From Candidatus Versatilivorator sp. (GTDB lineage Bacteria; Acidobacteriota; Terriglobia; Versatilivoradales; Versatilivoraceae): 64,000 nt of DNA. Below are positions 1-64,000 of this stretch, in pieces; within the stretch, counting starts at the first letter, position 1; every line of letters starts with the position of its first letter. The position numbers were made by a program, and so were the translations under genes. The notes beneath the pieces were generated by a model, which was not told the DNA's origin, ran no database searches, and was given only the letters and a program-made list of their open reading frames with translations. Where the stretch lies: contig OZ242296.1 of the NCBI GenBank assembly GCA_965207735.1, positions 1,309,808 through 1,373,807 of the forward strand, read 5' to 3'.

Positions 1-887
1 TCGGGAGCCCGCATGGCCAGGGCCACCGCCTCGGACGCGGTGGGCAAGTCGGCCTGAAATTCCTCCCGCCGGTCCCAGGCTCGTTGGGCCATCCAGCGCG
101 CTGCCTTGCGTGCCAGGTCCCGGTCTCGATCGGCCACGGCCAGGAAGCTGGCGCCGAATTCCTCGACGTCCGAGTAGGAGAAACCCATGGCCACGCTGGC
201 GGAAAGAATGCCGGGCCACTGCGAGACCGATTCCAGGTCCTCATACAACCCCTTGGACGGATCCTCGTCGGTGTACTGCTTGGCGATGCTGATGATCAGA
301 GGCGGGCATTCCAGGGCTTGCACCGGTTGGATCTCTCCCCGCAGCGTCCGACCCAGCATCGAGGCAGCCTCCAGGCCCCGGGCCTTTTGGTCCAAGTGCG
401 GATTGGAGCGATAGATGGTGGTAGCGTCGGTATTGGCAATCATTTTTGGAGAGACATTGGCGTGCAGATCCAGCGTCATGACGATGGGCACATCCGGTCC
501 CACGACGTCCCGCATCCTGCGAGCCATCTCGCCATCGGCATCGGGATATCCCTCGGACACGGTGGCCCCGTGCAATGCCAGATAGAGCCCGTCCACCGGC
601 ATGGCCGCCTTCAGAGCGTCGATCGTCTGCTCCGCAATGGCCTCGAAGGTCTCTCGGACGACGGTGCCGCTCGGCATGGCGAAGGCCGCCACAAGGGGAA
701 CGGGCTCCAGGCCATTGGACTGGGCTCCCCCCAGAAAACCGCTCAGCTCATGATTGCCTCCCGTCCAGCGCTCAATCAGCCCCTTGCCCCGGGACAGGCT
801 GACCTGTTCAAAGTGCTCGTAGGTTGTCGGGGTGACTGCAAAAGTATTGGATTCGTGGATAAATCCCATAACTCCAACGCGTTTCAT
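1..887 (-). CDS. MlrC-like M81-family metallopeptidase (DUF1485 N-terminal domain); N-terminal ~295 aa in window, gene continues past position 1
   Basis: Reverse-strand translation from ATG at 887 gives MKRVGVMGFIHESNTFAVTPTTYEHF...PVDGLYLALHGATVSEGYPDADGEMARRMRDVVGPDVPI. This is clearly homologous to the complete MlrC-like paralog at 17715-19178 (HETNTF, PVDMVLLSLHGAMVADGY motifs). No stop before the window edge. The + strand ORF 84-992 is the antisense artefact. Confidence 0.7.
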   Translation of the reverse strand, partial: MKRVGVMGFIHESNTFAVTPTTYEHFEQVSLSRGKGLIERWTGGNHELSGFLGGAQSNGLEPVPLVAAFAMPSGTVVRETFEAIAEQTIDALKAAMPVDGLYLALHGATVSEGYPDADGEMARRMRDVVGPDVPIVMTLDLHANVSPKMIANTDATTIYRSNPHLDQKARGLEAASMLGRTLRGEIQPVQALECPPLIISIAKQYTDEDPSKGLYEDLESVSQWPGILSASVAMGFSYSDVEEFGASFLAVADRDRDLARKAARWMAQRAWDRREEFQADLPTASEAVALAMRAP

Positions 888-980
888 CAGGTGTTCGCCT
901 CCCTTTCATCCTTACTTTGTCGATCCATCCGGGAATTTCCTCCGGTCCCGCCCGGAAACACCACAGTAGGTGCAACCACC

Positions 981-1964
981 CTAATTCCATGAGTCCATTT
1001 CCGCCATCCATTCAGGGGGAAAGTCCATCTCCATGGCTCGCAGGGCACTATCCAGATGGCCGGTGTTGCGGGCTCCGATCAGCACGGAGTCGACCCCTTC
1101 CCGGTTGAGAACCCACCTCATGGCCAATTGAACCATGGATACCCCGGTCCGCGCCGCTTTCCGCCGAAGTTGCTCGACGACTCGAAAGCTGCGTGGGTGG
1201 AAATAGACGTCGACGTGGCCGGGAATCACGTCGAAGCGGGTGCCCTTGGGAATCTTGTCTTGATCGGCCGTGTACTTTCCGGCCAGGAATCCCGCCCCCA
1301 GCGGACTGTAGGTCACCACTCCGACCTGCTGCCGTCGACACAGGGACAGCAGTTCCGTCTCTATCTCGCGATGGGCCAGATTATAGATGGGTTGAATGAC
1401 TCCGAGGCGGGGCAGACCTTTCAGGCGACTCAGCCCGAGAGCTTCCGACAGTTGCTCGGCAGAGAAGTTGCTGCATCCGCTGCAACGAATCCTGCCGGCC
1501 CTTTTCCCTCGATCCAGCGCCGCCAACCCTTCTTCCAGCGGAACGTTGGGATCATACGAGTGAAACAGATAAAGATCAACGTAATCGGTCTGGAGACGAC
1601 GCAGGCTGTCTTCCAAAGCCTGCTGCACTTCCTGTTGGCTCTTGTTGGCCGACACCTTGGTTTGAAGGGTGACCCGGGAACGTGCGCCTCGGGATTTCAG
1701 CCAACGGCCCAGGATTTTCTCCGAGGAGTGCATTTCACCGCTCACCTCGCGCACATCTTCGATTCCCATTCGATCGCGCCGATGCTGGCGGGCCTGCCCG
1801 CCGCCGTAAGCCTCGGCTGTATCGAAAAGGGTGATGCCTCTTTCCAAGGCAGCGTCCATGATCTGAAACGAGGTGGCCTCGTCAATTTCCCTGCCGAAGG
1901 TGGCGCAGCCCAGGCCGAGACGGCTGACCGTGATGCCGCTGTTACCTAATGGCTTCGTTTCCAT
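981..1964 (-). CDS. aldo/keto reductase family oxidoreductase
   Basis: METKPLGNSGITVSRLGLGCATFG N-terminus, AKR motifs (YVDLYLFH, IGARNTGHLDSAL). GAGGAG RBS 6 nt upstream of the ATG at 1964. The longer ORF to 1988 translates the RBS. Confidence 0.85.
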   Translation of the reverse strand: METKPLGNSGITVSRLGLGCATFGREIDEATSFQIMDAALERGITLFDTAEAYGGGQARQHRRDRMGIEDVREVSGEMHSSEKILGRWLKSRGARSRVTLQTKVSANKSQQEVQQALEDSLRRLQTDYVDLYLFHSYDPNVPLEEGLAALDRGKRAGRIRCSGCSNFSAEQLSEALGLSRLKGLPRLGVIQPIYNLAHREIETELLSLCRRQQVGVVTYSPLGAGFLAGKYTADQDKIPKGTRFDVIPGHVDVYFHPRSFRVVEQLRRKAARTGVSMVQLAMRWVLNREGVDSVLIGARNTGHLDSALRAMEMDFPPEWMAEMDSWN

Positions 1965-2038
1965 TGAATTCTCTCCTCGCTTCAACAAAAAATCGAATCC
2001 GGTCCGGTGTCTACTAACGACGCTGGACGCAACTTACG

Positions 2039-2590
2039 TCAATTCCTGGCTTCGGCCATATATTCATCCCTGAGAATCCCCATGAGGATCAGGTCGTGCC
2101 ACTGGCCCCGGGAATAGTGCCAGTCCCGCAGCGCTCCCTCTTCCTTGAACCCACACTTTCGGTAGCAGCGATAACCCCGCTTGTTGGGTCGAATCACTCT
2201 CAGGCCGACCCGGTGCAGGTTCAACTCCTCGAAGCAGACTTTCAGGAATAGCCGCAGGGATTCCTCGCCCAGGCCCTTGGAGAGCGAAGTGACGTCTCCA
2301 ATCACTATCCCCACCTCGGTATTCTGTCGCCGCAAATCCAGATACTCATAGCCGATATGCCCTAGATACTTGTGGTCTTCCCGCCGGCAGATAGCAAATT
2401 TTCGATTGGCGGGATCCACGTTATTGACCTGCGCCTCGACGAAGGCCCGAGCCTGCTCCAGAGATTCGGGCCAGACGTAGGAGCCCGTCCACCATACGAT
2501 CTCATCCAGGGTGCGCCACTGGTAAAGAGTCTCTACATCGCTCAACAGGTATTCCCTGAGATACACTCTGTCTCCTAGAATGTGTGGCAT
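2039..2590 (-). CDS. GNAT family N-acetyltransferase (RimJ/RimL-like)
   Basis: 183 aa. GNAT core (HIGYEYLDLRRQ..GIVIGD..GKGLGEESLRLFLKVCFEELNLHRVGL). GGGAGGAGG RBS before the ATG. Confidence 0.8.
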   Translation of the reverse strand: MPHILGDRVYLREYLLSDVETLYQWRTLDEIVWWTGSYVWPESLEQARAFVEAQVNNVDPANRKFAICRREDHKYLGHIGYEYLDLRRQNTEVGIVIGDVTSLSKGLGEESLRLFLKVCFEELNLHRVGLRVIRPNKRGYRCYRKCGFKEEGALRDWHYSRGQWHDLILMGILRDEYMAEARN

Positions 2591-2646
2591 GATCCTCCTC
2601 CCTTCTCGGTTGAATTCGCTATCCGAAACAGACTGAAACCCACGGG

Positions 2647-3480
2647 CTACAAGAGCCGCGCGAACAACTCGCGGGCCTGATCGGCGTTGGCCGGAGGCCG
2701 TTCCTGCTGAAGCGAGCGGGTCGCCGCCAACCCTACCAGTTCCGCATTGCCGGCGGCCCGGGTGCCGTCGGGTCTGTAGAGATTGTTCTCGAATCCGATC
2801 CGGGCGTGTCCTCCTCGAGCCAGGGCGCGGTCCACGCAGGCCAATTCATGCTTCCCGAAAGCGCACAGGAACCATGCCTCTCGAAAGGAGCTGACTTCCA
2901 GCAACGGATCCAGATCGGAGGGTGCCGATTGCTGATTGGGGGTATAGCGCCCCAGCACAAAGAGGACACAGGGATCGGAATGCGGAACGATACCACGATG
3001 AACGAGCCCCGTCAGGTATCTGACCTGATCCGCATTGAACACGATGAACTGGCCAAAAATCCCTTCCGCCCGCAGCCAGTCCAGGAATTCCGCCGCCTGA
3101 GCTTCATAGGTCGGGTCGGGGAGAATTTCCCCGATGGAAAGACTCACCGCCTCCGGCCTGAGCTCCCGGACCAGGCGCATTTGCTCCTCCGGACCGTAAA
3201 GGCCGCAGGATTCGGTGGTGACCTGAATCACCAGCCTGTCTCCCACCTGGGAGCGAACGGCCTGGATGGCGGCCCGGTAGGCCGACACGTCCAGAACGTG
3301 GCCCAGATCCCGGTCCCGGACGTGGAGATGAATCATGGCGGCTCCCGCCTCCAGGCTCTCGGCGGCAGCTCGCCCCAATTCAGCAGGTGTCGTGGGTAGG
3401 TTGGGATGGTCCCGGCGGGTCTTGCGAGCCCCGTTTGGGGCGACGCAAAGGATGGCGGGACGCGAGTTCTTTGCTTGCAT
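2647..3480 (-). CDS. 3-keto-5-aminohexanoate cleavage enzyme family (BKACE / DUF849) beta-keto acid cleavage enzyme
   Basis: 277 aa. ILCVAPNGARKT N-terminus and HLHVRD motif are typical of the Kce/BKACE TIM-barrel family. Confidence 0.75.
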   Translation of the reverse strand: MQAKNSRPAILCVAPNGARKTRRDHPNLPTTPAELGRAAAESLEAGAAMIHLHVRDRDLGHVLDVSAYRAAIQAVRSQVGDRLVIQVTTESCGLYGPEEQMRLVRELRPEAVSLSIGEILPDPTYEAQAAEFLDWLRAEGIFGQFIVFNADQVRYLTGLVHRGIVPHSDPCVLFVLGRYTPNQQSAPSDLDPLLEVSSFREAWFLCAFGKHELACVDRALARGGHARIGFENNLYRPDGTRAAGNAELVGLAATRSLQQERPPANADQARELFARLL

Positions 3481-3658
3481 CTCTCGTGCCTGGGCGTACT
3501 ACCCTGGTAAGTACTGTCCGAACCATATTGAGAGAATTATTCATGATGTCTTGGATTTGTAGGACCAGGAATCGCTTTTGGGCACGTTCCGACACTTCCT
3601 CTAGCAGGCCTTCCTCATCGAGAAAATCATCAAAGTTGGTGCCGCTATGCCTATTCAT
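3380..3658 (-). pseudogene. HigA-type addiction-module antidote remnant (N-terminal FDDFLDEEGLLEEV motif only); 3' portion degenerate and overlapping the kce start
   Basis: MNRHSGTNFDDFLDEEGLLEEVSERAQKRF resembles the N-terminus of the TIGR02684-type antidote family. The C-terminal half has no HTH-like sequence and overlaps the next gene by 101 nt out of frame. No cognate toxin upstream. Confidence 0.3.
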
Positions 3659-3966
3659 GCACTAGCTTCTCTCGGAAAGGAACCCGCTGCCCGGTAAATG
3701 GGAAACAGCTCAACCACAAAAAGCACAAAAGGCACAAAACAGGGATCCAGTCTTGCCCAATCTCTTTATTGTGCCTCTTGTGGCCGTTCGACGGAGAGCC
3801 GTGTTCTGTGAACCCGGTTGCCTCCATGAGATTTGAGACCTGCCGATTCCGACTATTGTGCCTTTTGTGGACATTCAGGCACAGAGCCGACCTGCCCCTC
3901 GCATTCCCTTTCCCCTCTCCCGACCCCTAAAACCGTCGCCTACAGAATATTGCAAAAGGCTCAATC

Positions 3967-5571
3967 TCAATACGGGGAATTCCGGCGCAGCACCCGGCCG
4001 CCGCGATCTCCCGTCAAGCGACCGTCCCTGACGGTCTGAACGCCGTTCACAAACACGTGAGTCATGCCGACGGCGGTTCGGTTGGGCTCGTAGGTGGTGC
4101 CCCGTTCGCTGAAGGTCCGCGGATCGAAAATTGCCAGATCCGCGCAAGCCCCCTTCCGGATGACGCCTCTGTCCTTCAAGCCGAGGCGGCCGGCGGGAAG
4201 CGAGGTCAAGCGGCGTATCGCCTCTTCGGGGCGGAGCTTTCCCGTATCGCGCACAAAGTGCCGGTAGAACCAGGAGGCCCAGGTGTAGGCCCCGTGGAAG
4301 GACCGGTCCCTCAGAGGTCCGTCGGTGGCCAGGGCGGTGGCGTCCGACCCCACCATGCAGTGGGGATGCTCGAAGGCCAGTTCGTTTTCTTCCAGTCTGT
4401 AGGTCAGGGCCATCACCATCAGTCGGTGGATATCATCGACTTCCGCCAGCAACAGATCATAGACGGCGTCGAGAGGCTCGACGCCCATCTGCCGGCCGAT
4501 CTCGCCGATACTCTTCCCGGAAAACTCCGGGTAGGCCTGGGACTCGAAAATGACGATTCGTTCCCAGTCGTCCTGGACCAGCGAGCGAAGATGACTCCTG
4601 TAGGTCTTGAGGTCCCGGCGCACGCCGGAATCCTTCAAACGGGCGGCAACGGCTTTCGGGCCTCCTTCCAAGGCCCAGGGCGGCAAGGCCGTTCTCAGAT
4701 TGGTGGTTCCAAACAAGCGGGTGTGCATATCGAATCCCACATCCTGGCCCTGTTGGCGGGCTTCATCCACCATGCCCAGGGCCTGCCGGTAAGCCTTGCG
4801 CCCATCGGCGGTCAACCTGGCCACCACCTGAATGTGGGAGATTTGCACCGGCGCGCCCGAGGCCCGGCCTGTGCGAATGGCTTCCGCGATGGTCTCCACC
4901 GCCTCGCCGGCCCGATTCCGAGTGTGGGTCGAATAAAATCCCCCGGCGTCGGCCACCAATCGGCACAGCTCGATGATTTCCTCCTCGGGACAGGCTTTCT
5001 CGGGACCGTACTCCAATCCCGTGGAAAGCCCGAAGGCGCCTTCTTCCAGGCACTGGGACAGCAACCGCTTCATGCGACTCAGTTCCGCCGGACTGGAAGG
5101 CTTGCTGACGTCCTGAACCGCCGCCAGTCGCAGCAGACCGTTCGGCACCAGCGTCAGCACGTTGACTGACGGCCGACCTGTTTCCAGGCGTTCCAGGTAC
5201 CCGGCCATGGTGCGCCAACCGATCTCGTCGGCGGCCTGACAGCCATAGATGTTGGAACGGGCTCGTTCCGGATCCACGATGGGGGCGCAGCCGTGGCCAC
5301 AGTTGCCGACCACTTCCAGGGTGACTCCCTGCATGACTGAGCTCATGGCCCTGGGATCGACGATCAGAGTGAAGTCGGAATGGCTGTGTATATCGATGAT
5401 TCCCGGACACACCCACAGCCCGGAGACGTTCAACTCGGTAGCGCCTTCAGCTTCGCCGATCGATCCCACCTCTGAAATCCGCCCATCCCTGACCGCCATA
5501 TCGGCCTGAAAAGGGGGGCTCCCTGTCCCGTCCACAACCTCTCCCCCTCGCAGGATCAGATCGAAACTCAT
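3967..5571 (-). CDS. N-acyl-D-amino-acid deacylase (D-aminoacylase), amidohydrolase family 3
   Basis: Start MSFDLILRGGEVVDGTG. Metal-binding HSHSD motif. The ATG at 5571 overlaps the upstream gene's TGA (ATGA). The longer ORF to 5757 reads through the upstream gene's 3' end. Confidence 0.85.
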   Translation of the reverse strand: MSFDLILRGGEVVDGTGSPPFQADMAVRDGRISEVGSIGEAEGATELNVSGLWVCPGIIDIHSHSDFTLIVDPRAMSSVMQGVTLEVVGNCGHGCAPIVDPERARSNIYGCQAADEIGWRTMAGYLERLETGRPSVNVLTLVPNGLLRLAAVQDVSKPSSPAELSRMKRLLSQCLEEGAFGLSTGLEYGPEKACPEEEIIELCRLVADAGGFYSTHTRNRAGEAVETIAEAIRTGRASGAPVQISHIQVVARLTADGRKAYRQALGMVDEARQQGQDVGFDMHTRLFGTTNLRTALPPWALEGGPKAVAARLKDSGVRRDLKTYRSHLRSLVQDDWERIVIFESQAYPEFSGKSIGEIGRQMGVEPLDAVYDLLLAEVDDIHRLMVMALTYRLEENELAFEHPHCMVGSDATALATDGPLRDRSFHGAYTWASWFYRHFVRDTGKLRPEEAIRRLTSLPAGRLGLKDRGVIRKGACADLAIFDPRTFSERGTTYEPNRTAVGMTHVFVNGVQTVRDGRLTGDRGGRVLRRNSPY

Positions 5572-7328
5572 TCCGAAGAATTCTCCCTCGACCGAATTCT
5601 CAACTGCTGCCGCAGCTCGTCCGTAGCTTCCGGGTCCACCTGGCCGGCACTGTCCAGGACGACGCCATAGTCCTGCCGAGCCCTTTCTCGAGAGACCTTG
5701 TCGTTCCTGACATCCCGAGCGACTGCCGCCGGATCCCTGGTGAGGGGGTCTCCCCATCCTCCACCGCCCGCCAATCGATGATAGACCGAGTCTCCGGTCC
5801 TGATCGAGGTCGAAATCATGGTGGGCAGAATTTCAACCCCGTCGGCCCCGGCCCGCTCACTCAGTGAGGGTGCGCCCGGCTCCCCGCCACTCAGTCCATA
5901 GGGCCGATGATCGCGTCGATCGGAGCGGATGGACAGGGTGGACTCACCGGCCAGAAGGCGCCACTTCCTTTCGATGGCCAAGCCACCTCGAAACCGGCCC
6001 GCTCCCCCGCTGTCGCGCACCAGTCCATAGCGCTCGATGCACAGCGGATACTCGCTTTCGGCCTGCTCCACCGGTATGTTGCCGGCAACGTTGGATGGAT
6101 TGCACAGTCCGTCGTTCCCATCCCTGTCGGGCCGTCCACCCCAGGTTCCGGTGACCAGCTCGTAAAACACGTAGGGCTTTCCCTCGGGTCTCTTGCCCCC
6201 AAAAATCAGCAGAGAATTGCCGCCTTCTCCGGCCGCGAACACGCGGTCGGGCAGCAATCCGGCCAGGGCTCCCCGTACCGTGTCCGAAAGACGGAACCCC
6301 GTAACCCCTCGCATCGAGGATGCGGCAGGCATGCAGGCGTTGGCCACCGTGCCTTCCGGGGCGATGACCTTGAATGGCTTGAACATGCCGGCAGTGTTGG
6401 GAATGTCCGCTTGAATGACCGATCGCAGGCAGACGGCGACCACCGAGGTGGTAAACGAGAGCGTACAGTTGATGCCACCGGGCACTTGGGGAGCGGTCCC
6501 GGAAAAATCGGCGGTCAAGGTGTCGCCGCTGACGGTTAGGGTCACCTGCAGCCGGACCGGAGGACCTCCAACTCCATCGCTATCCATGTAGTCGGTAAAA
6601 CTGGAGGATCCGTCCGGCCAGGAGGCGATCTCTGAGCGAACCAGGCGCTCCGTATAGGCCAGAAGGTCTCGACAGCACCCCTGGAATGTCTCCAGGCCGT
6701 ATCGCTCGATGAGCTTCAGGACGGAATTTACTCCGATATGGGTAGCAGACAGTTGAGCTCTCAGATCTCCCAGCGTCATTTCAGGAATCCGGACGTTGGA
6801 GGCAAGCAATGCAAAGATGGATTCGTCCGGCCGGCCTCGCCGGTACAGCTTGAGCCAGGGGATTCGCAGTCCCTCCTGGAAGATCTCCGTATTGTCGCAA
6901 GCGGCGCTTCCAGGCAAACGACCTCCCAGGTCTGCGTGATGAGCGGTGCTGACGGCAAACGCGACCCGGCGATCCTTCCAGAAGACAGGGCGGACTACAA
7001 AGATGTCGGGGATGTGCATGCCGCCATCGAAGGGGTCGTTGAGAATGAACACATCCCCGGGATCGATTTCATGTCCGTATTTTTTCAAGAGGGTCCGCAT
7101 GGCAAACGGGACCGAGGCGATGTGATGCGGGAGTGTGACGCCCTGGGCGATCATCTGCCCCTCGGCGTCGCACAGGGAGGTGGAAAAGTCCAGGCAATCC
7201 CGCACAATGGTGGAATAGGCCGTGCGGTACAGGCTGAGCGCCATCTGGTCGGCTGCCGACGCCAGGCCATGTTGCACGATGGCCAAGGTGATCGGATCGG
7301 TTCTTTGTGCCGCCTCACCCGTGTTCAT
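5568..7328 (-). CDS. hyuB: hydantoinase B / 5-oxoprolinase subunit (HyuB family)
   Basis: 586 aa with hydantoinase_B hallmark regions. 4-nt ATGA overlap with hyuA. Confidence 0.9.
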   Translation of the reverse strand: MNTGEAAQRTDPITLAIVQHGLASAADQMALSLYRTAYSTIVRDCLDFSTSLCDAEGQMIAQGVTLPHHIASVPFAMRTLLKKYGHEIDPGDVFILNDPFDGGMHIPDIFVVRPVFWKDRRVAFAVSTAHHADLGGRLPGSAACDNTEIFQEGLRIPWLKLYRRGRPDESIFALLASNVRIPEMTLGDLRAQLSATHIGVNSVLKLIERYGLETFQGCCRDLLAYTERLVRSEIASWPDGSSSFTDYMDSDGVGGPPVRLQVTLTVSGDTLTADFSGTAPQVPGGINCTLSFTTSVVAVCLRSVIQADIPNTAGMFKPFKVIAPEGTVANACMPAASSMRGVTGFRLSDTVRGALAGLLPDRVFAAGEGGNSLLIFGGKRPEGKPYVFYELVTGTWGGRPDRDGNDGLCNPSNVAGNIPVEQAESEYPLCIERYGLVRDSGGAGRFRGGLAIERKWRLLAGESTLSIRSDRRDHRPYGLSGGEPGAPSLSERAGADGVEILPTMISTSIRTGDSVYHRLAGGGGWGDPLTRDPAAVARDVRNDKVSRERARQDYGVVLDSAGQVDPEATDELRQQLRIRSRENSSE

Positions 7329-9451
7329 TGGCGGGAGCCGGCTCCTTCCATGACGACATTTTGAAGGTCGTCGAGCCAGACCCGGGTGGCGGGTGGCACG
7401 ACGATGGTCGAGTCATACTCGTCGATCAACAATGGGCCCTGAGCGCCGCCCTGGAGCGTGGTTCGGGCAACCACCGGGGTGTCAATCGCCCCCCAGCGCG
7501 AACCGAAATAGGCCATCCGGCTGGGCGCCGTCTCGCCCTGCAGCTTCACGGGTTCAGGAAACCCCTCTGCCTGGTCCCGCATGGCCTTTCCCACCAGGCG
7601 CACCGCAAGTACTTCGACCCTGTTCTCGGCGGCGGACCGATGTCCGTAGAGCCGCTGGTGCTCGCCCTCAAAAGTCTGGCGAAGGGCATTGACATCCTGA
7701 GCCGTCAGTGGCCCGGCCGGAAGCGGAACCCTGATCTCCGAGGTCTGTCCTCCAAAACGCATATCCGCACTGTAGTCGAGTTGAATCCTTTCCTCGGAAA
7801 AGCCCCTCTGCTGGAACCACGGCAGCATCTCCTGTCCAAGGATCTCCCTCAGCCGCTCGATTTCCCGAGGATGGAGGGTCTCAATGGACAGCAGACAGCT
7901 GCGGACTCCATGGCGCTCGACGCTGGAGAAAAGCAGACCGAGGGCGCTGAACAGACCCGGCAATCCCGGAACCATTACCGTTCGAACCGAGAGCTCCTCG
8001 GCCAGGCCTGCCGCGTGAACCGGTCCCGATCCCCCGAATGCCATCAGGACAAACTCGCGGGGGTCCCGTCCCCGCTCGGTTGAAACCTCACGCAGGGCCT
8101 TCATGATGCGCGTATTGGCGATGCGGTGAATGCCTTCGGCAGCCTGGAAAGGGTCTATGCCCAAGGGGACGGCAATCCGGTCGTGAATGGCTCGCCGTGC
8201 GGCTTCCGGATCGATATGGACCTCCCCGTTAGCCAGCGGGCCGGGTCGGACGTAACCCAGGACAACGTTGGCATCGGTAACCGTCGGTTCCTTTCCACCC
8301 CGACGGTAGCAGGCCGGGCCCGGAACGGCTCCGGCGCTTCGGGGTCCGACATGGAGCCCGCCGGCCCGATCCAGGGTGGCAATACTCCCTCCCCCGGCTC
8401 CCACTTCGGCGATGTCAAGGCTGGGGGCGCGAATGAGCTCTCCGCTGCCGCCCATGAGCCGGCTGCCTGTAGACAAGGAAGCCCCAACCTCGTATTCGGA
8501 ATGGTAGCCAAGCCGACCGTCCTCGATCATGGAAGCCTTGGCCGTGGTTCCTCCCATGTCGAAGGCGATCACGTTGGGCAGGCCCAACTTACCCGCGGTG
8601 GCCGCGGTCGCCAGCACTCCCGCCGCGGGTCCCGACTCCAGAACGAAAACGGGCCGCGAGGCGGCATCGTCTTCGGGCGTCAAGCCCCCGGCCGACTGCA
8701 TGATGAGCAGGGGCGCCTCGATCTCCATCCGACGGAGACTTCTCCGCAGCGCACCCAGATAACCGTGCATCACCGGGCGCACATAGGCATTGACCACGGT
8801 GGTGGCCGTCCGCTCGTATTCCCTGCGTTCGGGCAGGATTTCCGAAGAAAGTGAAACCGTCAGATGGGGAAGATGCTTCCGCAGGAAGCGGCCCGCCATC
8901 ATCTCATGTTCCGGGTAGGCATAGGCATGGAGAAAACAAACGGCCACCGACTCCACGGCCTCCTGCTCCAGCCTTTTCTTCAGAGCCCACAGCTCCGACT
9001 CGCGCAGGCGGGTCCAGACATCCCCGTTGGCCAGGATGCGTTCATCCACCTCGAAACGCAGGTAGCGCTCTACCAGTTCCCCCGGCTTTTCAAAGAACCA
9101 GTCATAGAGCACCGGCACCCGAATTCTTCTCAACTCCAGAACGTCCCGGAACCCCTTGGTGGTGACCAGTGCCGTCTTCGCTCCCCTCCGCTCCAGCACT
9201 GCATTGGTCGCGACCGTCGTACCATGGGCGACTTCTCTGACGCGACCCCCGGAAATCCCTGTCGAGCCGAGCCAATCCCGAATGGCCGCGATGACCGCCC
9301 GTTCAAAATTCGGTGGAGTCGACGGAACCTTTTGACTGAACAGATTCCCCTGCCCGTCCACGACCACCACGTCGGTGAAGGTCCCCCCAACGTCGGCTCC
9401 AATGCGTATGGCGCCGCGGGGGCCGTTGGATCTCATGAACCGAAACGACAT
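7325..9451 (-). CDS. hyuA: hydantoinase A / 5-oxoprolinase subunit (HyuA family)
   Basis: 708 aa. N-terminal IGADVGGTFTDVVVVD ATPase motif and hydantoinase_A domain. Confidence 0.9.
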   Translation of the reverse strand: MSFRFMRSNGPRGAIRIGADVGGTFTDVVVVDGQGNLFSQKVPSTPPNFERAVIAAIRDWLGSTGISGGRVREVAHGTTVATNAVLERRGAKTALVTTKGFRDVLELRRIRVPVLYDWFFEKPGELVERYLRFEVDERILANGDVWTRLRESELWALKKRLEQEAVESVAVCFLHAYAYPEHEMMAGRFLRKHLPHLTVSLSSEILPERREYERTATTVVNAYVRPVMHGYLGALRRSLRRMEIEAPLLIMQSAGGLTPEDDAASRPVFVLESGPAAGVLATAATAGKLGLPNVIAFDMGGTTAKASMIEDGRLGYHSEYEVGASLSTGSRLMGGSGELIRAPSLDIAEVGAGGGSIATLDRAGGLHVGPRSAGAVPGPACYRRGGKEPTVTDANVVLGYVRPGPLANGEVHIDPEAARRAIHDRIAVPLGIDPFQAAEGIHRIANTRIMKALREVSTERGRDPREFVLMAFGGSGPVHAAGLAEELSVRTVMVPGLPGLFSALGLLFSSVERHGVRSCLLSIETLHPREIERLREILGQEMLPWFQQRGFSEERIQLDYSADMRFGGQTSEIRVPLPAGPLTAQDVNALRQTFEGEHQRLYGHRSAAENRVEVLAVRLVGKAMRDQAEGFPEPVKLQGETAPSRMAYFGSRWGAIDTPVVARTTLQGGAQGPLLIDEYDSTIVVPPATRVWLDDLQNVVMEGAGSRQ

Positions 9452-9546
9452 TGACGATGGGAGAGAAGGCGGTACCCGAGGGCTGGATTCGGGGTTGGGG
9501 TAGTCTCGGAATGAAACGAAATATTCGTCTTCCGGCCCGGTTGGAA

Positions 9547-10476
9547 TCAGGACGGCAGCAGAACGTCCCGGTTCTCGGCGACAATCCGCTTGATGTTGCG
9601 GATACAGGCACGATCCAGAGGGTAGCCCAAGTAGTTCGACCAGTTCCGGAACACGCCCAGCTCAACCAGAAGACGCTTCAGCCCCGAGAGCCAGCAGGCC
9701 AAACGGTCGCCGCCGTAGACCGGGTAGAGCATGCGCGTGGTGCGAAGCTGTATTCTTTCGGCGCGGGCATAGTCGCGAGCCGCCACCGCCTGGACCATCT
9801 GAGCCGCCAGGTAACCCGTGAAGATCCCGCCGCCCAACAGCAGGCCGTCATATCCGGCTCTCAAGTAATCCAGACACTGAAATTCATTGCCGTTGAGCAG
9901 GCGCAACCGGGGGCGCTTCCGCCGGGCGGCCAAAGCAATCTCTCGTCGCTGATTGTCGGACGAGCTGTCTTTGACCATGACGACGCGGCGGTCGGCGTAA
10001 ATGGTAGCGAGAACCGACTCCGGGATGACCACCGAACTGTGGCGCCCACGATCATAGATGCCAACCGGCAACTCACTCTCTCTCAGAATCTGACGGTAGT
10101 GATTGGTCAGGGTCTGGGGATTGGCATTGAGAAAGAAGAGCGGTGGCGCGACCACGGCAATTTGAGCTCCATCCGCCTTGGCCGCCCGAATATTGGCGAC
10201 CACGCGGCTGGCCGAGTTGTCGGTAACCTGAACCGCAATCATCAGCCGATCTCGAGAGAACTTGCTGACCGCCCTCACCAATCGCCGTCGCTCCGCATCC
10301 GGCATCCAGGGACCCTCTCCGCAAGTGCCGGCCAGAAAGAGGCCCCGGACTCCCAGGCGCAGATGGTGCTCGACCATTTTTTTGACTGCCACCGTGTCGA
10401 CTTTCAAATCCTTGGTAAACGGTGTCGGCGTGGCCGACCAGACCCCTCCGAGTCTTTTCAGCTGGAGCTTGGTCAT
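9547..10476 (-). CDS. dihydrodipicolinate synthase/N-acetylneuraminate lyase family (DapA-like) aldolase
   Basis: 309 aa. DapA-family motifs (LFLAGTCGEGPWM, active-site Lys region VVMVKDSS). AGGAG RBS before the ATG. First gene of the minus-strand operon. Confidence 0.85.
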   Translation of the reverse strand: MTKLQLKRLGGVWSATPTPFTKDLKVDTVAVKKMVEHHLRLGVRGLFLAGTCGEGPWMPDAERRRLVRAVSKFSRDRLMIAVQVTDNSASRVVANIRAAKADGAQIAVVAPPLFFLNANPQTLTNHYRQILRESELPVGIYDRGRHSSVVIPESVLATIYADRRVVMVKDSSSDNQRREIALAARRKRPRLRLLNGNEFQCLDYLRAGYDGLLLGGGIFTGYLAAQMVQAVAARDYARAERIQLRTTRMLYPVYGGDRLACWLSGLKRLLVELGVFRNWSNYLGYPLDRACIRNIKRIVAENRDVLLPS

Positions 10477-10542
10477 CGTTGGACTCCTGAGCCCGCACTT
10501 CTCACCGGGCCGCTTCCAGGGTGGAAAAAATTATGGAACCAA

Positions 10543-11769
10543 CTAACCGGTCGGCTTTTCGATCCGATAGAGGTGACTGTCGGTTCTCAAGTATATGGCG
10601 CGGCCATGCACGGCAAAAGAGGCCAGGGTGCGACCCGGCAACCGGTTGGTGCCCAGCTTCTTGAACGCCTTCCCGACCTCCAGGATCGTGGCCTCTCCCT
10701 CTTCGTTCAGCAAATAGATTTTCCCGTCGGCATACACTGGCGAAGCCGAATATTCTCCCGGCAGCCTTTCCTGCCAGTGGTGCTTGCCGGTCCGGGCGTC
10801 CAGACAAGATGCGATGCCTCGATCGCTCACCATGTAGAGCTCCTCTCCCACCAACAGTGGAGAAGGATTCAGCGGCACCCCTCGTTTCAAGGTCCAGGCC
10901 ACGTGACTCTCGGTCACATCCCCCTGGCCATCGGGGCGGATCGCATAGAGTGAGGGATGCGGGTAACCCGTGCAAATATAGACCAATCCCAGGCCAAAAA
11001 CAGGGCGAGGAACCAGCGAAAACCCATCGTAGCGCACCCGCCAGATCTCCTCTCCGGAGAGTGGATGGTAGGTCACGACCTGATCGCCTCCCGTGCTGAC
11101 CAATTGGGGCTTACCCTCCACCTGTATGGTCAACGGCGTTGTGTAAGCCATCCGCCCCTTGCGAGACTTTTTCCAGCGCAGCTTTCCCGTATGCTTGTCC
11201 AGGGCCGCCACGAACTGCAGGTCGGTGCCGTCGCAGTTGTAGATGAGAAGGTCCTGGAACAGGACCGGAGAACTGGCCGGCCCGTGGCGATGATCGTACT
11301 CGAACCGGTGCTTCCAAAGGATCTTGCCGTCGCTGCGAAGGCTGGCCGAGCCGAATGCTCCAAAGTGGACATAGACTCTGTCCCCTTCCAGAACGGGAGT
11401 GGGAGAGGCATGGCTGTTCTTGGAATGGATGGAGCCCGCCTCCTCCTGGCGGAAGATCTCCAGGTCGTGGAGCAGTTTTCCATCGCTTCGGCTCAGACAC
11501 AAGGCTCGCAGCGAACGTCCTTCGTCAACCGAGGCGGTCAACCAGATCTTCTCGCCTTGAATGACCGGTGACGACCAGCCGTTTCCCGGTAGGGGAACCT
11601 TCCAGGCGATATTCTTGGTTTCGCTCCATTCCTTTGGGAGGCCACGGGCGGAAGCATGACCCTGGCCCCCCGGCCCCCTGAACTGTGGCCAGTCCTCCTC
11701 TTGAGCGGACATTCGATGTTGGAACAGGACCAGAGTAGACAGAAGAAGAAGGATGGCGGGACGCCTCAT
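10543..11769 (-). CDS. PQQ-like beta-propeller repeat protein (BamB/PQQ-binding-like), secreted
   Basis: Signal peptide MRRPAILLLLSTLVLF. Repeated W-rich propeller blades. AAGGAG RBS before the ATG at 11769. The longer ORF to 11883 is a leader extension. Confidence 0.8.
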   Translation of the reverse strand: MRRPAILLLLSTLVLFQHRMSAQEEDWPQFRGPGGQGHASARGLPKEWSETKNIAWKVPLPGNGWSSPVIQGEKIWLTASVDEGRSLRALCLSRSDGKLLHDLEIFRQEEAGSIHSKNSHASPTPVLEGDRVYVHFGAFGSASLRSDGKILWKHRFEYDHRHGPASSPVLFQDLLIYNCDGTDLQFVAALDKHTGKLRWKKSRKGRMAYTTPLTIQVEGKPQLVSTGGDQVVTYHPLSGEEIWRVRYDGFSLVPRPVFGLGLVYICTGYPHPSLYAIRPDGQGDVTESHVAWTLKRGVPLNPSPLLVGEELYMVSDRGIASCLDARTGKHHWQERLPGEYSASPVYADGKIYLLNEEGEATILEVGKAFKKLGTNRLPGRTLASFAVHGRAIYLRTDSHLYRIEKPTG

Positions 11770-12293
11770 TATGAACTCCTTGCCGAATTCCCGATTCGTT
11801 TGGCAGCCTCCGCCCGAATTTCCTGCCATGAACCGGAAGCCCGGTGGGAAATACGGGCGAAGTACCCTGAAAGCAAGACGCAACGTTATGCCAACTTACC
11901 TAATGATTCAACTTAATTGAACACACAGGGTTGCGATCCACACCCCTCAATCACCCTGCCGGACCCTATCAGGCCACCATGACCATTGGGACGGCGCTTT
12001 CAATCGAGTCCCTATCCTATCTCAAAGTATTGATTTTAAGGACCATTGATGGCAGCGCTTCCTGCCGGTCCGCAGGCAACACCCCCGGTTGCCCTTGCAT
12101 CACACTCGGGACATTCCATGAAATTCGTCAACCGGCCATCAGCCCTGGACACCGCTCAAGACTCAAACTGGAAGGTTTTGATCGTGGAAATACCATTTCT
12201 CTCCAGCTATACTGATCCAGTTCAGGCCTTTCCGACGAGTCCGTTATTTTCCGGCAAGTGAAAACCATCGCTAACACCGGGAGGTCCTCAGCC

Positions 12294-14618
12294 ATGACAA
12301 GTCGACGCGGAATCTTGGTTCTGCTTTCTCTCGTCGCCGTGTCTTTCAATCACTCGACACTGGCACAGTCGCCGGAGACCGGTCCGGCGCTGGGTGTCGC
12401 CAGGCTCAGCCTGGTCAAGGGCGACGTCACCGTGCAGCGAGGCGAATCGGGAGATTCGATTCAGGCCACGGTCAACCTGCCGCTGGTGGAAGCCGATATT
12501 CTGACCACCGGACCGGCTTCCCGCGCCGAACTCCAGCTGGACTCTTCCAATTTTCTGCGCCTCAACGAATACTCCGCGGTTCGACTGGCCAATCTCGCCC
12601 ATCGAACCTTCCGGGTTCAACTGGAGCGCGGGACCCTCACTTACAGTGAATTGAGGGGCGGAGACGCGGACATCGACATCGAAACCCCGCTGGCGGCGGT
12701 TCGTCCGGAAAAGAACGGCCGCTACCGGGTCGAAGTCGTCGGTCTTGACCGGGTGACTGTCACCGTGCGCAAAGGACGGGCCGAGGTGGCCTTGGCAAAT
12801 GGGACGGAAACACTCAAAGCCGGTCAACGCATGATGGTCCACAAGGGACACCAGAACATCGAATTCCAGGTGGCCAAGGCCGATCCCGCGGACGACTGGG
12901 ACCTCTGGAACGTGCGCCGGGACCGGCAACTCAGGAAGTCCAAGGCCTACAGCTACGTGAACCCCAGCATCTACGGCGCGGAGGATCTGGATGATCACGG
13001 CCGTTGGGTCTACGTTCCCAGCTATGGCCGCTGCTGGTTTCCCTCGGTAACGGTGGGCTGGGCTCCCTATCGCTACGGGCGCTGGTCATGGTTGGACTAC
13101 TATGGCTGGACCTGGGTCAGTCACGACCCCTGGGGCTGGGCTCCCTACCACTACGGGCGCTGGTTCCGCCACGCCCGTTTCGGTTGGGGCTGGTATCCCG
13201 GCTCCTATTACTCCCGTCACCATTGGCGACCGGCCCTGGTGGCCTTTTTCGGGTACGGCGGCCGCGGCGGGCCAGGGATCGGCCTGGGTTCGAGGTTCGG
13301 ACATTACGGCTGGATTCCACTGGCGCCTGGCGAGCCCTACTATCCCTGGTATGGCCGTCGTGTTCACCGCCGCGCGAGGCCGGGCAGGGGCGGCTCGACC
13401 GTCCTGGTCGACAACCGGATCAATATCTACAACAACTATCGCAATGCCCGCCATCGCAACGGCACCACCCTGGTCGCCGCCAGGGCATTCTCCCGAGGAC
13501 AGATTCTGAATGCGCGCGCCCTGCAGGCCTCCGAGGTAAGACGGGCCAGCCTGGTGCGCGGCCGGATTCCGGTCGTACCCGATCGCACCAGCCAGGGACG
13601 ACTTGTTCAGAGAGCCCGCCGCTCGGCTCAAGGTGCCGGCTCCACCGCTCAAACCCGCTTCTTTTCGACCGGACGCGCACGGCGCAACATCGCCCGTCGT
13701 TCTTTCGTCCAGCAGCGCCAGGAGATGGCCCGATTCGTCGATTCCCTGGGTCGAAGCGACGTCCAGGCCGGCCGGCCGGCCAATCCCCGCTCTTCCGCCA
13801 GGCCCGAAGCGGGTCGTTCGGCGCCAGGTTTACGGCCACCGGGGACGACTACCAGCAGGTCCACGGTAGGATCCACCAACCGGCGCAGCCTGCCGTCACG
13901 GTCAAATCCGGCGGCGGTCCGCGGTCGGAGTAACGTCGATCGAAACCCCACAGGCGCCGTGAATTCTCCACGTCCAACGGCTGCCCGTCCGGATGGCGGG
14001 AACCGGCCGGACTCGCTCGAGCGCTGGCGGCGCTTAAACCGCCGCACTGCCACCCAAGGTACGATCCCGCGCGGGACACCCTCCAGAAGCTCGACTCCGC
14101 GCGCGGCTGAATCGGTGTCCGAATCTTCCCCTTCGGTGCCGTCGGTCCCTCCAGTGCGACCCTCTCCGCGCTTCGCGCCCAGAAGTTCCTCTCGAGTCGA
14201 CAGCGTCCGCGGGCAGAGCTCTCCCAGCAACAGCCGGCCGTCCCGCTCGGTCTCCAGGCCCTCCAGCCGAAGCTCTTCGCGGGTCTCGACGCCGTCACGG
14301 CCTTCGCCGCCACGGTCCACCTCGAGGGTTCGCAGCTCTTCCAGCCGCAGCCGTCCGTCACCTTCGGTCTCCAGGCCCTCCAGCCGGAGTTCCTCACGGG
14401 TCTCGACCCCGTCACGGCCTTCACCGCCCCGGTCCACCTCGAGGGTCCGGAGCGCCCCCAGCCGCAGCCGTCCGTCGCCTTCGGTTTCCAGGCCCTCCAG
14501 CCGGAGTTCCTCGCGAGCCTCTACCCCCAGTCGCTCGAAGTCAAGCTCCTCCATCCAACGTAGTAAATCGCGGAGTTCGAGCAAGAGCCAGTCGCGAAGC
14601 CGATCTCAAAGGCGTTAG
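12294..14618 (+). CDS. FecR-domain protein with Trp/Gly/Tyr-rich GRW-repeat region and a ~330-aa Arg/Ser/Pro-rich low-complexity C-terminal tail
   Basis: GGGAGG RBS 9 nt before the ATG at 12294. Signal-peptide-like MTSRRGILVLLSLVAVSF. FecR-type segment (GDVTVQRG...ADILTTGPASRAELQL). WGWAPYHYGRW-type repeats. C-terminus is built from 120-bp tandem DNA repeats. Confidence 0.8.
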   Translation: MTSRRGILVLLSLVAVSFNHSTLAQSPETGPALGVARLSLVKGDVTVQRGESGDSIQATVNLPLVEADILTTGPASRAELQLDSSNFLRLNEYSAVRLANLAHRTFRVQLERGTLTYSELRGGDADIDIETPLAAVRPEKNGRYRVEVVGLDRVTVTVRKGRAEVALANGTETLKAGQRMMVHKGHQNIEFQVAKADPADDWDLWNVRRDRQLRKSKAYSYVNPSIYGAEDLDDHGRWVYVPSYGRCWFPSVTVGWAPYRYGRWSWLDYYGWTWVSHDPWGWAPYHYGRWFRHARFGWGWYPGSYYSRHHWRPALVAFFGYGGRGGPGIGLGSRFGHYGWIPLAPGEPYYPWYGRRVHRRARPGRGGSTVLVDNRINIYNNYRNARHRNGTTLVAARAFSRGQILNARALQASEVRRASLVRGRIPVVPDRTSQGRLVQRARRSAQGAGSTAQTRFFSTGRARRNIARRSFVQQRQEMARFVDSLGRSDVQAGRPANPRSSARPEAGRSAPGLRPPGTTTSRSTVGSTNRRSLPSRSNPAAVRGRSNVDRNPTGAVNSPRPTAARPDGGNRPDSLERWRRLNRRTATQGTIPRGTPSRSSTPRAAESVSESSPSVPSVPPVRPSPRFAPRSSSRVDSVRGQSSPSNSRPSRSVSRPSSRSSSRVSTPSRPSPPRSTSRVRSSSSRSRPSPSVSRPSSRSSSRVSTPSRPSPPRSTSRVRSAPSRSRPSPSVSRPSSRSSSRASTPSRSKSSSSIQRSKSRSSSKSQSRSRSQRR
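14215..14585 (+). repeat. in-frame tandem repeat, ~120-bp period x ~3, encoding an SR/SP-rich 40-aa unit
   Basis: cagccgcagccgtccgtc(a/g)ccttcggt(c/t)tccaggccctccagccggagttcctc... recurs at ~14231, 14351 and 14471. Confidence 0.8.
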
Positions 14619-14650
14619 CGCCAATGGCTTCCGATACCCCGTAACAGAAC

Positions 14651-14684
14651 CAGCCCCCGTTTGTCACCGGGGGCTGTTCTCTGG
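14651..14684 (+). terminator. candidate intrinsic terminator after the FecR-like gene
   Basis: Perfect 9-bp stem cagcccccg / cgggggctg with loop tttgtcac, followed by ttctct. Confidence 0.45.
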
Positions 14685-14717
14685 AAAAAGATTCAGGGAT
14701 GGCGCGGAATTCTCTCT

Positions 14718-15105
14718 TGCCTGAAACAAACGCCTGCGCCTGGTGGCTGGAAACCGGTTCATAGTCAAGCATGGGTAGATTTTTGATTCACATCGATGCA
14801 CAGGATGCACAGGATTATTGGGCGAGAGATTCCACCGTCATGAGTTCAACCATCGCCTCTGTTCCAACACGGATTTCCCAAAACCCGTTCCCGGGCTCTT
14901 GGATCACTTCCAACACCCACCCGATCATTGAGCGGGTCTGCTTCCTGTGGCACAGCCTCTCGTGCTGTTTATCCTGTCTATCCTGTGTATCCATGTTCAA
15001 TAAGTAGAAAACCGGTTTAGCACGACTTGGCCCTTGTTCCCGACAGGCCATGAAGATTCGTTGTTTCACTCTCGTATGATCCGCACGGTAGGGCGGGGGC
15101 CTGGC
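14718..15105 (+). mobile_element. MITE-like non-autonomous element, full copy A
   Basis: Left arm cttgcctgaaacaa...ggaaaccggttcatagtcaagcatgggtag...catcgatgcacaggatgcacaggat. Right arm atcctgtctatcctgtgtatccatgttcaa...gaaaaccggttt...gttgtttcactctcgtatgatccgcacggtagggcgggggcc. Arms are mutually inverted (ATGGAT-nnACAGGAT-nnACAGGAT). ~80-85% identical at the ends to copy D. Confidence 0.55.
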
Positions 15106-15232
15106 GCATGAAGGGTCTCGGGAGTTCCGGCAGGAAAGTCTTGTCTCCACGCACCGATGCGTTTAATCTTCAAACCGGTTTGCATTCGACGGGTCAGGCT
15201 TTCACGGTCCCAACCAGGAAAAGGAGCGACTG

Positions 15233-16933
15233 GTGCCATTCGAGCTTTCAGCTCAACATCTGGCGGCAGTCAACCGTCGCCGCAGAGTGGTGGTCAACCG
15301 GGATGCCATACACGGAGACCCCACCTTCACTGACCCGGACATCCGGGATCTGGTCGATTACAAGTTTGACTTCATTGACCACTTCCCGACTCATATCGAC
15401 AGCCTGTGGTGGAATTGGGGGGAGGGCCACCAGGCCCCCTACCCCAGCAAGATCCTGCCCCACTACGCCCAGACCTACGACCATCCCGGCTACCAACGAT
15501 GGTTGGACGAGGGCATCGATCCCGTCCGGATCTTCTTGGAAGAAACGCACAAACGAAAGCTGGAAGCCTTTTTTGCCTATCGCATCAACGGCGGCGACAA
15601 CGACCTTCACTTGCTGCCCACCCGCCAGCTCTCGCTGAAGGAATCCCACCCCGACTGGCTGATCCATTTGCCCTGGAGAGATTCGGGGATGTGGAATTTT
15701 GCCGTTCAGGGCGTCAGGGACTACAAGTTGAGCATCCTGAGGGAGGTGGCTGAAAACTACGACTTCGACGGCATTGATATCGACTTCGCCCGCGCCCCTC
15801 CGGTGCTGCCTCCCGGCAGGCAGTGGCAGTTGCGCCACCACCTCACGGAGTTCATGCGCGCGCTCCGTTCCATGCTCCTGGAGTTCGAACGCAAGCGCAA
15901 CCGTCCTTTCCTTTTGTCGGCCAGGGTTCCGGAAACGGTTGAGGGCGCCCACTTCGACGGCCTGGACGTGGAAACCTGGGCCCGGGAGCAGATTGTGGAT
16001 CTATTCGCCCTGGGAGTGCGTTCCTTCGAGGTCGACATTCAGGGCTACCGGTCCTTCACCCGGCACCGCAACATCAAGCTCTATCCCAGCCTGGACGACT
16101 GGCACAGCAGCGACGGCTATCAATGGCCGCCCATCGAAGTCTTTCGCGCGATCTTCGCCAACTGGTGGAGGCAAGGAGCTGACGGCATCCACACCTTCAA
16201 CTTCTCTTACGGTCGCCCCGAGCCGGCAGCCCGAATCGGAGTTCCCTTTCCCGACCCCGTGGTCCACGTCTGGAGATCAGCTCAGTGGAGCGACACACCG
16301 GTCTGGGAAAGCCACCTGCAGGCCTACCGCGAAATGGGTATTCCGGCAACGCTGAGAGACCGGGACAAGACCTTCGTGATACAGCGTCGGGGTGGGGGCG
16401 GACACCCCTCTCTGGAGCCGGACAAATGGCATACTCCCCGATATTTTTATGCCAACTCCAACATGATGGCCCAACTCCCGGCCGCTTTGGCCAATGACGG
16501 CAAAGCCGATACCCTGCTTCGATTGGAGGTGGCGGACGACTTGGGCCGGAATCCCGACCGGCTCGAAGACCTCAATCTGCGGATTTTGTTGTCGGACCCG
16601 GCCGCCCAGTCCCTGCCCAACACCCAAAAACTGGAGCGCACCTTCGTCAAGCGATTCATGCAGGCCAGGATCCGGGCGCGCAAGGCCCAGCCTCCCGACA
16701 GTTACTACAACCTGCCTCCCCGAAAGGGGATCGACCGGCAGATCGAGGTGAGACTGAACGGGGCGTTACTGGCTCAACCCGCAATTGAAGAGGGATGGCT
16801 GACGTTTCGGCCGCGGGGAACGCAGTTGGTTGCCGGCGCCAACCTGTTGGGGATTCGGCGCACCCGCCCGGTAGCCGATACCCAACCCCGGATGCAGGTG
16901 GAAAAGGTCGAACTGAAGGTGCGCTACCGATAG
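15233..16933 (+). CDS. glycoside hydrolase-like family 10 (GHL10/DUF187-type TIM barrel) protein, cytoplasmic
   Basis: 566 aa. YDFDGIDIDFARAPP motif typical of PF02638-like proteins. AAGGAG RBS 6 nt before the GTG start. Confidence 0.55.
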   Translation: MPFELSAQHLAAVNRRRRVVVNRDAIHGDPTFTDPDIRDLVDYKFDFIDHFPTHIDSLWWNWGEGHQAPYPSKILPHYAQTYDHPGYQRWLDEGIDPVRIFLEETHKRKLEAFFAYRINGGDNDLHLLPTRQLSLKESHPDWLIHLPWRDSGMWNFAVQGVRDYKLSILREVAENYDFDGIDIDFARAPPVLPPGRQWQLRHHLTEFMRALRSMLLEFERKRNRPFLLSARVPETVEGAHFDGLDVETWAREQIVDLFALGVRSFEVDIQGYRSFTRHRNIKLYPSLDDWHSSDGYQWPPIEVFRAIFANWWRQGADGIHTFNFSYGRPEPAARIGVPFPDPVVHVWRSAQWSDTPVWESHLQAYREMGIPATLRDRDKTFVIQRRGGGGHPSLEPDKWHTPRYFYANSNMMAQLPAALANDGKADTLLRLEVADDLGRNPDRLEDLNLRILLSDPAAQSLPNTQKLERTFVKRFMQARIRARKAQPPDSYYNLPPRKGIDRQIEVRLNGALLAQPAIEEGWLTFRPRGTQLVAGANLLGIRRTRPVADTQPRMQVEKVELKVRYR

Positions 16934-16952
16934 CTGCCGGCTATCCGGACAC

Positions 16953-17411
16953 TCAAGGGTTCGCGTCACGAACCACTCGCCCAAACATCTGACCGCCTAC
17001 ATCGCCGCCGCTCCAGGTTCCGGCATACTGATCCCGAAAGATCAGGACCCTGGCCGTGTAGGTTCCGAGGCCCGGGATGCTCAAGTCAGTCAGAGTGATG
17101 ACCGGAGTGTCGCCCGCCCACTGAACATTGAGCGGCAATGGTAGGGTAACGTCACGCTTGCCATATCGAATTCGGACCTGAAAGAGCCAAAGACCACCTG
17201 GAATCTTGGAAACCTTGGTAATGGTGTACTCTTCCTCCCGCAGATCTTTTTGATCCCCCACCGTGAAGTGGCCGACAAGAGTCGCTCCGGAAAGTGACTG
17301 CTGGAAATCCTCTTCCAAGGCAGCCGCATCAGGGGGACCGGCATTGCGGCTACAGCCCGCGGCGGCTGCAATCAGCACGGCAACGGACAATGCAAGCGTC
17401 TTTGGTTTCAC
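16953..17411 (-). CDS. putative lipoprotein of unknown function
   Basis: GTG start with AAAGGAAG RBS. Lipobox-like LIAAAAGC after the hydrophobic h-region. The ORF-track extension to 17507 is a leader. Confidence 0.55.
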   Translation of the reverse strand: MKPKTLALSVAVLIAAAAGCSRNAGPPDAAALEEDFQQSLSGATLVGHFTVGDQKDLREEEYTITKVSKIPGGLWLFQVRIRYGKRDVTLPLPLNVQWAGDTPVITLTDLSIPGLGTYTARVLIFRDQYAGTWSGGDVGGQMFGRVVRDANP

Positions 17412-17714
17412 GGTTCTTCCTTTCAGTGAGGAGGCGTCGATCCGAAACTGCTTCGGGAAAAGTACACCGAGGGCCGGCCCTTCCATGACCCGGGCCGGGA
17501 AAATCATAACATCTCGCGTGAACTTGGGTCCGGCCTCCTTCGAATCCGGGACTCGCTCGGGTGGAACCGAAAAGGGTTCCGGACCCTTTCCGGAATGTAA
17601 AACAATCGGCAGTGGCAGCCGGTCATGCCAGGAGGCGGCGGGGAAGGCTGTTCGATAGCGCGATTACGAATAGACACCCCGGCTTCAGTGGAATGATCCG
17701 GCGGATGGGGACCC

Positions 17715-19178
17715 ATGAAACTCTTTCTCGCCTGCCTGGGCACGGAAACCAACACCTTTTCTCCTTTCCCCACCGGGTACCGTACCTTCGAGGAAACCTG
17801 CCTGGTCCGAGGCGGCGACCATGGCCGCAACCCGTTTCTCTTTGCAGTGCCACTGGTGCTCTGGCGCCAACTGGCCTCCGAGCGCGGCTGGGCGGTGGAG
17901 GAGAGCCTCTGCGCCTTCGCCCAGCCTTCCGGAGTGACACTGCGTAGCGTCTACGAGTCCTTCCGGGAAGAAATCCTGGAGGATCTCCGGCGGGCCCTGC
18001 CGGTCGACATGGTTCTGCTCAGTCTGCACGGAGCCATGGTCGCCGACGGATATGACGACTGCGAGGGGGACCTGCTGGCTCGCATTCGCGCCCTGGTCGG
18101 CCCAAAGGTACCGGTCGGGGCGGAATTGGATCTCCACTGTCATCTGACCCACCGGATGGTGGAGGAGGCCACCGCCATCGTCAGCTTCAAGGAGTACCCT
18201 CACACGGATGCCGCCGACCGGGCGCGGGAGCTCTTTCAGATCCTGTCCGCGACTGCCTCGGGCTCCCTCAAGCCTCACATGGCCCTCTACGATTGCCGCA
18301 TGATGGGCATCTACCACACCACCTCCGAACCCATGAAGAGCTTTCTGGAGCAAGTGAAGCACCTGGAGCAGCAGAAAGGGATCGTTTCGATCTCCATTGC
18401 CCATGGGTTTGTCTGGGGTGACGTTTCCGACATGGGAACTCGGATACTGGTTCTCAGCGACGGCAAACCCCGGGAAGGAGCTCGCCTGGCCGAATCCCTG
18501 GGCCGTCAACTGTTCCAGCTGCGTCATCGGCTCCAGCCCGACTACAAGACCATAGACGAGGCCCTGGGCGAGGCCTCGACCGGGGACGGAGATCCGGTGG
18601 TATTGGCGGACGTGGCCGACAACCCGGGCGGAGGCGCTCCCGGAGATTCCACCTTTATTCTCCAGGCGCTGGTCGATCGCCGGATGAAGGATGCCGGCCT
18701 GGCCTGCATCTGGGATCCGATGGCTGTAGCCGTGGCCAGTGAAGCGGGAGAAGGGGCCCGATTCGACCTGCGCCTCGGAGGCAAGACGGGGCCGAGCTCG
18801 GGCCGCCCCCTGGATCTTCGGGTGACGGTAACCAGGGTGGTCCCCGGCGCCCGCCAGACCTTCGGCAGCGGCGCCAACCGGTCGGTCTCGTCTCTGGGAG
18901 ATGCCGTCGCTCTGCGCGCCGGCGGTATAGACATCGTGGTCAACTCCATTCGCACTCAAACCCTGGGCAGCGACGCCTTCACCAGTCTGGGCATCGATCC
19001 TCGGACCAAGCGGATTTTGGTGGTGAAATCCATGCAGCATTTCCACGCTGCTTTCGCGCCCCTCGCCCGGCAAATCCTGTATGTGGACACACCGGGAGCC
19101 CTGGTAAGCGACCTGACGCGAATCCCCTTTGGCAACGCGGACCGGAGCAAGTGGCCAATCTGCGAGACTGTGACCTGA
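17715..19178 (+). CDS. MlrC-like M81-family metallopeptidase (DUF1485 + MlrC C-terminal domain), complete
   Basis: 487 aa. GTETNTFSP, HGAMVADGYDD, ADNPGGGAPGDST motifs. Paralog of the gene at 1-887. Confidence 0.85.
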   Translation: MKLFLACLGTETNTFSPFPTGYRTFEETCLVRGGDHGRNPFLFAVPLVLWRQLASERGWAVEESLCAFAQPSGVTLRSVYESFREEILEDLRRALPVDMVLLSLHGAMVADGYDDCEGDLLARIRALVGPKVPVGAELDLHCHLTHRMVEEATAIVSFKEYPHTDAADRARELFQILSATASGSLKPHMALYDCRMMGIYHTTSEPMKSFLEQVKHLEQQKGIVSISIAHGFVWGDVSDMGTRILVLSDGKPREGARLAESLGRQLFQLRHRLQPDYKTIDEALGEASTGDGDPVVLADVADNPGGGAPGDSTFILQALVDRRMKDAGLACIWDPMAVAVASEAGEGARFDLRLGGKTGPSSGRPLDLRVTVTRVVPGARQTFGSGANRSVSSLGDAVALRAGGIDIVVNSIRTQTLGSDAFTSLGIDPRTKRILVVKSMQHFHAAFAPLARQILYVDTPGALVSDLTRIPFGNADRSKWPICETVT

Positions 19179-19350
19179 CAGTCCGGATCGGTCATTCCTT
19201 GAGGCCGAATACTTTGCTCCTGGAGCCGTTGACAAAAGGAGCACAGGTGCGCGTCCGGTCCAGAGGGATAGCGGTCCCTGGACCCGTTCGCCTTATGGTA
19301 TCCTTGGGGTTGCTACTGGTCAGTACCGCGGTGTCGAGGTCGGCGTTCCC

Positions 19351-21339
19351 GTGTTCGTGAGATTGATTGCAACCTTCCTGTGCTTGGCGGTTCCACTGAG
19401 CGCTCAGGATACTGAAACAGTCACTGAGCCCAAGCTGCTCTCCCATTTCCCCATTGGCGGCCAACAGGGGACCACCTTCGATCTGGAGGTCTCGGGCGAA
19501 GCTTTGCAAGGCGCCCACGCCGTCTGGTTTGAAGGAGGAGAACTCTCCGCCTCCATTCTGAAGGTCGAAAAGCTCCAGACCGCCCCGAAAGCAGAGGAAA
19601 AGGAGGCGGAGTCCTACCTGGCCAAAGCGGTGAAGGCCGATCACCGCGTGGTCTTTCAGGTCCGGGTGCCGATAGCGGCCGCGCCGGGATTACACCTGTT
19701 CCGACTGGTCACTCCGCGGGGACTCTCCAATGCCCTGGGCCTGCAAGTAGTCTCGGAACCCATCATTTCGGAAACCACCCGGCCGCACCAGACCGCGGAA
19801 AACGCGCAATACCTGTCGGTCCCAGCCGTCGTCAATGGCAGACTTTCGGAGAAGGGCCAACGGGACTTCTACGCATTTCGCGTCCCCCGGGGGGAGGAAC
19901 TGCTTTTTTCCGTTCGTTCCGATCTGGGTCCCAGCCGTACCTATCAGGCCCAAGCCGGAATTACCCTTTACCGGAGTTCGGCCAGTTGGTTCGATCCCAA
20001 CCGCGTGGTCCGGTTGGCCGTTGAGGGTCCTGCCCTGTCCTGGGAGCCCTTTCATCGCTACGAGCGAACCCGGTCAACCGGCAGATTCGCCCTCTTCCAG
20101 CATGTCTCCCACCAGTTTGAATCCCCGGGGCGCTTTTTTCTTTCGGTCGGCACCTTCACCGGAACCGGTGACCCCAATCACGGCTACCAACTGCGGATTG
20201 TCCGACGCCGGTCCTCCGAACCCCAACCGGTCCTGGGCAAGTTGGCCCACCCGGATCCGGGCGACTGGCTGGAAAGGGATTCAGCCACCTTAAGGCAACT
20301 GGGAAGCTTCCAACGGTCGCTTGAGCCCAACCGCCTGGCTCTTTTGCAACACCGCTCCGGCAGGGCCGCCTCCAACGGGGAGCGCGCTGCATCGTCCGAA
20401 TCCCTGCCCGACCGGCCCGATTCCGCCAATCTGTCGCCTGCCCATGCTCCCCGGATCGAACCGGCACCGGAAGTGGAACCCAACAACTCCCTGGATCGGC
20501 CGGGCAGGATAGAGATCCCCGGCCTGATCGAGGGTCGAATCCAGGCTCCCGGCGATGTCGACCTCTTCCGCTTTCAGGCCGAAGCCGGACAGAAACTGGC
20601 CTTCGAGCTTGAAACACCGGGAATCTCGCCGCCCCACTTCAACCCCTGGCTCAAGCTCCTGGATGAGGAAGGCAACGAGCTGGTGTCCAACATTTACATG
20701 GAATATGGCGGCGACGGCGACGACGTCAATAAGACGGTTGAACGGAAGACTATTTTCACCATCGAGCAGCCGGGAAGCTACTTTCTGCAGATCCGAGACT
20801 TGACCTCAGTGCAAGGGGGACCCCGGTTCACCTATCGACTCCTGGTGCGCCCCCAGGTCCCCCATCTGGGCCGGATCGAATTCAGCCTGGGAGTCACACC
20901 CTCCCTTTCCACGCTCATCGACAAGACCGATCGAATCAACCTGGAGGCAGGACAGGCCAGGGAAATGGTGGTGGTGTGCGAAAAGGAGGAGGGGTTTCAG
21001 AGTAACGTGGTCCTGACGGTCGACAACCTTCCTCCCGGTGTGCAAGCCTGGGTGAGTACCGCGGCCGGCTGGACGGAAACGTTGATGCGGGGCATCCAAT
21101 ATCGTCCCCTCGGCGTCGAGGTCGTGCCCCCCACCCACCACCGCCCGCAACGCAGCGCCACCACGCTCGTGTTCTGGGCGAGTCCCGACACGCCCATCAC
21201 CGGCAAACCGCGCTTTCTTCACCTCAAGGCCCGGCCGGTCGTGGACGGAAGGGTGGGTCCGGCGGTGCCGGCGGGAAGAATCCCCTTTTTGGCACTCGGG
21301 GCGGCCGAGAAGGCTGAAGTCATGACGTCGCGCCGCTGA
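19351..21339 (+). CDS. secreted protein with two pre-peptidase C-terminal (PPC) domains
   Basis: GTG start. Signal peptide VRLIATFLCLAVPLSAQD. Two PPC-like segments (ENAQYLSVPAVVNGRLSEKGQRDFYAFRV... and EPNNSLDRPGRIEIPGLIEGRIQAPGDVDLFRFQAEAGQKLAFEL). Confidence 0.7.
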   Translation: MFVRLIATFLCLAVPLSAQDTETVTEPKLLSHFPIGGQQGTTFDLEVSGEALQGAHAVWFEGGELSASILKVEKLQTAPKAEEKEAESYLAKAVKADHRVVFQVRVPIAAAPGLHLFRLVTPRGLSNALGLQVVSEPIISETTRPHQTAENAQYLSVPAVVNGRLSEKGQRDFYAFRVPRGEELLFSVRSDLGPSRTYQAQAGITLYRSSASWFDPNRVVRLAVEGPALSWEPFHRYERTRSTGRFALFQHVSHQFESPGRFFLSVGTFTGTGDPNHGYQLRIVRRRSSEPQPVLGKLAHPDPGDWLERDSATLRQLGSFQRSLEPNRLALLQHRSGRAASNGERAASSESLPDRPDSANLSPAHAPRIEPAPEVEPNNSLDRPGRIEIPGLIEGRIQAPGDVDLFRFQAEAGQKLAFELETPGISPPHFNPWLKLLDEEGNELVSNIYMEYGGDGDDVNKTVERKTIFTIEQPGSYFLQIRDLTSVQGGPRFTYRLLVRPQVPHLGRIEFSLGVTPSLSTLIDKTDRINLEAGQAREMVVVCEKEEGFQSNVVLTVDNLPPGVQAWVSTAAGWTETLMRGIQYRPLGVEVVPPTHHRPQRSATTLVFWASPDTPITGKPRFLHLKARPVVDGRVGPAVPAGRIPFLALGAAEKAEVMTSRR

Positions 21340-21367
21340 ATACGGGAAGCGTTGCTCTTCTGGAGGA

Positions 21368-23920
21368 ATGTTGCTTCTTAGACAGCCTCACCATTCACTG
21401 GCGAAGATCCTGGCCATTCTCCTGACGTGCCTGGGGTGCAGTTCCGATTTGGCCCACGGCCAGGCGGCCGCGAATCCCCCAACCCTGCTTTCGCTGCGGA
21501 TTGTACCGGAGGAAATTCATCTGTCGGGTCTCAATCCCTCCCAGCAGATACTGGTGCTGGGCAGGTATTCCGACGGCCTGGAACGGGACCTGACGGGTGG
21601 GTCGCCCCTGGCGGTGGGCTCTCCCGAGGTGGCTGTCATCGAGGCTGAAGGCAGATTGACTGCCCGTGCCGAGGGGGACACGGTCCTGGAAACCCATGTG
21701 GCCGGCCACTCAGCCAAGGCAACACTGACGGTCCGGTCGCTGGCCACGTCCCCACCCTTCAACTTTCAACAGGACATCGGTGGAATCCTGACCAAGCGGG
21801 GTTGCAACGACAGTGGTTGCCATGCGGGTGTCAAGGGACGAGGAGGTTTCAAGCTCTCCCTCAACGCGTTGGATCCGAAGGGAGACTACCGTTGGATCGT
21901 CAAGGGCGGCACCTACCAGGTCATGAGCCTGGAATCGGCGGGTCCTGAGTCTCCACGCATCGATCTGAGCCAACCCGAAAACAGCCTGCTGCTGCGCAAA
22001 CCCACCCTCCTTTTGCCTCATGGGGGTGGAGAGCGCCTGAGCACTCAGTCTTCCGACTACCGTACCCTGCTGGGCTGGATTCAGGCCGGCGCCCCCTACA
22101 AGCCCAAGGATTCAGAGGTGGAAGTCGAGCAGGTAACCCTGTTTCCCAAGGAACGCGTGCTCGATGCGCGCGGCACTTACCAGCTACTGGTCACTGCCCG
22201 ACTTGCCGACGGTCGAACCCGGGATCTGACCCGCCAGGCCTCCTACCATTCCGGCAACGAAGAGGTGGTGACGGTGACTGACTCCGGTCGAGTCCAGGCA
22301 CGGTCCAGGGGGGAAACGACCATCATCGTCCGCACGGCCGGTCATACCGTCAGCGCGCGTTTCGGAGTCATCTCCAAGCCTTTGCCGTCCAGCCCTTCGC
22401 CCCCGTCTCACAACTTTATCGATGACTACGTGTTCGGCAAGTTGAGTCGCTTTCACATCCCCTCTTCCCCGCTCTCCAGCGACGCCGAGTTTCTGCGCCG
22501 GGTCTGCCTGGACTTGACGGGAACGCTCCCGCCGCCCGGTCGGGTGCGGGAGTTTATTGCCAGTCGGGACCCTCAAAAACGAACGAAACTGATCGATGCC
22601 CTGTTGGATTCTCCCGAGTACGTGGACTTTTGGACTTTTCGCTTCGGCCAGCTCTTCCGGGTCGCGGCCGGCGCCGTCGGCGGGGCCGAGCATGCCTACG
22701 CCTACTGGCGCTGGGTCTGGGAGAACATCGCCCAAAACAAGTCCTATCGGGAGATCGCCCTGGACCGGCTGTCGGCCCAAGGCTACGAAGGCGCCTCCAG
22801 ACACTTTCTTTCCTACGGAGAAGAGGCCCGGGCGCCGGAAATCATGCCGGAAGAGGTGCGTATCTTCCTGGGAAGACGGCTGGATTGCGCCCAATGTCAC
22901 GACCACCCCTATGAGCAGTGGAGCCAGGATCAATTCTGGGGGCTTGCGGCCTTCTTCGGACAGATCAGCAGAACCGAATGGACCGGATTCGGGGCGGCGG
23001 TTCTCTTTGACGATCCCGCCGGCCGCCAACCGGATTTCGGAGAGTCTCCGGAAACCGTGAAGGTGATTCACCCCCGTCGCAAGCAACTCGTCGAGCCCGC
23101 CTTCCTGAACGGGCAAGCCATCTCTCCGACGGGCAACGGGCATCCGCGCCGGGAGTTCGGCCGCTGGGTCACGGCCCACCCCTATTTTGCGGAAACCCTG
23201 GTCAACCGCATGTGGGGTTACCTTTTTGGACGCGGCCTGGTGGATCCGGTGGATGATTTCCGCTCGACCAATCCGCCGACCCATCCCGATCTATTGAAGG
23301 CTCTGGCCGAGGACTGCCGCCTCCACGGATACGACCTGAAGCACATCCTGCGTCGCATCACCCGTTCCCGGGCCTACCAGCTTTCCTCGACTCCCCATGA
23401 GTCCAACCGCGAAGATGCCCTGAACTACTCACACTTCATCCCCAAGCCGCTGGAAGCCGAGGTGCTTCTGGACGCCATCAGCCAAGTGACCGGCGTCCCT
23501 GAAATCTTCGAGAACGGTCAGGGAGGTCAGGCTCCCCCGGGAACCCGAGCCATCCAACTCGAGGTGCCCGACATTTACCCCTCCGACTTTCTGCAGATGT
23601 ACGGGCGACCCAATCTTCAACAGATCCCGGAAATCAACGCCTCACCCAGCCTCACCCAGGCGCTTCACATGCTGGCGGGTAAGACCTACACGGAGAAGAT
23701 TTCCGGAAAAGGCGGGCGGCTCGACCGCTTGTTGCAGGAGGACGCCTCCCACCGGGAGGTGATTGAGGAACTCTATCTGGCAGCCTTGTCGCGCCTGCCC
23801 TCACCGCTGGAACTGGCCGAGCTGGAAGCCGCCTTGGGCAAGGGGCCCGAAAAAAGGCGGGCCTGGGAAGACCTGCTCTGGAGCCTGGTCACCTCCCGAG
23901 AGTTTGCCTTCAACCACTGA
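21368..23920 (+). CDS. PSCyt (planctomycete-type cytochrome c-like) / DUF1549 / DUF1553 protein with Ig-like Big_2 region
   Basis: 850 aa. Signal peptide. GCNDSGCHAG and LDCAQCHDHPYEQW motifs. Canonical pairing with the downstream DUF1501 gene. Confidence 0.85.
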   Translation: MLLLRQPHHSLAKILAILLTCLGCSSDLAHGQAAANPPTLLSLRIVPEEIHLSGLNPSQQILVLGRYSDGLERDLTGGSPLAVGSPEVAVIEAEGRLTARAEGDTVLETHVAGHSAKATLTVRSLATSPPFNFQQDIGGILTKRGCNDSGCHAGVKGRGGFKLSLNALDPKGDYRWIVKGGTYQVMSLESAGPESPRIDLSQPENSLLLRKPTLLLPHGGGERLSTQSSDYRTLLGWIQAGAPYKPKDSEVEVEQVTLFPKERVLDARGTYQLLVTARLADGRTRDLTRQASYHSGNEEVVTVTDSGRVQARSRGETTIIVRTAGHTVSARFGVISKPLPSSPSPPSHNFIDDYVFGKLSRFHIPSSPLSSDAEFLRRVCLDLTGTLPPPGRVREFIASRDPQKRTKLIDALLDSPEYVDFWTFRFGQLFRVAAGAVGGAEHAYAYWRWVWENIAQNKSYREIALDRLSAQGYEGASRHFLSYGEEARAPEIMPEEVRIFLGRRLDCAQCHDHPYEQWSQDQFWGLAAFFGQISRTEWTGFGAAVLFDDPAGRQPDFGESPETVKVIHPRRKQLVEPAFLNGQAISPTGNGHPRREFGRWVTAHPYFAETLVNRMWGYLFGRGLVDPVDDFRSTNPPTHPDLLKALAEDCRLHGYDLKHILRRITRSRAYQLSSTPHESNREDALNYSHFIPKPLEAEVLLDAISQVTGVPEIFENGQGGQAPPGTRAIQLEVPDIYPSDFLQMYGRPNLQQIPEINASPSLTQALHMLAGKTYTEKISGKGGRLDRLLQEDASHREVIEELYLAALSRLPSPLELAELEAALGKGPEKRRAWEDLLWSLVTSREFAFNH

Positions 23921-23965
23921 CGACACTTCGGCAAAACCGGATACTGCCGCCAGGAGTTCGACACA

Positions 23966-25312
23966 ATGATACGAAAAGCAGGGTGTTTGACCGTTACCGA
24001 GGACCTATTGAAGCGACGCCACTTCCTCCGGGTCGGCTCTCTCAGCCTTCTCGGAATCAGTTTGCCTCAATATTTGAAATCACGGAGCCTTCAAGCCGCC
24101 ACCGGCAAGGACACGCTCCGGCCGGCCACTGCCCAGGCCTGTATTCTGGTCTGGCTGGAAGGAGGTCCCAGCCAGGTGGACACCTGGGATCCCAAACCCA
24201 ACAGCAGCTTCAAGCCCATCCCAACCAACGTGGCGGGAATTCAAGTTTCCGAACTGCTTCCTCGGGTAGCCAGGCAGATGGACAAGCTGCCTCTCATCCG
24301 ATCCGTCCACACCGAAGAAAACAACCACGGCCAGGGCACTTATTACGCCATGACCGGACACCGTCCCACGGCCGCCATGCAGTTTCCCAGCCTCAACACC
24401 ATCGTCACCAAGGAACTGGGAGCCCGCAACAACGTACCCCCCAACGTACTGGTTCCCGACACCTGGAAAACGGCTTCCTATGGCGAATATATCAAGGGCG
24501 CCTTCCTGGATCCGGCTTACGATCCGATGGTGGTTCCCGACCCCAGCAAGGAGGATTTCCAGATCTCGGACCTGGCTCTTCCAAAATCGCTGACGGTTGA
24601 ACGCCTGCAGGACCGGCGCTCCATGTTGAGGTTGGTCGACAGTTTCTATCGCAGCCAAATCGAAAGGGCCGAGCACCAGGCAATGGATCGATTCACGCAA
24701 CAGGCCATGCAGATGATCCTGACGCCCGAGACCCGCCGGGCCTTCGACTTGAGCCGGGAGTCCGAGAAGACCAGAGACGCGTACGGACGAGGCAGCTTCG
24801 GCCAGAGCCTGCTGCTGGCTCGCAGGCTGGTTGAGGCGGGCGCACGCTTCGTCACGGCTGCCGGCCATGAGCTGAATGGCTGGGATACCCACTCCGACAA
24901 CGATGAACGGCACAAGGACAAGATGGTTCCAGGCCTGGACCGAGGACTGCCCACCCTTCTGGAAGACCTCCAGCAGCGAGGACTGCTGGACTCCACCGTG
25001 GTCATCGTGATGGGTGAGTTCGGCAGATCGCCCCACCACAACTCAAAGGCCGGACGAGACCATTGGCCCCACTGCTGGTCGCTGGCTATCGGAGGCGGCG
25101 GTATTCGCGGCGGCCGGGTGGTGGGCGCCAGCGACGAACGCGGCGCCTATGTGGCCGAACGCATGATTTCGATGGGCGACCTCTATGCCACCCTCTACAA
25201 GGCACTGGGCATCGACTGGACAAAGGAGTATATGAGCCCCATCGGCCGGCCGGTAAAGATTGCCAATGCCCTGGACGACGAGACCGGTCAACCCATCAAG
25301 GAGTTGATCTGA
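23966..25312 (+). CDS. DUF1501 (sulfatase-like) protein with Tat signal
   Basis: RRHFLRVGSLSLLGISL twin-arginine motif and DUF1501 core. 45 nt downstream of the DUF1553 partner. Confidence 0.85.
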   Translation: MIRKAGCLTVTEDLLKRRHFLRVGSLSLLGISLPQYLKSRSLQAATGKDTLRPATAQACILVWLEGGPSQVDTWDPKPNSSFKPIPTNVAGIQVSELLPRVARQMDKLPLIRSVHTEENNHGQGTYYAMTGHRPTAAMQFPSLNTIVTKELGARNNVPPNVLVPDTWKTASYGEYIKGAFLDPAYDPMVVPDPSKEDFQISDLALPKSLTVERLQDRRSMLRLVDSFYRSQIERAEHQAMDRFTQQAMQMILTPETRRAFDLSRESEKTRDAYGRGSFGQSLLLARRLVEAGARFVTAAGHELNGWDTHSDNDERHKDKMVPGLDRGLPTLLEDLQQRGLLDSTVVIVMGEFGRSPHHNSKAGRDHWPHCWSLAIGGGGIRGGRVVGASDERGAYVAERMISMGDLYATLYKALGIDWTKEYMSPIGRPVKIANALDDETGQPIKELI

Positions 25313-25549
25313 GGCTCCATCGAAGCCACACCTCAGACCGACAAGCAAGAAAGAAGATATCTACCAAGGGGGACGAAGAAACGGGTTGGTAATTGCTGAT
25401 TGTTGATTTCTGATTGTCGATTGAGAAGCCAGGACGACTGATTCTGCCGCAAGTCCAAAATCCACAATCAAAAATCTACAATCCACAATTCGCAATACTT
25501 CCCTCCTCTGTCAGCGTCGTTTTGACTCAAGAGATTCAACGGGCAGTTC

Positions 25550-26134
25550 TCAGAGCGCCTCCCCGACTCTGACCGTGATGGGTGAGGCGTGGTGGTGGAC
25601 CAGGTACCACTGACCCTCGACCCGGAAAAAGAGGTTGGTACCCTGAGCCTCAGAACGGCTGAAGTTGGCGTTCCGGAAACTCTCGATGTTCTCCAGGCAG
25701 GACACCCAGGCGAAGTCTCCGTTCACTCGGATCGAAACCTCGGTCGCCCGGATCTTCATGTGCTCGGTATTGCGGAAGATGGTGCCCCAGCTCTTGCGAA
25801 TCCTCTTCCAACCAGTCAGCAGTTCCCAACTCGGATGCACGCATTTGACCCAAGGCTCCTGAAGCCAGACCTTTCCCATGGCTCGGAGGCTCTGGTCGGA
25901 AACCGCCTGATAGAAGCGCCGGTTCACTCGAAACACCTCCAACTGCTCGCCGCTGAATCTTGCTTCTTCGCTCTCGGCGGCCCCATCTCCTTCAACCACT
26001 CCGGGACGAGCCTCGGCTGAGCCGCCGGCAGTCCCCTGCAGCCGGTCGGGAAAGACCGCGCCAGAAACCAGAATCAACGAAAGACAAAGAGCTGTCGCCC
26101 ACAGTATTCGTCTGACCGGGTACAAGTCACCCAT
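25550..26134 (-). CDS. NTF2-like / SnoaL-DUF4440-type small secreted protein
   Basis: Start at MGDLYPVRRILWATALCLSLILVSGAV (signal peptide). ~190 aa with an NTF2-like fold pattern. Confidence 0.55.
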   Translation of the reverse strand: MGDLYPVRRILWATALCLSLILVSGAVFPDRLQGTAGGSAEARPGVVEGDGAAESEEARFSGEQLEVFRVNRRFYQAVSDQSLRAMGKVWLQEPWVKCVHPSWELLTGWKRIRKSWGTIFRNTEHMKIRATEVSIRVNGDFAWVSCLENIESFRNANFSRSEAQGTNLFFRVEGQWYLVHHHASPITVRVGEAL

Positions 26135-26270
26135 CTCATGTCCTCCCATTTCTGCATTTCAGCCAAGTCCTCCCCGCCGTCCACGATGGGGCGAACCTTT
26201 CGAGGGTGAAACAACAAAAGTTCATTGCCTATTGGGAACAAGTATCCTTTCCGGTGAATCCGGATTCCCG

Positions 26271-26310
26271 GATTATTGAACATGGATGCACAGGATGCAC
26301 AGGATAATCA
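26271..26310 (+). repeat. solo subterminal inverted-repeat fragment (copy B) of the MITE-like family
   Basis: attattgaacatggatgcacaggatgcacaggata. Near-identical, in inverted orientation, to copy C at 32972-33001. Followed by an AT-rich segment. Confidence 0.5.
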
Positions 26311-26589
26311 GGACAGGAGGCCGCTGCGCGACCCGCAATCTCTCAAGTATAAACCATTAATTACAAAAGAGTTTATTTGGATCAGTCTGCTGCGGTTCCC
26401 TCATTATATCCCTTTTATTGAAAAGGAACCCCCTGGACAATCTAGGACGTTGGTGGAAAGGTCAGCCGAGTATCAACCCTGAATCCGAGGCCGTCAAGCG
26501 GGGTGGCAAGCTGCCCGTGTCGCGGATCGTAGCAACTATCCCCGACTTTCGATATTGTATGTTGTCGCTACCTAAATAGCCGTGAGTCC

Positions 26590-26807
26590 GTCGCTTGGCC
26601 GCTTCCCGGGCGTTGGATCTTTAACCCCCACAGCTTCCGCGTCCTGGTCGTGACCGATTTGCTTTCCCAGTGCGTGTCCCTTGAGGACGTGCAGGACCTG
26701 GCCGGACACCTAAGCCCCAGGACAAGCCAGATCTATGATCGCCGGCGACGGCGTGTGACGCGCGAAATCGTGGAGAGGATTTCCGTGTGGGCCTTGATGC
26801 CTTGAAG
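26590..26807 (+). pseudogene. tyrosine recombinase (phage-integrase family) C-terminal remnant
   Basis: Frame gives ...NPHSFRVLVVTDLLSQCVSLEDVQDLAGHLSPRTSQIYDRRRRRVTREIVERISVWALMP*. This is the conserved HxxR...LGH...Y catalytic C-terminus. An in-frame stop lies upstream (TAG at 26530-26532), so only ~70 aa are present. Confidence 0.6.
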
Positions 26808-27134
26808 GGAGGCTCCCAACATGTCATCGTCGTGGGCCCGCGCCGGCAAGGACCCAGCCGCTGCGGACCGCCTGGCTCGTCTGATGGACGAGGAGCTGAC
26901 AAAAGACCGAGACCGTGAGCTGCTGGAGCGATGGCGAGGCACGTAGGGACCGCTACCCCGGGGTGCTACGGGTCGTCAGAACCTGAAAAAACACAGCACA
27001 GGGAAACTGTCGGCTTTTTTTTCAGCCGATCAGGGTCAAACAGAAAATCGCAGGCTGGACCGCCGAGCTCAAGGATTTTGGGGGTGCCTGATGGGAATCA
27101 TGGCAAACTGGATGCCCATAACCAGGAACATAAA

Positions 27135-27505
27135 TCAATACGAGAACCAGTCTGCCATCCAGCCAATTCCCCTTGATCCTTGCAAGTAAACATGCAGCAG
27201 GTAGGCAAGAGAGTAAATGGTGGCAGCAGTTACCACTGTGCGATAAATCTCCTTGGTTGCTACAACTCTATGTCGGCGCCGCGTCTCCAACCATTTGTAC
27301 ACCAAGCCCCCTAATACAGCACTTGTTGACGCCCACAGCCAAGTTTCCAAATACCACGGCGAAGACACAGTAGAGTTTCCAAACCGAAGAGCGCAAAGAG
27401 AACTACAACTGCTGTGGAATGCGGGCTAGTCGCATCCAGGCCCCAAGACATATGTCGCCCGACATGCTGAAATGTCGAACTCTTATGTTTGCTCAGCTTG
27501 TTCAT
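27135..27505 (-). other. degenerate ORF fragments in a low-GC (~48%) segment
   Basis: Two overlapping short ORFs in different frames with hydrophobic stretches. Local GC is well below the window average. No recognisable family. Confidence 0.2.
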
Positions 27506-27779
27506 CGCATTGGCTATCTATCCACACACAGACAAGGCCACAAACTTCCCCGGCGGGGAGGTTAAGAGCGCCAATAGATGTACAGGATATTGCAGCACTA
27601 GGGCGTTTTGACATTCAGCAGAGCCTTTTGCAAAATTCACCGTAGGGCAGGCTTGTTAGCGGTGAGACGTGATGTGCGACGCGTGACTACCTGACAGCAA
27701 GAGCCCTTTTGAAGGTAAATCCCCAGATCTGAAGGCTGGATCGCAGGTTCTTGCAGAGCGCGGGCACAGCTTCCCCTCT

Positions 27780-28960
27780 GACCGCCCTGAGGCGGGTGTT
27801 ATCCGGCCCTGTCGGGAATCTGTGGCGACCCTCTCAAAGCGTCAGGCGCATCAACTGCTCCACCGTCAGCGCCAGAATGCCGAACATCAGGTGGCACATC
27901 ACCTGGTCGGGGCCGCGTACCCTGACGTGGCGTCCGCCAAACTCCTCCTTGAGCCGTCCGTTGACCCGCTCCACGGTCGAGCGTTCCCGGTAGCGCCGCG
28001 CCTCGGGAGACAGGTGGCCGATGCAGCGCTCGGCCAGCGCCTCCCGCTTCCGCTCGGCTTTCAGCTCGGCTCGCCTGCGGGGGTTGACGTCAATGATCGG
28101 CACATGGCCCAGCTTCTGGCTGAAGGCCCGGATCTCAGGAGCATCGTAGGCGCTGTCCATCAAGTCGTAAAGGCTGGTGACCCGCCTGGCGGTCAGCGTC
28201 GCCAGCGGGATGGCCACCTGAGAGTCATGCACCGAGGCCGAGGTCAGCAGGCAGCTGATGGGAATCCCCCCGTCGATGGCGTCGAGATGCAGCTTGTAGC
28301 CGGTCCATCTCTCCAGATACCCCTTCCCGGTGGACTTGACGCCGATGTCGCAGGCCCTGGGCAACTCCTCCAGCATCTCGTCCAACGTCATGGAGGCCTG
28401 CCGCTGCAGACGGCTCAACTCCTTGGGCCGTTGCTCGCCCTTCGGCGGCCGGCCCACCCGGCGCTTCGGCTTTGCCGCCGGGGCCGCCTTTGCCGCCGCC
28501 TTCTCACGCCCCGCAATGGCCGTCGAGTCCCTCGAAACATGGCCCGCCAAGTGGCCCTCCAGCGTCCGCTCCAGCAGCACCTTATACAAACGCCCCGCCA
28601 GGTCGCGGTCAGTAAACTCCCCAAAGGCGCGCGAGAAGGTCGCCTCGCTCGGCACACTCTCTGCCCCCTCCCAGCCGCACAGCCGGCGCAGGGTGCCATC
28701 GGGCCGCAGACGCTCCACCAGCCCCCGGGTGGTGGGCACGTTCAGCACCGCCTTCGCCAGGAAGGCACGCGCCAGCGCCGCCCGATCCTCCACGGCCGGC
28801 CCCGCCAGCCCCTCTGGTAGGGCACCCACTCCTCCACCCGCACCAGTTCCAACACCTGCACCAGCCGCTGGTAGCGGTTCCTCACGTATACCCTTGGGTC
28901 GGTGCCCATGGCCTTCGCCATGAAACGTGCCAGCTGTCACTTGAGCTAGTCAACTACTTC
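27780..28960 (-). mobile_element. IS5/IS1182-superfamily insertion sequence (boundaries approximate; inverted repeats not resolved)
   Basis: Contains a single DDE transposase gene with DUF772-type N-terminus (AALARAFLAKAVLNVPTTRGLVERL...LRRLCGW) and a C-terminal DDE domain (DSAYD...VERVNGRLKEEFG). Confidence 0.7.
27834..28921 (-). CDS. IS5/IS1182-family DDE transposase, apparently frameshifted near 28795
   Basis: N-terminus MAKAMGTDPRVYVRNRYQRLVQVLELVRVEEWVPYQRGWRGRP starts at the ATG at 28921 in one frame. The body from ...AVEDRAALARAFLAKAV onward is in another frame. The shift is inside a G/C run (ggggccggcc). Confidence 0.7.
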
Positions 28961-28965
28961 TTCTC

Positions 28966-29235
28966 CTACTTCTTCTCCACAACCTCTTCCAAAAAAAACT
29001 CCGTCCTGATCCTGTCGTCAAAATCCACCACGTTCCCCTCCTGACTAAAGACTCCTGGCCTGGGACCACCCGGTCCAATGGAAAACTTGGCTCCGGCTGT
29101 CCCTACGTACTTGTATTCACCGTCTTCTTTCAAGAAGACCTTGAAATTCACTTCAAACGTCCGCGTCTGCGGTGGTGCATCCCCCGCAGCAAATGCGAGC
29201 GCGGCCAGCAGCAAGACTACCGTTAGTATTCTCAT
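28966..29235 (-). CDS. small secreted protein of unknown function
   Basis: GGAAGG RBS then ATG. Signal peptide MRILTVVLLLAALAFAAG. ~70-aa mature protein. Immediately downstream of the ankyrin gene. Confidence 0.5.
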   Translation of the reverse strand: MRILTVVLLLAALAFAAGDAPPQTRTFEVNFKVFLKEDGEYKYVGTAGAKFSIGPGGPRPGVFSQEGNVVDFDDRIRTEFFLEEVVEKK

Positions 29236-29344
29236 TGTTCCTTCCAATAATAAAGGTTACAAGCAACACCAAAACCGAATGTACAGAGCCTCCAATTGGT
29301 CACAAACTATCTCTGCAGTAGCTCCCGGTCAGAGCATACGGCCG

Positions 29345-31567
29345 CTATTCAACCGCTTGTTGCAGACGCCGGCTAGCCCTGGAATCCTTTAACTCGTCTC
29401 TGTCTCTGGCAAAGTCCCAAGGCCGCCTGAACTCGCTGTCCAATATCTCGGGATCGGCTCCGGCGTCCAGTAGCGCGTCAATGACAGCCGGATTGTCGTT
29501 GCTCTCGGCAGCCTTGTGCAAAGGAGTGCGTTCCATGTGTTCAGTCTGAGCGTTGGGATTGGCGCCCGCCTGGATCAGTTCAGAGATAATTTCTGGATTG
29601 GTGTTGTGGCTGGACGCATTATGTAGCGGAGTCTCGCCGTATTTCGGACGACTGTTCGGGTCAGCGCCCGCCTGGATCAGGGCAGTAATGATGGCCGGAT
29701 TGGAATTGGTACTGGCTGCTCTATGCAGTGGCGTATCTCCTTGTTGGTCCCGTGCCTTTGGGTCCGCTCCTGCCTCCAAAAGGATGGTCGTGATAGCTGA
29801 ATTGACGTTGTGACCCGCTGCCTGGTGCAGGGGAGTGCTTCTCCCATCGTCCGCCGCATTGGGGTCCGCTCCCGCTTCCAGCAATGTCGTGATGATTTGC
29901 GGGTTGCTAGTTTGGCCGGCTGCCCAATGCAGGGGAGTATCACCGGATCGTGTCCGTGCTTTGGGGTCGGCCCCCGCCTTCAGCAATGTCACGATCACCT
30001 GTGGATTGCTATTGCTGGTAGCCGCCCCGTGCAGGACCGTTTCACCGCTTGCTGTCTGGGCCTTTAGGTCAGCACCGGCCTCGATCAGCGCACTGATGAT
30101 CGATGAGTTCTTATTTGTCCTGGCGGCCCTGTGCAAAGGAGTATAGCCCATCCCAAATCGAGCTTCGGGGTCTGCCCCGAGTCTCACGAGCGTAGTGATG
30201 ATCGCGGGGTTATCGCTGTCGCTGGCGGCCCAAAACAGGGGCGTGTACCCTGTATGATCGCGTGCGTCGACAGCCAGCCCCAACTTCACGAGACCAAGAA
30301 TGCTAGCCGGATTGCGACTGTTCTCGGCTGCCAGATGAAGGACCGTTCGACCCTTCCGGTCCCGCGCTTCGAGATCCGATCCAGCTCCCCATAAGGCAGA
30401 GACAAAATCAGGGTTGTAATCGAAGTTATACCGGGCGGTCCAATGAAAAGCGGTACGGCCTTCCCGATCCCGGGCCATCGGATCGATGCCCGCATCGACC
30501 AGTAGGGCGACGACCGCAGGATTTCTCATATACCTGGCAGCGTGATGCAGAGGGGTGCACTCTGCCTTGCCCCGCACCTTGGGATCCACCCCGGCTTCCA
30601 GCAACGCTGAGATGACGGCCGGATGACTGCGGCTACCTGCCTCGTGCAGGGCGGTGTGGCCCCGCCGATCCCGGGCCATCGGATCCACCCCCGCCTTCAC
30701 CAGCGCCTCGATGACGGCCGGGTTTTTTGTCGATCTGGCAGCGATATGCAAAGGGGTTTGCTCGGACTTGTCCTTGGCCGTGGGGTCCGCTCCGGCTTCC
30801 AGCAGGGCCGTCACCATGGCAAGACTTTCCGGATGCTCAGCGGCTACATGCAGAACTGTGCGGTCCCAATGATCGCGGGCCTTGATGTCCAGTCCTGCTT
30901 TGAGCAGCACTTCGACGACCGCGGGCACTCTCACCATGTGCCGCGCGGCCACGTGGAGAACAGTTCGTCCTTGCAGATCCCTTGCGTTGGGATCCCCCCC
31001 GGCTTTCACGAACGCTGACACAAAAGCTGCGGTCTTGTCGCTACCACTGTCGAACGGATTGGAAATGACACTCCAATGGAGGGCGTTGCGTGCGCTAAAA
31101 TTATCACCTGCAGCTGGATCTACACCTGCCTTCATCAGCACGTCGAGGACAGCAGGACTTCTGCTTCCCCTAGCTGTGTAATGTAAGGGAGTCCACCCTT
31201 GTGCCGTCCGCTCTTTGGGGTCCGCGCCGGCTTCCAAGAGTACAGTGACGATGGCAGGATTTTCGTTACCACCCGACAGATGGAAAGGGGTTGCGCCAAA
31301 CTCATCTCGCGCCGTTAGATCGGCCCCGGCCTCCAACAAGGCGGTGACGACAGCAGCGTCCTCATTAAATCTGGCCGCAATATGCAGAGGAGTTTTTCCT
31401 TGATCGTTCCTCACCTCGAGATCGGCCCCGGCTTCAAGGCAGCCAGTTACAATCTCCACCGTGGCTTGCCTGAAAAATGACTCCGAGTTCCATTTCTCGC
31501 AGTCCCTTCCAAGTGCCTGGAAGGATCCGAAAACCAGACAAGCGATCAAGAGCATCATGCGTGTCAT
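29345..31567 (-). CDS. secreted ankyrin-repeat protein (~21 tandem ANK repeats)
   Basis: GGAGGG RBS 8 nt before the ATG at 31567. Signal peptide MTRMMLLIACLVFGSFQALG. Repeated TPLHxAAxxxxxxxxxxLLxAGADxNA motifs throughout. Confidence 0.9.
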   Translation of the reverse strand: MTRMMLLIACLVFGSFQALGRDCEKWNSESFFRQATVEIVTGCLEAGADLEVRNDQGKTPLHIAARFNEDAAVVTALLEAGADLTARDEFGATPFHLSGGNENPAIVTVLLEAGADPKERTAQGWTPLHYTARGSRSPAVLDVLMKAGVDPAAGDNFSARNALHWSVISNPFDSGSDKTAAFVSAFVKAGGDPNARDLQGRTVLHVAARHMVRVPAVVEVLLKAGLDIKARDHWDRTVLHVAAEHPESLAMVTALLEAGADPTAKDKSEQTPLHIAARSTKNPAVIEALVKAGVDPMARDRRGHTALHEAGSRSHPAVISALLEAGVDPKVRGKAECTPLHHAARYMRNPAVVALLVDAGIDPMARDREGRTAFHWTARYNFDYNPDFVSALWGAGSDLEARDRKGRTVLHLAAENSRNPASILGLVKLGLAVDARDHTGYTPLFWAASDSDNPAIITTLVRLGADPEARFGMGYTPLHRAARTNKNSSIISALIEAGADLKAQTASGETVLHGAATSNSNPQVIVTLLKAGADPKARTRSGDTPLHWAAGQTSNPQIITTLLEAGADPNAADDGRSTPLHQAAGHNVNSAITTILLEAGADPKARDQQGDTPLHRAASTNSNPAIITALIQAGADPNSRPKYGETPLHNASSHNTNPEIISELIQAGANPNAQTEHMERTPLHKAAESNDNPAVIDALLDAGADPEILDSEFRRPWDFARDRDELKDSRASRRLQQAVE

Positions 31568-31986
31568 GTTTCTTACCCTCCGTCGCGGGTCGCACGTCTT
31601 TGAACCATTGGGGCCGAAGAACCCCACATTTTCCCGGTGCGATACGACTTAACGATCCGGCAAGAATACCGTGCAGAGTGCTAACGTGTGTTCCTGACTG
31701 TAAGAATCTATCGTTGAAAATCAGTATAGCAGCAGTCTTCACCAAGGGAGAAAGGCAACACACAATGAGGCTGGCAATCCGTCCAGTCCAGTTTGCTCTG
31801 CTTGTGCCCGGGATGCCAGCTCAGCAAGGAGGCACGTCTGCTACCGCGACCGCCAGAGGTGTCCGGGAGAAACGGAAGGCGTCTTTTCGAACCGGTCACC
31901 TTATACAGCGTCCACTTGAAGTTAGAGATGAGCCGGCTTACTATGGGAGTTAATCGCAACTTCAATAAGGCGGATATAGCGTAGGC

Positions 31987-32589
31987 TTGGAGATGAGCGG
32001 AAGCCCCCCTCTTTCCCCCTATGCGGTCGTGGCGTCGAGTTGGACCCTGGTTTGCTTTGCATCCGTCCCGGCCTTGGCTAACAACCTGCGCATCGTGAGC
32101 GGCAAGGCTCAGGTCCTGATGGTCAACACTTTGAAGGTCGATAACAAGATCGTCGATCTGAAGTGGATTATGTCCCTGCCGGACTATAGGCCAAACAAGA
32201 GTAGTGTGATCGAAGAGACCGCTGTCGCTGCGCTGAGAAAACGCATCGGTGACGAAACAGTGACCTGCGAGGTGAAGGTCCGCAAGCTGTTCCAGAACTT
32301 CAGGGTCCAGGAGGCCTTATCGGGGACATGTTACCTCGGGGATTCCACCAGGAGATTGGATCTGAACGGTTGGCTGGTGCGTCAGGGTTGGGCAAGCGCC
32401 AGCGGTCGTGGATGGGGCTGGCCGTACACGAAAGAAGAAAGAGAGGCCAGGGCCGAAGAAGCGGGCGCCTGGGCGCTCAGTAAGAAATTCCGATGGTGTT
32501 GCACTGGGGCAAACTCCCCGGGGAAGAGCGAACGGCAATCCCCCTCCGGACTGGACGAGTCCAGTTCCAGGATTGCTGTTGAAGAATAG
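31987..32589 (+). CDS. staphylococcal-nuclease-like (SNase/thermonuclease fold) protein, probably exported
   Basis: 200 aa. Hydrophobic N-terminus. ...LDLNGWLVRQGWASA resembles the SNase C-terminal motif. Assignment is tentative. Confidence 0.45.
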   Translation: MEMSGSPPLSPYAVVASSWTLVCFASVPALANNLRIVSGKAQVLMVNTLKVDNKIVDLKWIMSLPDYRPNKSSVIEETAVAALRKRIGDETVTCEVKVRKLFQNFRVQEALSGTCYLGDSTRRLDLNGWLVRQGWASASGRGWGWPYTKEEREARAEEAGAWALSKKFRWCCTGANSPGKSERQSPSGLDESSSRIAVEE

Positions 32590-32949
32590 GAACCCCGTGT
32601 GTCAACACCCGTCTCCACACCGCATATCCGAGGCCACAGTCGCAATTCTTTCCCGGATGACCGTCACAACCCTCGTTTGAGCTTCTCGGCCTTGCGCCGA
32701 ACCATCCGCCGGGCGGAATTGCCGGCATTCGGCTTGTCCTGCCTATGTTGCTCAAGCCGTGGGGTCACCGTCTCGGGAGTCTCGCCGCTGCACGGCGCAT
32801 CGCCCGCTGCGGCCCAGTCCCGCTCGCTCTGGGAGTGGTGTCCCGGCGGCATCCCGCGACGGCACCTATATCGACCTGCAGCTTTTGTGTTGTTGCTGCA
32901 CGAGAGGCTGACTCCGGTGATGATCGGGTGCGGATTTGCGGATGTCCGG

Positions 32950-33075
32950 GACTGCCAGCCAGCCGTCTCCGGAAAATATCCTGTGCATCCTGTGCATCCA
33001 TGTGAATCAATAATCTACTCATGCTTGACCTTGAACCGGTTTCCAGCCACCAGGCTCAGGGGGGTGTTTCAGGTA
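32950..33075 (-). repeat. partial MITE-family copy C (left arm only), inverted relative to copy B
   Basis: Reverse complement reads ggtggctggaaaccggttcaaggtcaagcatgagtagattattgattcacatggatgcacaggatgcacaggat. This matches the copy A left arm over ~75 nt. Confidence 0.5.
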
Positions 33076-33440
33076 GGTCTGGCCCCCGGCCAGGACAATC
33101 CCACGCTACCGATTTTCAGGGTGGCCGAACTGCCGAGGCATCCGAATCACCTCCACATTCCATGTTAAATTGCAGGGCGCCCCGTGTGGGTGCCCAATTC
33201 GGCTCTTGCTGGTAAAACCGAAACAAACGGGCAACCACAAGGGCTGCCCCTACGTTGGGGCGTTCAGCGTGGGATGGCCCTGCGCCCCTCGACCCGCTGT
33301 CTTGTCGGACCGCTGTTCTTGACACCTGCGCGGCCATTGATTAAATTGCCCGCATTGGTTCATGGTTTCTTCGGTCCGGGGGCGCAGCGCTGGGGTTGCC
33401 CTTGCCCGCCCGTCTCCCCCCTTCAAACGAGGTAGAGTGA

Positions 33441-34229
33441 ATGAGTTCCGTCAACAACGTCGATCGGTTCCGGCAGCGCCTGCAGGAAGGCAAGATTTGT
33501 GTGGGTACCTCTGTTTCGCTCACCGATCCCATCGTCAGCGAGCTGGCAGCCGAGGCTGGAAACGACCTGGTGTGGATCGAAATGGAGCACTCCTACCTCG
33601 ATCTTCGCGCATTGCTGGGACATCTGGCCGCGTTGCGTGGCACCCAGGCAGCTCCCATCGTTCGCGTCGCCTGGAACGATTCCGTCCTGATCAAGCCGAT
33701 CCTGGACCTGGCTCCGGCCGGCATCGTGGTCCCCATGGTCTGTACCGGCGAAGAGGCCGCCAAGGCGGTTGCCGCCTGTCGCTATCCGCCCCAGGGCGTT
33801 CGTGGATTCGGTCCCATCCGCAACATGTACGGCATCGAGAGCATGGAAGAATACCTGGCCATTGCCAGACAGCAAATCATGGTCTTTGTTCAGATCGAGC
33901 ACATCCAGGCCGTGCACAATCTGGACGAGATCCTGGCGACCCCCGGCCTGGACGGCGTCGTGATCGGCCGCAACGACCTGACGGGTTCCATGGGCAAGCT
34001 CGGCCAGCACAGCGACCCGGAAGTGCTCCAAACCATCGACAGCGTCTTCGCCAGGGTTCGTGAGACCGAGCTCTTTCTGGGCGCCTCGATCGGCTGCAAT
34101 CTCGAAACCGTCAAGGACTGGTACGGGAAGGGAGTTCAATGGTTCGCCCTGGGTGACGACGTAGTCCACTTTTTTGAGGGAGCCAAGGCGGTAGCCGACG
34201 AGGTCCACGCGTTGGGAGAAAACCGATAG
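33441..34229 (+). CDS. HpcH/HpaI-family 2-keto-3-deoxy-acid aldolase
   Basis: 262 aa with HpcH/HpaI aldolase motifs (VWIEMEHS, RVRETE..). RBS GAGG upstream. Confidence 0.85.
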   Translation: MSSVNNVDRFRQRLQEGKICVGTSVSLTDPIVSELAAEAGNDLVWIEMEHSYLDLRALLGHLAALRGTQAAPIVRVAWNDSVLIKPILDLAPAGIVVPMVCTGEEAAKAVAACRYPPQGVRGFGPIRNMYGIESMEEYLAIARQQIMVFVQIEHIQAVHNLDEILATPGLDGVVIGRNDLTGSMGKLGQHSDPEVLQTIDSVFARVRETELFLGASIGCNLETVKDWYGKGVQWFALGDDVVHFFEGAKAVADEVHALGENR

Positions 34230-34260
34230 CCCGTATTTCTCACCGGAGCCGGGGTGTATC

Positions 34261-35190
34261 ATGAAAAGGGGCTTGTTTTCAGTATCTTATCGACCATTTC
34301 CAGCGAATCTTCGCTCGAGAGCCGTGCCCGGCACACTCCCTGGGGAAAAACGTCAGCCAGCCGCCGATGAGAGGTGTCTCAATCGTCGGTTCGGCATCCC
34401 CGCGAGCGCGGCGGCGCGATTATTCCTTGTTGCGGCCTTCTTCCTGACCTGGATAACTGTCGGTAGCGCCCAGCAACGGGAAAACACCAATCCCCACACC
34501 ACACCGGAAGACGTTGCCGCGGGGGGCCGTATCTATCGCTCCCATTGCGTCGAATGCCACGGTCGCGACGGAACGGGGGGCCGCGGGCCCGATATTACGC
34601 GGGGAGACCTGCGCTATGGAAACAGCGATGCTGCGTTGGCCGACACCATCTCGACCGGGATTCCGGGCACCTCAATGCCGCTGTTCTTCTTCAACGGCAA
34701 GCAGCTCTGGCAGATTGTGGCATTCGTGCAATCGCTCCGGCGAGACGAACCTCAGCCCCCGGGAGACCCTGCCGCGGGCGCTGCAATTTTTCGCGGCAAG
34801 GGAGGCTGCGTCGCCTGCCACATGGTGGACGGTCAGGGTGGACGCCAGGGGCCCGATCTGACAACCGTCGGCGCCAGGCGCTCGCTTCGCCACCTGCGGA
34901 GCGCCGTCCTTGACCCCGACCAATGGGTTCATCCCCGCGACTGGAAGATTCAGGCCAAAACAAGGAGCGGTGCGCCGGTGGAAGGAGTGCGGCTCAACGA
35001 AGACACCCACTCTCTGCAACTGCTGGTCTCCGGCGACAAACTCATCTCGCTGGTCAAGAGCGACCTGGAAAGCTATCGGATCATCAAGTCGTCCGCCATG
35101 CCGCCTTATGCCGGCCGATTGAGTCAAAGCGAGCTGGATGACCTGGTGGCTTACCTCTACACGCTTCGTGGAAAGGGGGTATCCCCGTGA
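34261..35190 (+). CDS. diheme c-type cytochrome
   Basis: Two CxxCH motifs (CVECH, CVACH). One TM/signal segment. The stop overlaps the start of the PQQ dehydrogenase (GTGA). Confidence 0.8.
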   Translation: MKRGLFSVSYRPFPANLRSRAVPGTLPGEKRQPAADERCLNRRFGIPASAAARLFLVAAFFLTWITVGSAQQRENTNPHTTPEDVAAGGRIYRSHCVECHGRDGTGGRGPDITRGDLRYGNSDAALADTISTGIPGTSMPLFFFNGKQLWQIVAFVQSLRRDEPQPPGDPAAGAAIFRGKGGCVACHMVDGQGGRQGPDLTTVGARRSLRHLRSAVLDPDQWVHPRDWKIQAKTRSGAPVEGVRLNEDTHSLQLLVSGDKLISLVKSDLESYRIIKSSAMPPYAGRLSQSELDDLVAYLYTLRGKGVSP

Positions 35191-36794
35191 AGATACTGTC
35201 AACTGTCGCGCTCACAATTCTGTGGAGTGGAAGCCTCCTTGGGCAGGTCAGCTACCAGCGGCTCCTGAACGCCGACGACGAGCCGGGCAATTGGTTGACC
35301 TATTCCAGAACCTACAACAGCCAACGGTACAGCCACCTGGATCAGATCCGGAGGGACAACGTCAACAACCTGGAGCTGAAGTGGGTTTTCCAGGCCAAGT
35401 CTCTCGAGAACTTCGAGGCGACCCCTCTGGTAGTGGATGGGGTCATGTATCTGACCCGACCGCCCAATGTGGTGGTCGCGCTGGATGCCCGGACCGGACG
35501 CGTTTTCTGGACCTACCACCACAAGGTTCCAAAGGAAGTCAGCGTGTGCTGCGGCCTGGTCAACCGAGGGTTGGCCATCCTGGACGACCTTCTCTTCCTG
35601 GGCACGCTGGACGCCCGCCTGCAAGCCATCGATGCCAAGACCGGTTCCCTGGTGTGGGACGTGAAGCTGGCGGACTTCCGGGACGGCTATGCGGTCACCA
35701 TGGCCCCGCTCGCGGTCAAGGACAAGGTGATTGTAGGCATGGCCGGGGGAGAGTACGGCATTCGCGGTTTCCTGGAAGCCTACGAAGCCAAGACCGGCAA
35801 GAGAGCCTGGCGCTTTCATACCATCCCGGGCCCCGGCGAACCGGGGAACGATACCTGGGAGGGGGACTCCTGGAAAACCGGCGGGGGATCGGCCTGGCTG
35901 ACGGGCTCCTTCGACCCGGAACTGAACCTGCTCTATTGGGGAATCGGGAATCCCGGCCCCGATTGGAACGGTGACGTGCGCAAGGGCGACAATCTCTATT
36001 CCGACTCGGTGGTGGCCCTGAATCCCGACAACGGCCGGCTTCAATGGCATTTCCAGTTCACCCCCCACGACCTCTGGGACTACGATGCCGTGCAGATTCC
36101 CGTCCTGGTCGACATGGAATTCGGCGGCCGGGAGCGCAAGCTGATGCTGTGGGGGAACCGAAACGGTTTCTACTACGTTCTGGACCGAACGGATGGCAGC
36201 TTCCTGCTGGGAAAGGCCTTCGCCCACCAGACGTGGGCCGAAGGCCTGGATGAAAACGGACGGCCCATCAAGAGGGCTGGGGCCGAACCCAGTGTGGAGG
36301 GCACCTTGACCTACCCCAGCGTGCAGGGTGCAACCAACTGGTACTCGCCCTCCTACAGCCCCAGATCGGGGCTCTTCTACTTGTCTGCCTGGGAATATGC
36401 CAGCGTCTACTTCAAGGGCGATCCCACCTACGTTCGCGGGAACCGCTACATCGGAAGCTTCCCCAGGGGCGTTTACCCGGACGTCATGGTGGACACCGAC
36501 CCGGGTTACGGCGCCGTGCGGGCCCTGGACCCCAAGACCGGCCAACGCAAGTGGGAATACAAGATGACCAGCGTGACCGAGGGTGGGATTCTGACCACTG
36601 CCGGCGACGTCCTGTTCTCGGGTAACATGGAGGGGCATGTCTTCGCCCTGGACGTCTTCGACGGCAGCCTCCTGTGGAGCCGCAACCTGGGCGGGCGGGT
36701 CATCAGTTCACCCATCACCTACCTGGTCGACGACAAACAGCACTATTCCATCGTTGCCGGGAATTCCCTCTACACCTTTGTTCTGAAGGATTGA
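35187..36794 (+). CDS. PQQ-dependent alcohol/methanol dehydrogenase, type I quinoprotein with D-Y-D motif (XoxF/PedH-like, predicted lanthanide-dependent)
   Basis: Signal peptide. Vicinal Cys pair (SVCCGLVNRG). Eight-blade propeller W motifs. HDLWDYDAV around the catalytic Asp. Confidence 0.85.
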   Translation: MKILSTVALTILWSGSLLGQVSYQRLLNADDEPGNWLTYSRTYNSQRYSHLDQIRRDNVNNLELKWVFQAKSLENFEATPLVVDGVMYLTRPPNVVVALDARTGRVFWTYHHKVPKEVSVCCGLVNRGLAILDDLLFLGTLDARLQAIDAKTGSLVWDVKLADFRDGYAVTMAPLAVKDKVIVGMAGGEYGIRGFLEAYEAKTGKRAWRFHTIPGPGEPGNDTWEGDSWKTGGGSAWLTGSFDPELNLLYWGIGNPGPDWNGDVRKGDNLYSDSVVALNPDNGRLQWHFQFTPHDLWDYDAVQIPVLVDMEFGGRERKLMLWGNRNGFYYVLDRTDGSFLLGKAFAHQTWAEGLDENGRPIKRAGAEPSVEGTLTYPSVQGATNWYSPSYSPRSGLFYLSAWEYASVYFKGDPTYVRGNRYIGSFPRGVYPDVMVDTDPGYGAVRALDPKTGQRKWEYKMTSVTEGGILTTAGDVLFSGNMEGHVFALDVFDGSLLWSRNLGGRVISSPITYLVDDKQHYSIVAGNSLYTFVLKD

Positions 36795-36805
36795 ACGCTG
36801 CTCCA

Positions 36806-37190
36806 TTGCCTGAAACAGCTCCCGTCATCGGGCGTCGGGAACCCGGTTCAATGTCAAGCATGGGTAGATGGTTTATTAACATGGATGGACAGGATATACA
36901 GGATTTTTGGCGAGAGTTACCACCTTCTTGAGTTCAACCATCGCCCATGCTTCAAAGAGGATTCCAAGACCCGCCCCCGGCTCAGGGAACACCTCGAAGC
37001 CTCACCCGATCATTGAGCACAACCGCTTTTTGTGCCGTAGCGTCTCGTCCCGTTAATCCTGTCTATCCTGTGTATCCATGTTCAAAATGTAGAAAACCGG
37101 TTTAGCGGAACGTGGCACTTATTCCCGATAGGCCCGAAAGGCCGTTGTATCACTCTCGAGTGATCCGCACGGCAGGACGGCGGCGACTGA
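36806..37190 (+). mobile_element. MITE-like non-autonomous element, full copy D
   Basis: attgcctgaaacag...aacccggttcaatgtcaagcatgggtag...aacatggatggacaggatatacaggat ... atcctgtctatcctgtgtatccatgttcaaaatgtagaaaaccggttt ... cactctcgagtgatccgcacggcaggacggcgg. Same architecture as copy A. Confidence 0.55.
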
Positions 37191-37247
37191 ACAGCGGCGC
37201 TCGACCAAGCCAATGATCCCTGTTCTCCACATCTTCTGAGGAACTCC

Positions 37248-38579
37248 ATGCTGAATGGAATCTTCGTCGTAATCGTCCTGTTTTCCATCCTGATGGCGGC
37301 CTTTTCGGGACGCATGGAGATGCTGAGCCAGGCCGTGCTGGAGTCGGCCCGCTCGGCTGTCACCCTGGCCCTGGGTCTCATCGGTGTCATGGCTTTTTTC
37401 CTGGGCCTCATGCGAGTGGCCTCGGACGGGGGCCTCTTGCGCATCATGGCCCGTGCCGTGTATCCGGTGATGCGATTCCTCTTCCCGGCCATCCCCAAGG
37501 ATCATCCCGCCATGAGCGCCATGATCCTGAACATCACCTCCAACCTCCTTGGACTGGGGAACGCCGCGACTCCCTTCGGACTCAAGGCCATGATGGAACT
37601 GGACCGGCTCAACAACGAAAAGGGCACCGCAACCGACGCCATGGTGCTCTTCCTGGCCCTCAATACCTCCGGCCTGGCGCTGCTGCCCCTGGGTGTCATC
37701 AGCTTGAGAGCCGCGGCCGGTTCTCAGGATGCCGCGGGAATCATGGCAACCACCTGGTTTGCCAGTGGATGCGCCACCGTAGCCGCCATTTTGGCGGCAA
37801 GCCTGCTGTCCCGCACCTCACGCTACCGCTTGGCCAAAACGATTCCTGCCCAGGTTGAACAGGAGCGGCCGGCTGAATCCCCCGCCTCCGATCAGGCCCA
37901 GCCGGAAGACCTGTCCCCGCTAGGCCAGTCCCAACCGGAACTGACTCCTCCCCGCTGGGGCAAGCCGGTAGTCCTCCTTTTCTGGCTGGCTTTGTTGACC
38001 GCTCTGACTTTTCATATCCTGAGACAGATGACTATCACCCCAACTCTGGACCTGGTACGGAGCATCATGTCTTTCTGGATGCTTCCGGCTCTGATCGCGG
38101 GGCTGGTGCTGTTCGGATGGACCCGAGGCGTCAAGGTCTATGAATCTCTGGTGGAAGGAGCCAAGGAGGGGTTCCAGGTTGCCGTGAAAATCATTCCCTA
38201 CCTGGTCGCCATCCTGGTGGCCATCGGAATTTTTCGGGCATCGGGGGGCTTGGAACTGTTGGCCAAGGCGATCGGCCCGCTCACCAACCTGATCGGCATG
38301 CCCGCCGAAGCCTTGCCCGTGGCCCTGGTGCGGCCGCTCTCCGGCAGCGGGGCGCTGGGAGTGATGACCGAGATCATGAACGCCCAGGGGCCGGACTCCT
38401 TCACCGGTTACATGGTCTGTACCTTTAACGGAAGCACCGACACCACCTTCTACATTCTGGCGGTGTACTTTGGCTCGATCGGCATCAAGAGGACCCGCCA
38501 CGCCCTGCCGGCCTGCCTGACCGCGGATGTGACCGGCATCCTGGCGGCAGTCCTGATTGTGAACCTGCTGTTCGGATAG
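37248..38579 (+). CDS. nucleoside-recognition (Gate) domain membrane protein, fused SpmA/SpmB-like
   Basis: 443 aa, multi-TM, with two Gate-like halves and a Pro/Glu-rich linker. Confidence 0.7.
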   Translation: MLNGIFVVIVLFSILMAAFSGRMEMLSQAVLESARSAVTLALGLIGVMAFFLGLMRVASDGGLLRIMARAVYPVMRFLFPAIPKDHPAMSAMILNITSNLLGLGNAATPFGLKAMMELDRLNNEKGTATDAMVLFLALNTSGLALLPLGVISLRAAAGSQDAAGIMATTWFASGCATVAAILAASLLSRTSRYRLAKTIPAQVEQERPAESPASDQAQPEDLSPLGQSQPELTPPRWGKPVVLLFWLALLTALTFHILRQMTITPTLDLVRSIMSFWMLPALIAGLVLFGWTRGVKVYESLVEGAKEGFQVAVKIIPYLVAILVAIGIFRASGGLELLAKAIGPLTNLIGMPAEALPVALVRPLSGSGALGVMTEIMNAQGPDSFTGYMVCTFNGSTDTTFYILAVYFGSIGIKRTRHALPACLTADVTGILAAVLIVNLLFG

Positions 38580-38658
38580 TCCGCAGGCAGGCTTCCTTGC
38601 CGAACCGATTGTCCTGAGCAGTCTGTCGGTACCCGAAGCCTTGGATCAGGGAGGCAGC

Positions 38659-39216
38659 ATGGCCCACATTCGAATGATCGCACCGGAAGCAGCCGAAGGC
38701 GCTCTCAAGGCGGAATATGCCTTGGCCATGGGGCGTTCGGGTAAGGTCTTCAACATCCTGAAGATCCAGAGCCTCAATGCTGCCACGCTTCATGCCAGCA
38801 TGGCCCTCTATGTGGCCACCATGCACGGGCCCTCCGGTCTTTCCAGGGCCGAGCGGGAAATGCTGGCCACGGTGGTTTCTCAACTCAACAACTGCTTCTA
38901 CTGAATGGAAGGCCACGGGGAGGATCTCCGTGCCCTGACGGGAAATCGATCACTTGCCGAGACCGTCAAGCGAAATTATCGGGACGCCCAGCTCAGCCCG
39001 CGCGAGCGGGCCTTGTGCGAGTTTGCCGAAAAACTCACCCTTCATCCCTCCCGAATGAGCACCGAGGACTGCCAAACGTTGAGAAGGGAGGGGCTCGACG
39101 ATCGAGATATCCTGGATGCCGTCGAAGTGATCTCCTACTTCAATTACATTAACCGCGTCGCCGAAGGGTTGGGAGTAGACCTGGAACCTGAAATGAAGCG
39201 CCCTGCAAAAGAGTGA
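38659..39216 (+). CDS. AhpD-like / carboxymuconolactone-decarboxylase (CMD) family peroxidase-related protein with in-frame UGA (38902-38904) predicted to encode selenocysteine
   Basis: GGGAGG RBS before the ATG at 38659. The ORF track splits it into 38641-38904 and 38905-39216, which are contiguous and in frame. Read through, the sequence is ...VVSQLNNCFY-U-MEGHGEDL. That is C-x-x-U-x-x-x-H, matching the CxxCxxxH active site of AhpD/CMD proteins. A hairpin starts 7 nt after the UGA. Confidence 0.6.
38911..38935 (+). promoter_or_regulatory. candidate bacterial SECIS-like stem-loop downstream of the in-frame UGA
   Basis: ggccacgggg aggat ctccgtgccc. 7-bp stem plus two closing G-C pairs. Apical loop AGGAU lies ~17-21 nt after the UGA. 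Confidence 0.4.
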
Positions 39217-39288
39217 TTCCGGCCATCTTGCCGGTGTCCATGATGGTGTACCTGCTCGAATGCACCGCGCTCGGGAGTGAACTGACCG

Positions 39289-40875
39289 ATGAACCGACGT
39301 CTTGTTCTCGTCCTGATCTGGGGATTGGGCCTGATGTCCGCCGCCCAGTGCAGCCTGTTTCAGGAAGATCTCAGCCGTGTCCGTCTCTCGCTGGTCGACA
39401 GCAAGACCGGCAAACCCGTCCCGGGGGTGATTCGCTGTTTTGTCCAGGGCCAGGAGGAAGCGGTTCCCATCCATGGTCTACTGGAACGGGGACAAGGGGT
39501 GGGGTCGGTTGCCCTGCAGCAACTGGGCAAACGGCCGCCACGCCGCCCCATCCATGACTGGTACGTTCTGTCCGGGGCCAGCGAAGTGATGCTGCCCAAG
39601 AAGCCCTTGCGCCTGGAAGCCTTCTCGGGCCTCGAAACGGAGATGGCGACTCTCGAGGTCGACCTCAGCAGGAGGGATCGGGCCTCCTTGACCCTTCCCC
39701 TGGAGTCATTCAGCCAAATAAAAGAAAAGAAGTGGTTTGGCGGTAACACTCACCTGCATCTCTTCAAGCTCGACCGGGAAGAAGCTGATCGTTACCTGCG
39801 CGAAATCCCTGCTGCGGACCGGTTGGACGTTCTGTTTACCTCCTTTTTGATCCGCCCCTCCGAAGACGCCGACTACATTACCAACCGCTACCCCATCGGT
39901 GACCTCACCCAATTCCATTCCACCGGGGTGCTGGTCAACCAGGGTGAGGAGCATCGTCACAACCTGACTCCTTGGAGTGGAGGCTACGGCCACGTCATGC
40001 TGCTGAACATCAAGAATCTCATCCGGCCGGTCAGCATCGGTCCGGGCATCACGGGGACCGGCACTGACGGGATTCCCCTGCAGCAAGGGATCGATGAAGC
40101 TCATCGCCAGGGAGGAACGGCCATTTGGTGCCACAACGACTTCGGACTGGAACGGGTGGTCAACTTCGTCCTGGGCAAGGTCGATGCCCAGAACATATTC
40201 GACGGGCTGTCGCTGGAGGACTATCCCCAATTCGAGGACACCTTTTATCACTACCTGAATGCCGGGCTCAAGGTTCCCTTCTCGACCGGCACCGATTGGT
40301 TCCTGTTCGATCTTGCCAGAGCCTACACCCGGGTTGCGGAACCTTTGGGAATCGCTTCCTGGCTGGAAGCGCTCAAGCAGGGGCGTTCCTTCATCACCAA
40401 TGGACCCCTGTTTCACTTCCTGGTGGAGGACCAATCGATCGGAGATACCGTCTCATTGAGATCCCCCGGAGAGGTCGGAATCGAGGGTCGGGTGTCGGGG
40501 CGGGTCGACTTTGGCCACCTGGAACTGATCCACAACGGCCGGGTGGTCGACCGCATCCCATCCCGAAGGACCGAGGAACACTATTCGGCCGAACTGAAGA
40601 AAATGTTTCGGGTGGAAGAACCCGGATGGCTGGCGCTGAGAGTCTCCGGGCAGGCCGACAGTGAGTACGGGTTGCCCATCTTCGGACACACTTCGGCGAT
40701 CTATCTCGAGGTGGAGGGAAAATCGATCCGGCAGCCCGCCGCGGTGGACCATCTAAGGAGAGAGATTCAGGAGGCGAGAACAACGGTGGCCGACGAGGCG
40801 CTCTTTGCCACGCCCGAGGAACGAAAGCGAGTACTGGACATCTATGACCAGGGTCTTGCCGCCCTCGAAAAATAA
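39289..40875 (+). CDS. secreted putative metal-dependent hydrolase (PHP / CehA-McbA-like)
   Basis: Signal peptide MNRRLVLVLIWGLGLMSAAQC. GGNTHLHLF and WCHNDFG His-rich motifs. Function tentative. Confidence 0.5.
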   Translation: MNRRLVLVLIWGLGLMSAAQCSLFQEDLSRVRLSLVDSKTGKPVPGVIRCFVQGQEEAVPIHGLLERGQGVGSVALQQLGKRPPRRPIHDWYVLSGASEVMLPKKPLRLEAFSGLETEMATLEVDLSRRDRASLTLPLESFSQIKEKKWFGGNTHLHLFKLDREEADRYLREIPAADRLDVLFTSFLIRPSEDADYITNRYPIGDLTQFHSTGVLVNQGEEHRHNLTPWSGGYGHVMLLNIKNLIRPVSIGPGITGTGTDGIPLQQGIDEAHRQGGTAIWCHNDFGLERVVNFVLGKVDAQNIFDGLSLEDYPQFEDTFYHYLNAGLKVPFSTGTDWFLFDLARAYTRVAEPLGIASWLEALKQGRSFITNGPLFHFLVEDQSIGDTVSLRSPGEVGIEGRVSGRVDFGHLELIHNGRVVDRIPSRRTEEHYSAELKKMFRVEEPGWLALRVSGQADSEYGLPIFGHTSAIYLEVEGKSIRQPAAVDHLRREIQEARTTVADEALFATPEERKRVLDIYDQGLAALEK

Positions 40876-40907
40876 CATCCCGGCTTCGAGCATCAGTAGC
40901 GGCCTGA

Positions 40908-40937
40908 TTAACATGGATGGACAGGATATACAGGATC
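40908..40937 (+). repeat. solo copy E of the MITE subterminal repeat
   Basis: attaacatggatggacaggatatacaggat. Identical over 30 nt to the copy D left arm. Interior side faces right. Confidence 0.45.
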
Positions 40938-40980
40938 TCCGGTTGATGATCCGCCCCTTGGCGGATAACTCTTTTCGTCC

Positions 40981-42780
40981 TTAGGTGTCCCTCCTGGATA
41001 ACTCCTCCTTGGCCCAACGTCCCCAAGCTTCCACGCGTAGCGCCAATTCCCCAAAGAAATCCGCGCCGAAGTTACCACGAATCTCCCCTGCGATCCGATC
41101 CGCTTCCACGCTCAGGGCGGATAGTGACAAGTCCGCCAGAATAGTGGAGTCTTTCCGAGGACCGCGGGCGGCGGCCAGAATCTTGCCGGTCAGAACATCG
41201 GCTTCGCAAACACCCACCAGTTGCCGGAACAACAGGTCAAGATCCTCGTAGTCGTCGGGAGACAAGACCGCCCGTCCTTCAACTGAGACCTCCTCCGAAC
41301 AAAGCCGAGCCAGTCTGAGTCCTTCCACCTTGCGAGAGACCAACTGACACCAACCAATGGTCTCCACGGCCGTGCCTGACGGCATCCAGTCTACAACTCT
41401 CGAAAAGTCATTGTCCCCCAGTCCTCCGGTGACCTCGAGAATGTCCGGGGGAGGATTCCAGGGCACGGATCCGTGATCCTCAAGGCGGGTGGGCGGCCAT
41501 GGCAGGGTCGTATGCTCCATGACGCTGAACGGGTGCCAGTAGCCGCACCACAGCGGAGCGAATATCCCATGCACAATCTGTGGGGTTCGCTCGAACACCC
41601 GGGCCAGCAGGGGACCTGCATCGGCGCCGTAGCGGTCGGCCAGCCACTGCCAGGTGTAGGTCTGCCAACGCCGGGAAGGAGCCAGAAAATCCAGCCACTC
41701 CCCAATCGGTCGATTGTTGGCGGCATCGGAGGCCCAGCGGGAAAATGCGACGGCGTTGGCGGCATTGGGCGAATCGAAGATGGTTCGGTAGCGACGCCAC
41801 TCTCGTCCCGACTCATAGGCGATGCGAGCAGTCACCCCGCCGGGTTGCAGGGCATAGAGGGCATCCAGCCGCTCACAGAAGTGACGAGGGTCCACATAGG
41901 GAATGTCGGCCCGTCCGTAGTACTCCCCATACACGTCGAACTCGACGATCATGGGTCGCTTCGGGTAGGCGTTGAGGTTGGGATGGGGAACTTCGGCATT
42001 GGTGACGAAGTCGAGCACCACGTTCTTGATGTGAATCCAGACGTCCTCGGAAAGACTCTCCATCGCCTCCTTGAAGATAGACCCCTGCCATTGATTCTTG
42101 CCCACGGCTCCCCAGTCGCGAATAACCAGAGTCTTGCCTGCCTTGCGGCAAGCCCGTTCCATGGCTCCGAACACGCCGGCCAGCCGAGCAACCTGGTGAG
42201 TCCGGTCGGGCATTTTCAATACCCCGGGAGTTTCCGTGAGCGAGGTTACAACCAGAATGTCGACTTCCGGCGCCACTTCGAAAAACTCGGTGAGCGTGGC
42301 TTCCTCCCAGTCCCGCAGAAAACTCGGATCGCCCGTAGCTGACTCCGGGTATTCCTGAGCGAGCTCGTCCGGAAGATCCCGGCGAACATGGTGCCAGGCC
42401 ATGACGTCGAGACCGGAGGCCTTGACCCTGCCGAAGAGGTCCTTCATGTAAGTCAGATCCCGGCTACGATCCTCTAGAGTCGAGACCGCCCCCCGGCTGT
42501 GCAAGTCTTTGTGTCGAGCCAGCTTGGGAAAGTCCCGAAACGTCTGTCCGCAAAGCACCCAGTTCCGGCAGGGAGGCACCGGTGAACTGGTGTAGGCGTT
42601 GGGCAACTGCATGGCCATGTTGGGAAATTCCAGGTGAGTCACGTCGAATCCGGGCGCTTCCCTCGTCGCGCGCTCTGCCGCCTGGGCCAGGTAGGCCCTG
42701 TCGTGGTTGACGAGAAACTGCCAACCTCGTAGACCGAAGGGTCGATGGCTCCCTCTCGATCCGCTCTCTGTTGGATTCAC
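40981..42780 (-). CDS. hypothetical protein (~600 aa), possibly glycoside-hydrolase-like; N-terminal C2H2-like C-x5-C-x3-F-x5-L-x2-H-x3-H motif
   Basis: Long ORF with coding-like composition. Probable GTG start at 42780 preceded by AAGGAGAAAGG; the ORF track extends to 42807. Co-directional with the PPK2 gene, 35 nt upstream. No family confidently recognised. Confidence 0.55.
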   Translation of the reverse strand: MNPTESGSRGSHRPFGLRGWQFLVNHDRAYLAQAAERATREAPGFDVTHLEFPNMAMQLPNAYTSSPVPPCRNWVLCGQTFRDFPKLARHKDLHSRGAVSTLEDRSRDLTYMKDLFGRVKASGLDVMAWHHVRRDLPDELAQEYPESATGDPSFLRDWEEATLTEFFEVAPEVDILVVTSLTETPGVLKMPDRTHQVARLAGVFGAMERACRKAGKTLVIRDWGAVGKNQWQGSIFKEAMESLSEDVWIHIKNVVLDFVTNAEVPHPNLNAYPKRPMIVEFDVYGEYYGRADIPYVDPRHFCERLDALYALQPGGVTARIAYESGREWRRYRTIFDSPNAANAVAFSRWASDAANNRPIGEWLDFLAPSRRWQTYTWQWLADRYGADAGPLLARVFERTPQIVHGIFAPLWCGYWHPFSVMEHTTLPWPPTRLEDHGSVPWNPPPDILEVTGGLGDNDFSRVVDWMPSGTAVETIGWCQLVSRKVEGLRLARLCSEEVSVEGRAVLSPDDYEDLDLLFRQLVGVCEADVLTGKILAAARGPRKDSTILADLSLSALSVEADRIAGEIRGNFGADFFGELALRVEAWGRWAKEELSRRDT

Positions 42781-42814
42781 TCGCCTTTCTCCTTCTCTTG
42801 ATTCCATAAGCGGG

Positions 42815-44341
42815 TTACACCCCGAGGTGTTTCTCCAGCGTGCTCACCAGCGTGGATAGCGTCTTTACACGAGCCCAGAGCTTGTCCTCCGCCTCCACCA
42901 CCGTCCAGGGAGCGTAAGGGGTGCTGGTGCGCTCGATCATCTCCGTAACCGCCCTCCGATAGTCATTCCATCGAGTCCGATTCCTCCAGTCCTCGGAGGT
43001 CAATTTGAATCGCTTGTGCGGAGTGCGTTCCCGTGCCTGGAAGCGGCGCAGTTGCTCCTCGGGGCTCAGGTGGAGCCAGAACTTGACGCACACCACACCC
43101 TCGGCGGTGAGGTGCCTTTCGAACTCGTTGATCTCCTGGTAGGCGCGCCGCCATTCCTCCTGGCACGCAAAGCCCTCCACCCGTTCAACCAGGACTCGTC
43201 CATACCAGCTCCGATCGAAAATGGTCATGTGGCCGGCCTTGGGCAACTGTCTCCAGAAGCGCCAAAGGTAGTGGTGGGTCTTTTCCTCGAGGGTAGGGGC
43301 GGCAATCGGAACCACCTGGTAGCCTCTCGGATCCAGTTCCTGAGTCAGCCGCTTGATGTTGCCGCCCTTGCCCGCCGCGTCCCAGCCCTCATAGACCACG
43401 ACACTCGCCACCCGCCGCCCATAACACTCGAATTCCAGATCTCTCAGCCGTTGTTGCAGTCTGGAAAGCTGCTTCTCGTAGTCTTCCCGATCCAGTCGCT
43501 TGCTCAAGTCGGACCGGTCCAGCACCGAGGGTTGGGGGTCAACCTCAATGCGGAGGCCTCGACTGCGAATCCCCTCATCGATGTCTTCCACCGTTTGCGT
43601 CGACGGTCCCATTGCCTTCAGACCGTTACCTCGCCTGGACAGATGGCCCTTCAGGACGCCAATCAGGTGTTCAAAGATCTTCACTCGGCGGTAGCGCCGG
43701 CTATGAGCTTCTACCAGCTTCCAAGGCGCATTCACCGTACTGGTCAAGGCGAGCATCTCTTCGGCGGCTTCCAGGTATTTCTTGTAGGCGCGTTCTTTCT
43801 TCCAATCCGGCTGGGTCCAGCGCCAACGCTCGAAACGATCGCTTTGCATGCTCGCAAGACGGCGCTCCTGTTCTTTTCGGCTAATGTGGAGCCAAAACTT
43901 GATCAGCGCAACGCCGTCGTCCGAAAGCTGGCGCTCGAACTCGCGAATTTCACCTCCGGCTTCCAGCGCACCACTACGGTCCAGACGCCCGTCGACGCGT
44001 TCCTCCAACATCTGTCGATACCAGGAGCGATCCCAGAACACCAGTTCACCCTTGGCGGGAAGCCGGGTCGAAAAGCGCCAGAGAAAAGGATGGAACTGCT
44101 CTTCAACCGTGGGGGCCTGGGTGGTATGGACCTTGAACCCTCTTGGGTCGAGCAGGCGTACCAGGGCATTGATGGCATCTCCCTTGCCTGCCGCGTTCCA
44201 CCCCTCCAACAGGACCACAACCGGAACTCCGGCGGCTCTCATGGCATGCTGCAGGTCGCGCAACTCCTCCCTCAGCCGGGGAATAGCTTCCTGATACTCC
44301 TCCTTGCCGATTTTCAGGTCCAGATCAAGAACTTCAAGCAT
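42815..44341 (-). CDS. two-domain polyphosphate kinase 2 family protein (PPK2 x2; polyphosphate:AMP/nucleotide phosphotransferase-like)
   Basis: 508 aa. Two PPK2 units, each with a Walker A-like motif (LLEGWNAAGKGD, VYEGWDAAGKGG) and lid motifs (WDRSWY). Confidence 0.85.
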   Translation of the reverse strand: MLEVLDLDLKIGKEEYQEAIPRLREELRDLQHAMRAAGVPVVVLLEGWNAAGKGDAINALVRLLDPRGFKVHTTQAPTVEEQFHPFLWRFSTRLPAKGELVFWDRSWYRQMLEERVDGRLDRSGALEAGGEIREFERQLSDDGVALIKFWLHISRKEQERRLASMQSDRFERWRWTQPDWKKERAYKKYLEAAEEMLALTSTVNAPWKLVEAHSRRYRRVKIFEHLIGVLKGHLSRRGNGLKAMGPSTQTVEDIDEGIRSRGLRIEVDPQPSVLDRSDLSKRLDREDYEKQLSRLQQRLRDLEFECYGRRVASVVVYEGWDAAGKGGNIKRLTQELDPRGYQVVPIAAPTLEEKTHHYLWRFWRQLPKAGHMTIFDRSWYGRVLVERVEGFACQEEWRRAYQEINEFERHLTAEGVVCVKFWLHLSPEEQLRRFQARERTPHKRFKLTSEDWRNRTRWNDYRRAVTEMIERTSTPYAPWTVVEAEDKLWARVKTLSTLVSTLEKHLGV

Positions 44342-44438
44342 CGGTCCAGAAACCCTTTGTATACCTTTGTGGATAACTCTTATCCGTTATTCGCGCCCTT
44401 GGAAGATTCCCTTTTTTTGTTCGTCGCCGAGCGACCGT

Positions 44439-44876
44439 TCAATGCAACCCCTGGACAAACTCCAGCCAGTTCCCTTCCGGATCTTGCGCATAAACGATTC
44501 CGAGTTCGCCATTCCGGTAGGATCGAAACTTTGGCTCGGTGACGAATCGAACCCCGCGGTTTCGCAATTCGCCATGGGTCTGCCGCAGATCCTTCACATC
44601 GAAGCAGACATGACCGGCGCCGAGCTGATGTTTGTCCAGGTAACCCTGCCGGGCCGGAGGATCGACGAAATGAACCAGTTCGATCTGATGGTCTCCCGGA
44701 AAGCCCACGAAGACCAGTTGTCGATGCGCCCCGGGAATTCCGGTGTGATCCCCTTCCGGTGGAGCCAGGGAGTCGATGCGGCGCAGGACGCGCAACCCCA
44801 GGACCCGGGTGTAGAAGCGCACCATTCCCTCCAGGTCCTTGACCACGATTCCGGTGTGGTGAAATCCCTCGATCAA
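44439..44876 (-). CDS. VOC-family (glyoxalase/bleomycin-resistance/dioxygenase) protein
   Basis: TTG start with AGGAGG RBS (spacing 5). HHTGIVVKDLE and HVCFDVKDL motifs. Confidence 0.8.
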   Translation of the reverse strand: MIEGFHHTGIVVKDLEGMVRFYTRVLGLRVLRRIDSLAPPEGDHTGIPGAHRQLVFVGFPGDHQIELVHFVDPPARQGYLDKHQLGAGHVCFDVKDLRQTHGELRNRGVRFVTEPKFRSYRNGELGIVYAQDPEGNWLEFVQGLH

Positions 44877-44905
44877 TCGAGCCTCCTATGGGGAGCCGTC
44901 AACCC

Positions 44906-46870
44906 TCAACTGCCTCCCCTCACGGTCGAATGACTCTGTTGCGGCGAACTCAACTTGTAGAAATAACGGTCTACCAGGTGGTCGGGAGCGGGACCGGTGG
45001 CCCTGCTGACCAGATAACCCAATCCGAAGGATACAAGCAGTCCCCACAGGTTGGGGTGGAAACCCAGCAAATCGATGCGGCTCCCCCCAAACAGCGTCGG
45101 CAGGAAGAATCCGACCATCACCACGAAGCCGCCGACCATGGCGCTCAGCGCCCCCTGTCGAGTCATTCCCTTCCAATAGAGTCCCAGCATGATGGGACAA
45201 AGAAAGGTGGCGGCAAATCCGCTGCCGGTAAATACGATGATTCGTTGCAGAAAGTCGGGGGGCCGCGTGGCCAGCAGCGTCACCAAGATGCCCACGATCA
45301 CGGTGGTGGCGTAGCTGGCTCGCTTGACCGTTCGATCGCTGACCCGAGGGTTGATCGTACGCTGGTAAATGTCTCGCACCAGACCGGAGCTGATCATCAG
45401 AAGAAAGCTGTCGACGGTCGACATGACGGCGGCAAAGGGGGCCGCCACCAGGACTGCTCCCAGGATCTGGTAGGCGAGCCCCATGTCCCCCACGACTCGG
45501 GTGGCCACCAGGACCATGGCCTTGTCGGAGTTTTCGGCGTTCAACTCGGGAATGAGCACCCGGGCCGCCACGAGAATGAAGACCAGGGGCAGATAAATCA
45601 TGGAGTAGAACCCGGTGACGGTCAGGATGGCCCGCTTCAGAGTCCGGCTATCCTTGAAGGCCATCAATCGCAGCATGGTCCCGGGCTGCCCCATGCCGGT
45701 AATGGCCCACATGAAAAAAAATGAGATGGCCATGCCCAAGGGATGAAAAGGCTCTCCCCGGGCAGAGCGGCCCGGCCCGAACAGCACCTCGTCGCCGCGC
45801 AGGAATACAAAGCGTTCCGTACCCCGGGCGCCGTCCAGGCCTACGATTCCCGTGGCTCCCCTTTCGGTCGGCTGTCCGAATCGATCGGTGACTATCTCAT
45901 TGTTGTCGTAGGGAAAGCTGACCCGGAAGCGTGGGCCCAACCTCGGGTGTTGCTCGATGGCTCCCTTGACATCGTTGCCGGTAGTGGTGGGCTGCCCATC
46001 CCCGTCGGTTGCCAGGGAGACTTCGATAAAGCGCTGCTCCGCCCCAACCCCTGGATCCCAGCGGATCTCCAGGGGTGCATTGGCTCGCTGCGGGTGACGA
46101 TAGATCAGACCGGCCGTATCCAGTTGTCCCCGGGCTTGAATGACCAGGTCGTTATAGGCGCCCGGCACCGAGGTAACCAGCGTTGGCGGGCGATCCCTGA
46201 GCTTGCGGTTGATCGACTCCATCCCTCCGCCCTGCCTGAGGACCACCGGAAGCAGTAAAGTAATGCCCAGAACCATGACGATCCCCTGCAGGACGTCGGT
46301 CCACACGACTGCTCGAAATCCTCCATAGGCCGTGTAGAAAACCACGGTGACGGCAAAGATGACCAGCCCCGCGCTGTAACCCCAATCCGCCGGCAGGTTG
46401 AATGTCTCCTCGATGATCAAGGCGCCAGCCTTGAATTGGGCAATCAAATTGCAAACGGTAAAGAAAATGATGGTAGAGGTTGCAAAAAGCGCCAGAGCCG
46501 TCGAATCGTATCGGTCACGAAGCACGTCGGGGATGGTGATGGCTCCCGTCTTGCGGGCCACCTGGTTCAACCGCTTCCCCAGCACCCCCATGCTGCACAC
46601 TCCGGCAACCATGTAGCTTGCAATCCAGAAGGCCAGCACCCAGCCATAGCTGTATATCAGGGAGGGGAATCCGGTGAAGCTCCCACCGGAAGCCGCCGTG
46701 GCCGCAAAGGTGAAGGCCAGGGCCCAGCTTCCGAGCCCCCGGCTCCCCAGAAAATATTCACCCAGGAAAGACTTGGTCGCCAGCAGACGATGGGAGAGCC
46801 CCGCCAGCACAAACACACAGGCGATGTAGGCCACAAAGGTGATGATGGTGGCCGGACTGGTCTCGGTCAT
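44906..46870 (-). CDS. sodium:solute symporter (SSS) family transporter with a ~150-aa inserted soluble domain
   Basis: 654 aa, 13+ TM helices, SSS signature regions. ATGA overlap with the upstream small membrane protein. Confidence 0.85.
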   Translation of the reverse strand: MTETSPATIITFVAYIACVFVLAGLSHRLLATKSFLGEYFLGSRGLGSWALAFTFAATAASGGSFTGFPSLIYSYGWVLAFWIASYMVAGVCSMGVLGKRLNQVARKTGAITIPDVLRDRYDSTALALFATSTIIFFTVCNLIAQFKAGALIIEETFNLPADWGYSAGLVIFAVTVVFYTAYGGFRAVVWTDVLQGIVMVLGITLLLPVVLRQGGGMESINRKLRDRPPTLVTSVPGAYNDLVIQARGQLDTAGLIYRHPQRANAPLEIRWDPGVGAEQRFIEVSLATDGDGQPTTTGNDVKGAIEQHPRLGPRFRVSFPYDNNEIVTDRFGQPTERGATGIVGLDGARGTERFVFLRGDEVLFGPGRSARGEPFHPLGMAISFFFMWAITGMGQPGTMLRLMAFKDSRTLKRAILTVTGFYSMIYLPLVFILVAARVLIPELNAENSDKAMVLVATRVVGDMGLAYQILGAVLVAAPFAAVMSTVDSFLLMISSGLVRDIYQRTINPRVSDRTVKRASYATTVIVGILVTLLATRPPDFLQRIIVFTGSGFAATFLCPIMLGLYWKGMTRQGALSAMVGGFVVMVGFFLPTLFGGSRIDLLGFHPNLWGLLVSFGLGYLVSRATGPAPDHLVDRYFYKLSSPQQSHSTVRGGS

Positions 46871-47253
46871 GGATTTTCCCCGGCTCGTCCCGCTCCGCTC
46901 AAGTCATCCTCCACAAAAAAATAGAAGCAGTAGAGCACGGTGATGACCACTGCCACCACCCAGGGCACAATCACCCCAAAAAACACCCAGTCCGGCACAC
47001 CCAATCCGAACGGGGTGGTCAGGGACTGAGGATGCCTGTCAAACGCGGTCAAGGGTCCGACCAGCTTACCGATGGAGGGCCCGGTGGCGTTGGGGTGGGG
47101 TTCGTGCACCAGGTAGCCGGCGAGGTAACAGTAGGCCACCGTGTACAGGCAACAGGCTAGCCACAGGAGGAGGAGGAAGACACATTCCCGAAGCGAGTTG
47201 CGAAAGACCGGATCCACCGTCTTCCGCGGCTGGATTGAATCGGAGGTCACCAA
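46867..47253 (-). CDS. small two-TM membrane protein, probable SSS small subunit (DUF4212-like)
   Basis: Two hydrophobic helices. Translationally coupled (ATGA) to the symporter. Start uncertain. Confidence 0.45.
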   Translation of the reverse strand: MVTSDSIQPRKTVDPVFRNSLRECVFLLLLWLACCLYTVAYCYLAGYLVHEPHPNATGPSIGKLVGPLTAFDRHPQSLTTPFGLGVPDWVFFGVIVPWVVAVVITVLYCFYFFVEDDLSGAGRAGENP

Positions 47254-47969
47254 GTATCACCTTGGCCGGCAGCCTCCAGGCTCGAGTCGGCCGAATTCAC
47301 CGCCGGGGAGATCGCGGATGGAAATGCCATCAACTGCAAGGGTTGGGTCGGAATGGCTCAACGCCGGTGGTGAGAGGGCTCCTTGCACCCATATAACAGG
47401 CTACGGGAGCAAGAATCCAATCGATCCAACAAGGGCAACCGCCAAGCCTGCCGAACAAGGTACTACTGCTTTTCACCATGCCACTAGCGACCCGGTGAGA
47501 AATGCGGGCCGGCAACAGCCGGCGACCCGCACACTCTACCACGAAACCCCCGGCCGTTGAAGACCCGGTCCGGGCACGGAACATGCCTCCCTCCGCGACC
47601 CTCTCAACGGCCTGCGGATCCCGACCCGGAGGCGATTCGAGAGCGGTTTCCGTTGCAGTCCGCCCGAACCGTCCCGAGCTGAAACCCTTCGACCCACCTT
47701 GACATCTGCGCCTTTTTTGTCAATGATCCATCCCGGCTAAGGCGACCGAGGGCGCCACGGAACGACCGCCGTCCATAGAGAACCCGGAATTCCCGCCCGC
47801 GCGATCAAGCCCAGCTGTAGCAAACCTCAAACCGGCTGCGCCCCACCCTGAAATCCACGGTATCCCGGGGCGCCGCATTCCCCTTATGCGACGCCGACCT
47901 GCGAACTTTCCCGAGGCGGTTGCGTTCGGAATTGATTCTTGGAGCCCATTTGAATGAGGAGTTGATTGG

Positions 47970-50102
47970 ATGATGCAAACTTGGATGACCTACTTTCCGA
48001 TTGCAGGACTCATTGGGTTGGCCGTTGCCATGGTCATATTTATTTCCCTCAAGCGATTGCCGGCCGGCAGCGAGTTGATGCGCGGTATTTCAGACCAGAT
48101 CCAAATTGGCGCCATGACTTACCTGAAGCGCCAATATCTGACTCTTTTCTTCTTTGTCACCATTGTCGCCGTCCTTCTGGGCCTGTTCTTGAAGTGGGAC
48201 ACTTCGCTTGCCTTTGTTTCAGGCGCTCTCTGCTCGGCATTGGCAGGCTTCCTGGGAATGAGGGCGGCCACCAGCGCCAACGTCAGGACCACCCAGGCGG
48301 CCAAGGAGGAGGGACAGGGCAAGGCGTTGCTCACCGCCTTTAACGGCGGCGCCGTCATGGGAGTGAGTGTCGCCAGCCTGGGATTGATCGGCCTGGGCGT
48401 GCTGTTTCTGATCTATGGAAAGCCGGAAACCGCCAGCGTCATCAACGGATTTGCCATGGGAGCCAGCTCCATTGCGCTGTTTGCTCGAGTCGGAGGTGGA
48501 ATCTATACCAAGGCAGCCGATGTTGGAGCCGACCTGGTGGGAAAGGTGGAGGCCAATATCCCGGAGGACGATCCAAGAAACCCCGGCGTGATTGCCGACA
48601 ACGTCGGTGACAACGTGGGGGACGTGGCCGGCATGGGAGCGGACATTTTCGAGTCCTATGTCGGTTCGATCGTGGCGACCATTGCTATCGGAGCCACCCT
48701 GGCCACCGAAAAGCTGGCATCCCTGAAAGCAACGCCTCAGGTGAGCGACTCGGAAGCCACCACCATCCTGATGGCCCTGCCATTGATGCTGGCGGTCACC
48801 GGCCTGATTGCCTCCTTCGTAGGCATCTTCTCCATGAAGGCCCTCAAACGGATCTCCCCCGCCTCGGCGCTTCGCTACGCGACCTATATCGCGGCTGCCC
48901 TGTTCCTGTTGAGCGCCTACGGCCTGGTCTCGACCTATGCCGTGAGCGACCAGGTATTCTGGGCGATCCTTTGGGGCACCCTGGCCGGCATCTTCATTGG
49001 GTTGATTACCGAGTACTACACCTCCGGTAAACCCATTCGAAGAATCTGCGACTCCAGCAAACAGGGGGCGGCAACCAACATCATCAGCGGCATGGCGGTG
49101 GGTCTGGAGTCCACCGCGTTGCCGGTCCTGGCGATTTGCCTGGCCATCTACATCGCCAATGACACCGCCGGCCTCTACGGGGTCGGGATTGCCGCGGTCG
49201 GGATGCTGGCAACCGTGGGCATCACCATGTCCGTCGACGCCTACGGGCCCATCGCGGACAATGCCGGGGGCATATCGGAGATGTCGCGCCTGGGGCCCGA
49301 GGTGCGCAAGATCACCGACAGCCTGGACGCCCTGGGGAACACGACAGCGGCCATGGGCAAGGGTTTTGCCGTGGGTTCGGCCGCCCTTACGGCACTGGCG
49401 CTGTTTGCCGCCTACTCTCAGGCAGTGGTTGGTGCGATCCAGAGCAAACTGGAGGCACTGACGAGCGCACAAACGGAACTCACCGGTCAATGGATGCAGT
49501 ATGCACACCGGCTGGCCGAAGGAGAGACACCGCTCCGGATCGTGATCACCGAGCCTACGGTGGTGATCGGACTCTTCATCGGTGGAATTCTACCCTTCTT
49601 GATTGGTGCTCTCACCATGACTTCAGTCGGAAAGGCCGCAGGCAATATGGTCGAGGAGATTCGCCGCCAGTTCCGGGAAATCCCGGGCCTGCTGGAAGGC
49701 AAGGAAGGGGTGGTTCCCGACGCTGCCCGGTGCGTGGATATCTCCGCCAGCGCAGCACTGCGCGAGATGATCGTTCCCGGAGTCACCGCGGTGGTGGCTC
49801 CGGTGATCGTCGGCTTTCTGCTGGGACCGGAAGCTCTGGGAGGCATGCTGGCCGGGGCTACCGTTTCGGGGGTGTTGCTGGCGTTAATGATGGCCAACGC
49901 CGGAGGAGCCTGGGACAACGCCAAGAAGGCCATCGAGAAAGGCGACGTGGCCGGAGAACAGAAGGGCAGCGATGCTCACAAGGCCACGGTGGTGGGAGAT
50001 ACGGTGGGAGATCCCTTCAAGGACACTTCCGGACCCTCCATGAATATCCTGATCAAGCTGATGTCGGTGGTGTCCCTGGTGATCGCCCCCCTACTGGTCT
50101 AA
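47970..50102 (+). CDS. hppA: membrane-bound proton/sodium-translocating pyrophosphatase (V-type H+-PPase)
   Basis: 710 aa. [17 protein letters not shown] and DNVGDNVGD signature motifs. AGGAG RBS. Confidence 0.95.
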
Positions 50103-50195
50103 CCCAAAGCGCGCCCCTCGTCGCCCGGGGGGGGCGGCTTGACGCCCGAGTCGGTCGCGTGTATAAAATGCGGCCAGTGCTGGGGTTTGCGATCA

Positions 50196-50271
50196 GGCGA
50201 GGTACCCAAGTGGCTAAGGGAGAGGTCTGCAAAACCTTTATTCAGGGGTTCGAATCCCCTCCTCGCCTCCA
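50196..50271 (+). tRNA. tRNA-Cys (anticodon GCA)
   Basis: Cloverleaf: acceptor GGCGAGG/CCTCGCC, 3-bp D stem, anticodon stem GAGGT/ACCTT, loop CUGCAAA, T arm AGGGG-TTCGAAT-CCCCT, discriminator U73, encoded CCA. Confidence 0.9.
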
Positions 50272-50290
50272 GACTCTCCTTTCTTCGACT

Positions 50291-50432
50291 CCGCATTATC
50301 AAGAAATTCGTTTTGTGACTCTTGTGCTTTTTGTGGTGAATCCGCATTACTTGCCAGACCGCACCCGATATTGAAAACGGCAGGACATCACGTTTGCCGG
50401 CAAAATGACCTGCCCCTGCCAATTGTGCAAAA
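50291..50432 (+). repeat. dispersed ~140-bp repeat (family G2) immediately 3' of tRNA-Cys
   Basis: aattcgttttgtg(actcttgtg)ctttttgtggtgaa...cgcacccgatattgaaaacggcag.a.atcacgtttgccggcaaaatgacctgcccc... ~85% identical to 59757-59895. A related divergent copy lies at 3700-3900. Confidence 0.45.
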
Positions 50433-50544
50433 AGCTCGGTCTGTCAGCGGAGTTGCAACTTGTCTGATGTCATCAGCGGAATAGCGCGGGGAGACGCGGC
50501 TTTCTCCCACCGAACAGTCGTTCTGGCAGCTCGCCCCCCAGGGC

Positions 50545-51509
50545 ATGCCCAAGTTGTCGGATTTTGAACTGGTCACCTCCCAACTTCCGGCTCCCGGCCC
50601 GGGACAATGCCTCGTCCGCGGGCTCTACCTCTCCCTCGATCCCTATATGCGCGGGCGCATGGACGACCGTAAATCCTATGCGGAATCGGTGCAGGTGGGG
50701 CAGGCGATGATCGGTCAGGTCGTGGGGAGGGTGGTGGTCTCGCAGCATCCGGGCCTTCAGCCCGGAGATCCGGTAGTGGGAGATTTGGGTTGGCAGGAGC
50801 TCGCAGTCGCGCCGGCCGAGTCGTTGACCCGAGTGAACCGGAACAGGAATCGCTTTCCACGGCTCTGGGCATCCTGGGGATGACCGGCCTGACGGCCTAC
50901 TTTGGGCTGCTGCACGTGTGCCAGCCGCACGCGGGAGAAACGGTGGTGATCTCGGGAGCCGCCGGAGCGGTTGGATCCACCGTCGGACAGATTGCCAAGA
51001 TCAAGGGATGCCGCGTGGTTGCTGTGACAGGCTCTCAAACCAAGGCGCGCTACCTCAAGGAGCAGATGGGATTCGATGAGGCGCTGGTGTGGGATTCGGA
51101 GCCCAGTGGCCCGAGCCGCCTGGCGGCCCACTGCCCCGACGGCATCGATGTCTACTTCGACAACCTGGGCGGCGCGGTCACCGATGCGGTGGTGACGCTG
51201 CTCAACCTGAAGGCTCGGGTGGCCATCTGCGGGCAGAGTTCTCAATACAACCTGGATCGTGCCGAGCAAGGGCCGCGCTGGTTGCGAAACCTGATTATCA
51301 AGCGGGCCAGGATCCAAGGGTTTCTGGTGTGGGACTTTGTGTCACAGCATCCTCAAGCCTTGCGGCAGCTGCGGGACTGGCGCAGTTCCGGCAAGCTACG
51401 CAACCGGGAGCACGTGGTTGAGGGTATCGAAAACGCCCCCGGCGCCTTCATCGAGATGCTGGAGGGCCGTCACCTGGGAAAGTACCTGGTCCGGCTGTCT
51501 CCGGAGTGA
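50545..51509 (+). pseudogene. NADP-dependent oxidoreductase (zinc-free MDR, CurA/YncB/alkenal reductase-like) with a frameshift near 50830
   Basis: ORF 50545-50883 carries the N-terminal domain (...GDLGWQELAVAPAESL). ORF 50790-51509 carries the Rossmann domain (GMTGLTAYFGL...GAAGAVGSTVGQIAKIKGCRVV). The two frames overlap and together form one normal-length enzyme. Confidence 0.7.
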
Positions 51510-51652
51510 TCGCCCATGACTGGGACGACCAAGCCAAATGGCACCGCTGCATGGAGCTGTTGGCCAACCAGGTGGTTCCGGCGCTCTCCCGCTGATTCCC
51601 TTGCCTGGTGTCCTGTCTCGGAAATACGAACCGTGATACCCGAACGACAGGG

Positions 51653-52438
51653 TCAGGACATGACCATGCCGCCGCAAATGTTGAAGGCTTGCCCGGTAAT
51701 GGCGGCCGACTCGTCAGAGGCCAGCAGTACCGCCATCGGAACGATTTCCTCAGGTTGCAGCCGCCTCCCGATTGGAGTGAGACCCGCCTCCAGTTCCGCG
51801 AACTCGATTCCCATGCGCTGGGAGTCATAGCGGATTCGTCGATCGTTCATCTCGGTCTGCACGGGACCGGGACAGATGGCGTTGACCGTGATGCCCTCCT
51901 TGGCTATTTCCAGGGCCAGGGTGCGGGTGAGCCCCAGCAGCCCGTGCTTGGAGGCTGCGTAGGCCACTCCGTGGAATTGAGGCATCCTGGAGGCTATCGA
52001 GGCGATGTTGACGATGCGGCCCCGCTTCCTCTTGGCCATGGACGGCAGAACCGCCTTGCACAGCAGGTAGGGAGCGGTCAGGTTCAGGGCCAGAGAACGA
52101 TGCCAGAACTCGTCGTCAAAATCGCTGACCGGCTTGGGATTCGAGCTGCTGCCCAACCCGGCGTTGTTGACCAGGATGTCCAGGCTTCCAAATTCCTTTT
52201 CGGCCAGGCCGACCAAGCCCGGGACTGTGGACAAATCCAGCAGGTCGGCCGGAATGGCCACGGCTTCCCCTCCTGAAGCCCGAATCTCATGAACCAGTGA
52301 ATCCAGATCTTGCACGGTTCGGGCCGTGACGGCCACCCGGGCGCCTTGGGCGGCAAATCCCAGGGCGATGGATCGCCCGATGCCGCGGCTGGCTCCGGTG
52401 ATCAGAGCGGTCTTGTCTTTCAACTTGAGTGATTCCAT
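51653..52438 (-). CDS. SDR-family oxidoreductase (3-oxoacyl-ACP reductase-like)
   Basis: TGASRGIGRSIA cofactor motif, NNAG, YAASK catalytic motif. Confidence 0.85.
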   Translation of the reverse strand: MESLKLKDKTALITGASRGIGRSIALGFAAQGARVAVTARTVQDLDSLVHEIRASGGEAVAIPADLLDLSTVPGLVGLAEKEFGSLDILVNNAGLGSSSNPKPVSDFDDEFWHRSLALNLTAPYLLCKAVLPSMAKRKRGRIVNIASIASRMPQFHGVAYAASKHGLLGLTRTLALEIAKEGITVNAICPGPVQTEMNDRRIRYDSQRMGIEFAELEAGLTPIGRRLQPEEIVPMAVLLASDESAAITGQAFNICGGMVMS

Positions 52439-52749
52439 CGGTTGGATCCTTTCCTGATTTTCAGCCTGATTGGTGGAGTGGAAAGAATACCCTCAAGCAG
52501 GCTTCCTTTCAATCGGAGGAAACGGGTCTGTTTCGACTCTCCAACCCCATCGGGCCTCGGCCGGTCCAGATATCCCAGGCTGTCCCTCGGGAGTAGAGTC
52601 CTGCACGATAACCGGCGCCATGGGGCTTCCTGCAAGGGTTCTCAACCCGCTGTCTCAAGGACCCGGAACCAGCACAAATCCTTGACATTGATGGCAAAAG
52701 GGGCTAGGTTGGCGCGACCCGGCAATCGGAGGGCTGGAGACCATCCGGA

Positions 52750-54576
52750 ATGCAAAAGTGGCCGTTCTTCAGCCATATCAAGCCCTTTCTTCCACTCATC
52801 GCGGCAGCCACCCTGCTGATGGGTCTGGCGACGAGCCTCAAGGGCTTCATGGCCAGCCTGGTCAAACCGGTGCTGGATTACGTTCTCGTTCCCGATCCTC
52901 CAATTCGCGTACCTCTCGGAACGCTGCCCATCCTTTGCAAGGAAGTCTACCTGGAACAGATCAATCCTTTTCCCTTTGAGGCTCCCTGGCTGGTGGTGGG
53001 ACTGCTGGGAGTTCTGGCCGCACTGGCCAAAGGAGTGTCCGAATACAGCTCGACCTATATCCTCAACTACGTGGGTCAGTCCAGCGTGGCACGCCTGAGG
53101 GCGACTGCTTACGAAAATGTGGTCTATCAGTCGTCCCATTTCTTCTACAAGCACACCACCGGCAATCTCATCTCCCGGATTACCAACGACATCGAAAAGA
53201 TTCAGTTCGCGTTCTCAACCAATCTGGCCGACGCCCTGAAGCAAACGCTGACGTTGGTGACGTTTCTCACCATACTTTTTTTTCTCGACTGGAAGCTGGC
53301 CCTCATCATATTCCTGGCAGCACCCCTGATCGTTCTTCCCTCCAGGATCCTGGGCCAGTTTGTGCGGCAACTCAGCCGGGCCAGCCAGGAAAAGCTGGGT
53401 CAGGTCGCCGAGATTCTTCAGGAAAGCATCAGCGGCCAGCGTATCGTCAAGGCCTTCTCCATGGAGCAGTTCGAGCTGAACAGGTTTCGGCGCGCAGTTC
53501 GACAGGTGGCCAGGATCAATCTCAGGCACCTTCGTCTGCAGGCGCTGCCGTCTCCACTCATGGAGCTGTTGGGAGCCGTGCTGCTGGTGCCTCTGCTTTA
53601 CTACGCCCAGCAGGCGATCTCACAGGGCCGGATGAGCCAGGGAGATTTCGGCTTTTTTTTCGTGGCTCTGCTGAGCCTGTACGAACCCATTCGGCGCATG
53701 AGCGGCATCTACATGAACTTTCAACATGCCAGAGGCGCGTCCGGCAAGGTCTTCCAGATCATGTCCGAGCCTCGCCAGGTGGTGGAAGAGCCCGATGCCG
53801 CCGAGCTGGCCGATATTCAACACCAGATCGAGTTCCGGCGGGTGAGCTTCAACTACCCGGAGAGCGGCCTCCCGGTGTTGCAAGGCATCAACCTGAGAGT
53901 CGGCCGCGGCGAAGTGGTGGCCCTGGTCGGACCCAGCGGTTCGGGCAAAACCAGCCTGGTCAATCTCATCCCCCGCTTTTTCGATCCGACCGAGGGCCAG
54001 GTGCTGATCGACGGGATCGATATTCGGCAACTCAAGCTGTCCTCGCTGCGTGGCTTGATGGGGATGGTGACTCAGGAGACCATCCTCTTCAATGACACGC
54101 TGCGCAACAACATCTGTTACGGCAGAACCCAGGTGACGGAGACCGAGATGCGTCGGGCGGCCCGGGCGGCCCTGGCCGAGGAGTTCATCCTGGAGCTTCC
54201 CAGCCGATACGAGGCCACCATCGGCGAGCGCGGCCAGCAACTCTCGGGGGGGCAGCGGCAGAGGTTGGCCATAGCTCGTGCGCTTCTGAAGAATGCTCCC
54301 ATTCTGATTCTGGACGAAGCCACCTCTTCCCTGGATACCGAGGCCGAGATTCTGGTGCAGCGAGCACTGGCCAATCTCATGCGCGGGCGAACAGTGATTG
54401 TGATTGCCCACCGGCTCTCCACCATTCGACGGGCCGATCGTATTGTAGTCATCGAGCAGGGAAAGATTACCGAGGTGGGGACTCACTCCGACCTGATGGA
54501 GAAGCGAGGACTGTACCAGCGGCTGCACGATCTTCAGGTGGAAGGCGACGAACCCGAAGTGCCGCCCCTCTCTTGA
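52750..54576 (+). CDS. ABC transporter permease/ATPase, MsbA-like lipid exporter
   Basis: 608 aa. Six-TM domain then Walker A GPSGSGKTS, signature LSGGQRQR, Walker B ILILDEATS. Confidence 0.85.
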   Translation: MQKWPFFSHIKPFLPLIAAATLLMGLATSLKGFMASLVKPVLDYVLVPDPPIRVPLGTLPILCKEVYLEQINPFPFEAPWLVVGLLGVLAALAKGVSEYSSTYILNYVGQSSVARLRATAYENVVYQSSHFFYKHTTGNLISRITNDIEKIQFAFSTNLADALKQTLTLVTFLTILFFLDWKLALIIFLAAPLIVLPSRILGQFVRQLSRASQEKLGQVAEILQESISGQRIVKAFSMEQFELNRFRRAVRQVARINLRHLRLQALPSPLMELLGAVLLVPLLYYAQQAISQGRMSQGDFGFFFVALLSLYEPIRRMSGIYMNFQHARGASGKVFQIMSEPRQVVEEPDAAELADIQHQIEFRRVSFNYPESGLPVLQGINLRVGRGEVVALVGPSGSGKTSLVNLIPRFFDPTEGQVLIDGIDIRQLKLSSLRGLMGMVTQETILFNDTLRNNICYGRTQVTETEMRRAARAALAEEFILELPSRYEATIGERGQQLSGGQRQRLAIARALLKNAPILILDEATSSLDTEAEILVQRALANLMRGRTVIVIAHRLSTIRRADRIVVIEQGKITEVGTHSDLMEKRGLYQRLHDLQVEGDEPEVPPLS

Positions 54577-54631
54577 CCGGAATGACCTGTATCCCTCGGG
54601 TTCCGGAGCCGACAGCAATAAACGGGTGCTC

Positions 54632-55528
54632 ATGATCCATAGCATGACCGGATATGGTCGAGGCCAGTGGCAGGAGGAGAGTTGGCTCTGCCGGGTCGAG
54701 GTCAAGTCAGTCAATCACCGCTACCTGGACATCCACAACCGGCTGCCTTCCGAGTTCTCAAGCCTGGACGGCAAGGTCAGAAAGTGGGTCCAGGAACGAA
54801 TCAAGCGAGGTCGCATCGATCTCTTCCTGAAGATCGAAAACGGGGACGACCCGGGATTCAGCCTCAATCGACCGCTATTGGAGGGCTATCTGGACGCTCT
54901 GAGGCTTCTGCAAAAGGACTATTCCATAGGGGGAAACGTCGACCCGAGCCAGCTTCTGAGAATGCCTGGATTGCTGGCCCAGGAGTCGGTCCCTGTTTCG
55001 GATGCACAGTCGGCCGGGCTCGAGGCCGGGATCGCCAGCGCCGTGGGCCAGGCCCTGAGCGACCTGGTGACCATGCGGAGAACGGAGGGCCAGGTTCTGG
55101 AGGCTGAAATCCGGCAGCACCTGGACGCCCTGGAGACAGAAGCCCAACGAATTGAGACTCAGACGGAAGGGCTGCTGGAGCTGCATCGAGACCGTCTGAA
55201 GGCTCGCATGGAGACCATCCTTGCCGAGGTTGAGGTCGACCCGGCCCGCCTGCTTCAAGAGGCCGCCCACCAGGCCGAGCGCGGAGATATCCGAGAGGAA
55301 GTATCCCGGCTGTTCAGCCACGTGGCACAGTGTCGAGTTCTGTTGTCGAGCTCAGGCGAAGTGGGCAAGAAAATCGATTTCATGATGCAGGAAATGAACC
55401 GCGAGGCCAACACCATCCTGTCCAAGAATTCCGGCTTGGCGGACCGCAGACTGGATATCACCAATGCGGCCATCACGATCAAGACCGAGATCGAAAAAAT
55501 TCGCGAGCAGATCCAGAATGTGGAATGA
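54632..55528 (+). CDS. yicC: YicC-family stress-induced protein (DUF1732)
   Basis: MIHSMTGYGRG N-terminus and conserved C-terminal region. Confidence 0.8.
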   Translation: MIHSMTGYGRGQWQEESWLCRVEVKSVNHRYLDIHNRLPSEFSSLDGKVRKWVQERIKRGRIDLFLKIENGDDPGFSLNRPLLEGYLDALRLLQKDYSIGGNVDPSQLLRMPGLLAQESVPVSDAQSAGLEAGIASAVGQALSDLVTMRRTEGQVLEAEIRQHLDALETEAQRIETQTEGLLELHRDRLKARMETILAEVEVDPARLLQEAAHQAERGDIREEVSRLFSHVAQCRVLLSSSGEVGKKIDFMMQEMNREANTILSKNSGLADRRLDITNAAITIKTEIEKIREQIQNVE

Positions 55529-55570
55529 GTTGGTGTTCTGTCTCAGAAACAGGGTTGTGAAATCAGGAAA

Positions 55571-56206
55571 ATGAAGGCAAAGGGACAGATCTTTGTCGTG
55601 TCGGCCCCGTCCGGATCGGGCAAGACCACGTTGTTGAGAAAACTCCTGGAGGAAGATGAGCGATTGAGCTTCTCGGTGTCCCACACCACCCGAAAACCGA
55701 GAGGCCGGGAGCAAGACGGCAAGGAGTATTTCTTCGTCAGCGAGGCGGAATTCGAAGCCATGATCGACCGCGACCAATTCCTCGAGCATGCCAGGGTCTT
55801 CGGCAATTATTACGGCACCTCGCGGAAGTACGTGGAGGAGTGCATCGCCGCCGGCACCGACCTCCTCCTGGACATCGACACCGATGGGGCTGCTCAGGTA
55901 AGAAGCCGACTTCCCGAGGCCGTGACCATCTTTATCATGCCCCCTTCGTTCCAAGCGCTCAGGCAACGCCTCGAAAAACGCCACCTGGACAGTGCCGAAA
56001 CCATCCGGCAGCGCCTGGAGTGGGCGAGCCGGAAAGAAATCCATCAGTTCCGCCACTACGATTACGTCGTGGTCAACGACCGGATCAGTCGGTCCCACGA
56101 GCAGCTCCGCTCAATCGTGCTGGCGGAGAGATGCCGTCGAGACCGATCGCTTCAACAGATCGAAACTATCCTGAAATCCTTTGGAGGAAATACCAATGAC
56201 CAGTAA
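55571..56206 (+). CDS. gmk: guanylate kinase
   Basis: P-loop SAPSGSGKTTL. GMP-binding motifs (SVSHTTRKPRGRE..G.EYFFVS). Confidence 0.9.
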   Translation: MKAKGQIFVVSAPSGSGKTTLLRKLLEEDERLSFSVSHTTRKPRGREQDGKEYFFVSEAEFEAMIDRDQFLEHARVFGNYYGTSRKYVEECIAAGTDLLLDIDTDGAAQVRSRLPEAVTIFIMPPSFQALRQRLEKRHLDSAETIRQRLEWASRKEIHQFRHYDYVVVNDRISRSHEQLRSIVLAERCRRDRSLQQIETILKSFGGNTNDQ

Positions 56207-56432
56207 CATCGGACAAATCGACAGCAAATTTCGATACATCATTGTGGCGGCCAAGCGAACCAGGCAACTGCAAGGCGGTTCCACCCCACTGGTTCAGGGT
56301 CTGTCGAAAAAATTCACCCGGATCGCCCAAAATGAAGTCGCCGCGGGACTGGTGAACTTTGAGATCGTCGCAGGAGAATCCGAAGAGGAAGAAGAGGCCC
56401 CATCGATCGACGCCGGCCCGATTCCCCATTGA
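56196..56432 (+). CDS. rpoZ: DNA-directed RNA polymerase subunit omega
   Basis: GGAGG RBS before the ATG at 56196. SKFRYIIVAAKRTRQLQ motif. Confidence 0.8.
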   Translation: MTSNIGQIDSKFRYIIVAAKRTRQLQGGSTPLVQGLSKKFTRIAQNEVAAGLVNFEIVAGESEEEEEAPSIDAGPIPH

Positions 56433-56475
56433 GGTTCAACGCCGGCAGGCAGTTTTCCGGAGGCCGTTCAGTCCC

Positions 56476-57693
56476 ATGAATCCGAGCCTGATTGTTTTGG
56501 GTGTCACCGGTTGCATTGCCGCCTACAAATCCGCCGAGCTTCTGCGCCTGCTTCAAAAGCAGGGATTCGAAGTACAGGTGGTCCTCACCGAGCACGCTCA
56601 GGAGTTCGTCACCCCAATGACGCTGGCGGCCTTGAGCCGGCGTCGCGTCATCACGACCCTGTACCAGCAGGAACAGCGCGGTGAAGGCCCCCAAGAAGTG
56701 GCCATAGAACACGTTCAGCTTCCCCAAGCTGCCGGCGCTCTTCTGGTGGCGCCCGCCACGGCCAACTGCCTGGCCAAGTTCGCCGGCGGCATCGCCGACG
56801 ATTTCCTCTCAACCCTTTACCTGGCGACCACCGGTCCGGTGGTTGTGGCTCCCGCCATGAACGTGCATATGTGGAACCATCCGTCGGTGACGGAAAACGT
56901 CGAGCGGCTTCGCTCTCGGGGAGTGATCCTGGTGGACCCGGAAGAGGGCTACCTGGCCGAAGGAATCGAAGGCAAGGGTCGAATGGCCGACCTGGAAACC
57001 ATTGTGAGCGCCGTGGTGAAGGCTGCTCGAGGCACTCGGGATCTGGCCGGAGAGACTGTTCTGGTCACGGCCGGCCCCACGTGCGAAGACATCGACCCCG
57101 TCAGATATCTGACCAACCGGTCCTCCGGGAAGATGGGTTACGAAATTGCCTCCGCGGCTCAGGCTCGCGGAGCCGCAACCATTTTGGTCAGCGGCCCTAC
57201 CCGGCTTCCCCCACCGGCCCAGGTCCGATGCCTCAGCGTGCGTTCCACCGAGGAAATGAAATCCCAGGTGCTCCACCATTTCCCCGGAGCCACCATTGTG
57301 ATCAAGGCTGCCGCAGTGGCCGATTTCAAACCCGACAAGCGGTCCCACCAAAAGTTGAAAAAGGAACAGGCTCCCCAACACCTGTCGCTGGTCCCGACTC
57401 CCGACATCCTGGCTGAGTTGTCCAGCCGCAAGGACAGTCAGATTCTGGTGGGATTCGCCGCCGAGACCGAGCGGGTGCTGGAAAACGCCCGGAAAAAGCT
57501 GGCAGCCAAGAAACTGGACCTCCTGGTGGTGAACGATGTCACCCAGGAGGGGGCGGGTTTTGACGGGGATACCAACGTGGTTACCATGATCACCGGCGAG
57601 GGTTCGGAAATCTCGCTGGGAAAACGTTCCAAGAGAGAGATTGCTCACGCCATCCTGGACCAGGTGGTTGCCTTGAAGAAGCGCCATGCCTGA
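56476..57693 (+). CDS. coaBC: bifunctional phosphopantothenoylcysteine decarboxylase / phosphopantothenate-cysteine ligase
   Basis: Flavoprotein N-domain (VTGCIAAYKS, PAMNVHMW) and CoaB C-domain (LVTAGPT.EDIDPVRYLTNRSSGKMG). Confidence 0.9.
   Translation: MNPSLIVLGVTGCIAAYKSAELLRLLQKQGFEVQVVLTEHAQEFVTPMTLAALSRRRVITTLYQQEQRGEGPQEVAIEHVQLPQAAGALLVAPATANCLAKFAGGIADDFLSTLYLATTGPVVVAPAMNVHMWNHPSVTENVERLRSRGVILVDPEEGYLAEGIEGKGRMADLETIVSAVVKAARGTRDLAGETVLVTAGPTCEDIDPVRYLTNRSSGKMGYEIASAAQARGAATILVSGPTRLPPPAQVRCLSVRSTEEMKSQVLHHFPGATIVIKAAAVADFKPDKRSHQKLKKEQAPQHLSLVPTPDILAELSSRKDSQILVGFAAETERVLENARKKLAAKKLDLLVVNDVTQEGAGFDGDTNVVTMITGEGSEISLGKRSKREIAHAILDQVVALKKRHA

Positions 57694-64000: not shown

What the first reader, a model, noticed from the sequence alone, without database searches (positions are those of the whole stretch)
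1..10476. Nine-gene minus-strand operon combining hydantoinase/oxoprolinase, D-aminoacylase, BKACE, DapA-like lyase, GNAT, AKR and MlrC-like peptidase
Genes run head-to-tail with 4-nt ATGA overlaps (hyuA/hyuB, hyuB/D-aminoacylase) and short gaps. In order: DapA-family lyase, HyuA, HyuB, N-acyl-D-amino-acid deacylase, Kce-type beta-keto-acid cleavage enzyme, GNAT acetyltransferase, aldo/keto reductase, MlrC-like M81 peptidase.

This combination is not a textbook pathway. It suggests catabolism of an unusual (possibly D- or N-acylated, cyclic-amide) amino acid or peptide: ring opening by HyuAB, deacylation, then C-C cleavage by BKACE/DapA-like enzymes. A second MlrC paralog at 17715-19178 hints at peptide-derived substrates.
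Basis: inference. Interest (0 to 1): 0.5.

Follow-up and report, generated by a model that had tools for sequence, protein, structure and literature searches.

The report
Mosaic gene array, one conserved triad
The genes are real, but comparison with other genomes shows a lineage-specific patchwork rather than one pathway; only three genes (hyuA, hyuB and a D-aminoacylase-like hydrolase) travel together widely, and their substrate is unknown.

Summary
The gene content is confirmed. Eight minus-strand genes lie in 1-10476: M81/MlrC-like (cut by the window edge), AKR, GNAT, BKACE, D-aminoacylase-like amidohydrolase (DAA), HyuB, HyuA and a DHDPS-family lyase. A ninth same-strand gene, a secreted PQQ_2 beta-propeller, sits at 10543-11772. 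Both ATGA overlaps are real.

- None of 77 proteobacterial loci holding the nearest BKACE relatives carries any other family of the array.
- None of 83 metagenome loci holding DAA relatives carries the DHDPS, GNAT, AKR or PQQ gene. HyuB lies directly upstream of DAA in 28 of the 50 loci with enough upstream sequence.
- Sister-lineage contigs have PQQ-DHDPS-GNAT-AKR with no hyuA, hyuB, DAA or BKACE.
- In three of five related Versatilivoraceae genomes, hyuA and hyuB carry independent large deletions while the flanking genes stay intact.
- The DAA-BKACE spacer varies from 20 nt to 4 kb and collects toxin-antitoxin genes.

The array is therefore a mosaic. Its one broadly conserved module is hyuA-hyuB-DAA. 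I infer an ATP-dependent opening of a cyclic amide followed by a metal-dependent deacylation. Elsewhere the triad often sits beside TRAP transporters and D-amino-acid enzymes.

The parts
1..887 (-). N-terminal 295 aa of an M81 (MlrC-like, DUF1485) metallopeptidase-family protein. The gene runs off the window start.
   Evidence: Pfam PF07364, E 7e-96. NCBIfam microcystinase MlrC scores 108 bits against a cut-off of 999, so it is not MlrC proper. Full-length orthologues of 496-498 aa are in L001-L003.
981..1964 (-). Aldo/keto reductase, 327 aa, part of the lineage 'backbone'.
   Evidence: PF00248, E 5e-70. Adjacent to the GNAT gene in sister-lineage contigs L167-L170. At 61% identity it sits instead with MR_MLE, PhyH and HpcH_HpaI genes.
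2039..2590 (-). GNAT N-acetyltransferase (Acetyltransf_3), 183 aa, part of the backbone.
   Evidence: PF13302, E 7e-20. 89-97% identical in the related genomes and 77-78% in the sister lineage.
2647..3480 (-). BKACE (DUF849) beta-keto-acid cleavage enzyme family protein, 277 aa, not a Kce orthologue.
   Evidence: PF05853, E 1e-62. Zn ligands H51, H53 and E231 are kept. Kce residues E14 and D231 are replaced by R19 and N232, both invariant in the alignment. The NCBIfam Kce model scores 135 bits against a cut-off of 382. None of 77 proteobacterial relatives shares the neighbours.
3481..3966 (-). Variable non-coding spacer. It holds a truncated remnant (ORF start at 3658) of an 84-aa gene and inverted copies of the REP-like motif CACAAAAGGCACAA.
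   Evidence: 51% GC. The first ~49 aa of ORF 3380-3658 match an intact gene at L002 8962-9216. The motif occurs 8 times in the window against 0.37 expected. The spacer is 20 nt in L001, ~0.7 kb in L005, ~3.4 kb in L004, and ~4 kb with HigB/HTH/HicB genes in L002.
3967..5571 (-). D-aminoacylase-like amidohydrolase (DAA), 534 aa, third gene of the conserved triad. Its start overlaps the hyuB stop (ATGA).
   Evidence: PF07969. D-aminoacylase 1m7j at E 8e-67 and N-acyl-D-Glu deacylase 3gip at E 2.5e-65. Metal and catalytic residues H62, H64, C91, H216, H246 and D410 are kept. Relatives at 60-74% identity include MAGs named by their sources as Planctomycetota, Gemmatimonadaceae and Latescibacterota.
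5568..7328 (-). HyuB, the metal-dependent hydrolytic subunit of an ATP-dependent hydantoinase/oxoprolinase/lactamase-type enzyme, 586 aa.
   Evidence: PF02538, E 8e-175. Best solved relatives are N-methylhydantoinase 7hk5 (E 6e-93) and caprolactamase 6yra_B (E 2e-78). D47, H105, D108 and H130 match, by spacing, the CapB metal site described in PMC8453981.
7325..9451 (-). HyuA, the ASKHA-fold ATP-binding subunit, 708 aa. Its stop overlaps the hyuB start (ATGA).
   Evidence: PF05378, PF01968 and PF19278. ATP motifs D20VGGTFTD, D298MGGT and G374AVPGP match the CapA motifs of PMC8453981.
9547..10476 (-). DHDPS/NAL-family class I aldolase-type lyase, 309 aa, part of the backbone.
   Evidence: PF00701, E 1.5e-29. 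The TIGR00674 dapA model scores 97 bits against a cut-off of 206. K169, Y141 and the GTCGE motif are kept. 93-95% identical in related genomes and 75-76% in the sister lineage, where it sits next to the PQQ gene and ~650 nt from the GNAT gene.
10543..11772 (-). Secreted PQQ_2/BamB-like beta-propeller, 409 aa.
   Evidence: PF13360, E 8e-23. A hydrophobic N-terminal signal-like segment is visible in the translation. Always upstream of the DHDPS gene in related and sister-lineage loci.

Best explanation
The region is a co-directional gene array in an uncultured Acidobacteriota genome (Terriglobia, 'Candidatus Versatilivoraceae'). It is an evolutionary mosaic, not one pathway operon.

It has a lineage 'backbone' of PQQ-propeller, DHDPS-like lyase, GNAT and AKR. 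Relative to the sister lineage, this backbone is interrupted by a block holding hyuA-hyuB-DAA and a BKACE gene. An M81 peptidase-like gene and further hydrolase genes follow downstream.

The only unit with evidence of functional coupling beyond this lineage is the triad hyuA-hyuB-DAA. Its proposed working is inferred from the families. HyuA uses ATP to activate the carbonyl of a cyclic amide (a hydantoin or lactam type, carrying a carboxylate). The activated intermediate is hydrolysed at the HyuB metal site, which opens the ring. The translationally coupled DAA, a mononuclear-zinc amidohydrolase of the N-acyl-D-amino-acid deacylase group, then removes the resulting N-acyl or N-carbamoyl group and releases a free amino acid, probably of D configuration.

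In this lineage the triad is dispensable. The DHDPS-like, BKACE, GNAT, AKR and M81 genes most likely serve other, unrelated catabolic reactions.
For: Shown:
- Family assignments and intact catalytic motifs in all enzymes.
- ATGA overlaps link only hyuA/hyuB/DAA.
- DAA-anchored scan of metagenome contigs: 83 loci at 37-74% identity. HyuB is present in 39 and HyuA in 33. Among 50 loci with at least 1.9 kb of upstream sequence, HyuB lies directly upstream on the same strand in 28, mostly with gaps of 0-60 nt. Among 31 loci with at least 4.1 kb upstream, both subunits are present in 17. DHDPS, GNAT, AKR and PQQ appear in 0 loci; BKACE appears once (26% identity, opposite strand) and MlrC once (opposite strand, 10 kb away).
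- BKACE-anchored scan of species-representative genomes: 77 proteobacterial loci at 45-56% identity. None carries a credible relative of the other eight families within 10 kb; the only hit is one 27%-identity AKR match on the opposite strand in L018. Their own recurrent neighbours are a fused TRAP permease and an RpiR-type regulator, both judged from the sequences only.
- Sister-lineage contigs L167-L169 (PQQ 76%, DHDPS 75%, GNAT 78%, AKR 66-69% identical) read PQQ-DHDPS-GNAT-AKR. No trace of hyuA, hyuB, DAA or BKACE is found at E<=1e-3.
- Three of five related genomes carry different large internal deletions in hyuA and hyuB. One of them has also lost most of DAA. PQQ, DHDPS, BKACE, GNAT, AKR and MlrC stay full-length at 73-97% identity.
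- The DAA-BKACE junction ranges from 20 nt to ~4 kb and has taken up HigB/HTH/HicB-type genes.
- Recurrent neighbours of the triad elsewhere: TRAP DctP/Q/M (15/13/13 loci), LysR (9), S15 hydrolase (14), MR_MLE (8), DAO (7), PhyH (6), and a D-serine-dehydratase-like PLP enzyme (5; in L102/L103 it lies between hyuB and DAA). L086 adds an Asp/Glu-racemase-family gene.

Inferred:
- The order of the two reactions, the cyclic-amide nature of the substrate, and its D configuration.
Against: - Within the six available Versatilivoraceae genomes the whole array is syntenic and co-directional. In L001 the DAA-BKACE gap is only 20 nt, so co-transcription in some strains is possible.
- The direction of the event (insertion of the block here, or deletion in the sister lineage) is not resolved. 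Composition is uniform, with GC3 of 0.69-0.76.
- Many metagenome contigs are short, so absence of neighbours is partly a sampling effect. Sixteen of the 50 loci with enough upstream sequence (>=1.9 kb) carry no HyuA or HyuB match anywhere on the contig, so DAA also occurs without them.
- The deletions in related genomes come from MAG assemblies and were not checked against reads.
- No substrate has been tested. The DAA subgroup has a ~50-residue insertion absent from the solved D-aminoacylases and might act on something other than an N-acyl-D-amino acid.
Confidence: 0.72

Rival explanations
1. All eight or nine genes form one operon encoding a lineage-specific pathway for an unusual cyclic, N-acylated or D-amino-acid-containing peptide. 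The M81 peptidase trims it, HyuAB opens a ring, DAA deacylates, and the BKACE and DHDPS-like enzymes cleave the carbon skeleton. GNAT and AKR tailor intermediates.
For: Same strand throughout, with gaps of 56-95 nt apart from one spacer. The gene order is kept in related genomes at 71-93% BKACE identity, and in L001 DAA and BKACE are only 20 nt apart. All enzymes keep their catalytic residues.
Against: - There is no co-conservation outside one family-level lineage.
- The sister lineage lacks the central block but keeps the flanks adjacent.
- hyuA and hyuB have been lost independently three times with no loss of the neighbours.
- Toxin-antitoxin and other genes are inserted between DAA and BKACE.
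- The BKACE has Arg and Asn where Kce binds an amino group. That argues against an amino-keto-acid derived from an amino acid (inference from my recollection of the Kce structure).
Confidence: 0.1
2. The backbone PQQ-propeller, DHDPS-like lyase, GNAT and AKR is itself a functional operon, for example for catabolism of a sugar acid or amino sugar by a class I aldolase with a reductase and an acetyltransferase. The hyuAB-DAA-BKACE block is passenger DNA that landed inside it.
For: The four genes are adjacent and co-oriented in both the Versatilivoraceae and the sister-lineage contigs, at 66-78% protein identity. The DHDPS and GNAT genes are the most conserved of the array, at 93-97%.
Against: The conservation spans only closely related Acidobacteriota and may be plain inherited synteny. 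At 61% AKR identity the neighbours are different: MR_MLE, PhyH and HpcH_HpaI in one case, PTE and DUF3830 in another. A 650-nt gap separates the DHDPS and GNAT genes in the sister lineage.
Confidence: 0.25
3. HyuAB here is an ATP-dependent carboxylase (of the acetone or acetophenone carboxylase type), not a hydrolase. DAA would then be functionally unrelated.
For: The family includes carboxylases. The NCBIfam acetophenone carboxylase models match weakly, at 162-258 bits.
Against: - The best matches are hydrolases: N-methylhydantoinase at E 6e-93 and caprolactamase at E 2e-78, against acetone carboxylase at E 2e-16.
- The caprolactamase CapA and CapB models score 494 and 325 bits.
- There is no gene for a small gamma subunit next to hyuAB.
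- The coupling to an amidohydrolase is tight and widely conserved.
Confidence: 0.05

Closest known systems
Hydantoin-utilisation operon hyuA-hyuB-hyuC(-hyuE) of Pseudomonas sp. NS671, and the creatinine/N-methylhydantoin pathway (from my own knowledge)
   Same: A two-subunit ATP-dependent HyuA/HyuB opens a cyclic amide. A co-transcribed second hydrolase then removes the N-carbamoyl or N-acyl group to give an amino acid. The ATP motifs and the metal site are intact here.
   Different: The second enzyme here belongs to the amidohydrolase superfamily and is D-aminoacylase-like. It is not an M20 or nitrilase-type carbamoylase, nor a cysteine-hydrolase N-carbamoylsarcosine amidase. There is no racemase in the window. 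The substrate is unknown.
Caprolactamase CapAB of Pseudomonas jessenii (PDB 6yra; PMC8453981)
   Same: The same two-subunit architecture, the same conserved CapA ATP-binding motifs and the same CapB Asp-His-Asp-His metal site.
   Different: The scores are far below the equivalog cut-offs: 494 and 325 bits against 1000. The gene order here is A then B, with a coupled deacylase, and the neighbours are different.
N-acyl-D-amino-acid deacylases (Alcaligenes D-aminoacylase 1m7j; Bordetella N-acyl-D-glutamate deacylase 3gip/3giq)
   Same: The same fold. The His-x-His, Cys, His, His and Asp residues are conserved.
   Different: This protein has a ~50-residue insertion (about residues 293-341) that is conserved in its own subgroup. 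That subgroup is usually encoded directly after hyuB. Its specificity has not been tested.
Kce, the 3-keto-5-aminohexanoate cleavage enzyme of lysine fermentation (PDB 2y7d), type member of BKACE
   Same: TIM-barrel BKACE family. Zn ligands H51, H53 and E231 and Arg227 are conserved.
   Different: The two acidic residues that hold the substrate amino group in Kce (E14 and D231, from my recollection of the Kce structure paper) are R19 and N232 here. The NCBIfam score is 135 bits against a cut-off of 382. No lysine-fermentation genes are nearby.
MlrC microcystinase (M81 family)
   Same: The M81 N-terminal domain is shared.
   Different: The score is 108 bits against a cut-off of 999 for MlrC proper. 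No mlrA, mlrB or mlrD genes were seen. Only the N-terminal part of the gene lies in the window.

Membership tests
   All genes are on the minus strand. There are two 4-nt overlaps and gaps of 56-95 nt, but one spacer is 486 nt. Promoter and terminator scans do not exceed chance.
   0 of 77 BKACE-anchored loci carry a credible relative of any other family (one 27% AKR match only). 0 of 83 DAA-anchored loci carry DHDPS, GNAT, AKR or PQQ. The sister lineage lacks the central block. hyuAB has been lost three times independently.
   No transcript data are available.
ATP-dependent hydantoinase/oxoprolinase/lactamase (HyuA/HyuB) | Adjacent A and B subunit genes with full-length Pfam domains. | tested here: met
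   PF05378, PF01968 and PF19278 in HyuA. PF02538 in HyuB covers 1-519 of 519 model positions. The genes overlap by ATGA.
ATP-dependent hydantoinase/oxoprolinase/lactamase (HyuA/HyuB) | ASKHA ATP-binding motifs in A and the Asp-His-Asp-His metal site in B. | tested here: met
   D20VGGTFTD, D298MGGT and G374AVPGP in HyuA. D47, H105, D108 and H130 in HyuB. Both sets match the motifs listed in PMC8453981.
Caprolactamase CapAB (NCBIfam equivalog) | A score above the curated cut-off. | tested here: not met
   494 and 325 bits against a cut-off of 1000.
N-acyl-D-amino-acid deacylase group of the amidohydrolase superfamily | The metal-binding and catalytic residues of D-aminoacylase (HxH, Cys, His, His, Asp). 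| tested here: met
   H62, H64, C91, H216, H246 and D410 align with the 1m7j ligands. They are invariant across 29 homologues.
N-acyl-D-amino-acid deacylase group of the amidohydrolase superfamily | Hydrolysis of N-acyl-D-amino acids. | not testable with these tools
   This needs an enzyme assay.
Kce (3-keto-5-aminohexanoate cleavage enzyme) | Zn ligands, plus the acidic residues that bind the substrate amino group, plus the NCBIfam cut-off. | tested here: not met
   The Zn ligands are kept. E14 is replaced by R19 and D231 by N232. The score is 135 bits against a cut-off of 382. It is a member of the BKACE family, but not Kce.
DapA (4-hydroxy-tetrahydrodipicolinate synthase) | Schiff-base Lys and catalytic Tyr, plus the TIGR00674 cut-off. 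| tested here: not met
   K169 and Y141 are present. The score is 97 bits against a cut-off of 206. It is a member of the DHDPS/NAL superfamily, not DapA.
MlrC microcystinase | The NF041767 cut-off. | tested here: not met
   108 bits against a cut-off of 999. The gene is truncated by the window edge.
Classical hydantoin-utilisation cluster (hyuABCE) | A carbamoylase (M20 or nitrilase type) and a hydantoin racemase are present next to hyuAB. | tested here: not met
   Neither family occurs among the genes of 1-12300. DAA occupies the position after hyuB.

The most novel reading that the evidence does not exclude
The hyuA-hyuB-DAA triad is widespread in metagenomes, and DAA relatives occur in several phyla. 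It is often joined to a TRAP transporter, a LysR regulator, S15 hydrolases, and DAO or D-serine-dehydratase-like enzymes. It could encode an undescribed ATP-dependent route for a D-configured cyclic amide carboxylate, such as a 5-substituted D-hydantoin, a 5-oxo-D-proline derivative or an N-acyl lactam. In this route an amidohydrolase-superfamily deacylase would replace the classical carbamoylase.
Probability: 0.3. Interest if true: 0.5.

Novelty: new variant of a known kind. Interest (0 to 1): 0.27.

Why it matters
Same-strand arrays in genomes of uncultured bacteria are easily read as pathways. Here, comparative context splits such an array into unrelated pieces and so prevents a false pathway annotation.

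The useful residue is a three-gene module of known enzyme families that is conserved and translationally coupled but has no assigned substrate. It is common in soil and marine metagenomes. It would be a reasonable target for substrate discovery, which could start with ligand screening of the TRAP binding protein. It could also yield ATP-driven lactam- or hydantoin-opening biocatalysts that give D-amino acids.

Tried and rejected
- Exact look-ups of window proteins (HyuB, and the 100%-identical AKR cluster P0241) found no contig on record. The source contig itself could not be fetched; its lineage was inferred from L004-L006.
- Promoter and terminator consensus scans over 1-12400 did not exceed shuffled expectation: 4 against 2.6 and 15 against 10.6. 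They say nothing about transcription units.
- Rfam found no riboswitch or other RNA family in 1-12400.
- GC and GC3 per gene are uniform, so composition cannot show whether the hyuAB-DAA-BKACE block was acquired.
- Literature searches combined hyuA/hyuB, N-methylhydantoinase, oxoprolinase, D-aminoacylase, BKACE/DUF849 and Versatilivoraceae. None found a paper describing this gene combination. One search was rejected for syntax.
- The small ORF 3380-3658 was considered as a ninth gene or an antitoxin. It has no Pfam or NCBIfam hit. Only its first ~49 residues are homologous to an intact 84-aa gene in L002; the rest is an out-of-frame read into BKACE. It was rejected as a functional gene.
- A carboxylase function for HyuAB was rejected on similarity ranking and the lack of a gamma subunit gene.

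Full report
**1. Observation**

ORF listing and Pfam scans confirm the families and their order on the minus strand:
- M81/DUF1485, <1-887, cut by the window edge
- aldo/keto reductase (AKR), 981-1964
- GNAT, 2039-2590
- BKACE, 2647-3480
- an Amidohydro_3 protein, 3967-5571, whose best solved relatives are D-aminoacylases; called DAA below
- HyuB, 5568-7328
- HyuA, 7325-9451
- a DHDPS-family protein, 9547-10476

That makes eight genes, not nine. A ninth same-strand gene, a secreted PQQ_2 beta-propeller, lies at 10543-11772, outside the stated range.

Both ATGA overlaps (hyuA/hyuB and hyuB/DAA) are present. The other junctions are 56-95 nt. The exception is a 486-nt spacer of 51% GC between DAA and BKACE.

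No protein reaches an NCBIfam equivalog cut-off. 'Kce', 'DapA', 'MlrC' and 'caprolactamase' are therefore superfamily labels only.

**2. Origin**

The closest loci come from MAG chromosomes labelled Terriglobia, 'Candidatus Versatilivorator' and 'Candidatus Versatilivoraceae'. Three ENA assemblies (L001-L003) show the same order. They also show that the array continues beyond the window as MlrC-Cyclase-Lactamase_B_3-AP_endonuc_2-Lactamase_B_3.

**3. Is the array co-conserved?**

Three anchors were used.

*(a) BKACE.* The scan used one genome per GTDB species. Only three species have a BKACE above 70% identity, and all three are in this lineage. The next 77 loci, at 45-56% identity, are proteobacterial. 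None carries a credible relative of the M81, AKR, GNAT, DAA, HyuB, HyuA, DHDPS or PQQ protein within 10 kb (tblastn E<=1e-10, at least 50% coverage). The single hit is a 27%-identity AKR match on the opposite strand in L018. Their own recurrent neighbours look like a fused TRAP permease and an RpiR-type regulator, judged from the sequences only.

*(b) DAA.* The scan returned 83 metagenome loci at 37-74% identity.
- HyuB is present in 39 loci and HyuA in 33.
- Among 50 loci with at least 1.9 kb upstream, HyuB lies directly upstream on the same strand in 28, mostly 0-60 nt away.
- Among 31 loci with at least 4.1 kb upstream, both subunits are present in 17.
- Several further loci have the three genes in another order.
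- DHDPS, GNAT, AKR and PQQ relatives are found in none. BKACE appears once (26% identity, opposite strand) and M81 once (opposite strand, 10 kb away).

*(c) AKR.* Contigs with AKR at 66-69% identity (PQQ 76%, DHDPS 75%, GNAT 78%) read PQQ-DHDPS-(about 650 nt)-GNAT-AKR. They show no trace of hyuA, hyuB, DAA or BKACE at E<=1e-3, and no M81 gene downstream. At 61% AKR identity the neighbours change again, to MR_MLE, PhyH and HpcH_HpaI in one case and to PTE and DUF3830 in another.

**4. Within the lineage**

Three of five related genomes carry different large internal deletions in hyuA and hyuB.
- L003 (= L006) keeps only HyuA residues 66-176 and 669-708, fragments of HyuB, and fragments of DAA.
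- L004 keeps HyuA 524-706 and HyuB 201-231 plus 453-582.
- L005 lacks HyuA 49-190 and HyuB 1-132.

In all of them PQQ, DHDPS, BKACE, GNAT, AKR and M81 remain full-length at 73-97% identity.

The DAA-BKACE junction is 20 nt in L001, 486 nt in the window, about 0.7 kb in L005 and about 3.4 kb in L004. In L002 it is about 4 kb and holds a trypsin-like protein, a TPR protein, and HigB, HTH and HicB-like genes.

The window's spacer is an eroded version of that insert. The first ~49 codons of ORF 3380-3658 match an intact 84-aa gene in L002, and the spacer DNA aligns to the L002 and L004 inserts.

**5. Interpretation**

I distinguish four pieces:
- a backbone of PQQ-DHDPS-GNAT-AKR
- a block of hyuA-hyuB-DAA plus BKACE that is present here and absent in the sister lineage (the direction of the event is unresolved; composition is uniform)
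- an insertion hotspot between DAA and BKACE
- downstream hydrolase genes

The only unit whose coupling extends beyond shared ancestry is hyuA-hyuB-DAA.

**6. How the triad most likely works**

The catalytic apparatus is intact in all three proteins.
- HyuA carries the three ASKHA ATP motifs: D20VGGTFTD, D298MGGT and G374AVPGP.
- HyuB carries the metal site Asp47-His105-Asp108-His130. Both sets match those defined for caprolactamase (PMC8453981).
- The best solved relatives of HyuB are hydrolases: N-methylhydantoinase at E 6e-93 and caprolactamase at E 2e-78. Carboxylases rank far lower (acetone carboxylase at E 2e-16).
- DAA keeps the D-aminoacylase ligands H62, H64, C91, H216 and H246 and the catalytic D410.

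By analogy with the mechanism proposed for caprolactamase and oxoprolinase, HyuA would phosphorylate the lactim tautomer of a cyclic amide and HyuB would hydrolyse the activated intermediate. DAA would then remove the exposed N-acyl or N-carbamoyl group. This order of steps is inference.

The neighbours of the triad elsewhere point to a carboxylate substrate and D-amino-acid chemistry:
- TRAP DctP/Q/M in 15, 13 and 13 loci, with DctP directly after DAA
- LysR in 9 loci
- S15 hydrolases in 14 loci
- MR_MLE in 8 loci and DAO in 7
- a D-serine-dehydratase-like PLP enzyme, located between hyuB and DAA in L102 and L103
- an Asp/Glu-racemase-family gene in L086

**7. The other genes**

The BKACE keeps its Zn ligands (H51, H53, E231). 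It has invariant R19 and N232 at the positions where Kce has E14 and D231. As I recall from the Kce structure, those two residues hold the substrate's amino group. The substrate here is therefore probably not an amino-keto acid.

The DHDPS-like protein keeps the Schiff-base Lys169 and Tyr141, but it is not DapA by score.

The second M81 paralogue, at 17715-19178 on the + strand, is only 32% identical to the first. An M81 gene in the matching position and orientation is kept in the sister lineage, where it sits next to a YdjC gene.

**8. Comparison with known systems, and novelty**

The triad works like the hyuA-hyuB-hyuC logic of hydantoin utilisation. The difference is that an amidohydrolase-superfamily deacylase takes the place of the carbamoylase. 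No paper describing this combination was found. It is a new variant of a known kind and of modest interest. The nine-gene 'pathway' as proposed is not supported.

**9. Limits**

- There are no transcript data.
- Many metagenome contigs are short.
- The deletions seen in MAGs were not checked against reads.
- No neighbourhood scans could be anchored on DHDPS, GNAT or M81.
- The substrate is unknown.

Noticed in passing
window 3715-3869, 50313-50335, 59617-59630, 59781-59794: A short REP-like motif, CACAAAAGGCACAA, occurs 8 times on both strands (up to 2 mismatches) against 0.37 expected by chance. The four copies in the DAA-BKACE spacer form inverted pairs.
   Followed up: partly
window 3380-3658 (-): A truncated remnant of an 84-aa gene that is intact at L002 8962-9216. 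Only the first ~49 residues are homologous; the rest reads out of frame into the BKACE start. It marks an eroded insertion at a junction that collects toxin-antitoxin genes in related genomes.
   Followed up: yes
L003/L006 7264-9151; L004 3826-4859; L005 4745-7715: Three related Versatilivoraceae genomes carry different, independent internal deletions in hyuA and hyuB. L003 has also lost most of DAA. All flanking genes are intact, so the triad appears to be repeatedly decaying in this lineage.
   Followed up: yes
window 12258-14618 (+): A divergently oriented FecR/DUF6600 protein of 786 aa. Its C-terminal ~300 residues form a Ser/Pro/Arg-rich low-complexity tail with near-identical tandem segments (…SRPSPSVSRPSSRSSSRVSTPSRPSPPRSTSRVRS…). 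A DUF6600 gene holds the same position in L003 and L168.
   Followed up: no
L086 1-20000 (8.08-Mb chromosome): A DAA orthologue (67% identity) lies in a long same-strand cluster: HyuA, HyuB, GFO_IDH, three S15/PepX_C hydrolases, MR_MLE, DUF2330, DAO, PhyH and an Asp/Glu-racemase-family gene. This looks like a richer D-amino-acid or peptide catabolic context for the same triad.
   Followed up: partly
window 17715-19178 (+), and L167 1204-2595 / L168 1415-2929: The second M81/MlrC-like paralogue is 32% identical to the one in the array. An M81 gene in the matching position and orientation is kept in the sister lineage, next to a YdjC-family gene. The array's own M81 gene is absent there.
   Followed up: partly
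window 21368-23920 (+): An 850-aa protein with Big_2, PSCyt2 (DUF1549) and PSD1 (DUF1553) domains. I know this architecture mainly from Planctomycetota; here it is in an acidobacterial context.
   Followed up: no
L171-L173 (Bryobacteraceae), around the AKR gene: The AKR orthologue at 61% identity sits in AKR-MR_MLE-PhyH-AKR-HpcH_HpaI. In the sister lineage (L167-L169) an HpcH_HpaI aldolase and a PhyH gene lie just beyond the AKR gene. The AKR's more persistent partners may therefore be an HpcH/HpaI aldolase and PhyH, not GNAT or M81.
   Followed up: no

What the first reader, a model, noticed from the sequence alone, without database searches (positions are those of the whole stretch)
12294..14618. 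FecR-domain protein with W/G/Y-rich GRW repeats and a 330-aa SR/SP-rich tail built from 120-bp tandem repeats
The N-terminal signal peptide plus FecR-like domain is followed by an unusual segment of repeated ...YGRWxW...WGWAPYHYGRW motifs. After that comes an extremely low-complexity Arg/Ser/Pro tail (SRPSPSVSRPSSRSSSRVSTPSRPSPPRSTSRVRS x3), encoded by three near-identical 120-bp DNA repeats (14215-14585). Such repeats are prone to copy-number variation.

Unlike classical FecR anti-sigma factors, there is no adjacent ECF sigma factor and the N-terminus looks exported. The highly basic, Ser-rich tail resembles nucleic-acid- or polyanion-binding tails. The antisense ORFs 12288-12998 and 13649-14584 are artefacts.
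Basis: seen in the sequence. Interest (0 to 1): 0.5.

Follow-up and report, generated by a model that had tools for sequence, protein, structure and literature searches.

The report
Exported FecR–DUF6600 protein with cationic tail
This is a real gene for an exported acidobacterial protein from a large, already catalogued family of unknown function (FecR-like domain plus DUF6600), and its unusual part is a long, disordered, strongly positive Ser/Arg/Pro tail that includes a 39-residue repeat whose copy number differs between close relatives.

Summary

The tandem repeat has a 117-bp (39-aa) period, not 120 bp, and covers only the last third of the tail. Its copies are 86% and 62% identical. It is under purifying selection (omega 0.15-0.19) and occurs in about 1 to 4 copies in close orthologues.

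This is not a FecR-type anti-sigma factor. It has no cytoplasmic domain, no transmembrane helix and no STN domain. No ECF sigma gene was found in the 64 kb window.

The architecture is widespread: the DUF6600 query hit 11,041 cluster representatives. Acidobacterial members carry Ser/Arg- or Gly/Arg-rich cationic tails; betaproteobacterial members carry Pro/Ala-rich tails.

Function is unknown. My best inference is an envelope or surface protein with a ligand-binding head and a polycationic tether. It is a new member of a known but uncharacterised family, of modest interest.

The parts
12185..12213 (+). sigma-70-like promoter candidate (TGGAAA-17-TATACT); weak evidence
   Evidence: Consensus scan, 9 of 12 matches. 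Not validated.
12279..12284 (+). Shine-Dalgarno-like GGGAGG, 9 nt upstream of ATG 12294
   Evidence: Read directly from the sequence.
12294..14618 (+). Coding sequence, 774 aa plus stop. FecR-DUF6600 family protein.
   Evidence: ORF list. Pfam. P0001 is 95% identical over the N-terminal 470 aa and has the same length. dN/dS is 0.08-0.38 in every segment.
12294..12365 (+). Sec-type signal peptide, aa 1-24, predicted cleavage TLA|QS. No lipobox Cys.
   Evidence: n/h/c regions are visible in the sequence. A basic residue, a hydrophobic stretch and an '..A-Q' motif recur in 110 of 112 homologues. The RR pair is not conserved, so a Tat signal is unlikely.
12393..12878 (+). FecR/CJM-like all-beta domain, aa ~34-195. 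The Pfam FecR match covers aa 69-163 (12498-12782).
12981..13331 (+). DUF6600 domain, aa 230-346. Three ~27-aa Trp/Tyr/Gly beta-hairpin units (..GWAPY[RH]YGRW.W....[YF]GW.W..) plus a fourth hairpin.
13404..13613 (+). Conserved Asn-rich region, aa 371-440 (..VDNRINIYNNYRNARHRNG..GRIPVVP..), modelled as part of the folded head
   Evidence: Invariant N377, N384, F399, G423, P426, P429. pLDDT 76-90. Collinear with the Rhodoferax homologue.
13614..14615 (+). Low-complexity, predicted disordered polycationic tail, aa 441-774. Net charge +61, segment pI 12.0.
   Evidence: Composition and charge. AF2 pLDDT below 50 for aa 441-454 and 460-470. A tail is present in the 80 related loci where it could be delimited, always net positive, 130-656 aa. 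omega 0.15-0.38.
13656..13718 (+). Conserved island at the start of the tail (RFFS...RRSFVQQR)
   Evidence: F..QR occurs in 122 of 192 tails and RFF in 43 of 192. The region aligns with the betaproteobacterial homologue.
14019..14036 (+). Conserved short motif ERWRRL (family consensus G-W-R-R-F) in mid-tail
   Evidence: W.RF occurs in 112 of 192 tails. Visible in the consensus.
14217..14567 (+). Tandem repeat, three units of 117 bp (39 aa): SSPSNSRPSRSVSRPSSRSSSRVSTPSRPSPPRSTSRVR and variants. The third unit is half-degenerate.
   Evidence: TRF score 461. The repeat finder. 11 synonymous versus 3 non-synonymous codon differences between units 1 and 2. Shuffle control. Copy number about 1 to 4 in close relatives.
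14651..14676 (.). GC-rich hairpin 33 nt after the stop codon (CAGCCCCCG-loop-CGGGGGCTG). Possible terminator; the T-run on the + strand is weak.
   Evidence: Scan and sequence.

Best explanation
Shown:
- The locus encodes a Sec-exported, non-lipoprotein member of the FecR-DUF6600 protein family in an Acidobacteriota genome.
- It has a compact folded head (aa ~34-440). The head consists of a FecR/CJM-like beta domain, a Trp/Tyr/Gly beta-hairpin DUF6600 domain with no solved structural relative, and a conserved Asn-rich segment.
- It has a ~330-aa low-complexity Ser/Arg/Pro tail, predicted to be disordered (+61 net charge; mature protein pI 11.8).
- The distal third of the tail arose by tandem duplication of a 39-aa unit. 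That unit is under purifying selection and varies from about 1 to 4 copies among close relatives.
- It lacks the defining parts of a FecR-type sigma regulator.

Inferred:
- It acts in the periplasm, at the cell surface or in the extracellular matrix as a stand-alone binding or scaffold protein.
- The aromatic-rich head recognises a specific envelope or matrix ligand, most likely a glycan or a partner protein.
- The flexible polycationic tail tethers the protein by multivalent electrostatic contacts to polyanions such as LPS or exopolysaccharide, extracellular DNA, or negatively charged mineral surfaces.
- Repeat gain and loss tunes tail length and charge.
For: Gene and domains.

Export: the signal peptide is kept in 110 of 112 homologues. 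There is no other hydrophobic segment.

Family:
- More than 7,900 homologues were found; the top 120 are 377-822 aa and those with a source name are Acidobacteriota.
- The DUF6600 query hit 11,041 50%-identity cluster representatives.
- The head is 33% identical and collinear with a Rhodoferax ferrireducens DUF6600 protein, E 5e-59.

Tail:
- It is net positive in the 80 related loci where a tail could be delimited (0.03-0.19 charge per residue). The C-terminus nearly always ends ..R-x-R.
- Conserved GWRRF and F..QR islands are present.
- omega is 0.28-0.38 for the proximal tail and 0.15-0.19 for the repeats, similar to the folded domains at 0.08-0.37.

Repeat copy-number variation.

Precedent: short cationic Ser/Arg tails (CotB1p SGRARAQRQSSRGR, SB7 RQSSRGR) and disordered cationic regions (Si-tag) bind silica electrostatically with nM affinity (PMC11818168). 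A stand-alone FecR-domain protein appears in a table of the Legionella type II secretome study (PMC12239567).
Against: - No experiment or characterised homologue exists. Searches for DUF6600 and for FecR with acidobacterial names found nothing relevant.
- There is no conserved gene neighbourhood to suggest a pathway.
- Betaproteobacterial members have Pro/Ala-rich tails with a median of only +10 charge in the last 200 aa. Polyanion binding therefore cannot be the family-wide role of the tail. A spacer or spanning role fits all members better.
- The synonymous/non-synonymous pattern in the repeats is shared by the wobble-coincident antisense frame. That particular test does not by itself fix the reading strand.
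- The final location (periplasm, surface or secreted) is not known.
Confidence: 0.5

Rival explanations
1. The tail is a passive spacer or entropic bristle. In this reading it is an extended disordered segment that spans the periplasm or peptidoglycan, or keeps the head away from surfaces. Only length and disorder are selected, and the positive charge is incidental to the acidobacterial lineage.
For: - Tail sequence and composition differ completely between branches: S/R/P, G/R/S and P/A.
- Length ranges from 130 to 656 aa.
- Repeat copy number changes freely.
- The Pro/Ala-rich tails of the betaproteobacterial branch resemble TonB/TolA-type spanning segments (resemblance from general knowledge).
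Against: - Within Acidobacteriota the tail is net positive wherever it could be delimited.
- The C-terminus keeps an R-x-R ending, and short motifs (GWRRF, F..QR) are conserved.
- omega in the repeats (0.15-0.19) is as low as in the folded domains.
- There is no C-terminal domain for a spacer to connect to.
Confidence: 0.25
2. The Ser-rich tail is mainly a substrate for extracytoplasmic modification such as O-glycosylation or phosphorylation. It would then form a glycosylated stalk, as in serine-rich repeat adhesins.
For: - 28% Ser across the tail and 46% in the repeat region.
- A YfhO-family membrane protein (PF09586) is divergently transcribed next to the gene in 18 of 84 related loci. From general knowledge, YfhO proteins are implicated in extracytoplasmic glycosylation of cell-envelope polymers.
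Against: - The YfhO neighbour is confined to a sub-clade. It is absent from the window and from its syntenic relatives.
- No glycosyltransferase, accessory Sec or sortase genes are adjacent.
- Many family tails are Gly/Arg- or Pro/Ala-rich rather than Ser-rich.
Confidence: 0.08
3. It is a FecR-like cell-surface-signalling regulator that works with an ECF sigma factor and a TonB-dependent transducer encoded elsewhere in the genome.
For: It has a genuine FecR/CJM-like domain.
Against: - No cytoplasmic anti-sigma domain and no transmembrane helix. The FecR domain starts about 10 residues after the signal peptide cleavage site.
- No STN or DUF4974 domain.
- No ECF sigma in 64 kb.
- No sigma factor or TonB-dependent receptor in the gene tables of nine related loci.
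Confidence: 0.03
4. The tail is an artefact. Possibilities are a frameshift fusion of two genes, an assembly-expanded repeat, or the antisense ORF 13649-14584 being the real gene.
For: - A few database proteins (P0002, P0012, P0011, P0018, P0030) read a different frame after about aa 465.
- The antisense ORF is 311 aa long and shows the same synonymous-difference pattern.
Against: - P0002 and P0012 come from one long-read assembly. They carry single-base indels, after which the S/R tail frame stays open for over 300 codons to the same ..SRSRSQRR/QKR stop.
- The great majority of homologues have a contiguous tail.
- The repeat copies are diverged, and independent assemblies L003 and L004 share them.
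- The antisense ORFs have no Pfam match. Their openness follows from the lack of Tyr/His/Gln codons.
Confidence: 0.02

Closest known systems
DUF6600 domain-containing proteins (Pfam PF20245, usually preceded by FecR PF04773). Examples: Acidobacteriota MAG protein MEW5977403.1 (P0029) and the Rhodoferax ferrireducens protein P0274.
   Same: Same order of parts: signal peptide, FecR-like domain, DUF6600, Asn-rich region, long low-complexity repetitive tail. The N-terminal 470 aa are 61-95% identical to acidobacterial members. The head is 33% identical to the Rhodoferax protein, E 5e-59. The window protein is a member of this family.
   Different: The tail here is Ser/Arg/Pro-rich with about 0.18 net positive charges per residue. 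Bryobacteraceae members have Gly/Arg/Ser tails at 0.04-0.09 per residue. Betaproteobacterial members have Pro/Ala-rich tails. No member has a known function.
Periplasmic domain of FecR/PupR-type anti-sigma regulators (PupR CCSSD, PDB 6OVM; BDI_1681, PDB 4M0H)
   Different: No N-terminal anti-sigma domain, no transmembrane helix, no STN subdomain, and no neighbouring ECF sigma or TonB-dependent transducer. It shares a fold, not the system.
Cationic silica-binding tails: Bacillus cereus CotB1 C-terminal peptide (SGRARAQRQSSRGR; SB7 RQSSRGR) and the disordered termini of ribosomal protein L2 ('Si-tag')
   Same: Disordered, Arg/Ser-rich, very basic terminal segments. The family C-termini (..SRSQSRSRSQRR..GGRGR) resemble CotB1p in composition. 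The documented binding is driven by ionic contacts with anionic surfaces (PMC11818168).
   Different: No sequence homology was shown and no binding was tested. The tail here is 20 times longer. CotB1 is a spore-coat protein and L2 is ribosomal. This is an analogy of mechanism only.
Exported FecR-domain proteins without sigma partners (Leptospira Lsa33-type surface proteins; a Legionella FecR domain-containing protein listed in the type II secretome study)
   Same: A signal peptide followed directly by a FecR-like domain, with no regulatory module.
   Different: The NCBIfam Lsa33 match is not significant (12.2 bits against a cutoff of 420). The comparison with these proteins rests on general knowledge; their sequences were not examined here.

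Membership tests
FecR/PupR-type cell-surface-signalling anti-sigma regulators | N-terminal cytoplasmic anti-sigma domain | tested here: not met
   Residues 1-24 are a signal peptide and the conserved beta domain begins at about aa 34. There is no Pfam match N-terminal to FecR.
FecR/PupR-type cell-surface-signalling anti-sigma regulators | Single transmembrane helix separating the cytoplasmic and periplasmic parts | tested here: not met
   The only hydrophobic stretch is the h-region of the N-terminal signal peptide, followed by an A-x-A-type cleavage motif.
FecR/PupR-type cell-surface-signalling anti-sigma regulators | Periplasmic FecR (juxtamembrane) beta domain | tested here: met
FecR/PupR-type cell-surface-signalling anti-sigma regulators | C-terminal STN-like subdomain that contacts the transducer | tested here: not met
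   No STN or DUF4974 Pfam match. The sequence after the FecR domain is DUF6600. Only 138 of 213 PupR residues align.
FecR/PupR-type cell-surface-signalling anti-sigma regulators | Adjacent ECF sigma factor and TonB-dependent transducer genes | tested here: not met
   phmmer with RpoE found nothing in the six-frame translation of the window. The neighbours are a PQQ_2 propeller and a GHL10-like protein. Neither gene type appears in the gene tables of L001-L004 and L085-L089.
FecR-DUF6600 family (Pfam PF20245) | DUF6600 profile match above the gathering threshold | tested here: met
   89.5 bits against a cutoff of 27, covering profile positions 2-101 of 102.
FecR-DUF6600 family (Pfam PF20245) | Collinear homology of the whole head to proteins named DUF6600 domain-containing | tested here: met
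   The best 120 homologues cover 66-100% of the 470-aa query (most over 85%), and 105 of them carry both domains. NCBI names were confirmed for P0029 and P0112. 33% identity over aa 35-516 to the Rhodoferax ferrireducens protein.
FecR-DUF6600 family (Pfam PF20245) | N-terminal signal peptide and long low-complexity C-terminal tail. This is an empirical family trait seen here, not part of the Pfam definition. | tested here: met
Serine-rich repeat adhesins of Gram-positive bacteria | LPXTG cell-wall anchor, accessory SecA2/SecY2 export and dedicated glycosyltransferases | tested here: not met
   The protein ends ..SRSRSQRR with no LPXTG motif or hydrophobic anchor. No such genes are among the neighbours.
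Polycationic surface- or silica-binding tails (CotB1p / Si-tag type; a functional class) | Demonstrated high-affinity binding to an anionic surface | not testable with these tools
   Only composition, charge (+61 in 334 aa) and disorder can be shown.

The most novel reading that the evidence does not exclude
The FecR-DUF6600 proteins could be a widespread, unrecognised class of bacterial envelope or matrix proteins. In this reading, a head with a new fold is combined with a rapidly evolving extracellular disordered tail. In Acidobacteriota the tail has become an RS/RGG-like polycation that glues cells to anionic exopolymers, extracellular DNA or mineral (silica or clay) surfaces, possibly by coacervation. 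Tandem-repeat gain and loss would tune adhesion strength.
Probability: 0.15. Interest if true: 0.55.

Novelty: new member of a known kind. Interest (0 to 1): 0.3.

Why it matters
- The family is large: the DUF6600 query hit 11,041 clusters at 50% identity. No member has been studied.
- The central domain has no solved structural relative.
- Acidobacteriota are abundant in soils, and how they attach to particles and matrix is poorly understood. If the cationic tail proves to be a surface or polyanion tether, this would be a common and easily recognised adhesion module.
- For genome annotation, the immediate value is negative. These genes should not be called FecR anti-sigma factors, and truncated 'frameshifted' versions in long-read assemblies are probably sequencing errors.

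Tried and rejected
- **Literature.** Searches for 'DUF6600', 'FecR domain' with Acidobacteria, FecR with Solibacter, and FecR with Bryobacter found nothing relevant.
- **Sequence search of the PDB.** No hit better than E 0.2.
- **NCBIfam.** Only a non-significant Lsa33 match.
- **Tail-only protein search (aa 603-774).** No hits at all, not even the known orthologues. HMMER's composition correction makes this test uninformative.
- **afdb50 fold library.** Not available.
- **Conserved gene neighbourhood across 84 loci.** Only sub-clade synteny was found: a YfhO-family protein in 18 loci and NRAMP plus Usp in 14. Nothing is family-wide. The three betaproteobacterial loci also share no neighbours.
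- **Tat export.** Rejected because the RR pair in the signal peptide is not conserved.
- **Other genes with similar tails, or paralogues, in the window.** None found.
- **Rfam scan of 11700-15400.** Only a chance-level miRNA match.
- **Synonymous-difference test between repeat units as proof of reading strand.** It cannot discriminate the gene frame from the wobble-coincident antisense frame. The strand assignment rests instead on ORF continuity with the conserved head and on family-wide tails.
Full report
**The gene.** The + strand carries one uninterrupted ORF ending at TAG 14616-14618. The longest version starts at GTG 12258. ATG 12294 is preceded by GGGAGG at 12279-12284, and every close homologue starts with the same MTSRRGILV sequence. 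A promoter-like site lies at 12185-12213, and a GC-rich hairpin lies 33 nt after the stop. The gene is transcribed divergently from a PQQ_2/BamB-like propeller gene and is followed by a GHL10-like gene. It looks monocistronic.

**Domains.**
- Pfam finds FecR (PF04773) at aa 69-163 (E 2.1e-7).
- Pfam finds DUF6600 (PF20245) at aa 230-346 (E 1.7e-25, 89.5 bits against a cutoff of 27).
- DUF6600 consists of three ~27-aa units (GWAPY[RH]YGRW.W....[YF]GW.W) plus a fourth hairpin.
- An alignment of 80 homologues shows 59 invariant positions in the first 430 residues, many of them Trp or Gly. A conserved Asn-rich stretch (aa 371-440) follows DUF6600.

**Structure.**
- An AlphaFold2 model of aa 1-470 built on that alignment is confident: mean pLDDT 81, pTM 0.81, with 250 residues at or above 90. 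It predicts an all-beta FecR-like domain, a connecting helix, stacked beta hairpins for DUF6600, and low confidence for aa 441-454 and 460-470.

**Export, and why it is not an anti-sigma factor.**
- Residues 1-24 form a typical Sec signal peptide: a basic n-region, a 12-residue hydrophobic core, and TLA|QS.
- By a simple hydrophobicity heuristic, 110 of 112 homologues keep this pattern and an '..A-Q' motif. The Arg-Arg pair is not conserved, which argues against Tat. There is no lipobox.
- The protein lacks a cytoplasmic anti-sigma domain, a transmembrane helix and an STN domain.
- phmmer with RpoE found no ECF sigma in the six-frame translation of the 64 kb window.
- The gene tables of nine related loci show neither sigma factors nor TonB-dependent receptors.
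- It shares a fold with FecR but fails four of the five defining features of the FecR system.

**The tail.**
- Residues 441-774 contain 94 Ser, 69 Arg and 42 Pro out of 334, only 11 acidic residues, and no Tyr, His or Cys. Net charge is +61.
- The mature protein has pI 11.8 and net charge +84.
- Two short islands are conserved across the family: RFFS...F..QR at aa 455-475 and (G)WRR(F) at aa 576-581.

**The tandem repeat.**
- The repeat has a period of 117 bp (39 aa), not 120 bp.
- The units lie at 14217-14333, 14334-14450 (86% identical) and 14451-14567 (62% identical; only the first ~26 codons are recognisable).
- It covers about the last third of the tail, not the whole tail.
- It is far beyond chance. 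The best in-register identity of adjacent 117-nt windows is 106/117. The maximum in 2000 codon shuffles was 61.

**Is the tail real coding sequence?**
- Units 1 and 2 differ at 16 nucleotides, giving 11 synonymous and 3 non-synonymous codon changes.
- The same pattern appears in the antisense frame whose wobble positions coincide with the gene's (10 versus 3). That is exactly the frame of the 311-aa antisense ORF 13649-14584, so this test alone does not fix the strand.
- Other evidence fixes it. The tail is continuous with the conserved head. Homologues of 700-820 aa carry contiguous tails in thousands of genomes.
- The antisense ORFs have no Pfam match. Antisense stops in that frame need Tyr, His or Gln codons on the sense strand, which the tail almost lacks.
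- Against two syntenic orthologues (L003, 95% identical over the N-terminal 470 aa; L004 from GCA_028875575.1, 84%), dN/dS is 0.38/0.28 for the proximal tail and 0.15/0.19 for the repeats. The FecR, DUF6600 and Asn-rich regions range from 0.08 to 0.37. The tail is as constrained as the folded parts.

**Frameshift and assembly questions.**
- A few database proteins (P0002 and P0012, both 546 aa) read another frame after about aa 465. Both come from one long-read assembly. In their DNA the Ser/Arg frame stays open for more than 300 codons to the usual ..SRSRSQRR or ..QKR stop.
- These are single-base indels, most likely sequencing errors. They do not indicate that the tail is a separate gene.
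- The repeat units are too diverged to be an assembler expansion, and independent assemblies L003 and L004 carry the same three units.

| Copies of the 39-aa unit | Sequences |
|---|---|
| 3 | window, P0001, P0006, L085 |
| 4 | L086 |
| 2 | P0004, P0010 |
| about 1 | P0005, P0009 |

**Family distribution.**
- The 470-aa head found over 7,900 homologues. Those among the best 120 that carry a source name are labelled Acidobacteriota (Bryobacterales, Solibacteraceae, Terriglobia).
The 80 kept are all Acidobacteriota.
- phmmer with DUF6600 alone against 1.84 billion cluster representatives gave 11,041 hits at E<=1e-3 and 4,699 at E<=1e-10.
- In the 80 related loci where a tail could be delimited, it is 130-656 aa, low-complexity and always net positive. 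It is Ser/Arg/Pro-rich (about 0.18 charges per residue) in the window's clade and Gly/Arg/Ser-rich (0.04-0.09) in Bryobacteraceae. It nearly always ends ..R-x-R.
- A second large branch in Betaproteobacteria (Rhodoferax, Polaromonas, Duganella and others) has the same head, 33% identical and collinear. It also has a 300-400-aa repetitive tail, but that tail is Pro/Ala-rich and only mildly basic.
- A long, disordered, fast-evolving repetitive tail is therefore a trait of the whole family. The polycationic Ser/Arg chemistry is the acidobacterial version.

**Genomic context.** The window is syntenic with L003, L004, L085 and L086: hydantoinase A/B, DHDPS, PQQ_2 propeller, this gene, GHL10-like, MlrC. 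More distant loci have unrelated neighbours. Clustering flanking ORFs of 84 loci found only sub-clade synteny. The largest group, in 18 loci, was identified as a YfhO-family membrane protein. The next, in 14 loci, looks by its sequence like an NRAMP transporter fused to a Usp domain (no profile search run). The window contains no paralogue and no other protein with a similar tail.

**What it most likely does.**
- Shown: it is an exported, stand-alone FecR-DUF6600 protein with a folded head and a predicted disordered, polycationic, repeat-containing tail under purifying selection.
- Inferred: the aromatic-rich head binds a specific envelope or matrix ligand, and the tail tethers the protein to polyanions or anionic mineral surfaces.
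- The inference rests on charge, on predicted disorder, and on the documented nM silica binding of short Arg/Ser tails such as CotB1p (SGRARAQRQSSRGR) and of the disordered cationic Si-tag (PMC11818168).
- The main rival is a passive spacer or spanning segment, which fits the Pro/Ala tails of the betaproteobacterial branch better.
- Modification of the Ser-rich tail is a weaker rival. A signalling role and an artefact are essentially excluded.
- No literature exists on the family.

**Verdict.** The gene is a new member of a catalogued but uncharacterised family, not a new kind of system. Interest is modest. It rests on the size of the family, the absence of a solved structural relative for DUF6600, and the consistent extracellular polycationic tail in Acidobacteriota.

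Noticed in passing
L085:3001-5430 and L086:3001-5550 (same sample ERZ25067264, long-read contigs): The orthologous genes are called as 546-aa proteins because of single-base indels near codon 465. The Ser/Arg tail stays open in another frame to the normal stop. L086 carries four 39-aa units and L085 three. This is probably long-read indel error rather than pseudogenisation.
   Followed up: yes
L085:5457-6631: The intergenic region downstream of the orthologue is about 820 bp longer than in the window. It holds two copies of a 133-nt element (92% identical), further 38-40-nt partial copies, and a perfect 31-nt inverted repeat (6009-6039 / 6192-6222). This is a small repetitive intergenic element that was not detected in window 14619-15232.
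   Followed up: partly
L003 (contig NODE_4883, 10,629 bp): The held sequence of this short-read locus stops 9 nt after the stop codon of the orthologue, which probably marks the contig end. That would fit an assembly break at the downstream repetitive element or at the repeat-rich tail.
   Followed up: no
L019:3629-5860 and 17 other loci (L025, L026, L033, L035, L037 and others): A ~740-aa polytopic YfhO-family membrane protein (PF09586, E 7.9e-15) is transcribed divergently next to the FecR-DUF6600 gene in 18 of 84 loci. This could be a lead for tail glycosylation or merely sub-clade synteny.
   Followed up: partly
P0274, P0355, P0265 (betaproteobacterial homologues): Their Pro/Ala-rich tails contain their own unrelated tandem repeats. 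P0274 has about three copies of a ~100-aa unit, and P0355 has about four copies of a ~31-aa QPRPQPMPPHEQP.. unit. Repeat expansion in the tail has therefore happened independently in different branches.
   Followed up: partly
window 13004-13933 (+), 12288-12998 (-), 13649-14584 (-), 17685-19244 (-): Long shadow ORFs overlap real genes, as is typical of ~60% GC DNA. One example is a 519-aa ORF antisense to the MlrC/M81 peptidase gene at 17715-19178. The three overlapping the studied gene have no Pfam match. ORF length alone is not evidence of a gene in this window.
   Followed up: partly
window 21368-23920 (+): An 850-aa protein carrying Big_2, PSCyt2 (DUF1549) and PSD1 (DUF1553) domains. It sits in a block of hydrolase-like genes conserved with L004.
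   Followed up: no
window 50196-50271 (+): tRNA-Cys (GCA), the only tRNA gene in the 64 kb window.
   Followed up: no

Follow-up and report, generated by a model that had tools for sequence, protein, structure and literature searches.

The window analysed here, a 64-kb stretch of Candidatus Versatilivorator DNA, carries eight copies of a short repeat, the arm, each lying between credible genes. The arms follow the pattern ATGGAT-NN-ACAGGAT-NN-ACAGGAT, and a pattern scan locates them at 14792 (+), 14994 (-), 26282 (+), 33001 (-), 36881 (+), 37079 (-), 40913 (+) and 60178 (-). Eight matches to ATGGATNNACAGGATNNACAGGAT with at most three mismatches compare with 0.01 expected from shuffled sequences, and none of 100 shuffles reached this count. 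Seven arms are exact; the exception is the left arm of copy 1, which has ATCGAT for ATGGAT. Two convergent pairs of arms define two full copies of an element of about 385 bp, and the four arms outside them belong to further copies that are truncated or split. The features are listed below.

14718 to 15105: copy 1 of the element, whole unit, aligning end to end with copy 2 and with sequences from L008 and L015
14792 to 14815, + strand: copy 1 arm ATCGATGCACAGGATGCACAGGAT, located 3' of the relic gene and directly after a type-A flank (14718 to 14791)
14815 to 14994, - strand: putative relic GxxExxY ORF of copy 1, MDTQDRQDKQHERLCHRKQTRSMIGWVLEVIQEPGNGFWE...AMVELM... and a stop codon, identified by custom HMM and BLASTP
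14971 to 14994, - strand: copy 1 arm containing the ATG of the relic gene, with a type-B flank outward (14995 to 15069)
15060 to 15101, + strand: hairpin module H, left half (GTTGTTTCAC..TATGATCCGCACGGTAGGGCGGGGGCC), with its right counterpart, CTGAAACAAA, at 14721 to 14730
26172 to 26321, + strand: type-B flank, arm (26282 to 26305) and first ~12 relic codons; left half of an element interrupted by 6.6 kb of inserted DNA
32880 to 33073, - strand: arm (32978 to 33001), type-A flank and ~100 nt of core; right half of the split element
36806 to 37190: copy 2 of the element; the segment specific to the window relative to L119 is 36800 to 37196
36881 to 36904, + strand: copy 2 arm, from the pattern scan
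36881 to 37079, - strand: putative relic ORF of copy 2, broken by two stop codons in frame: MDTQDRQD, stop, RDETLRHKKRLCSMIG, stop, GFEVFPEPGAGLGILFEAWAMVELKK...
37056 to 37079, - strand: copy 2 arm with ATG, from the pattern scan
40886 to 40965, + strand: heavily deleted copy with partial type-A flank, arm (40913 to 40936) and H-type hairpin GATGATCCGCCCCTTGGCGG
59612 to 59797, + strand: second putative relic, differently armed (CCACAAAAGGCACGAAAAGAC / TTGTGCTTTTTGTGG)
60155 to 60285, - strand: arm (60155 to 60178), type-B flank and module H (60244 to 60285), upstream of an EF-G-like gene

Copies 1 and 2 can be aligned over their entire length, and mean column identity across these two and two copies from related genomes is 80%. 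The type-A flank of the split element is 91% identical over 96 nt to the stretch of copy 1 that begins at 14720. The repeat family with ACAGGAT arms proposed in the initial annotation is real, as the excess of arms and the alignment of the full copies attest; its solo arms lie within about 25 nt of where they had been placed, and all copies are intergenic, as it had claimed. The two 24-nt arms of copy 1, read from the sequence, pair with two mismatches and two G-T pairs. The predicted fold pairs these arms, and folding as single-stranded DNA gives a modest gain over shuffles (z = -1.84).

The same annotation was only partly right about the ends. The boxes aaaccggtt and TGAAACAAC/GTTGTTTCA that it described are present, although copy 2 has a degenerate end box (CTGAAACAGC and GTTGTATCA); the sequences outside the arms, however, are not mirror images but two distinct conserved types, A and B. 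What were taken for a right and a left terminus form a single hairpin module (H), which also joins 182-bp tandem units at 58459-59570. Module H with its TGAAACAAC box was seen only in loci of Terriglobia (Acidobacteriota), Ca. Versatilivorator included, and lies outside the arm that is common to many phyla. The copied unit of this Acidobacteriota lineage has also acquired outer flanks of ~70-110 nt, in which a GC hairpin accompanies the aaaccggttt and TGAAACAAC boxes. Arms, type-A or type-B flanks and H modules occur in a different combination at each site.

Between the arms we found the remains of a gene of the GxxExxY family. The relic in copy 1 retains the N-terminal ~40 residues and a 'VELK'-like piece, the catalytic core being deleted. 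It is recognized by a custom HMM (E 2e-5, match at 14818-15162, minus strand) and shares 58% identity with the intact L107 protein (BLASTP, E 6e-13); the 59-aa sequence has no match in NCBIfam at E 0.01. The copy 2 relic scores weakly by itself (HMM E 7.8) and reaches significance only by way of the alignment with copy 1. Both have lost the D...E-x-K core and the Q..Y motif, and copy 2 also has in-frame stops. The internal deletion is common to copies 1 and 2, L008 and L015; its presence in both window copies indicates that copying took place after the gene had been destroyed. The differently armed relic at 59649-59783 (TLKACKALTPERVAQV...LEIKKFVL) corresponds to the C-terminal third of a GxxExxY gene, enclosed by CCACAAAAGGCACGAAAAGAC and TTGTGCTTTTTGTGG (HMM E 1e-6, profile positions 83-126, match region 59397-59795, plus strand). 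No intact GxxExxY gene is present in the 64-kb window, and its relic ORFs are, on sequence grounds, evidently pseudogenes. The ORFs that begin in the arms are not intact genes, as had been noted, but they were also held to be pure translations of the repeat; they are instead what is left of the 5' ends of genuine family members.

Arms of this kind and intact GxxExxY genes occur together elsewhere. An intact cassette is ~0.45-0.5 kb long, with a single gene for a GxxExxY protein of ~125 aa and the arms as terminal inverted repeats. An arm is made up of three 9-bp units in tandem, ACATGGAT, NN-ACAGGAT and NN-ACAGGAT. One arm contains the start codon of the gene (MDxQDxQD) and, in many copies, another contains the stop codon (..KHG and stop). 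We retrieved 118 genome stretches by the arm alone. In this arm-first set, GxxExxY genes lie between convergent arms in L103, L107, L018 and L091 and adjoin arms in L054 and L089, and the arm-linked proteins match TIGR04256 (E 1e-42) and PDDEXK_3 (E 7e-43). In the reverse direction, 80 metagenome loci were picked by protein sequence only. Exact 6-mers recur at a period of 9 nt in 85 of 136 flanks (period 10, 38; other periods, 7-14), compared with 5 of 68 gene interiors used as controls. For 73 genes, made up of 68 protein-first loci and five intact cassettes from other look-ups, we searched the upstream against the downstream flank for an inverted repeat with at least 18 matches in 24 positions: 67 have one, as opposed to 1-2 of 73 in controls. 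These inverted repeats are built of tandem units of 9-10 nt. Of the 120 top homologues of an arm-less query, about half combine an MDxQDxQD start with a ..KHG end.

In 161 arm instances from many phyla, information content falls to zero outside ACATGGAT..ACAGGAT..ACAGGAT; the 7-mers are invariant and the NN spacer positions vary. The exact arm is found in many phyla with unrelated flanks, and intact genes in other phyla have arms and lack module H. Gene-less arms far outnumber genes, and the small non-coding inverted-repeat unit is dispersed in multiple copies, with 8 arms and 2 full pairs in the window and more than 118 stretches elsewhere. The GxxExxY family itself comprises 28,295 clusters at 50% identity; only 8 of 72,556 records place it on plasmids. 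Several arm families coexist (ACAGGAT, CACAAAA and CACGAAG). Arm family and protein clade correlate only partially, for which reason we dropped this comparison as a proof of co-evolution. The only ORFs enclosed by arms 180-1200 nt apart were of the GxxExxY family, and a wider screen for any arms of 9- or 10-nt period added one gene, PF05635. As PF05635, which is not a nuclease, occurs in cassettes of the same design, another factor may serve the arms.

Judging from sequence and fold family, the GxxExxY protein is predicted to be a minimal PD-(D/E)XK nuclease with a Cas4/RecB-like fold (TIGR04256, Pfam PDDEXK_3). Its AlphaFold model has a pLDDT of 88, the arm-encoded residues being disordered, and the invariant residues are D76, E86, K88 and Q100..Y104. 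Neither the PADLOC defence models nor a sequence search of the PDB returned a match for GxxExxY. The PDDEXK_3/GxxExxY family is very abundant and listed as 'function unknown' (PMC3424549).

Between close relatives, the elements come and go at intergenic sites; they also amplify in tandem, differ in unit number within populations and leave no target-site duplication. The intergenic region between the PQQ dehydrogenase and Gate genes, 453 bp long in the window, measures 120 bp in L119, whose proteins are 92% identical, and ~200 bp in both L120 and L122; all three lack the element there. The orthologous intergenic sites of these relatives have neither copy 2 nor the arm found at 40913. L087 is syntenic at 87-88%, yet it carries different modules at 3472-3982. 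The initial annotation had set syntenic conservation in relatives against a mobile repeat; instead, presence and absence differ among relatives that are 79-92% identical. The 'empty' site of L119 is not clean and contains an H-like module in the opposite orientation. Within one population, arms have 2 or 3 units and are followed by 1-5 downstream hairpin units: L203 has an arm of three units and L204 one of two, with the same protein in the same context. In tandem arrays, one unit has the gene and the rest are deletion derivatives. The indel relative to L119 covers the whole 397 bp, module H included; the amplified unit of this lineage reaches beyond the arms and could therefore be moved here by a different mechanism. 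Target-site duplications, suggested as something to look for, were absent from 75 arm pairs (offsets 0-6, lengths 2-9), which did not differ from permuted flanks. Recent jumps of intact cassettes were not seen either: a look-up of four exact proteins returned a single genomic context for each of them. At arm positions that are not Watson-Crick paired, G·U (50, sense strand) is not in excess over A·C (57), and this count gives no sign of selection at the RNA level.

Taken together, these observations lead us to regard the window elements as probable relics of a hairpin-armed GxxExxY nuclease cassette, similar to an intervening sequence (IVS), in which the arms are terminal inverted repeats. By analogy with the design of IVSs in 23S rRNA, the arms of a transcribed element would pair as a stem of ~24 bp; RNase III could cut this stem and remove the insert from the host transcript, rendering it harmless. 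More loosely, we suppose that spread needs intact copies elsewhere in the genome and that the nuclease might act on the arms, either through a homing-like break followed by repair or by cleaving a cruciform or hairpin.

The initial annotation had called the elements MITE-like, and several of their properties agree with a classical MITE, that is, a deletion derivative of an IS, mobilised in trans by cut-and-paste through a DDE transposase that recognizes the 9-mers: they are small, non-coding and multi-copy, their inverted arms contain direct repeats, and they show presence/absence polymorphism. Non-autonomous deletion derivatives of a same-armed, gene-bearing parent they indeed are; that the parent is a transposase-bearing IS, however, appears very improbable. 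No target-site duplication was found in the 75 pairs, no transposase lies between arms at any locus, where GxxExxY is the only recognized enclosed family, and the relic ORF in the copies derives from the nuclease gene. The only DDE transposase of the window (IS5-like, 27834-28940) lacks such ends, in keeping with the earlier statement that no transposase here has matching ends. The search for a transposase with ACAGGAT ends led to a different partner: the gene with the same arms encodes the ~125-aa GxxExxY protein, a presumed PD-(D/E)XK nuclease and not the transposase of a known IS. Alternatively, the elements would resemble REP/REPIN sequences: a RAYT-type (HUH) transposase, or an enzyme acting on module H, would spread them, and the GxxExxY relic would be a mere passenger. 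The intergenic inverted doublets without target-site duplication fit this reading, as do the L119 indel with its module H and the GC-rich hairpin at the unit's end, whose stem varies but remains complementary by eye (CCGCAC/GGGCGG versus CTGCCC/GGGCAG). But a single arm is a run of three direct 9-mers without palindrome or GTAG, no HUH gene was seen beside arms, and the part conserved across phyla is the arm and not module H, which is missing from the armed intact genes of other phyla. We consider this reading quite improbable.

A non-mobile cassette deserves more attention, although we judge it unlikely. Here, the role of the arms would be confined to RNA or expression: they would form a stem for processing or stability, or serve the autoregulation of a small gene for an accessory nuclease. 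New copies would result from ordinary duplication, from unequal crossing-over and from horizontal transfer, and the window copies would be plain pseudogenes. Tandem amplification and variation in unit number suit slippage or unequal crossing-over, identical proteins are always in one context, target-site duplications are absent, and in IVSs, the precedent, function resides in the RNA (PMC4990558). Ordinary duplication, however, is not expected to scatter pieces of ~0.4 kb, and the window has eight arms at six unlinked intergenic sites per 64 kb, sites that are absent in relatives. The same deletion derivative occupies two window sites and recurs in other genomes, the exact 24-mer lies in unrelated flanks in many phyla, and gene-less arms greatly exceed genes. 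Finally, the invariant 7-mers with variable 2-nt spacers and the intergenic position would be in keeping with regulatory DNA or small-RNA genes, whether as arrays of transcription-factor operators or as GGA decoys of the CsrA type (CAGGAUG); ACAGGAUG resembles CsrB repeats. This explanation is hardly credible in view of the lack of syntenic conservation among relatives 79-92% identical, the unfixed position and orientation with respect to neighbouring genes, the relic coding sequence inside the elements and the base-pairing of the GGA motifs within arm pairs. At gathering thresholds, Rfam yields only a tRNA-Cys in the whole window, and at E values up to 1 it yields nothing in 58300-60400 or 14600-15300.

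Some narrower candidates were also discarded. As promoters (sigma-70, extended -10 or ECF TGAAAC..CGT), the arms conserve the required positions poorly, and the only consensus match is inside the core. CsrA decoys (CAGGAUG) and DnaA boxes (TTATCCACA-like) were dropped, since most arms are paired with one another around a coding relic. An integron cassette with attC, to which AAC...GTT at the arm edges might point, disagrees with a gene placed inside the inverted pair (> [gene] <) and with an arm whose sequence, unlike that of attC, is conserved; integron cassettes have their ORF outside the attC hairpin and are arrayed beside an intI integrase.

Beyond the nuclease cassette that we favor for the window, we may tentatively raise a broader hypothesis, which seems to us possible but less likely to be correct than not to be. 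GxxExxY genes with arms of 9-10-bp units would form a very large, unrecognised class of minimal autonomous elements of ~0.5 kb, with more than 28,000 clusters in many phyla, in which a Cas4-like nuclease, the only protein, would recognize its own end units and copy the element without target duplication; IVSs and gene-less 'MDxQDxQD / ILSILSIH' hairpins would be passengers or relics. If true, this would settle the origin and movement of bacterial IVSs. The published literature on the arm sequence, its peptides, GxxExxY/PDDEXK_3 and mobile inverted-repeat PDDEXK genes offers no description of these cassettes, and the PDDEXK_3/GxxExxY family is now given a genomic context. Short ORFs reading MDxQDxQD.. 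or ..NPVHPVHPC, called by the thousands in Acidobacteriota, Chloroflexota, Planctomycetota, Verrucomicrobiota, Latescibacterota and Pseudomonadota, can be explained as the ends of one kind of cassette. The elements should be masked or annotated as relics, not as genes. They also break assemblies, many carriers being contigs of 1-2 kb, and create hypervariable intergenic tandem arrays.

Several known systems share part of this design. Like MITEs, the window elements are small, non-coding and multi-copy, have inverted ends in common with a gene-bearing parent, were amplified after internal deletion and show insertion polymorphism; unlike MITEs, they have no target-site duplication, and their parent has no DDE or other known transposase. 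REPIN-RAYT systems also place a small gene between its own inverted repeats and leave scattered, gene-less intergenic doublets without target-site duplication. Their enzyme, however, is an HUH Y1 protein and their repeat a palindrome with GTAG, as opposed to a putative PD-(D/E)XK enzyme and tandem direct units, and the cassette gene, unlike RAYT, has many copies and is widely transferred. Homing endonuclease genes, free-standing or intron-borne, include PD-(D/E)XK types such as I-Ssp6803I; they are tiny selfish nuclease genes of patchy distribution that insert without duplication and have one conserved allele as target. The cassettes resemble them in size, patchiness, apparently selfish nuclease and absence of duplication upon insertion, but occupy many unrelated intergenic sites and have their own repeated ends. 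The BIMEs of enterobacteria are mosaics of REP and other motifs, and the window elements are similarly intergenic mosaics drawn from a small vocabulary of modules (arms, A and B flanks, H); in contrast to those of BIMEs, these modules have a coding cassette as their source and include several arm families side by side.

The closest known relatives of the cassettes are the intervening sequences of 23S rRNA. That of Coxiella burnetii has a 28-bp terminal inverted-repeat stem that is cut by RNase III, and 2-3 tandem GACAGAT heptamers, in strain-variable number, beside the start codon of its small ORF (PMC4990558). IVS and cassette alike measure ~0.4-0.5 kb, end in inverted repeats that form a stem of ~24-28 bp, and have one small ORF (S23p/PF05635 in Coxiella) with strain-variable tandem repeats at its start codon, GACAGAT x2-3 in one and ACAGGAT units in the other. 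In both, the ORF decays by deletion, and both are sporadic, horizontally transferred and regarded as selfish. IVSs lie inside rRNA genes, in a helix of the 16S or 23S molecule with which they are transcribed, whereas the window elements do not: Rfam detects no rRNA in the window, and none was found beside 40 GxxExxY loci. The IVS ORF encodes the four-helix-bundle protein S23p and that of the cassette a predicted PD-(D/E)XK nuclease; IVS repeats are contiguous heptamers, whereas cassette units recur every 9-10 nt with 2-3 free positions; and the cassettes, unlike IVSs, occupy many dispersed sites per genome and form tandem arrays. In L079, a gene for the PF05635 IVS protein, with inverted arms of AATTAGG heptamers, adjoins a tRNA-Ser outside rRNA. 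The origin and mobility of IVSs have been open questions since 1990 (PMC4990558), and their link to the cassettes suggests a concrete and testable candidate for both the enzyme and its cis-site.

The 24-nt inverted end ATGGAT-NN-ACAGGAT-NN-ACAGGAT, which we call the arm, occurs eight times in the window, against 0.01 times in dinucleotide shuffles. These arms and two full copies bear out the repeat family proposed in the initial annotation.

Arms in the window
14792, plus strand, arm with type A flank
14994, minus strand, arm with type B flank
26282, plus strand, arm with partial type B flank
33001, minus strand, arm with type A flank
36881, plus strand, arm with type A flank
37079, minus strand, arm with type B flank
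40913, plus strand, arm with partial type A flank
60178, minus strand, arm with type B flank

The full copies (copy 1, 14718-15105; copy 2, 36806-37190) are two convergent arm pairs with about 155 nt between arms, and can be aligned end to end with copies from two related genomes at a mean column identity of 80%. Two distinct conserved flanks are found outside the arms: type A contains ..TGAAACAA..ggaaaccggttca.agtcaagcatgggtagat.., while type B consists of a GC hairpin followed by GTGAAACAAC..cgggaacaag..aaaccggtttt... Just upstream of copy 1, a FecR/DUF6600 gene (786 aa) carries a 117-bp tandem repeat in three copies (14217-14567), in frame at 39 codons per unit; relative to the reference copy, the other two are 86% and 62% identical.

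The two sequences initially taken as the termini of the element are instead halves of a single module, H, in which a variable GC hairpin connects TGTTTCACYCTCG.ATGATCC to GGGGC..GGCTTGCCTGAAACAAC.

Module H in the window
15060-15101, module H
37144-37185, module H
58598-59418, module H
60244-60285, module H

We also observed module H at five other loci (L011, L027, L032, L045 and L087); it was seen only in loci of Terriglobia, the class of Acidobacteriota that includes Ca. Versatilivorator. By eye, its hairpin stems display compensatory change (CCGCAC-GGCA-GGGCGG, CTGCCC-GAAA-GGGCAG, CCGCCC-GTCGT-GGGGGCGG); no match to module H was found in Rfam. The module also joins the 182-bp tandem units of window 58459-59570. 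This array of about six units follows immediately on the stop codon that closes a uracil-DNA glycosylase gene, with a unit spacing of 170-246 bp and 182 bp for each of the final three units. Each unit combines an A-rich stretch, CACGAAG-type repeats of 9-11-nt period (CCACGAAGGGGCACGAAGAACGACGAAGGG) and module H, and the array looks like a further arm family, tandemly amplified.

When the exact 24-mer was searched in one genome per species, at least 118 stretches were retrieved. Carriers among the matches listed include Latescibacterota, Dehalococcoidia, Acidobacteriota, Opitutales, Gammaproteobacteria, Planctomycetota, Nitrospirota, Hydrogenedentota and others; many are MAGs whose record names are those of sponge-symbiont assemblies, and others come from groundwater, lakes and soil. 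Among the same matches (161 instances), information is limited to ACATGGAT-RN-ACAGGAT-NN-ACAGGAT and falls to zero on either side; roughly half the arms face a convergent partner at a distance of 6-341 nt, divergent pairs being rare (78 convergent versus 10 divergent). NN positions of paired arms agree only slightly above compositional expectation among these matches, which argues that the 7-mers themselves are conserved. In two gammaproteobacterial MAGs (L083 and L034), a solo arm, that is, one without a partner, lies in the short spacer of the same gene pair, one gene ending in ..AWLK* and the other, biotin-carboxylase-like, starting with MFNKILIANRGEIA. The spacer sequence around the arm is unlike between the two; either both genomes have kept an old insertion or the site is a recurrent target.

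The arms are associated with a protein-coding gene. At one locus (L018) a 136-aa ORF starts with codons supplied by the arm, and at three others (L103, L107 and L091) a gene of the same kind lies between convergent arms. The encoded proteins belong to the GxxExxY family (TIGR04256, E 1e-42; Pfam PDDEXK_3, E 7e-43), which comprises 28,295 clusters at 50% identity (E up to 0.001). Conversely, among 80 metagenome loci picked by protein alone, 85 of 136 flanks contain exact 6-mers at a 9-nt period, versus 38 flanks at period 10, 7-14 at other periods and 5 of 68 gene interiors. An inverted repeat between upstream and downstream flanks (at least 18 of 24 matches) was detected in 67 of 73 genes (68 from protein-picked loci, five from intact cassettes retrieved by separate look-ups), and in 1-2 of 73 shuffled or gene-interior controls. 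Arm families vary by locus (ACAGGAT, AGGGGAT, CGCAGAT, CACAGAC, CACGAAT, CACGGAT) and correlate only partially with protein clade.

About half of the best 120 homologues, obtained with a query lacking the arm, carry MDxQDxQD at the N-terminus and ..(D/N)(F/Y)KHG at the C-terminus, the KHG stop codon sitting in a second arm in the loci inspected (L125, L054); other homologues extend into NMDxQDxQD or NPVHPVHPC, both arm translations. In the protein model, which is confident (pLDDT 88), residues 1-8 and 134-137, encoded by the arms, are disordered. Two layouts are found: > [gene] <, and > [gene] > loop <, the latter often followed by further hairpin units. Many family representatives (for example, P0241, P0242 and P0250) measure about 260 aa and contain two full domains, which suggests fused or read-through tandem cassettes. 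In two groups of metagenome contigs (L211-L216 and L222-L231), an ACAGGAT-armed GxxExxY cassette separates hsdR from hsdM within a type I restriction-modification operon; many of these contigs stop exactly at the hairpin repeats.

Both window copies contain relic coding sequence. Copy 1 encodes, on the minus strand from the type B arm, MDTQDRQDKQHERLCHRKQTRSMIGWVLEVIQEPGNGFWE..AMVELM..*, with 58% identity over 40 residues to the intact protein of L107 (E 6e-13) and a match to a profile of six locus proteins (E 2e-5). The relic in copy 2 is arranged likewise but has two in-frame stops. One internal deletion is common to the window copies and to two other genomes (L008 and L015), which indicates that the unit was amplified after destruction of the gene; such amplification is how a non-autonomous element behaves. 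In a second relic (59649-59783; E 1e-6), what is left of the GxxExxY gene is its C-terminal third. Arms of CACAAAA units, which belong to another family, enclose this relic. A third arm family is made of GCACAAAAN 9-mers.

Third-family GCACAAAAN sites in the window
3713-3783, hairpin
3856-3870
50298-50416
59766-59875

The 3' end and arm of the second relic form a 95-110-nt repeat that recurs at 50298-50416, just after tRNA-Cys (50196-50271).

The elements, whose neighbors in the window are ordinary chromosomal genes, undergo gain, loss and tandem rearrangement. The region between the PQQ-dehydrogenase and Gate genes spans 453 bp in the window. Its counterparts in relatives L120 and L122 measure about 200 bp, and that in relative L119, at 92% protein identity, 120 bp; all three lack the element. 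The window-specific segment (36800-37196) agrees with the initially annotated boundaries of copy 2 to a few bases. The arm at 40913 is absent from the same three relatives. Window positions 1-6746 are syntenic with Ca. Versatilivorator sp. OZ241970 (87-88% nucleotide identity). The window carries a CACAAAA-type hairpin at 3472-3982; at this site the syntenic locus L087 instead carries H modules and elements of the ACAGGAT and CACGAAG types. Arms 26282+ and 33001- are complementary at 100% over 27 nt, and look like halves of one element of about 150 bp, split by a 6.6-kb insertion. The intervening segment (26306-32977) is absent from relatives L120, L121 and L122.

Genes in the 6.6-kb segment
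27834-28940, minus strand, IS5-like DDE transposase
29345-31627, minus strand, ankyrin-repeat protein, 760 aa

The insertion site of this segment was apparently the core of the arm-bounded element, with a possible duplication of about 9 bp (GCTGCRCGA). The SnoaL_3 and HpcH genes are adjacent in L120 and L121 and separated by one extra gene in L122, with no arm between them in any of the three. Elsewhere, four loci of one population with an identical GxxExxY protein and the same species context (L203-L206) differ in their start arm (2 or 3 ATACAGGAT units) and in the copy number of a downstream 88-nt hairpin unit (1, 3, 4 or 5); this locus is hypervariable, VNTR-like. In L232-L234, a 213-nt tandem array holds the gene in one unit and deletion derivatives in neighboring units.

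The initial, MITE-like reading describes behavior well, in that the elements lack autonomy, have been amplified and are polymorphic. It fails for the parent, a GxxExxY nuclease gene with no transposase found between the arms, and for the ends, which are halves of module H. The target-site duplications that it called for were not detected at any offset or length tested in 75 arm pairs. Base pairing in the sense-strand RNA gave no sign of selection either (G·U 50 versus A·C 57). We favor a different origin: the window elements are probably relics of a cassette encoding a GxxExxY nuclease and resembling rRNA intervening sequences (IVSs). By analogy with rRNA IVSs, the arm stem would be processed by RNase III, and the nuclease may take part in the spread of the cassette. 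For four exact proteins looked up, no intact cassette was found in two different contexts. PDDEXK_3 is described as of 'function unknown' and as repeatedly transferred between divisions (PMC3424549). GxxExxY cassettes and their arms are not described in the literature that we searched.

Among known systems, MITEs resemble the window elements, but the latter lack both target-site duplications and a transposase. REPIN-RAYT systems are also similar, although enzyme and repeat anatomy are unlike. In Coxiella, the 23S IVS is a 'selfish' unit of 428 nt with a small, decaying ORF, S23p, just upstream of whose start codon lie two or three tandem GACAGAT heptamers, depending on the strain; the origin and mobility of IVSs were called unclear (PMC4990558). 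A PF05635 gene ('23S rRNA intervening sequence protein'; L079, 1616-2070, E 2e-26) lies outside rRNA and between inverted arms of three AATTAGG heptamers, with its ATG at the inner arm edge. This cassette adjoins tRNA-Ser, following it directly as the window repeat follows tRNA-Cys; solo arms of three more families (CACAGAG, GCAAAAG and CACGGAT) come after the gene. PF05635 cassettes have the same design but no nuclease, so some other factor may serve the arms. The bacterial rRNA IVS is the best design match for the window elements, which share its plan but lie outside rRNA and derive from a nuclease gene.

Follow-up and report, generated by a model that had tools for sequence, protein, structure and literature searches.

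A decayed genomic island between SnoaL-like and HpcH genes, probably integrated by a P4-type tyrosine integrase inside a short dispersed repeat

Introduction

P4-type genomic islands accrete in tandem and give rise to integrase-less derivatives that can be mobilised in cis, and CIMEs have been described for the ICESt1/ICESt3 family. Dispersed repeats are also used as targets: IS1397/ISKpn1 and IS621 insert into REP sequences. There, as at the locus described here, one mobile element targets another dispersed repeat, but the inserting entity here would be a multi-kilobase tyrosine-integrase island and not an IS. REP/RAYT (REPIN) systems and MITE/IS pairs have a small gene between inverted repeat ends, gene-less inverted pairs that are far commoner and scattered intergenically, and copies that are present or absent among relatives, in all of which they resemble the repeat that we describe. 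Secreted ankyrin, SNase-fold and small proteins are a kind of cargo reported for sponge symbionts.

We analysed a 64-kb stretch of Candidatus Versatilivorator DNA (the window), in which a sequence-only reading had seen a set of genes lying between two inward-facing repeats. We put at about 0.8 the probability, judged from sequence comparison, that this region is a genomic island inserted site-specifically by a P4-type tyrosine integrase inside a short dispersed repeat, between genes for SnoaL-like and HpcH proteins. We infer integration in the window from relatives, the window itself having no intact integrase. This reading is preferred because the arms are halves of an element, a core stands at both junctions, a relative holds an integrase module at that core, four further integrase loci have the same junction, and another relative has an empty site.

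Results

The features of the locus are collected in Table 1. At the two edges of the region the 25-mer CATGGATGCACAGGATGCACAGGAT occurs without mismatch on opposite strands, and the 64-kb window has six further copies with three or fewer mismatches, where shuffles predict none. The near-identical, inward-facing repeats of the sequence-only reading are thus real, although the coordinates it gave them were a few bases off. The arm and outer part on the right (32978-33073) match the left end of a full copy, and on the other side 26273-26321, outward to about 26172, resembles the right end of full copies. The outer part of this end matches right ends elsewhere (full copies at 15004-15101; L028, L046 and L041) and is kept at positions 1-180 of L204, a close relative. 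Similarity to the repeat goes further outward than had first been described.

Table 1. Features of the island, its repeat arms and related elements (window positions unless L204 is named).
Feature	Position	Strand	Evidence and remarks
Full short copy M1, reference	14712..15075	+	
R-end outer part	26150..26280	+	Reverse orientation; hairpin module CCCCGCC..GGGGCG, terminus GTGAAACAAC, CCGGAT repeats
R arm, CATGGAT GC ACAGGAT GC ACAGGAT	26281..26305	+	Exact match; 5' end of relic GxxExxY cassette
Left relic interior, ending in attL-like core GCTGCGCGAC (26323-26332)	26306..26332	+	Alignment with L106 and with L204 left junction
AT-rich left arm of island	26333..26456	+	Common to L204; GC 49%
Window-specific patchwork: recombinase remnant, 41-codon ORF (26822-26946), low-GC stretch	26457..27620	+	Absent from L204
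Tyrosine-recombinase C-terminal remnant	26581-26805	+	PF00589, E 1.3e-5, under gathering score
IS5-family insertion sequence; transposase ORF within 27834-28940 (-)	27621..28881	-	DUF772 + DDE_Tnp_1
Conserved cargo block: small secreted, ankyrin and SNase-fold proteins	28882..32894	.	98.7% identical to L204 5787-9791
Small secreted protein	28966-29247	-	Signal-peptide-like N-terminus
Ankyrin-repeat protein	29345-31627	-	Pfam Ank; 760-aa ORF
SNase-fold protein	31987-32589	+	Fold search: SNase/SND1
attR-like core GCTGCACGAG	32895..32904	+	Codes LLHE in relic frame; alignments with L106, L204 and integrase loci
Right relic interior	32905..32977	+	Homologous to short-element interiors in L106, L111, L034
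L arm, inverted array, 3' side of relic cassette	32978..33002	-	Exact match
L-end outer part: GAAACCGGTT box, terminus CCTGAAACA	33003..33075	-	96-nt, 91% complementary match to 14720-14815
Hairpin-rich variable DNA	33076..33310	.	L121/L122 homology resumes only at 33310/33311
Full short copy M2	36800..37162	+	Absent from L121, L122; present in L204
L204 integrase	L204 11460-12338		Arm-DNA-bind_3 + Phage_int_M + Phage_integrase type, P4-type

The alignments show that the two arms differ in kind, the one at 26 kb being the right half and the one at 33 kb the left half of one short element, whose intact counterpart of about 160 bp is found in a related genome (L106, 5251-5410). The interior of that counterpart is matched by the inner flanks of the arms, at 32894-32977 and 26306-26331. 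The GC/GC spacer variant and the subfamily of the interior are common to both arms, which, put together, rebuild the L106 element and overlap by 10 bp. The arms might instead be two solo repeats, truncated independently of each other, that by chance stand on either side of ordinary chromosomal or accessory DNA; the repeat is dense in the window (two full and four partial copies, with solo arms at 40912 and 60155 and eight arms per 64 kb in all). As the sequence-only reading had worried, position alone is not improbable: by a rough estimate, the chance that two arms face inward at a distance of 6-7 kb is about 0.15. The pair is nevertheless non-random, because its arms are of complementary L and R types and of one subfamily, with the core at both junctions; the DNA between them is also missing from two relatives, and we consider a chance pairing very improbable.

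The core is about 10 bp long and stands at both junctions, the two copies being identical at 8 of 10 positions, while the intact L106 element has it once, as a single GCTGCTGCACGAG. This is the att arrangement of P4-type islands, with direct repeats at both junctions and a single copy in the unoccupied site, and the AT-rich arms are a further likeness to them. In the alignment the core is present at the left and right junctions in the window and at the left, middle and right of L204. Within the window pair 2 of the 10 positions differ, a point against integration.

Relatives show the locus in several states. In L121 the SnoaL and HpcH genes are separated by 366 bp, and array, element and island are all missing; in L122 the gap between them is filled by 913 bp of another repeat sequence, within which an uninterrupted relic (KLVHKKLIGSIFECAF) is found. 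Everything between the window arms is absent from both, so that the island, like those of P4 type, is lacking from the orthologous site in relatives, one of which is empty and the other occupied by other filler. Outside the window arms we saw no duplication of a target site.

The closest relative, L204 (96-99% identical), has the same island together with a 3-kb module that carries a P4-type tyrosine integrase and is inserted exactly at the core. Identity to the window is 98.7% over 28882-32899 and 96.4% over 32896-39320, and between these blocks, exactly at the core at 32895-32904, L204 has 3045 extra bp with a Phage_int_M + Phage_integrase gene. On its left side the island is not the same in the two genomes. 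There is 83% identity between L204 1-347 and window 26101-26456, after which window 26457-28881 and L204 348-5786 do not correspond, and homology resumes at 28882. Window and L204 differ by whole modules bounded by the core. With an empty site, an otherwise filled one and a larger, integrase-bearing version, the earlier suggestion of an insertion hotspot decaying in place proves essentially right.

The same reading had offered, as its other suggestion, cargo captured or mobilised between two element ends, on which view the 6.8-kb unit would be a composite or 'filled' element moving by its two terminal arms. The arms are in the right inverted L/R layout for one element, and M2, present in some relatives and absent from others, indicates that the family has been mobile. 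The arms are, however, halves of one element, split at a specific internal 10-bp core that is common to integrase junctions at five loci. Canonical cassettes of the repeat are about 0.5 kb long and encode a GxxExxY protein of about 125 aa, a gene that the island lacks, and the difference between the window and L204 lies in whole core-bounded modules. Neither two full copies or functional ends nor recurrence with duplications was found, and among the loci compared the same arms and cargo occur at no second locus, the cargo block being seen only here, including in L204. A composite element is accordingly very unlikely; the window island is integrase-less and decayed, and its capture as cargo by the repeats is not supported.

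The integrase end of the comparison rests on L204, in which the integrase lies at one end as in P4-type islands; the window has only an unrelated C-terminal remnant. The L204 integrase is N-terminally truncated (292 aa vs about 410). Integrases of its type form more than 120 clusters at 84-90% identity, with at least four paralogues on one 5.77-Mb chromosome. At four unrelated loci (L208-L211), with intact copies of the integrase, the integrase arm abuts the core of the same repeat, which ends there in CTGTGCAGCAAC. In these loci as in L204 the arm comes directly after the junction GTGCAGCAAC, hence at the same target, in a comparison that covers the integrase-proximal side and not both island ends. 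We infer that this integrase family takes the repeat as a multi-copy attB, and the unusually high number of paralogues per genome fits such an attachment site. The site would then differ from that of known P4-type islands and CIMEs, being not a tRNA or other unique gene but a conserved stretch of about 10 bp in a dispersed multi-copy repeat.

Most of the gene content described from sequence alone was upheld. The flanking genes are SnoaL_3 and HpcH by Pfam, the small secreted protein has the expected N-terminus, and the ankyrin protein is about 740 aa, as described, when counted from its ATG. The low-GC stretch is evident (GC 49-51% at 26.2-27.6 kb vs about 60-63% in the flanks), and inside the region GC falls to 49-57%. 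The integrase C-terminal remnant is weakly confirmed by its match to PF00589; 26683-26787 is 78% identical to L210 14569-14673. The remnant is not homologous to the L204 integrase, and we rejected its derivation from an integrase of that type. The insertion sequence, which over 1263 bp has 81.6% identity to one in L210, has the domains of the IS5/IS1182-type transposase that had been proposed, but its description as frameshifted is unsupported, because the window ORF is an uninterrupted 368 aa, against 378 aa for the ORF of another IS copy that is 82% identical. The SNase-like protein has no sequence match in Pfam or PDB, and the assignment holds by fold: its AlphaFold model (mean pLDDT 65.5; 78-91 for residues 31-60 and 64-89 for residues 61-140) matches the SN domains of SND1 and staphylococcal nuclease in Foldseek at E 3e-5. 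An Rfam search of the window at gathering thresholds found tRNA-Cys only, and exact look-up of the window HpcH protein and of P0183 returned no record.

The repeat that was split is best read as a degenerate GxxExxY (PF13366 / TIGR04256) PD-(D/E)XK gene cassette, with the (ACAGGATnn)n arrays as its conserved inverted ends. The interior of M1 corresponds to a minus-strand GxxExxY gene (14994 to 14818) that has lost an internal part and that by tblastn is 49% identical over 41 aa to the GxxExxY protein of L085, including about nine N-terminal residues encoded by the array, and which matches a core-only HMM at positions 1-39 (E 0.012). The ATG of the R arm opens the reading MDAQDAQD, and in the intact L085 cassette the start codon lies within this array; the right relic interior translates as RLTPVMIGCGFADV, a degenerate GxxExxY N-terminus. 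Matches of the window relics to the HMM are partial (1-39 at E 0.012; 77-118 at E 5.5e-5) and correspond to N- and C-terminal parts of PF13366 PDDEXK_3 / TIGR04256. The window differs from that family in having relics only, and the relic ORFs had no NCBIfam match at the model cut-off, whereas the E-values of intact cassettes from other genomes are 1e-37 to 1e-42 with PF13366 and TIGR04256 alike. The MITE label given earlier is apt as to shape, M1 and M2 (about 360 bp, with inverted arrays and outer boxes) being short, non-coding, present in multiple copies and bounded by terminal inverted repeats, but not as to origin, the element being a relic of a nuclease-gene cassette and not a derivative of a known IS.

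An array is built of two or three, and up to about ten, 9-bp units in direct repetition that share the conserved core ACAGGAT. Such arms accompany about half of 80 GxxExxY genes that were sampled independently, from many phyla, and the 7-bp core is kept in Acidobacteriota, Chloroflexota, Verrucomicrobiota, Planctomycetota, Latescibacterota and archaea; array pairs without the gene are found in Methanoperedens/Methanosarcinales archaea too. When ORFs near 120 array loci were clustered for proteins associated in cis, the large clusters were generic (ABC transporters, epimerases) and a small PDDEXK_3 cluster was the real lead. One GxxExxY protein, used as query in a PDB sequence search, had no match.

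The arrays might alternatively be regulatory or structural sites (operators, terminators or RBS-bearing leaders) and not mobile DNA, in which case the island would amount to DNA that varies between strains at a plastic intergenic site. The last unit (AGGAT) does, in some lineages, lie 8-17 nt upstream of a start codon, like an RBS, and no transposase accompanies the arrays. Yet gene-less array pairs far outnumber gene-bearing ones and stand beside unrelated genes, the same 7-bp core extends from archaea to Acidobacteria, and close relatives differ at M2 by a clean indel, the insertion lying, by comparison with L122, between AACGCT and TGATCC. The shared core and integrase junctions would also be left unexplained, and we hold this alternative to be very unlikely. 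Other identities were rejected as well. Neither integron attC sites nor arm-type sites belonging to the local integrase remnant suit copies that are scattered and arrays that bracket GxxExxY genes in integrase-less genomes; Rfam E-value searches with M1 and eight cassette loci gave only spurious miRNA-hairpin matches; and DnaA boxes, Pho boxes and parS half-sites match poorly.

Discussion

The preferred reading, site-specific integration, suggests the following history. A P4-type integrase would have inserted a gene island at the fixed core inside the repeat, splitting it into R and L halves, and islands would have accumulated in tandem, L204 being cargo island A plus integrase module B, in which tandem modules are parted by a third copy of the core as in P4-type islands. 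The window lineage would have lost module B by core-core recombination or never acquired it. What remained would be an integrase-less island still between att-like sites, as in cis-mobilisable derivatives and CIMEs, and its left side would then have been eroded by the IS5-family insertion and by replacement or deletion.

As such the island is a familiar object, a decaying integrative island with symbiosis-type secreted proteins, and it illustrates the gain and loss of such genes by sponge symbionts. Less ordinary is an attachment site that would be a dispersed repeat and not a unique gene, giving the integrase family more landing sites; use of the repeat in this way probably drives tandem accretion and strain variability at the SnoaL-HpcH locus.

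The repeat also departs from REP/RAYT and MITE/IS pairs. Its associated protein is a GxxExxY protein of the PD-(D/E)XK fold, about 125 aa long and not a recognised transposase, where those have an HUH Y1 or a DDE transposase, and no HUH Y1 transposase between REP hairpins was found, the associated gene being PDDEXK_3. Its ends are direct 9-bp arrays and not palindromic hairpins or simple TIRs, the spacer bases not being complementary between arms (e.g. L076). In the one case available, M2, there is no target-site duplication, unlike in MITE/IS pairs.

A superfamily catalogue lists GxxExxY/PF13366 as of unknown function, with 'multiple transfers' (PMC3424549). The other literature found on the family consists of incidental mentions, and searches by sequence strings and by GxxExxY/PF13366 found no description of arrays flanking its genes. 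A relic with 9-bp arrays ties this large family to a specific DNA motif, and we predict that the GxxExxY protein may bind or cut at the arrays. More tentatively, and with somewhat more doubt than confidence, arrays and gene might together form a previously undescribed selfish cassette spread over many bacterial phyla, whose gene-less, MITE-like derivatives populate genomes, and on whose relics a P4-type integrase family of sponge-associated Acidobacteria could have specialised through a 10-bp site, which would explain its many paralogues.

A plasmid collection held only eight GxxExxY genes. Of the two inspected, one, on a Gemmatirosa plasmid, has variant GCGGAT 9-mer arrays and the other, on a Fusobacteria plasmid, has a direct repeat of another kind; the ACAGGAT core is thus not universal.

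A single element split by 6.6 kb

The sequence-only reading described inward-facing repeat copies at the edges of an island of ~6.7 kb, and a search of the window confirmed this pair, the 25-mer CATGGATGCACAGGATGCACAGGAT occurring without mismatch at 26281-26305 (+) and 32978-33002 (-). With up to 3 mismatches there are six further copies in the window (14791+, 14971-, 36880+, 37056-, 40912+ and 60155-), where none is expected by chance. The two arms are not equivalent: 32978-33073 matches, in reverse complement, the left end of the full short element M1 (96 nt, 91%), and 26273-26321, extending outward to ~26172, matches the repeat's right ends in the same way. One arm thus corresponds to a left end and the other to a right end, so that the island region has the shape of a single reversed element whose middle is occupied by 6.6 kb. 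Immediately upstream of M1, 14217-14567 contains three tandem units of 117 nt, the other two being 86% and 62% identical to the first.

Inward of the arms, the flanking stretches 26306-26331 and 32894-32977 share homology with the two sides of the interior of one short element, at L106 5251-5410 in a different acidobacterial MAG, and also with elements at loci L111 and L034. Alignment of the window, the related contig L204 and intact-element junctions revealed a core of ~10 bp, present as a single copy, GCTGCTGCACGAG, in the intact short element. Element homology runs up to the core at left junctions and from the core onward at right junctions. The integrase core encodes LLHE, the start of the GxxExxY domain.

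Features of the repeat copies and the island in the window
Feature	Position	Description
M1	14712-15075	full short element, ~360 bp; pair of 25-mer copies
Left junction core	26323-26332	GCTGCGCGAC
AT-rich arm	26333-26456	common to window and L204
Window-specific segment	26457-27620	weak integrase C-terminal remnant inside
IS5-family IS	27621-28881	
Conserved cargo	28882-32894	three genes
Right junction core	32895-32904	GCTGCACGAG
M2	36800-37162	full short element, ~360 bp; pair of 25-mer copies

The cargo genes encode a small protein whose N-terminus resembles a signal peptide, an ankyrin protein of 740-760 aa, and a 200-aa protein whose structure model (mean pLDDT 65.5; 78-91 across residues 31-60) matches the folds of SND1 and staphylococcal nuclease (E 3e-5). 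The IS5-family transposase, earlier described as frameshifted, has an uninterrupted ORF. Parts of the island have a GC content of 49-57%, versus 60-63% in the flanks, which encode DUF1501, SnoaL_3, HpcH and cytochrome c proteins. DNA comparison assigns the window to a Candidatus Versatilivorator-like acidobacterium from sponges.

The locus in relatives and the missing integrase

We compared the orthologous locus in three related contigs, which gave both empty and filled sites. L121 (~83-88% nucleotide identity) has 366 bp between SnoaL and HpcH and no array; L122 (94%) carries 913 bp of different repeat modules, including one uninterrupted relic; and L204 (96-99%) holds the same island in a larger form. 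Window homology ends at 26149 for L122, the final aligned L121 block ends at 25956, and homology to both restarts at 33310/33311. An adjoining segment, 34232-36582 (cytochrome c and PQQ-repeat genes), is absent from L121 save for a truncated PQQ fragment, a second stretch that varies between strains.

In L204 the core occurs three times, bounding cargo island A (98.7% identity to window 28882-32899) and module B, which spans 3045 bp and contains a 316-aa ORF, a Phage_int_M + Phage_integrase gene and an AT-rich arm. The window lacks module B, the gap falling exactly at the core, and its own integrase remnant is unrelated to the L204 enzyme. At 951-5440, L204 also encodes a 1010-aa SNF2/ResIII helicase and a 486-aa protein without a Pfam match, which may be a defence-type module; the window counterpart consists of the IS and remnants.

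The integrase of L204 is a member of a P4-type family (~410 aa, with Arm-DNA-bind_3) that comprises over 120 distinct clusters with 84-90% identity, and a single 5.77-Mb chromosome carries at least 4 paralogues. Four intact copies at unrelated loci (L208-L211) all share one upstream arm, abutting the end of CTGTGCAGCAAC in the L-half of the same repeat. This shared arm/core junction is the hallmark of site-specific integration, with the repeat as a putative dispersed attB. Two convergent integrases of the family lie 6 kb apart in L209 (10001-11233 and 16943-18178), which suggests that islands there are neighbours or have been rearranged.

Two origins had been proposed. The data do not support mobilisation of cargo between MITE ends. 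They do support an insertion hotspot decaying in place, in a more specific form: an island that a tyrosine integrase placed at a conserved core within a GxxExxY-cassette relic and that is now integrase-less. The island as such is ordinary in kind. Its unusual parts are the dispersed-repeat attachment site and the association of arrays with GxxExxY genes.

Arrays flank GxxExxY genes

Scanning GATNNACAGGATNNACAGGAT against species-representative genomes (596 Gb) gave more than 120 loci across many phyla, Methanoperedens among them, frequently as + / - pairs with 40-180 bp between. We estimate ~70 single matches by chance in 596 Gb; neither the pairs nor the conserved flanks are due to chance. 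ORF clusters near arrays contained no transposase and included a small PDDEXK_3 / TIGR04256 'GxxExxY' cluster. In L085, a locus with an intact cassette, the GxxExxY start codon lies within the array ATGGATAGACAGGATAGGCAAGAT, reading MDRQDRQD, and an inverted array follows ~100 bp past the stop.

As an unbiased test, a core-only protein alignment, with array-encoded residues removed, was used to collect 80 metagenome loci. A forward array lay within 350 bp upstream of the gene at 38/73 loci and an inverted array within 350 bp downstream at 37/74, with both at 25; by our estimate the chance of an array per search interval is ~6e-5. Across lineages the array falls in different reading frames or lies shortly before the ATG, and it is therefore a DNA-level feature. 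Gemmatirosa variant arrays consist of GCGGAT 9-mers: downstream of the GxxExxY gene on G. kalamazoonensis plasmid 1 (L212, ~1900-2000), GCGGATnnn x3 is followed by ATCCGCnnn x3, an unchanged architecture with a different 9-mer. On a Fusobacteria plasmid (L213) the gene is flanked instead by direct copies of CAGATTTAATCCGTGTACCTAT. Searches of Rfam and the literature found no family and no paper describing the arrays.

Window copies as cassette relics

The window copies are relics of GxxExxY cassettes. By tblastn, the interior of M1 aligns with the N-terminus of the GxxExxY protein (49% over 41 aa, ~9 of them array-encoded); it also matches positions 1-39 of the core-only HMM (E 0.012), with the reading frame as predicted, and 59652-59777 (+) is a C-terminal remnant (positions 77-118, E 5.5e-5). 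M2 is present in L204 and missing from L121 and L122; against L122, it shows as 363 bp cleanly inserted between AACGCT and a TGATCC hairpin, with no target duplication in this comparison. The solo arm at 40886-40936 is likewise missing from L121 and L122.

The C-terminal remnant adjoins the second copy of a 95-nt direct repeat (50322-50416 and 59781-59875, 85% identity), whose first copy begins ~50 bp past tRNA-Cys (50196-50271); the pair could be the ends of another island of ~9.5 kb. A tandem array at 58343-59571 has units of ~182 nt, each with a hairpin module (ATGATCCGCACGGCAGGGCGG) between termini TTGTTTCA and TGAAACAA, plus CCACGAAGGGGCACGAAG boxes, and its modules recur as intergenic filler in L122 and L121.
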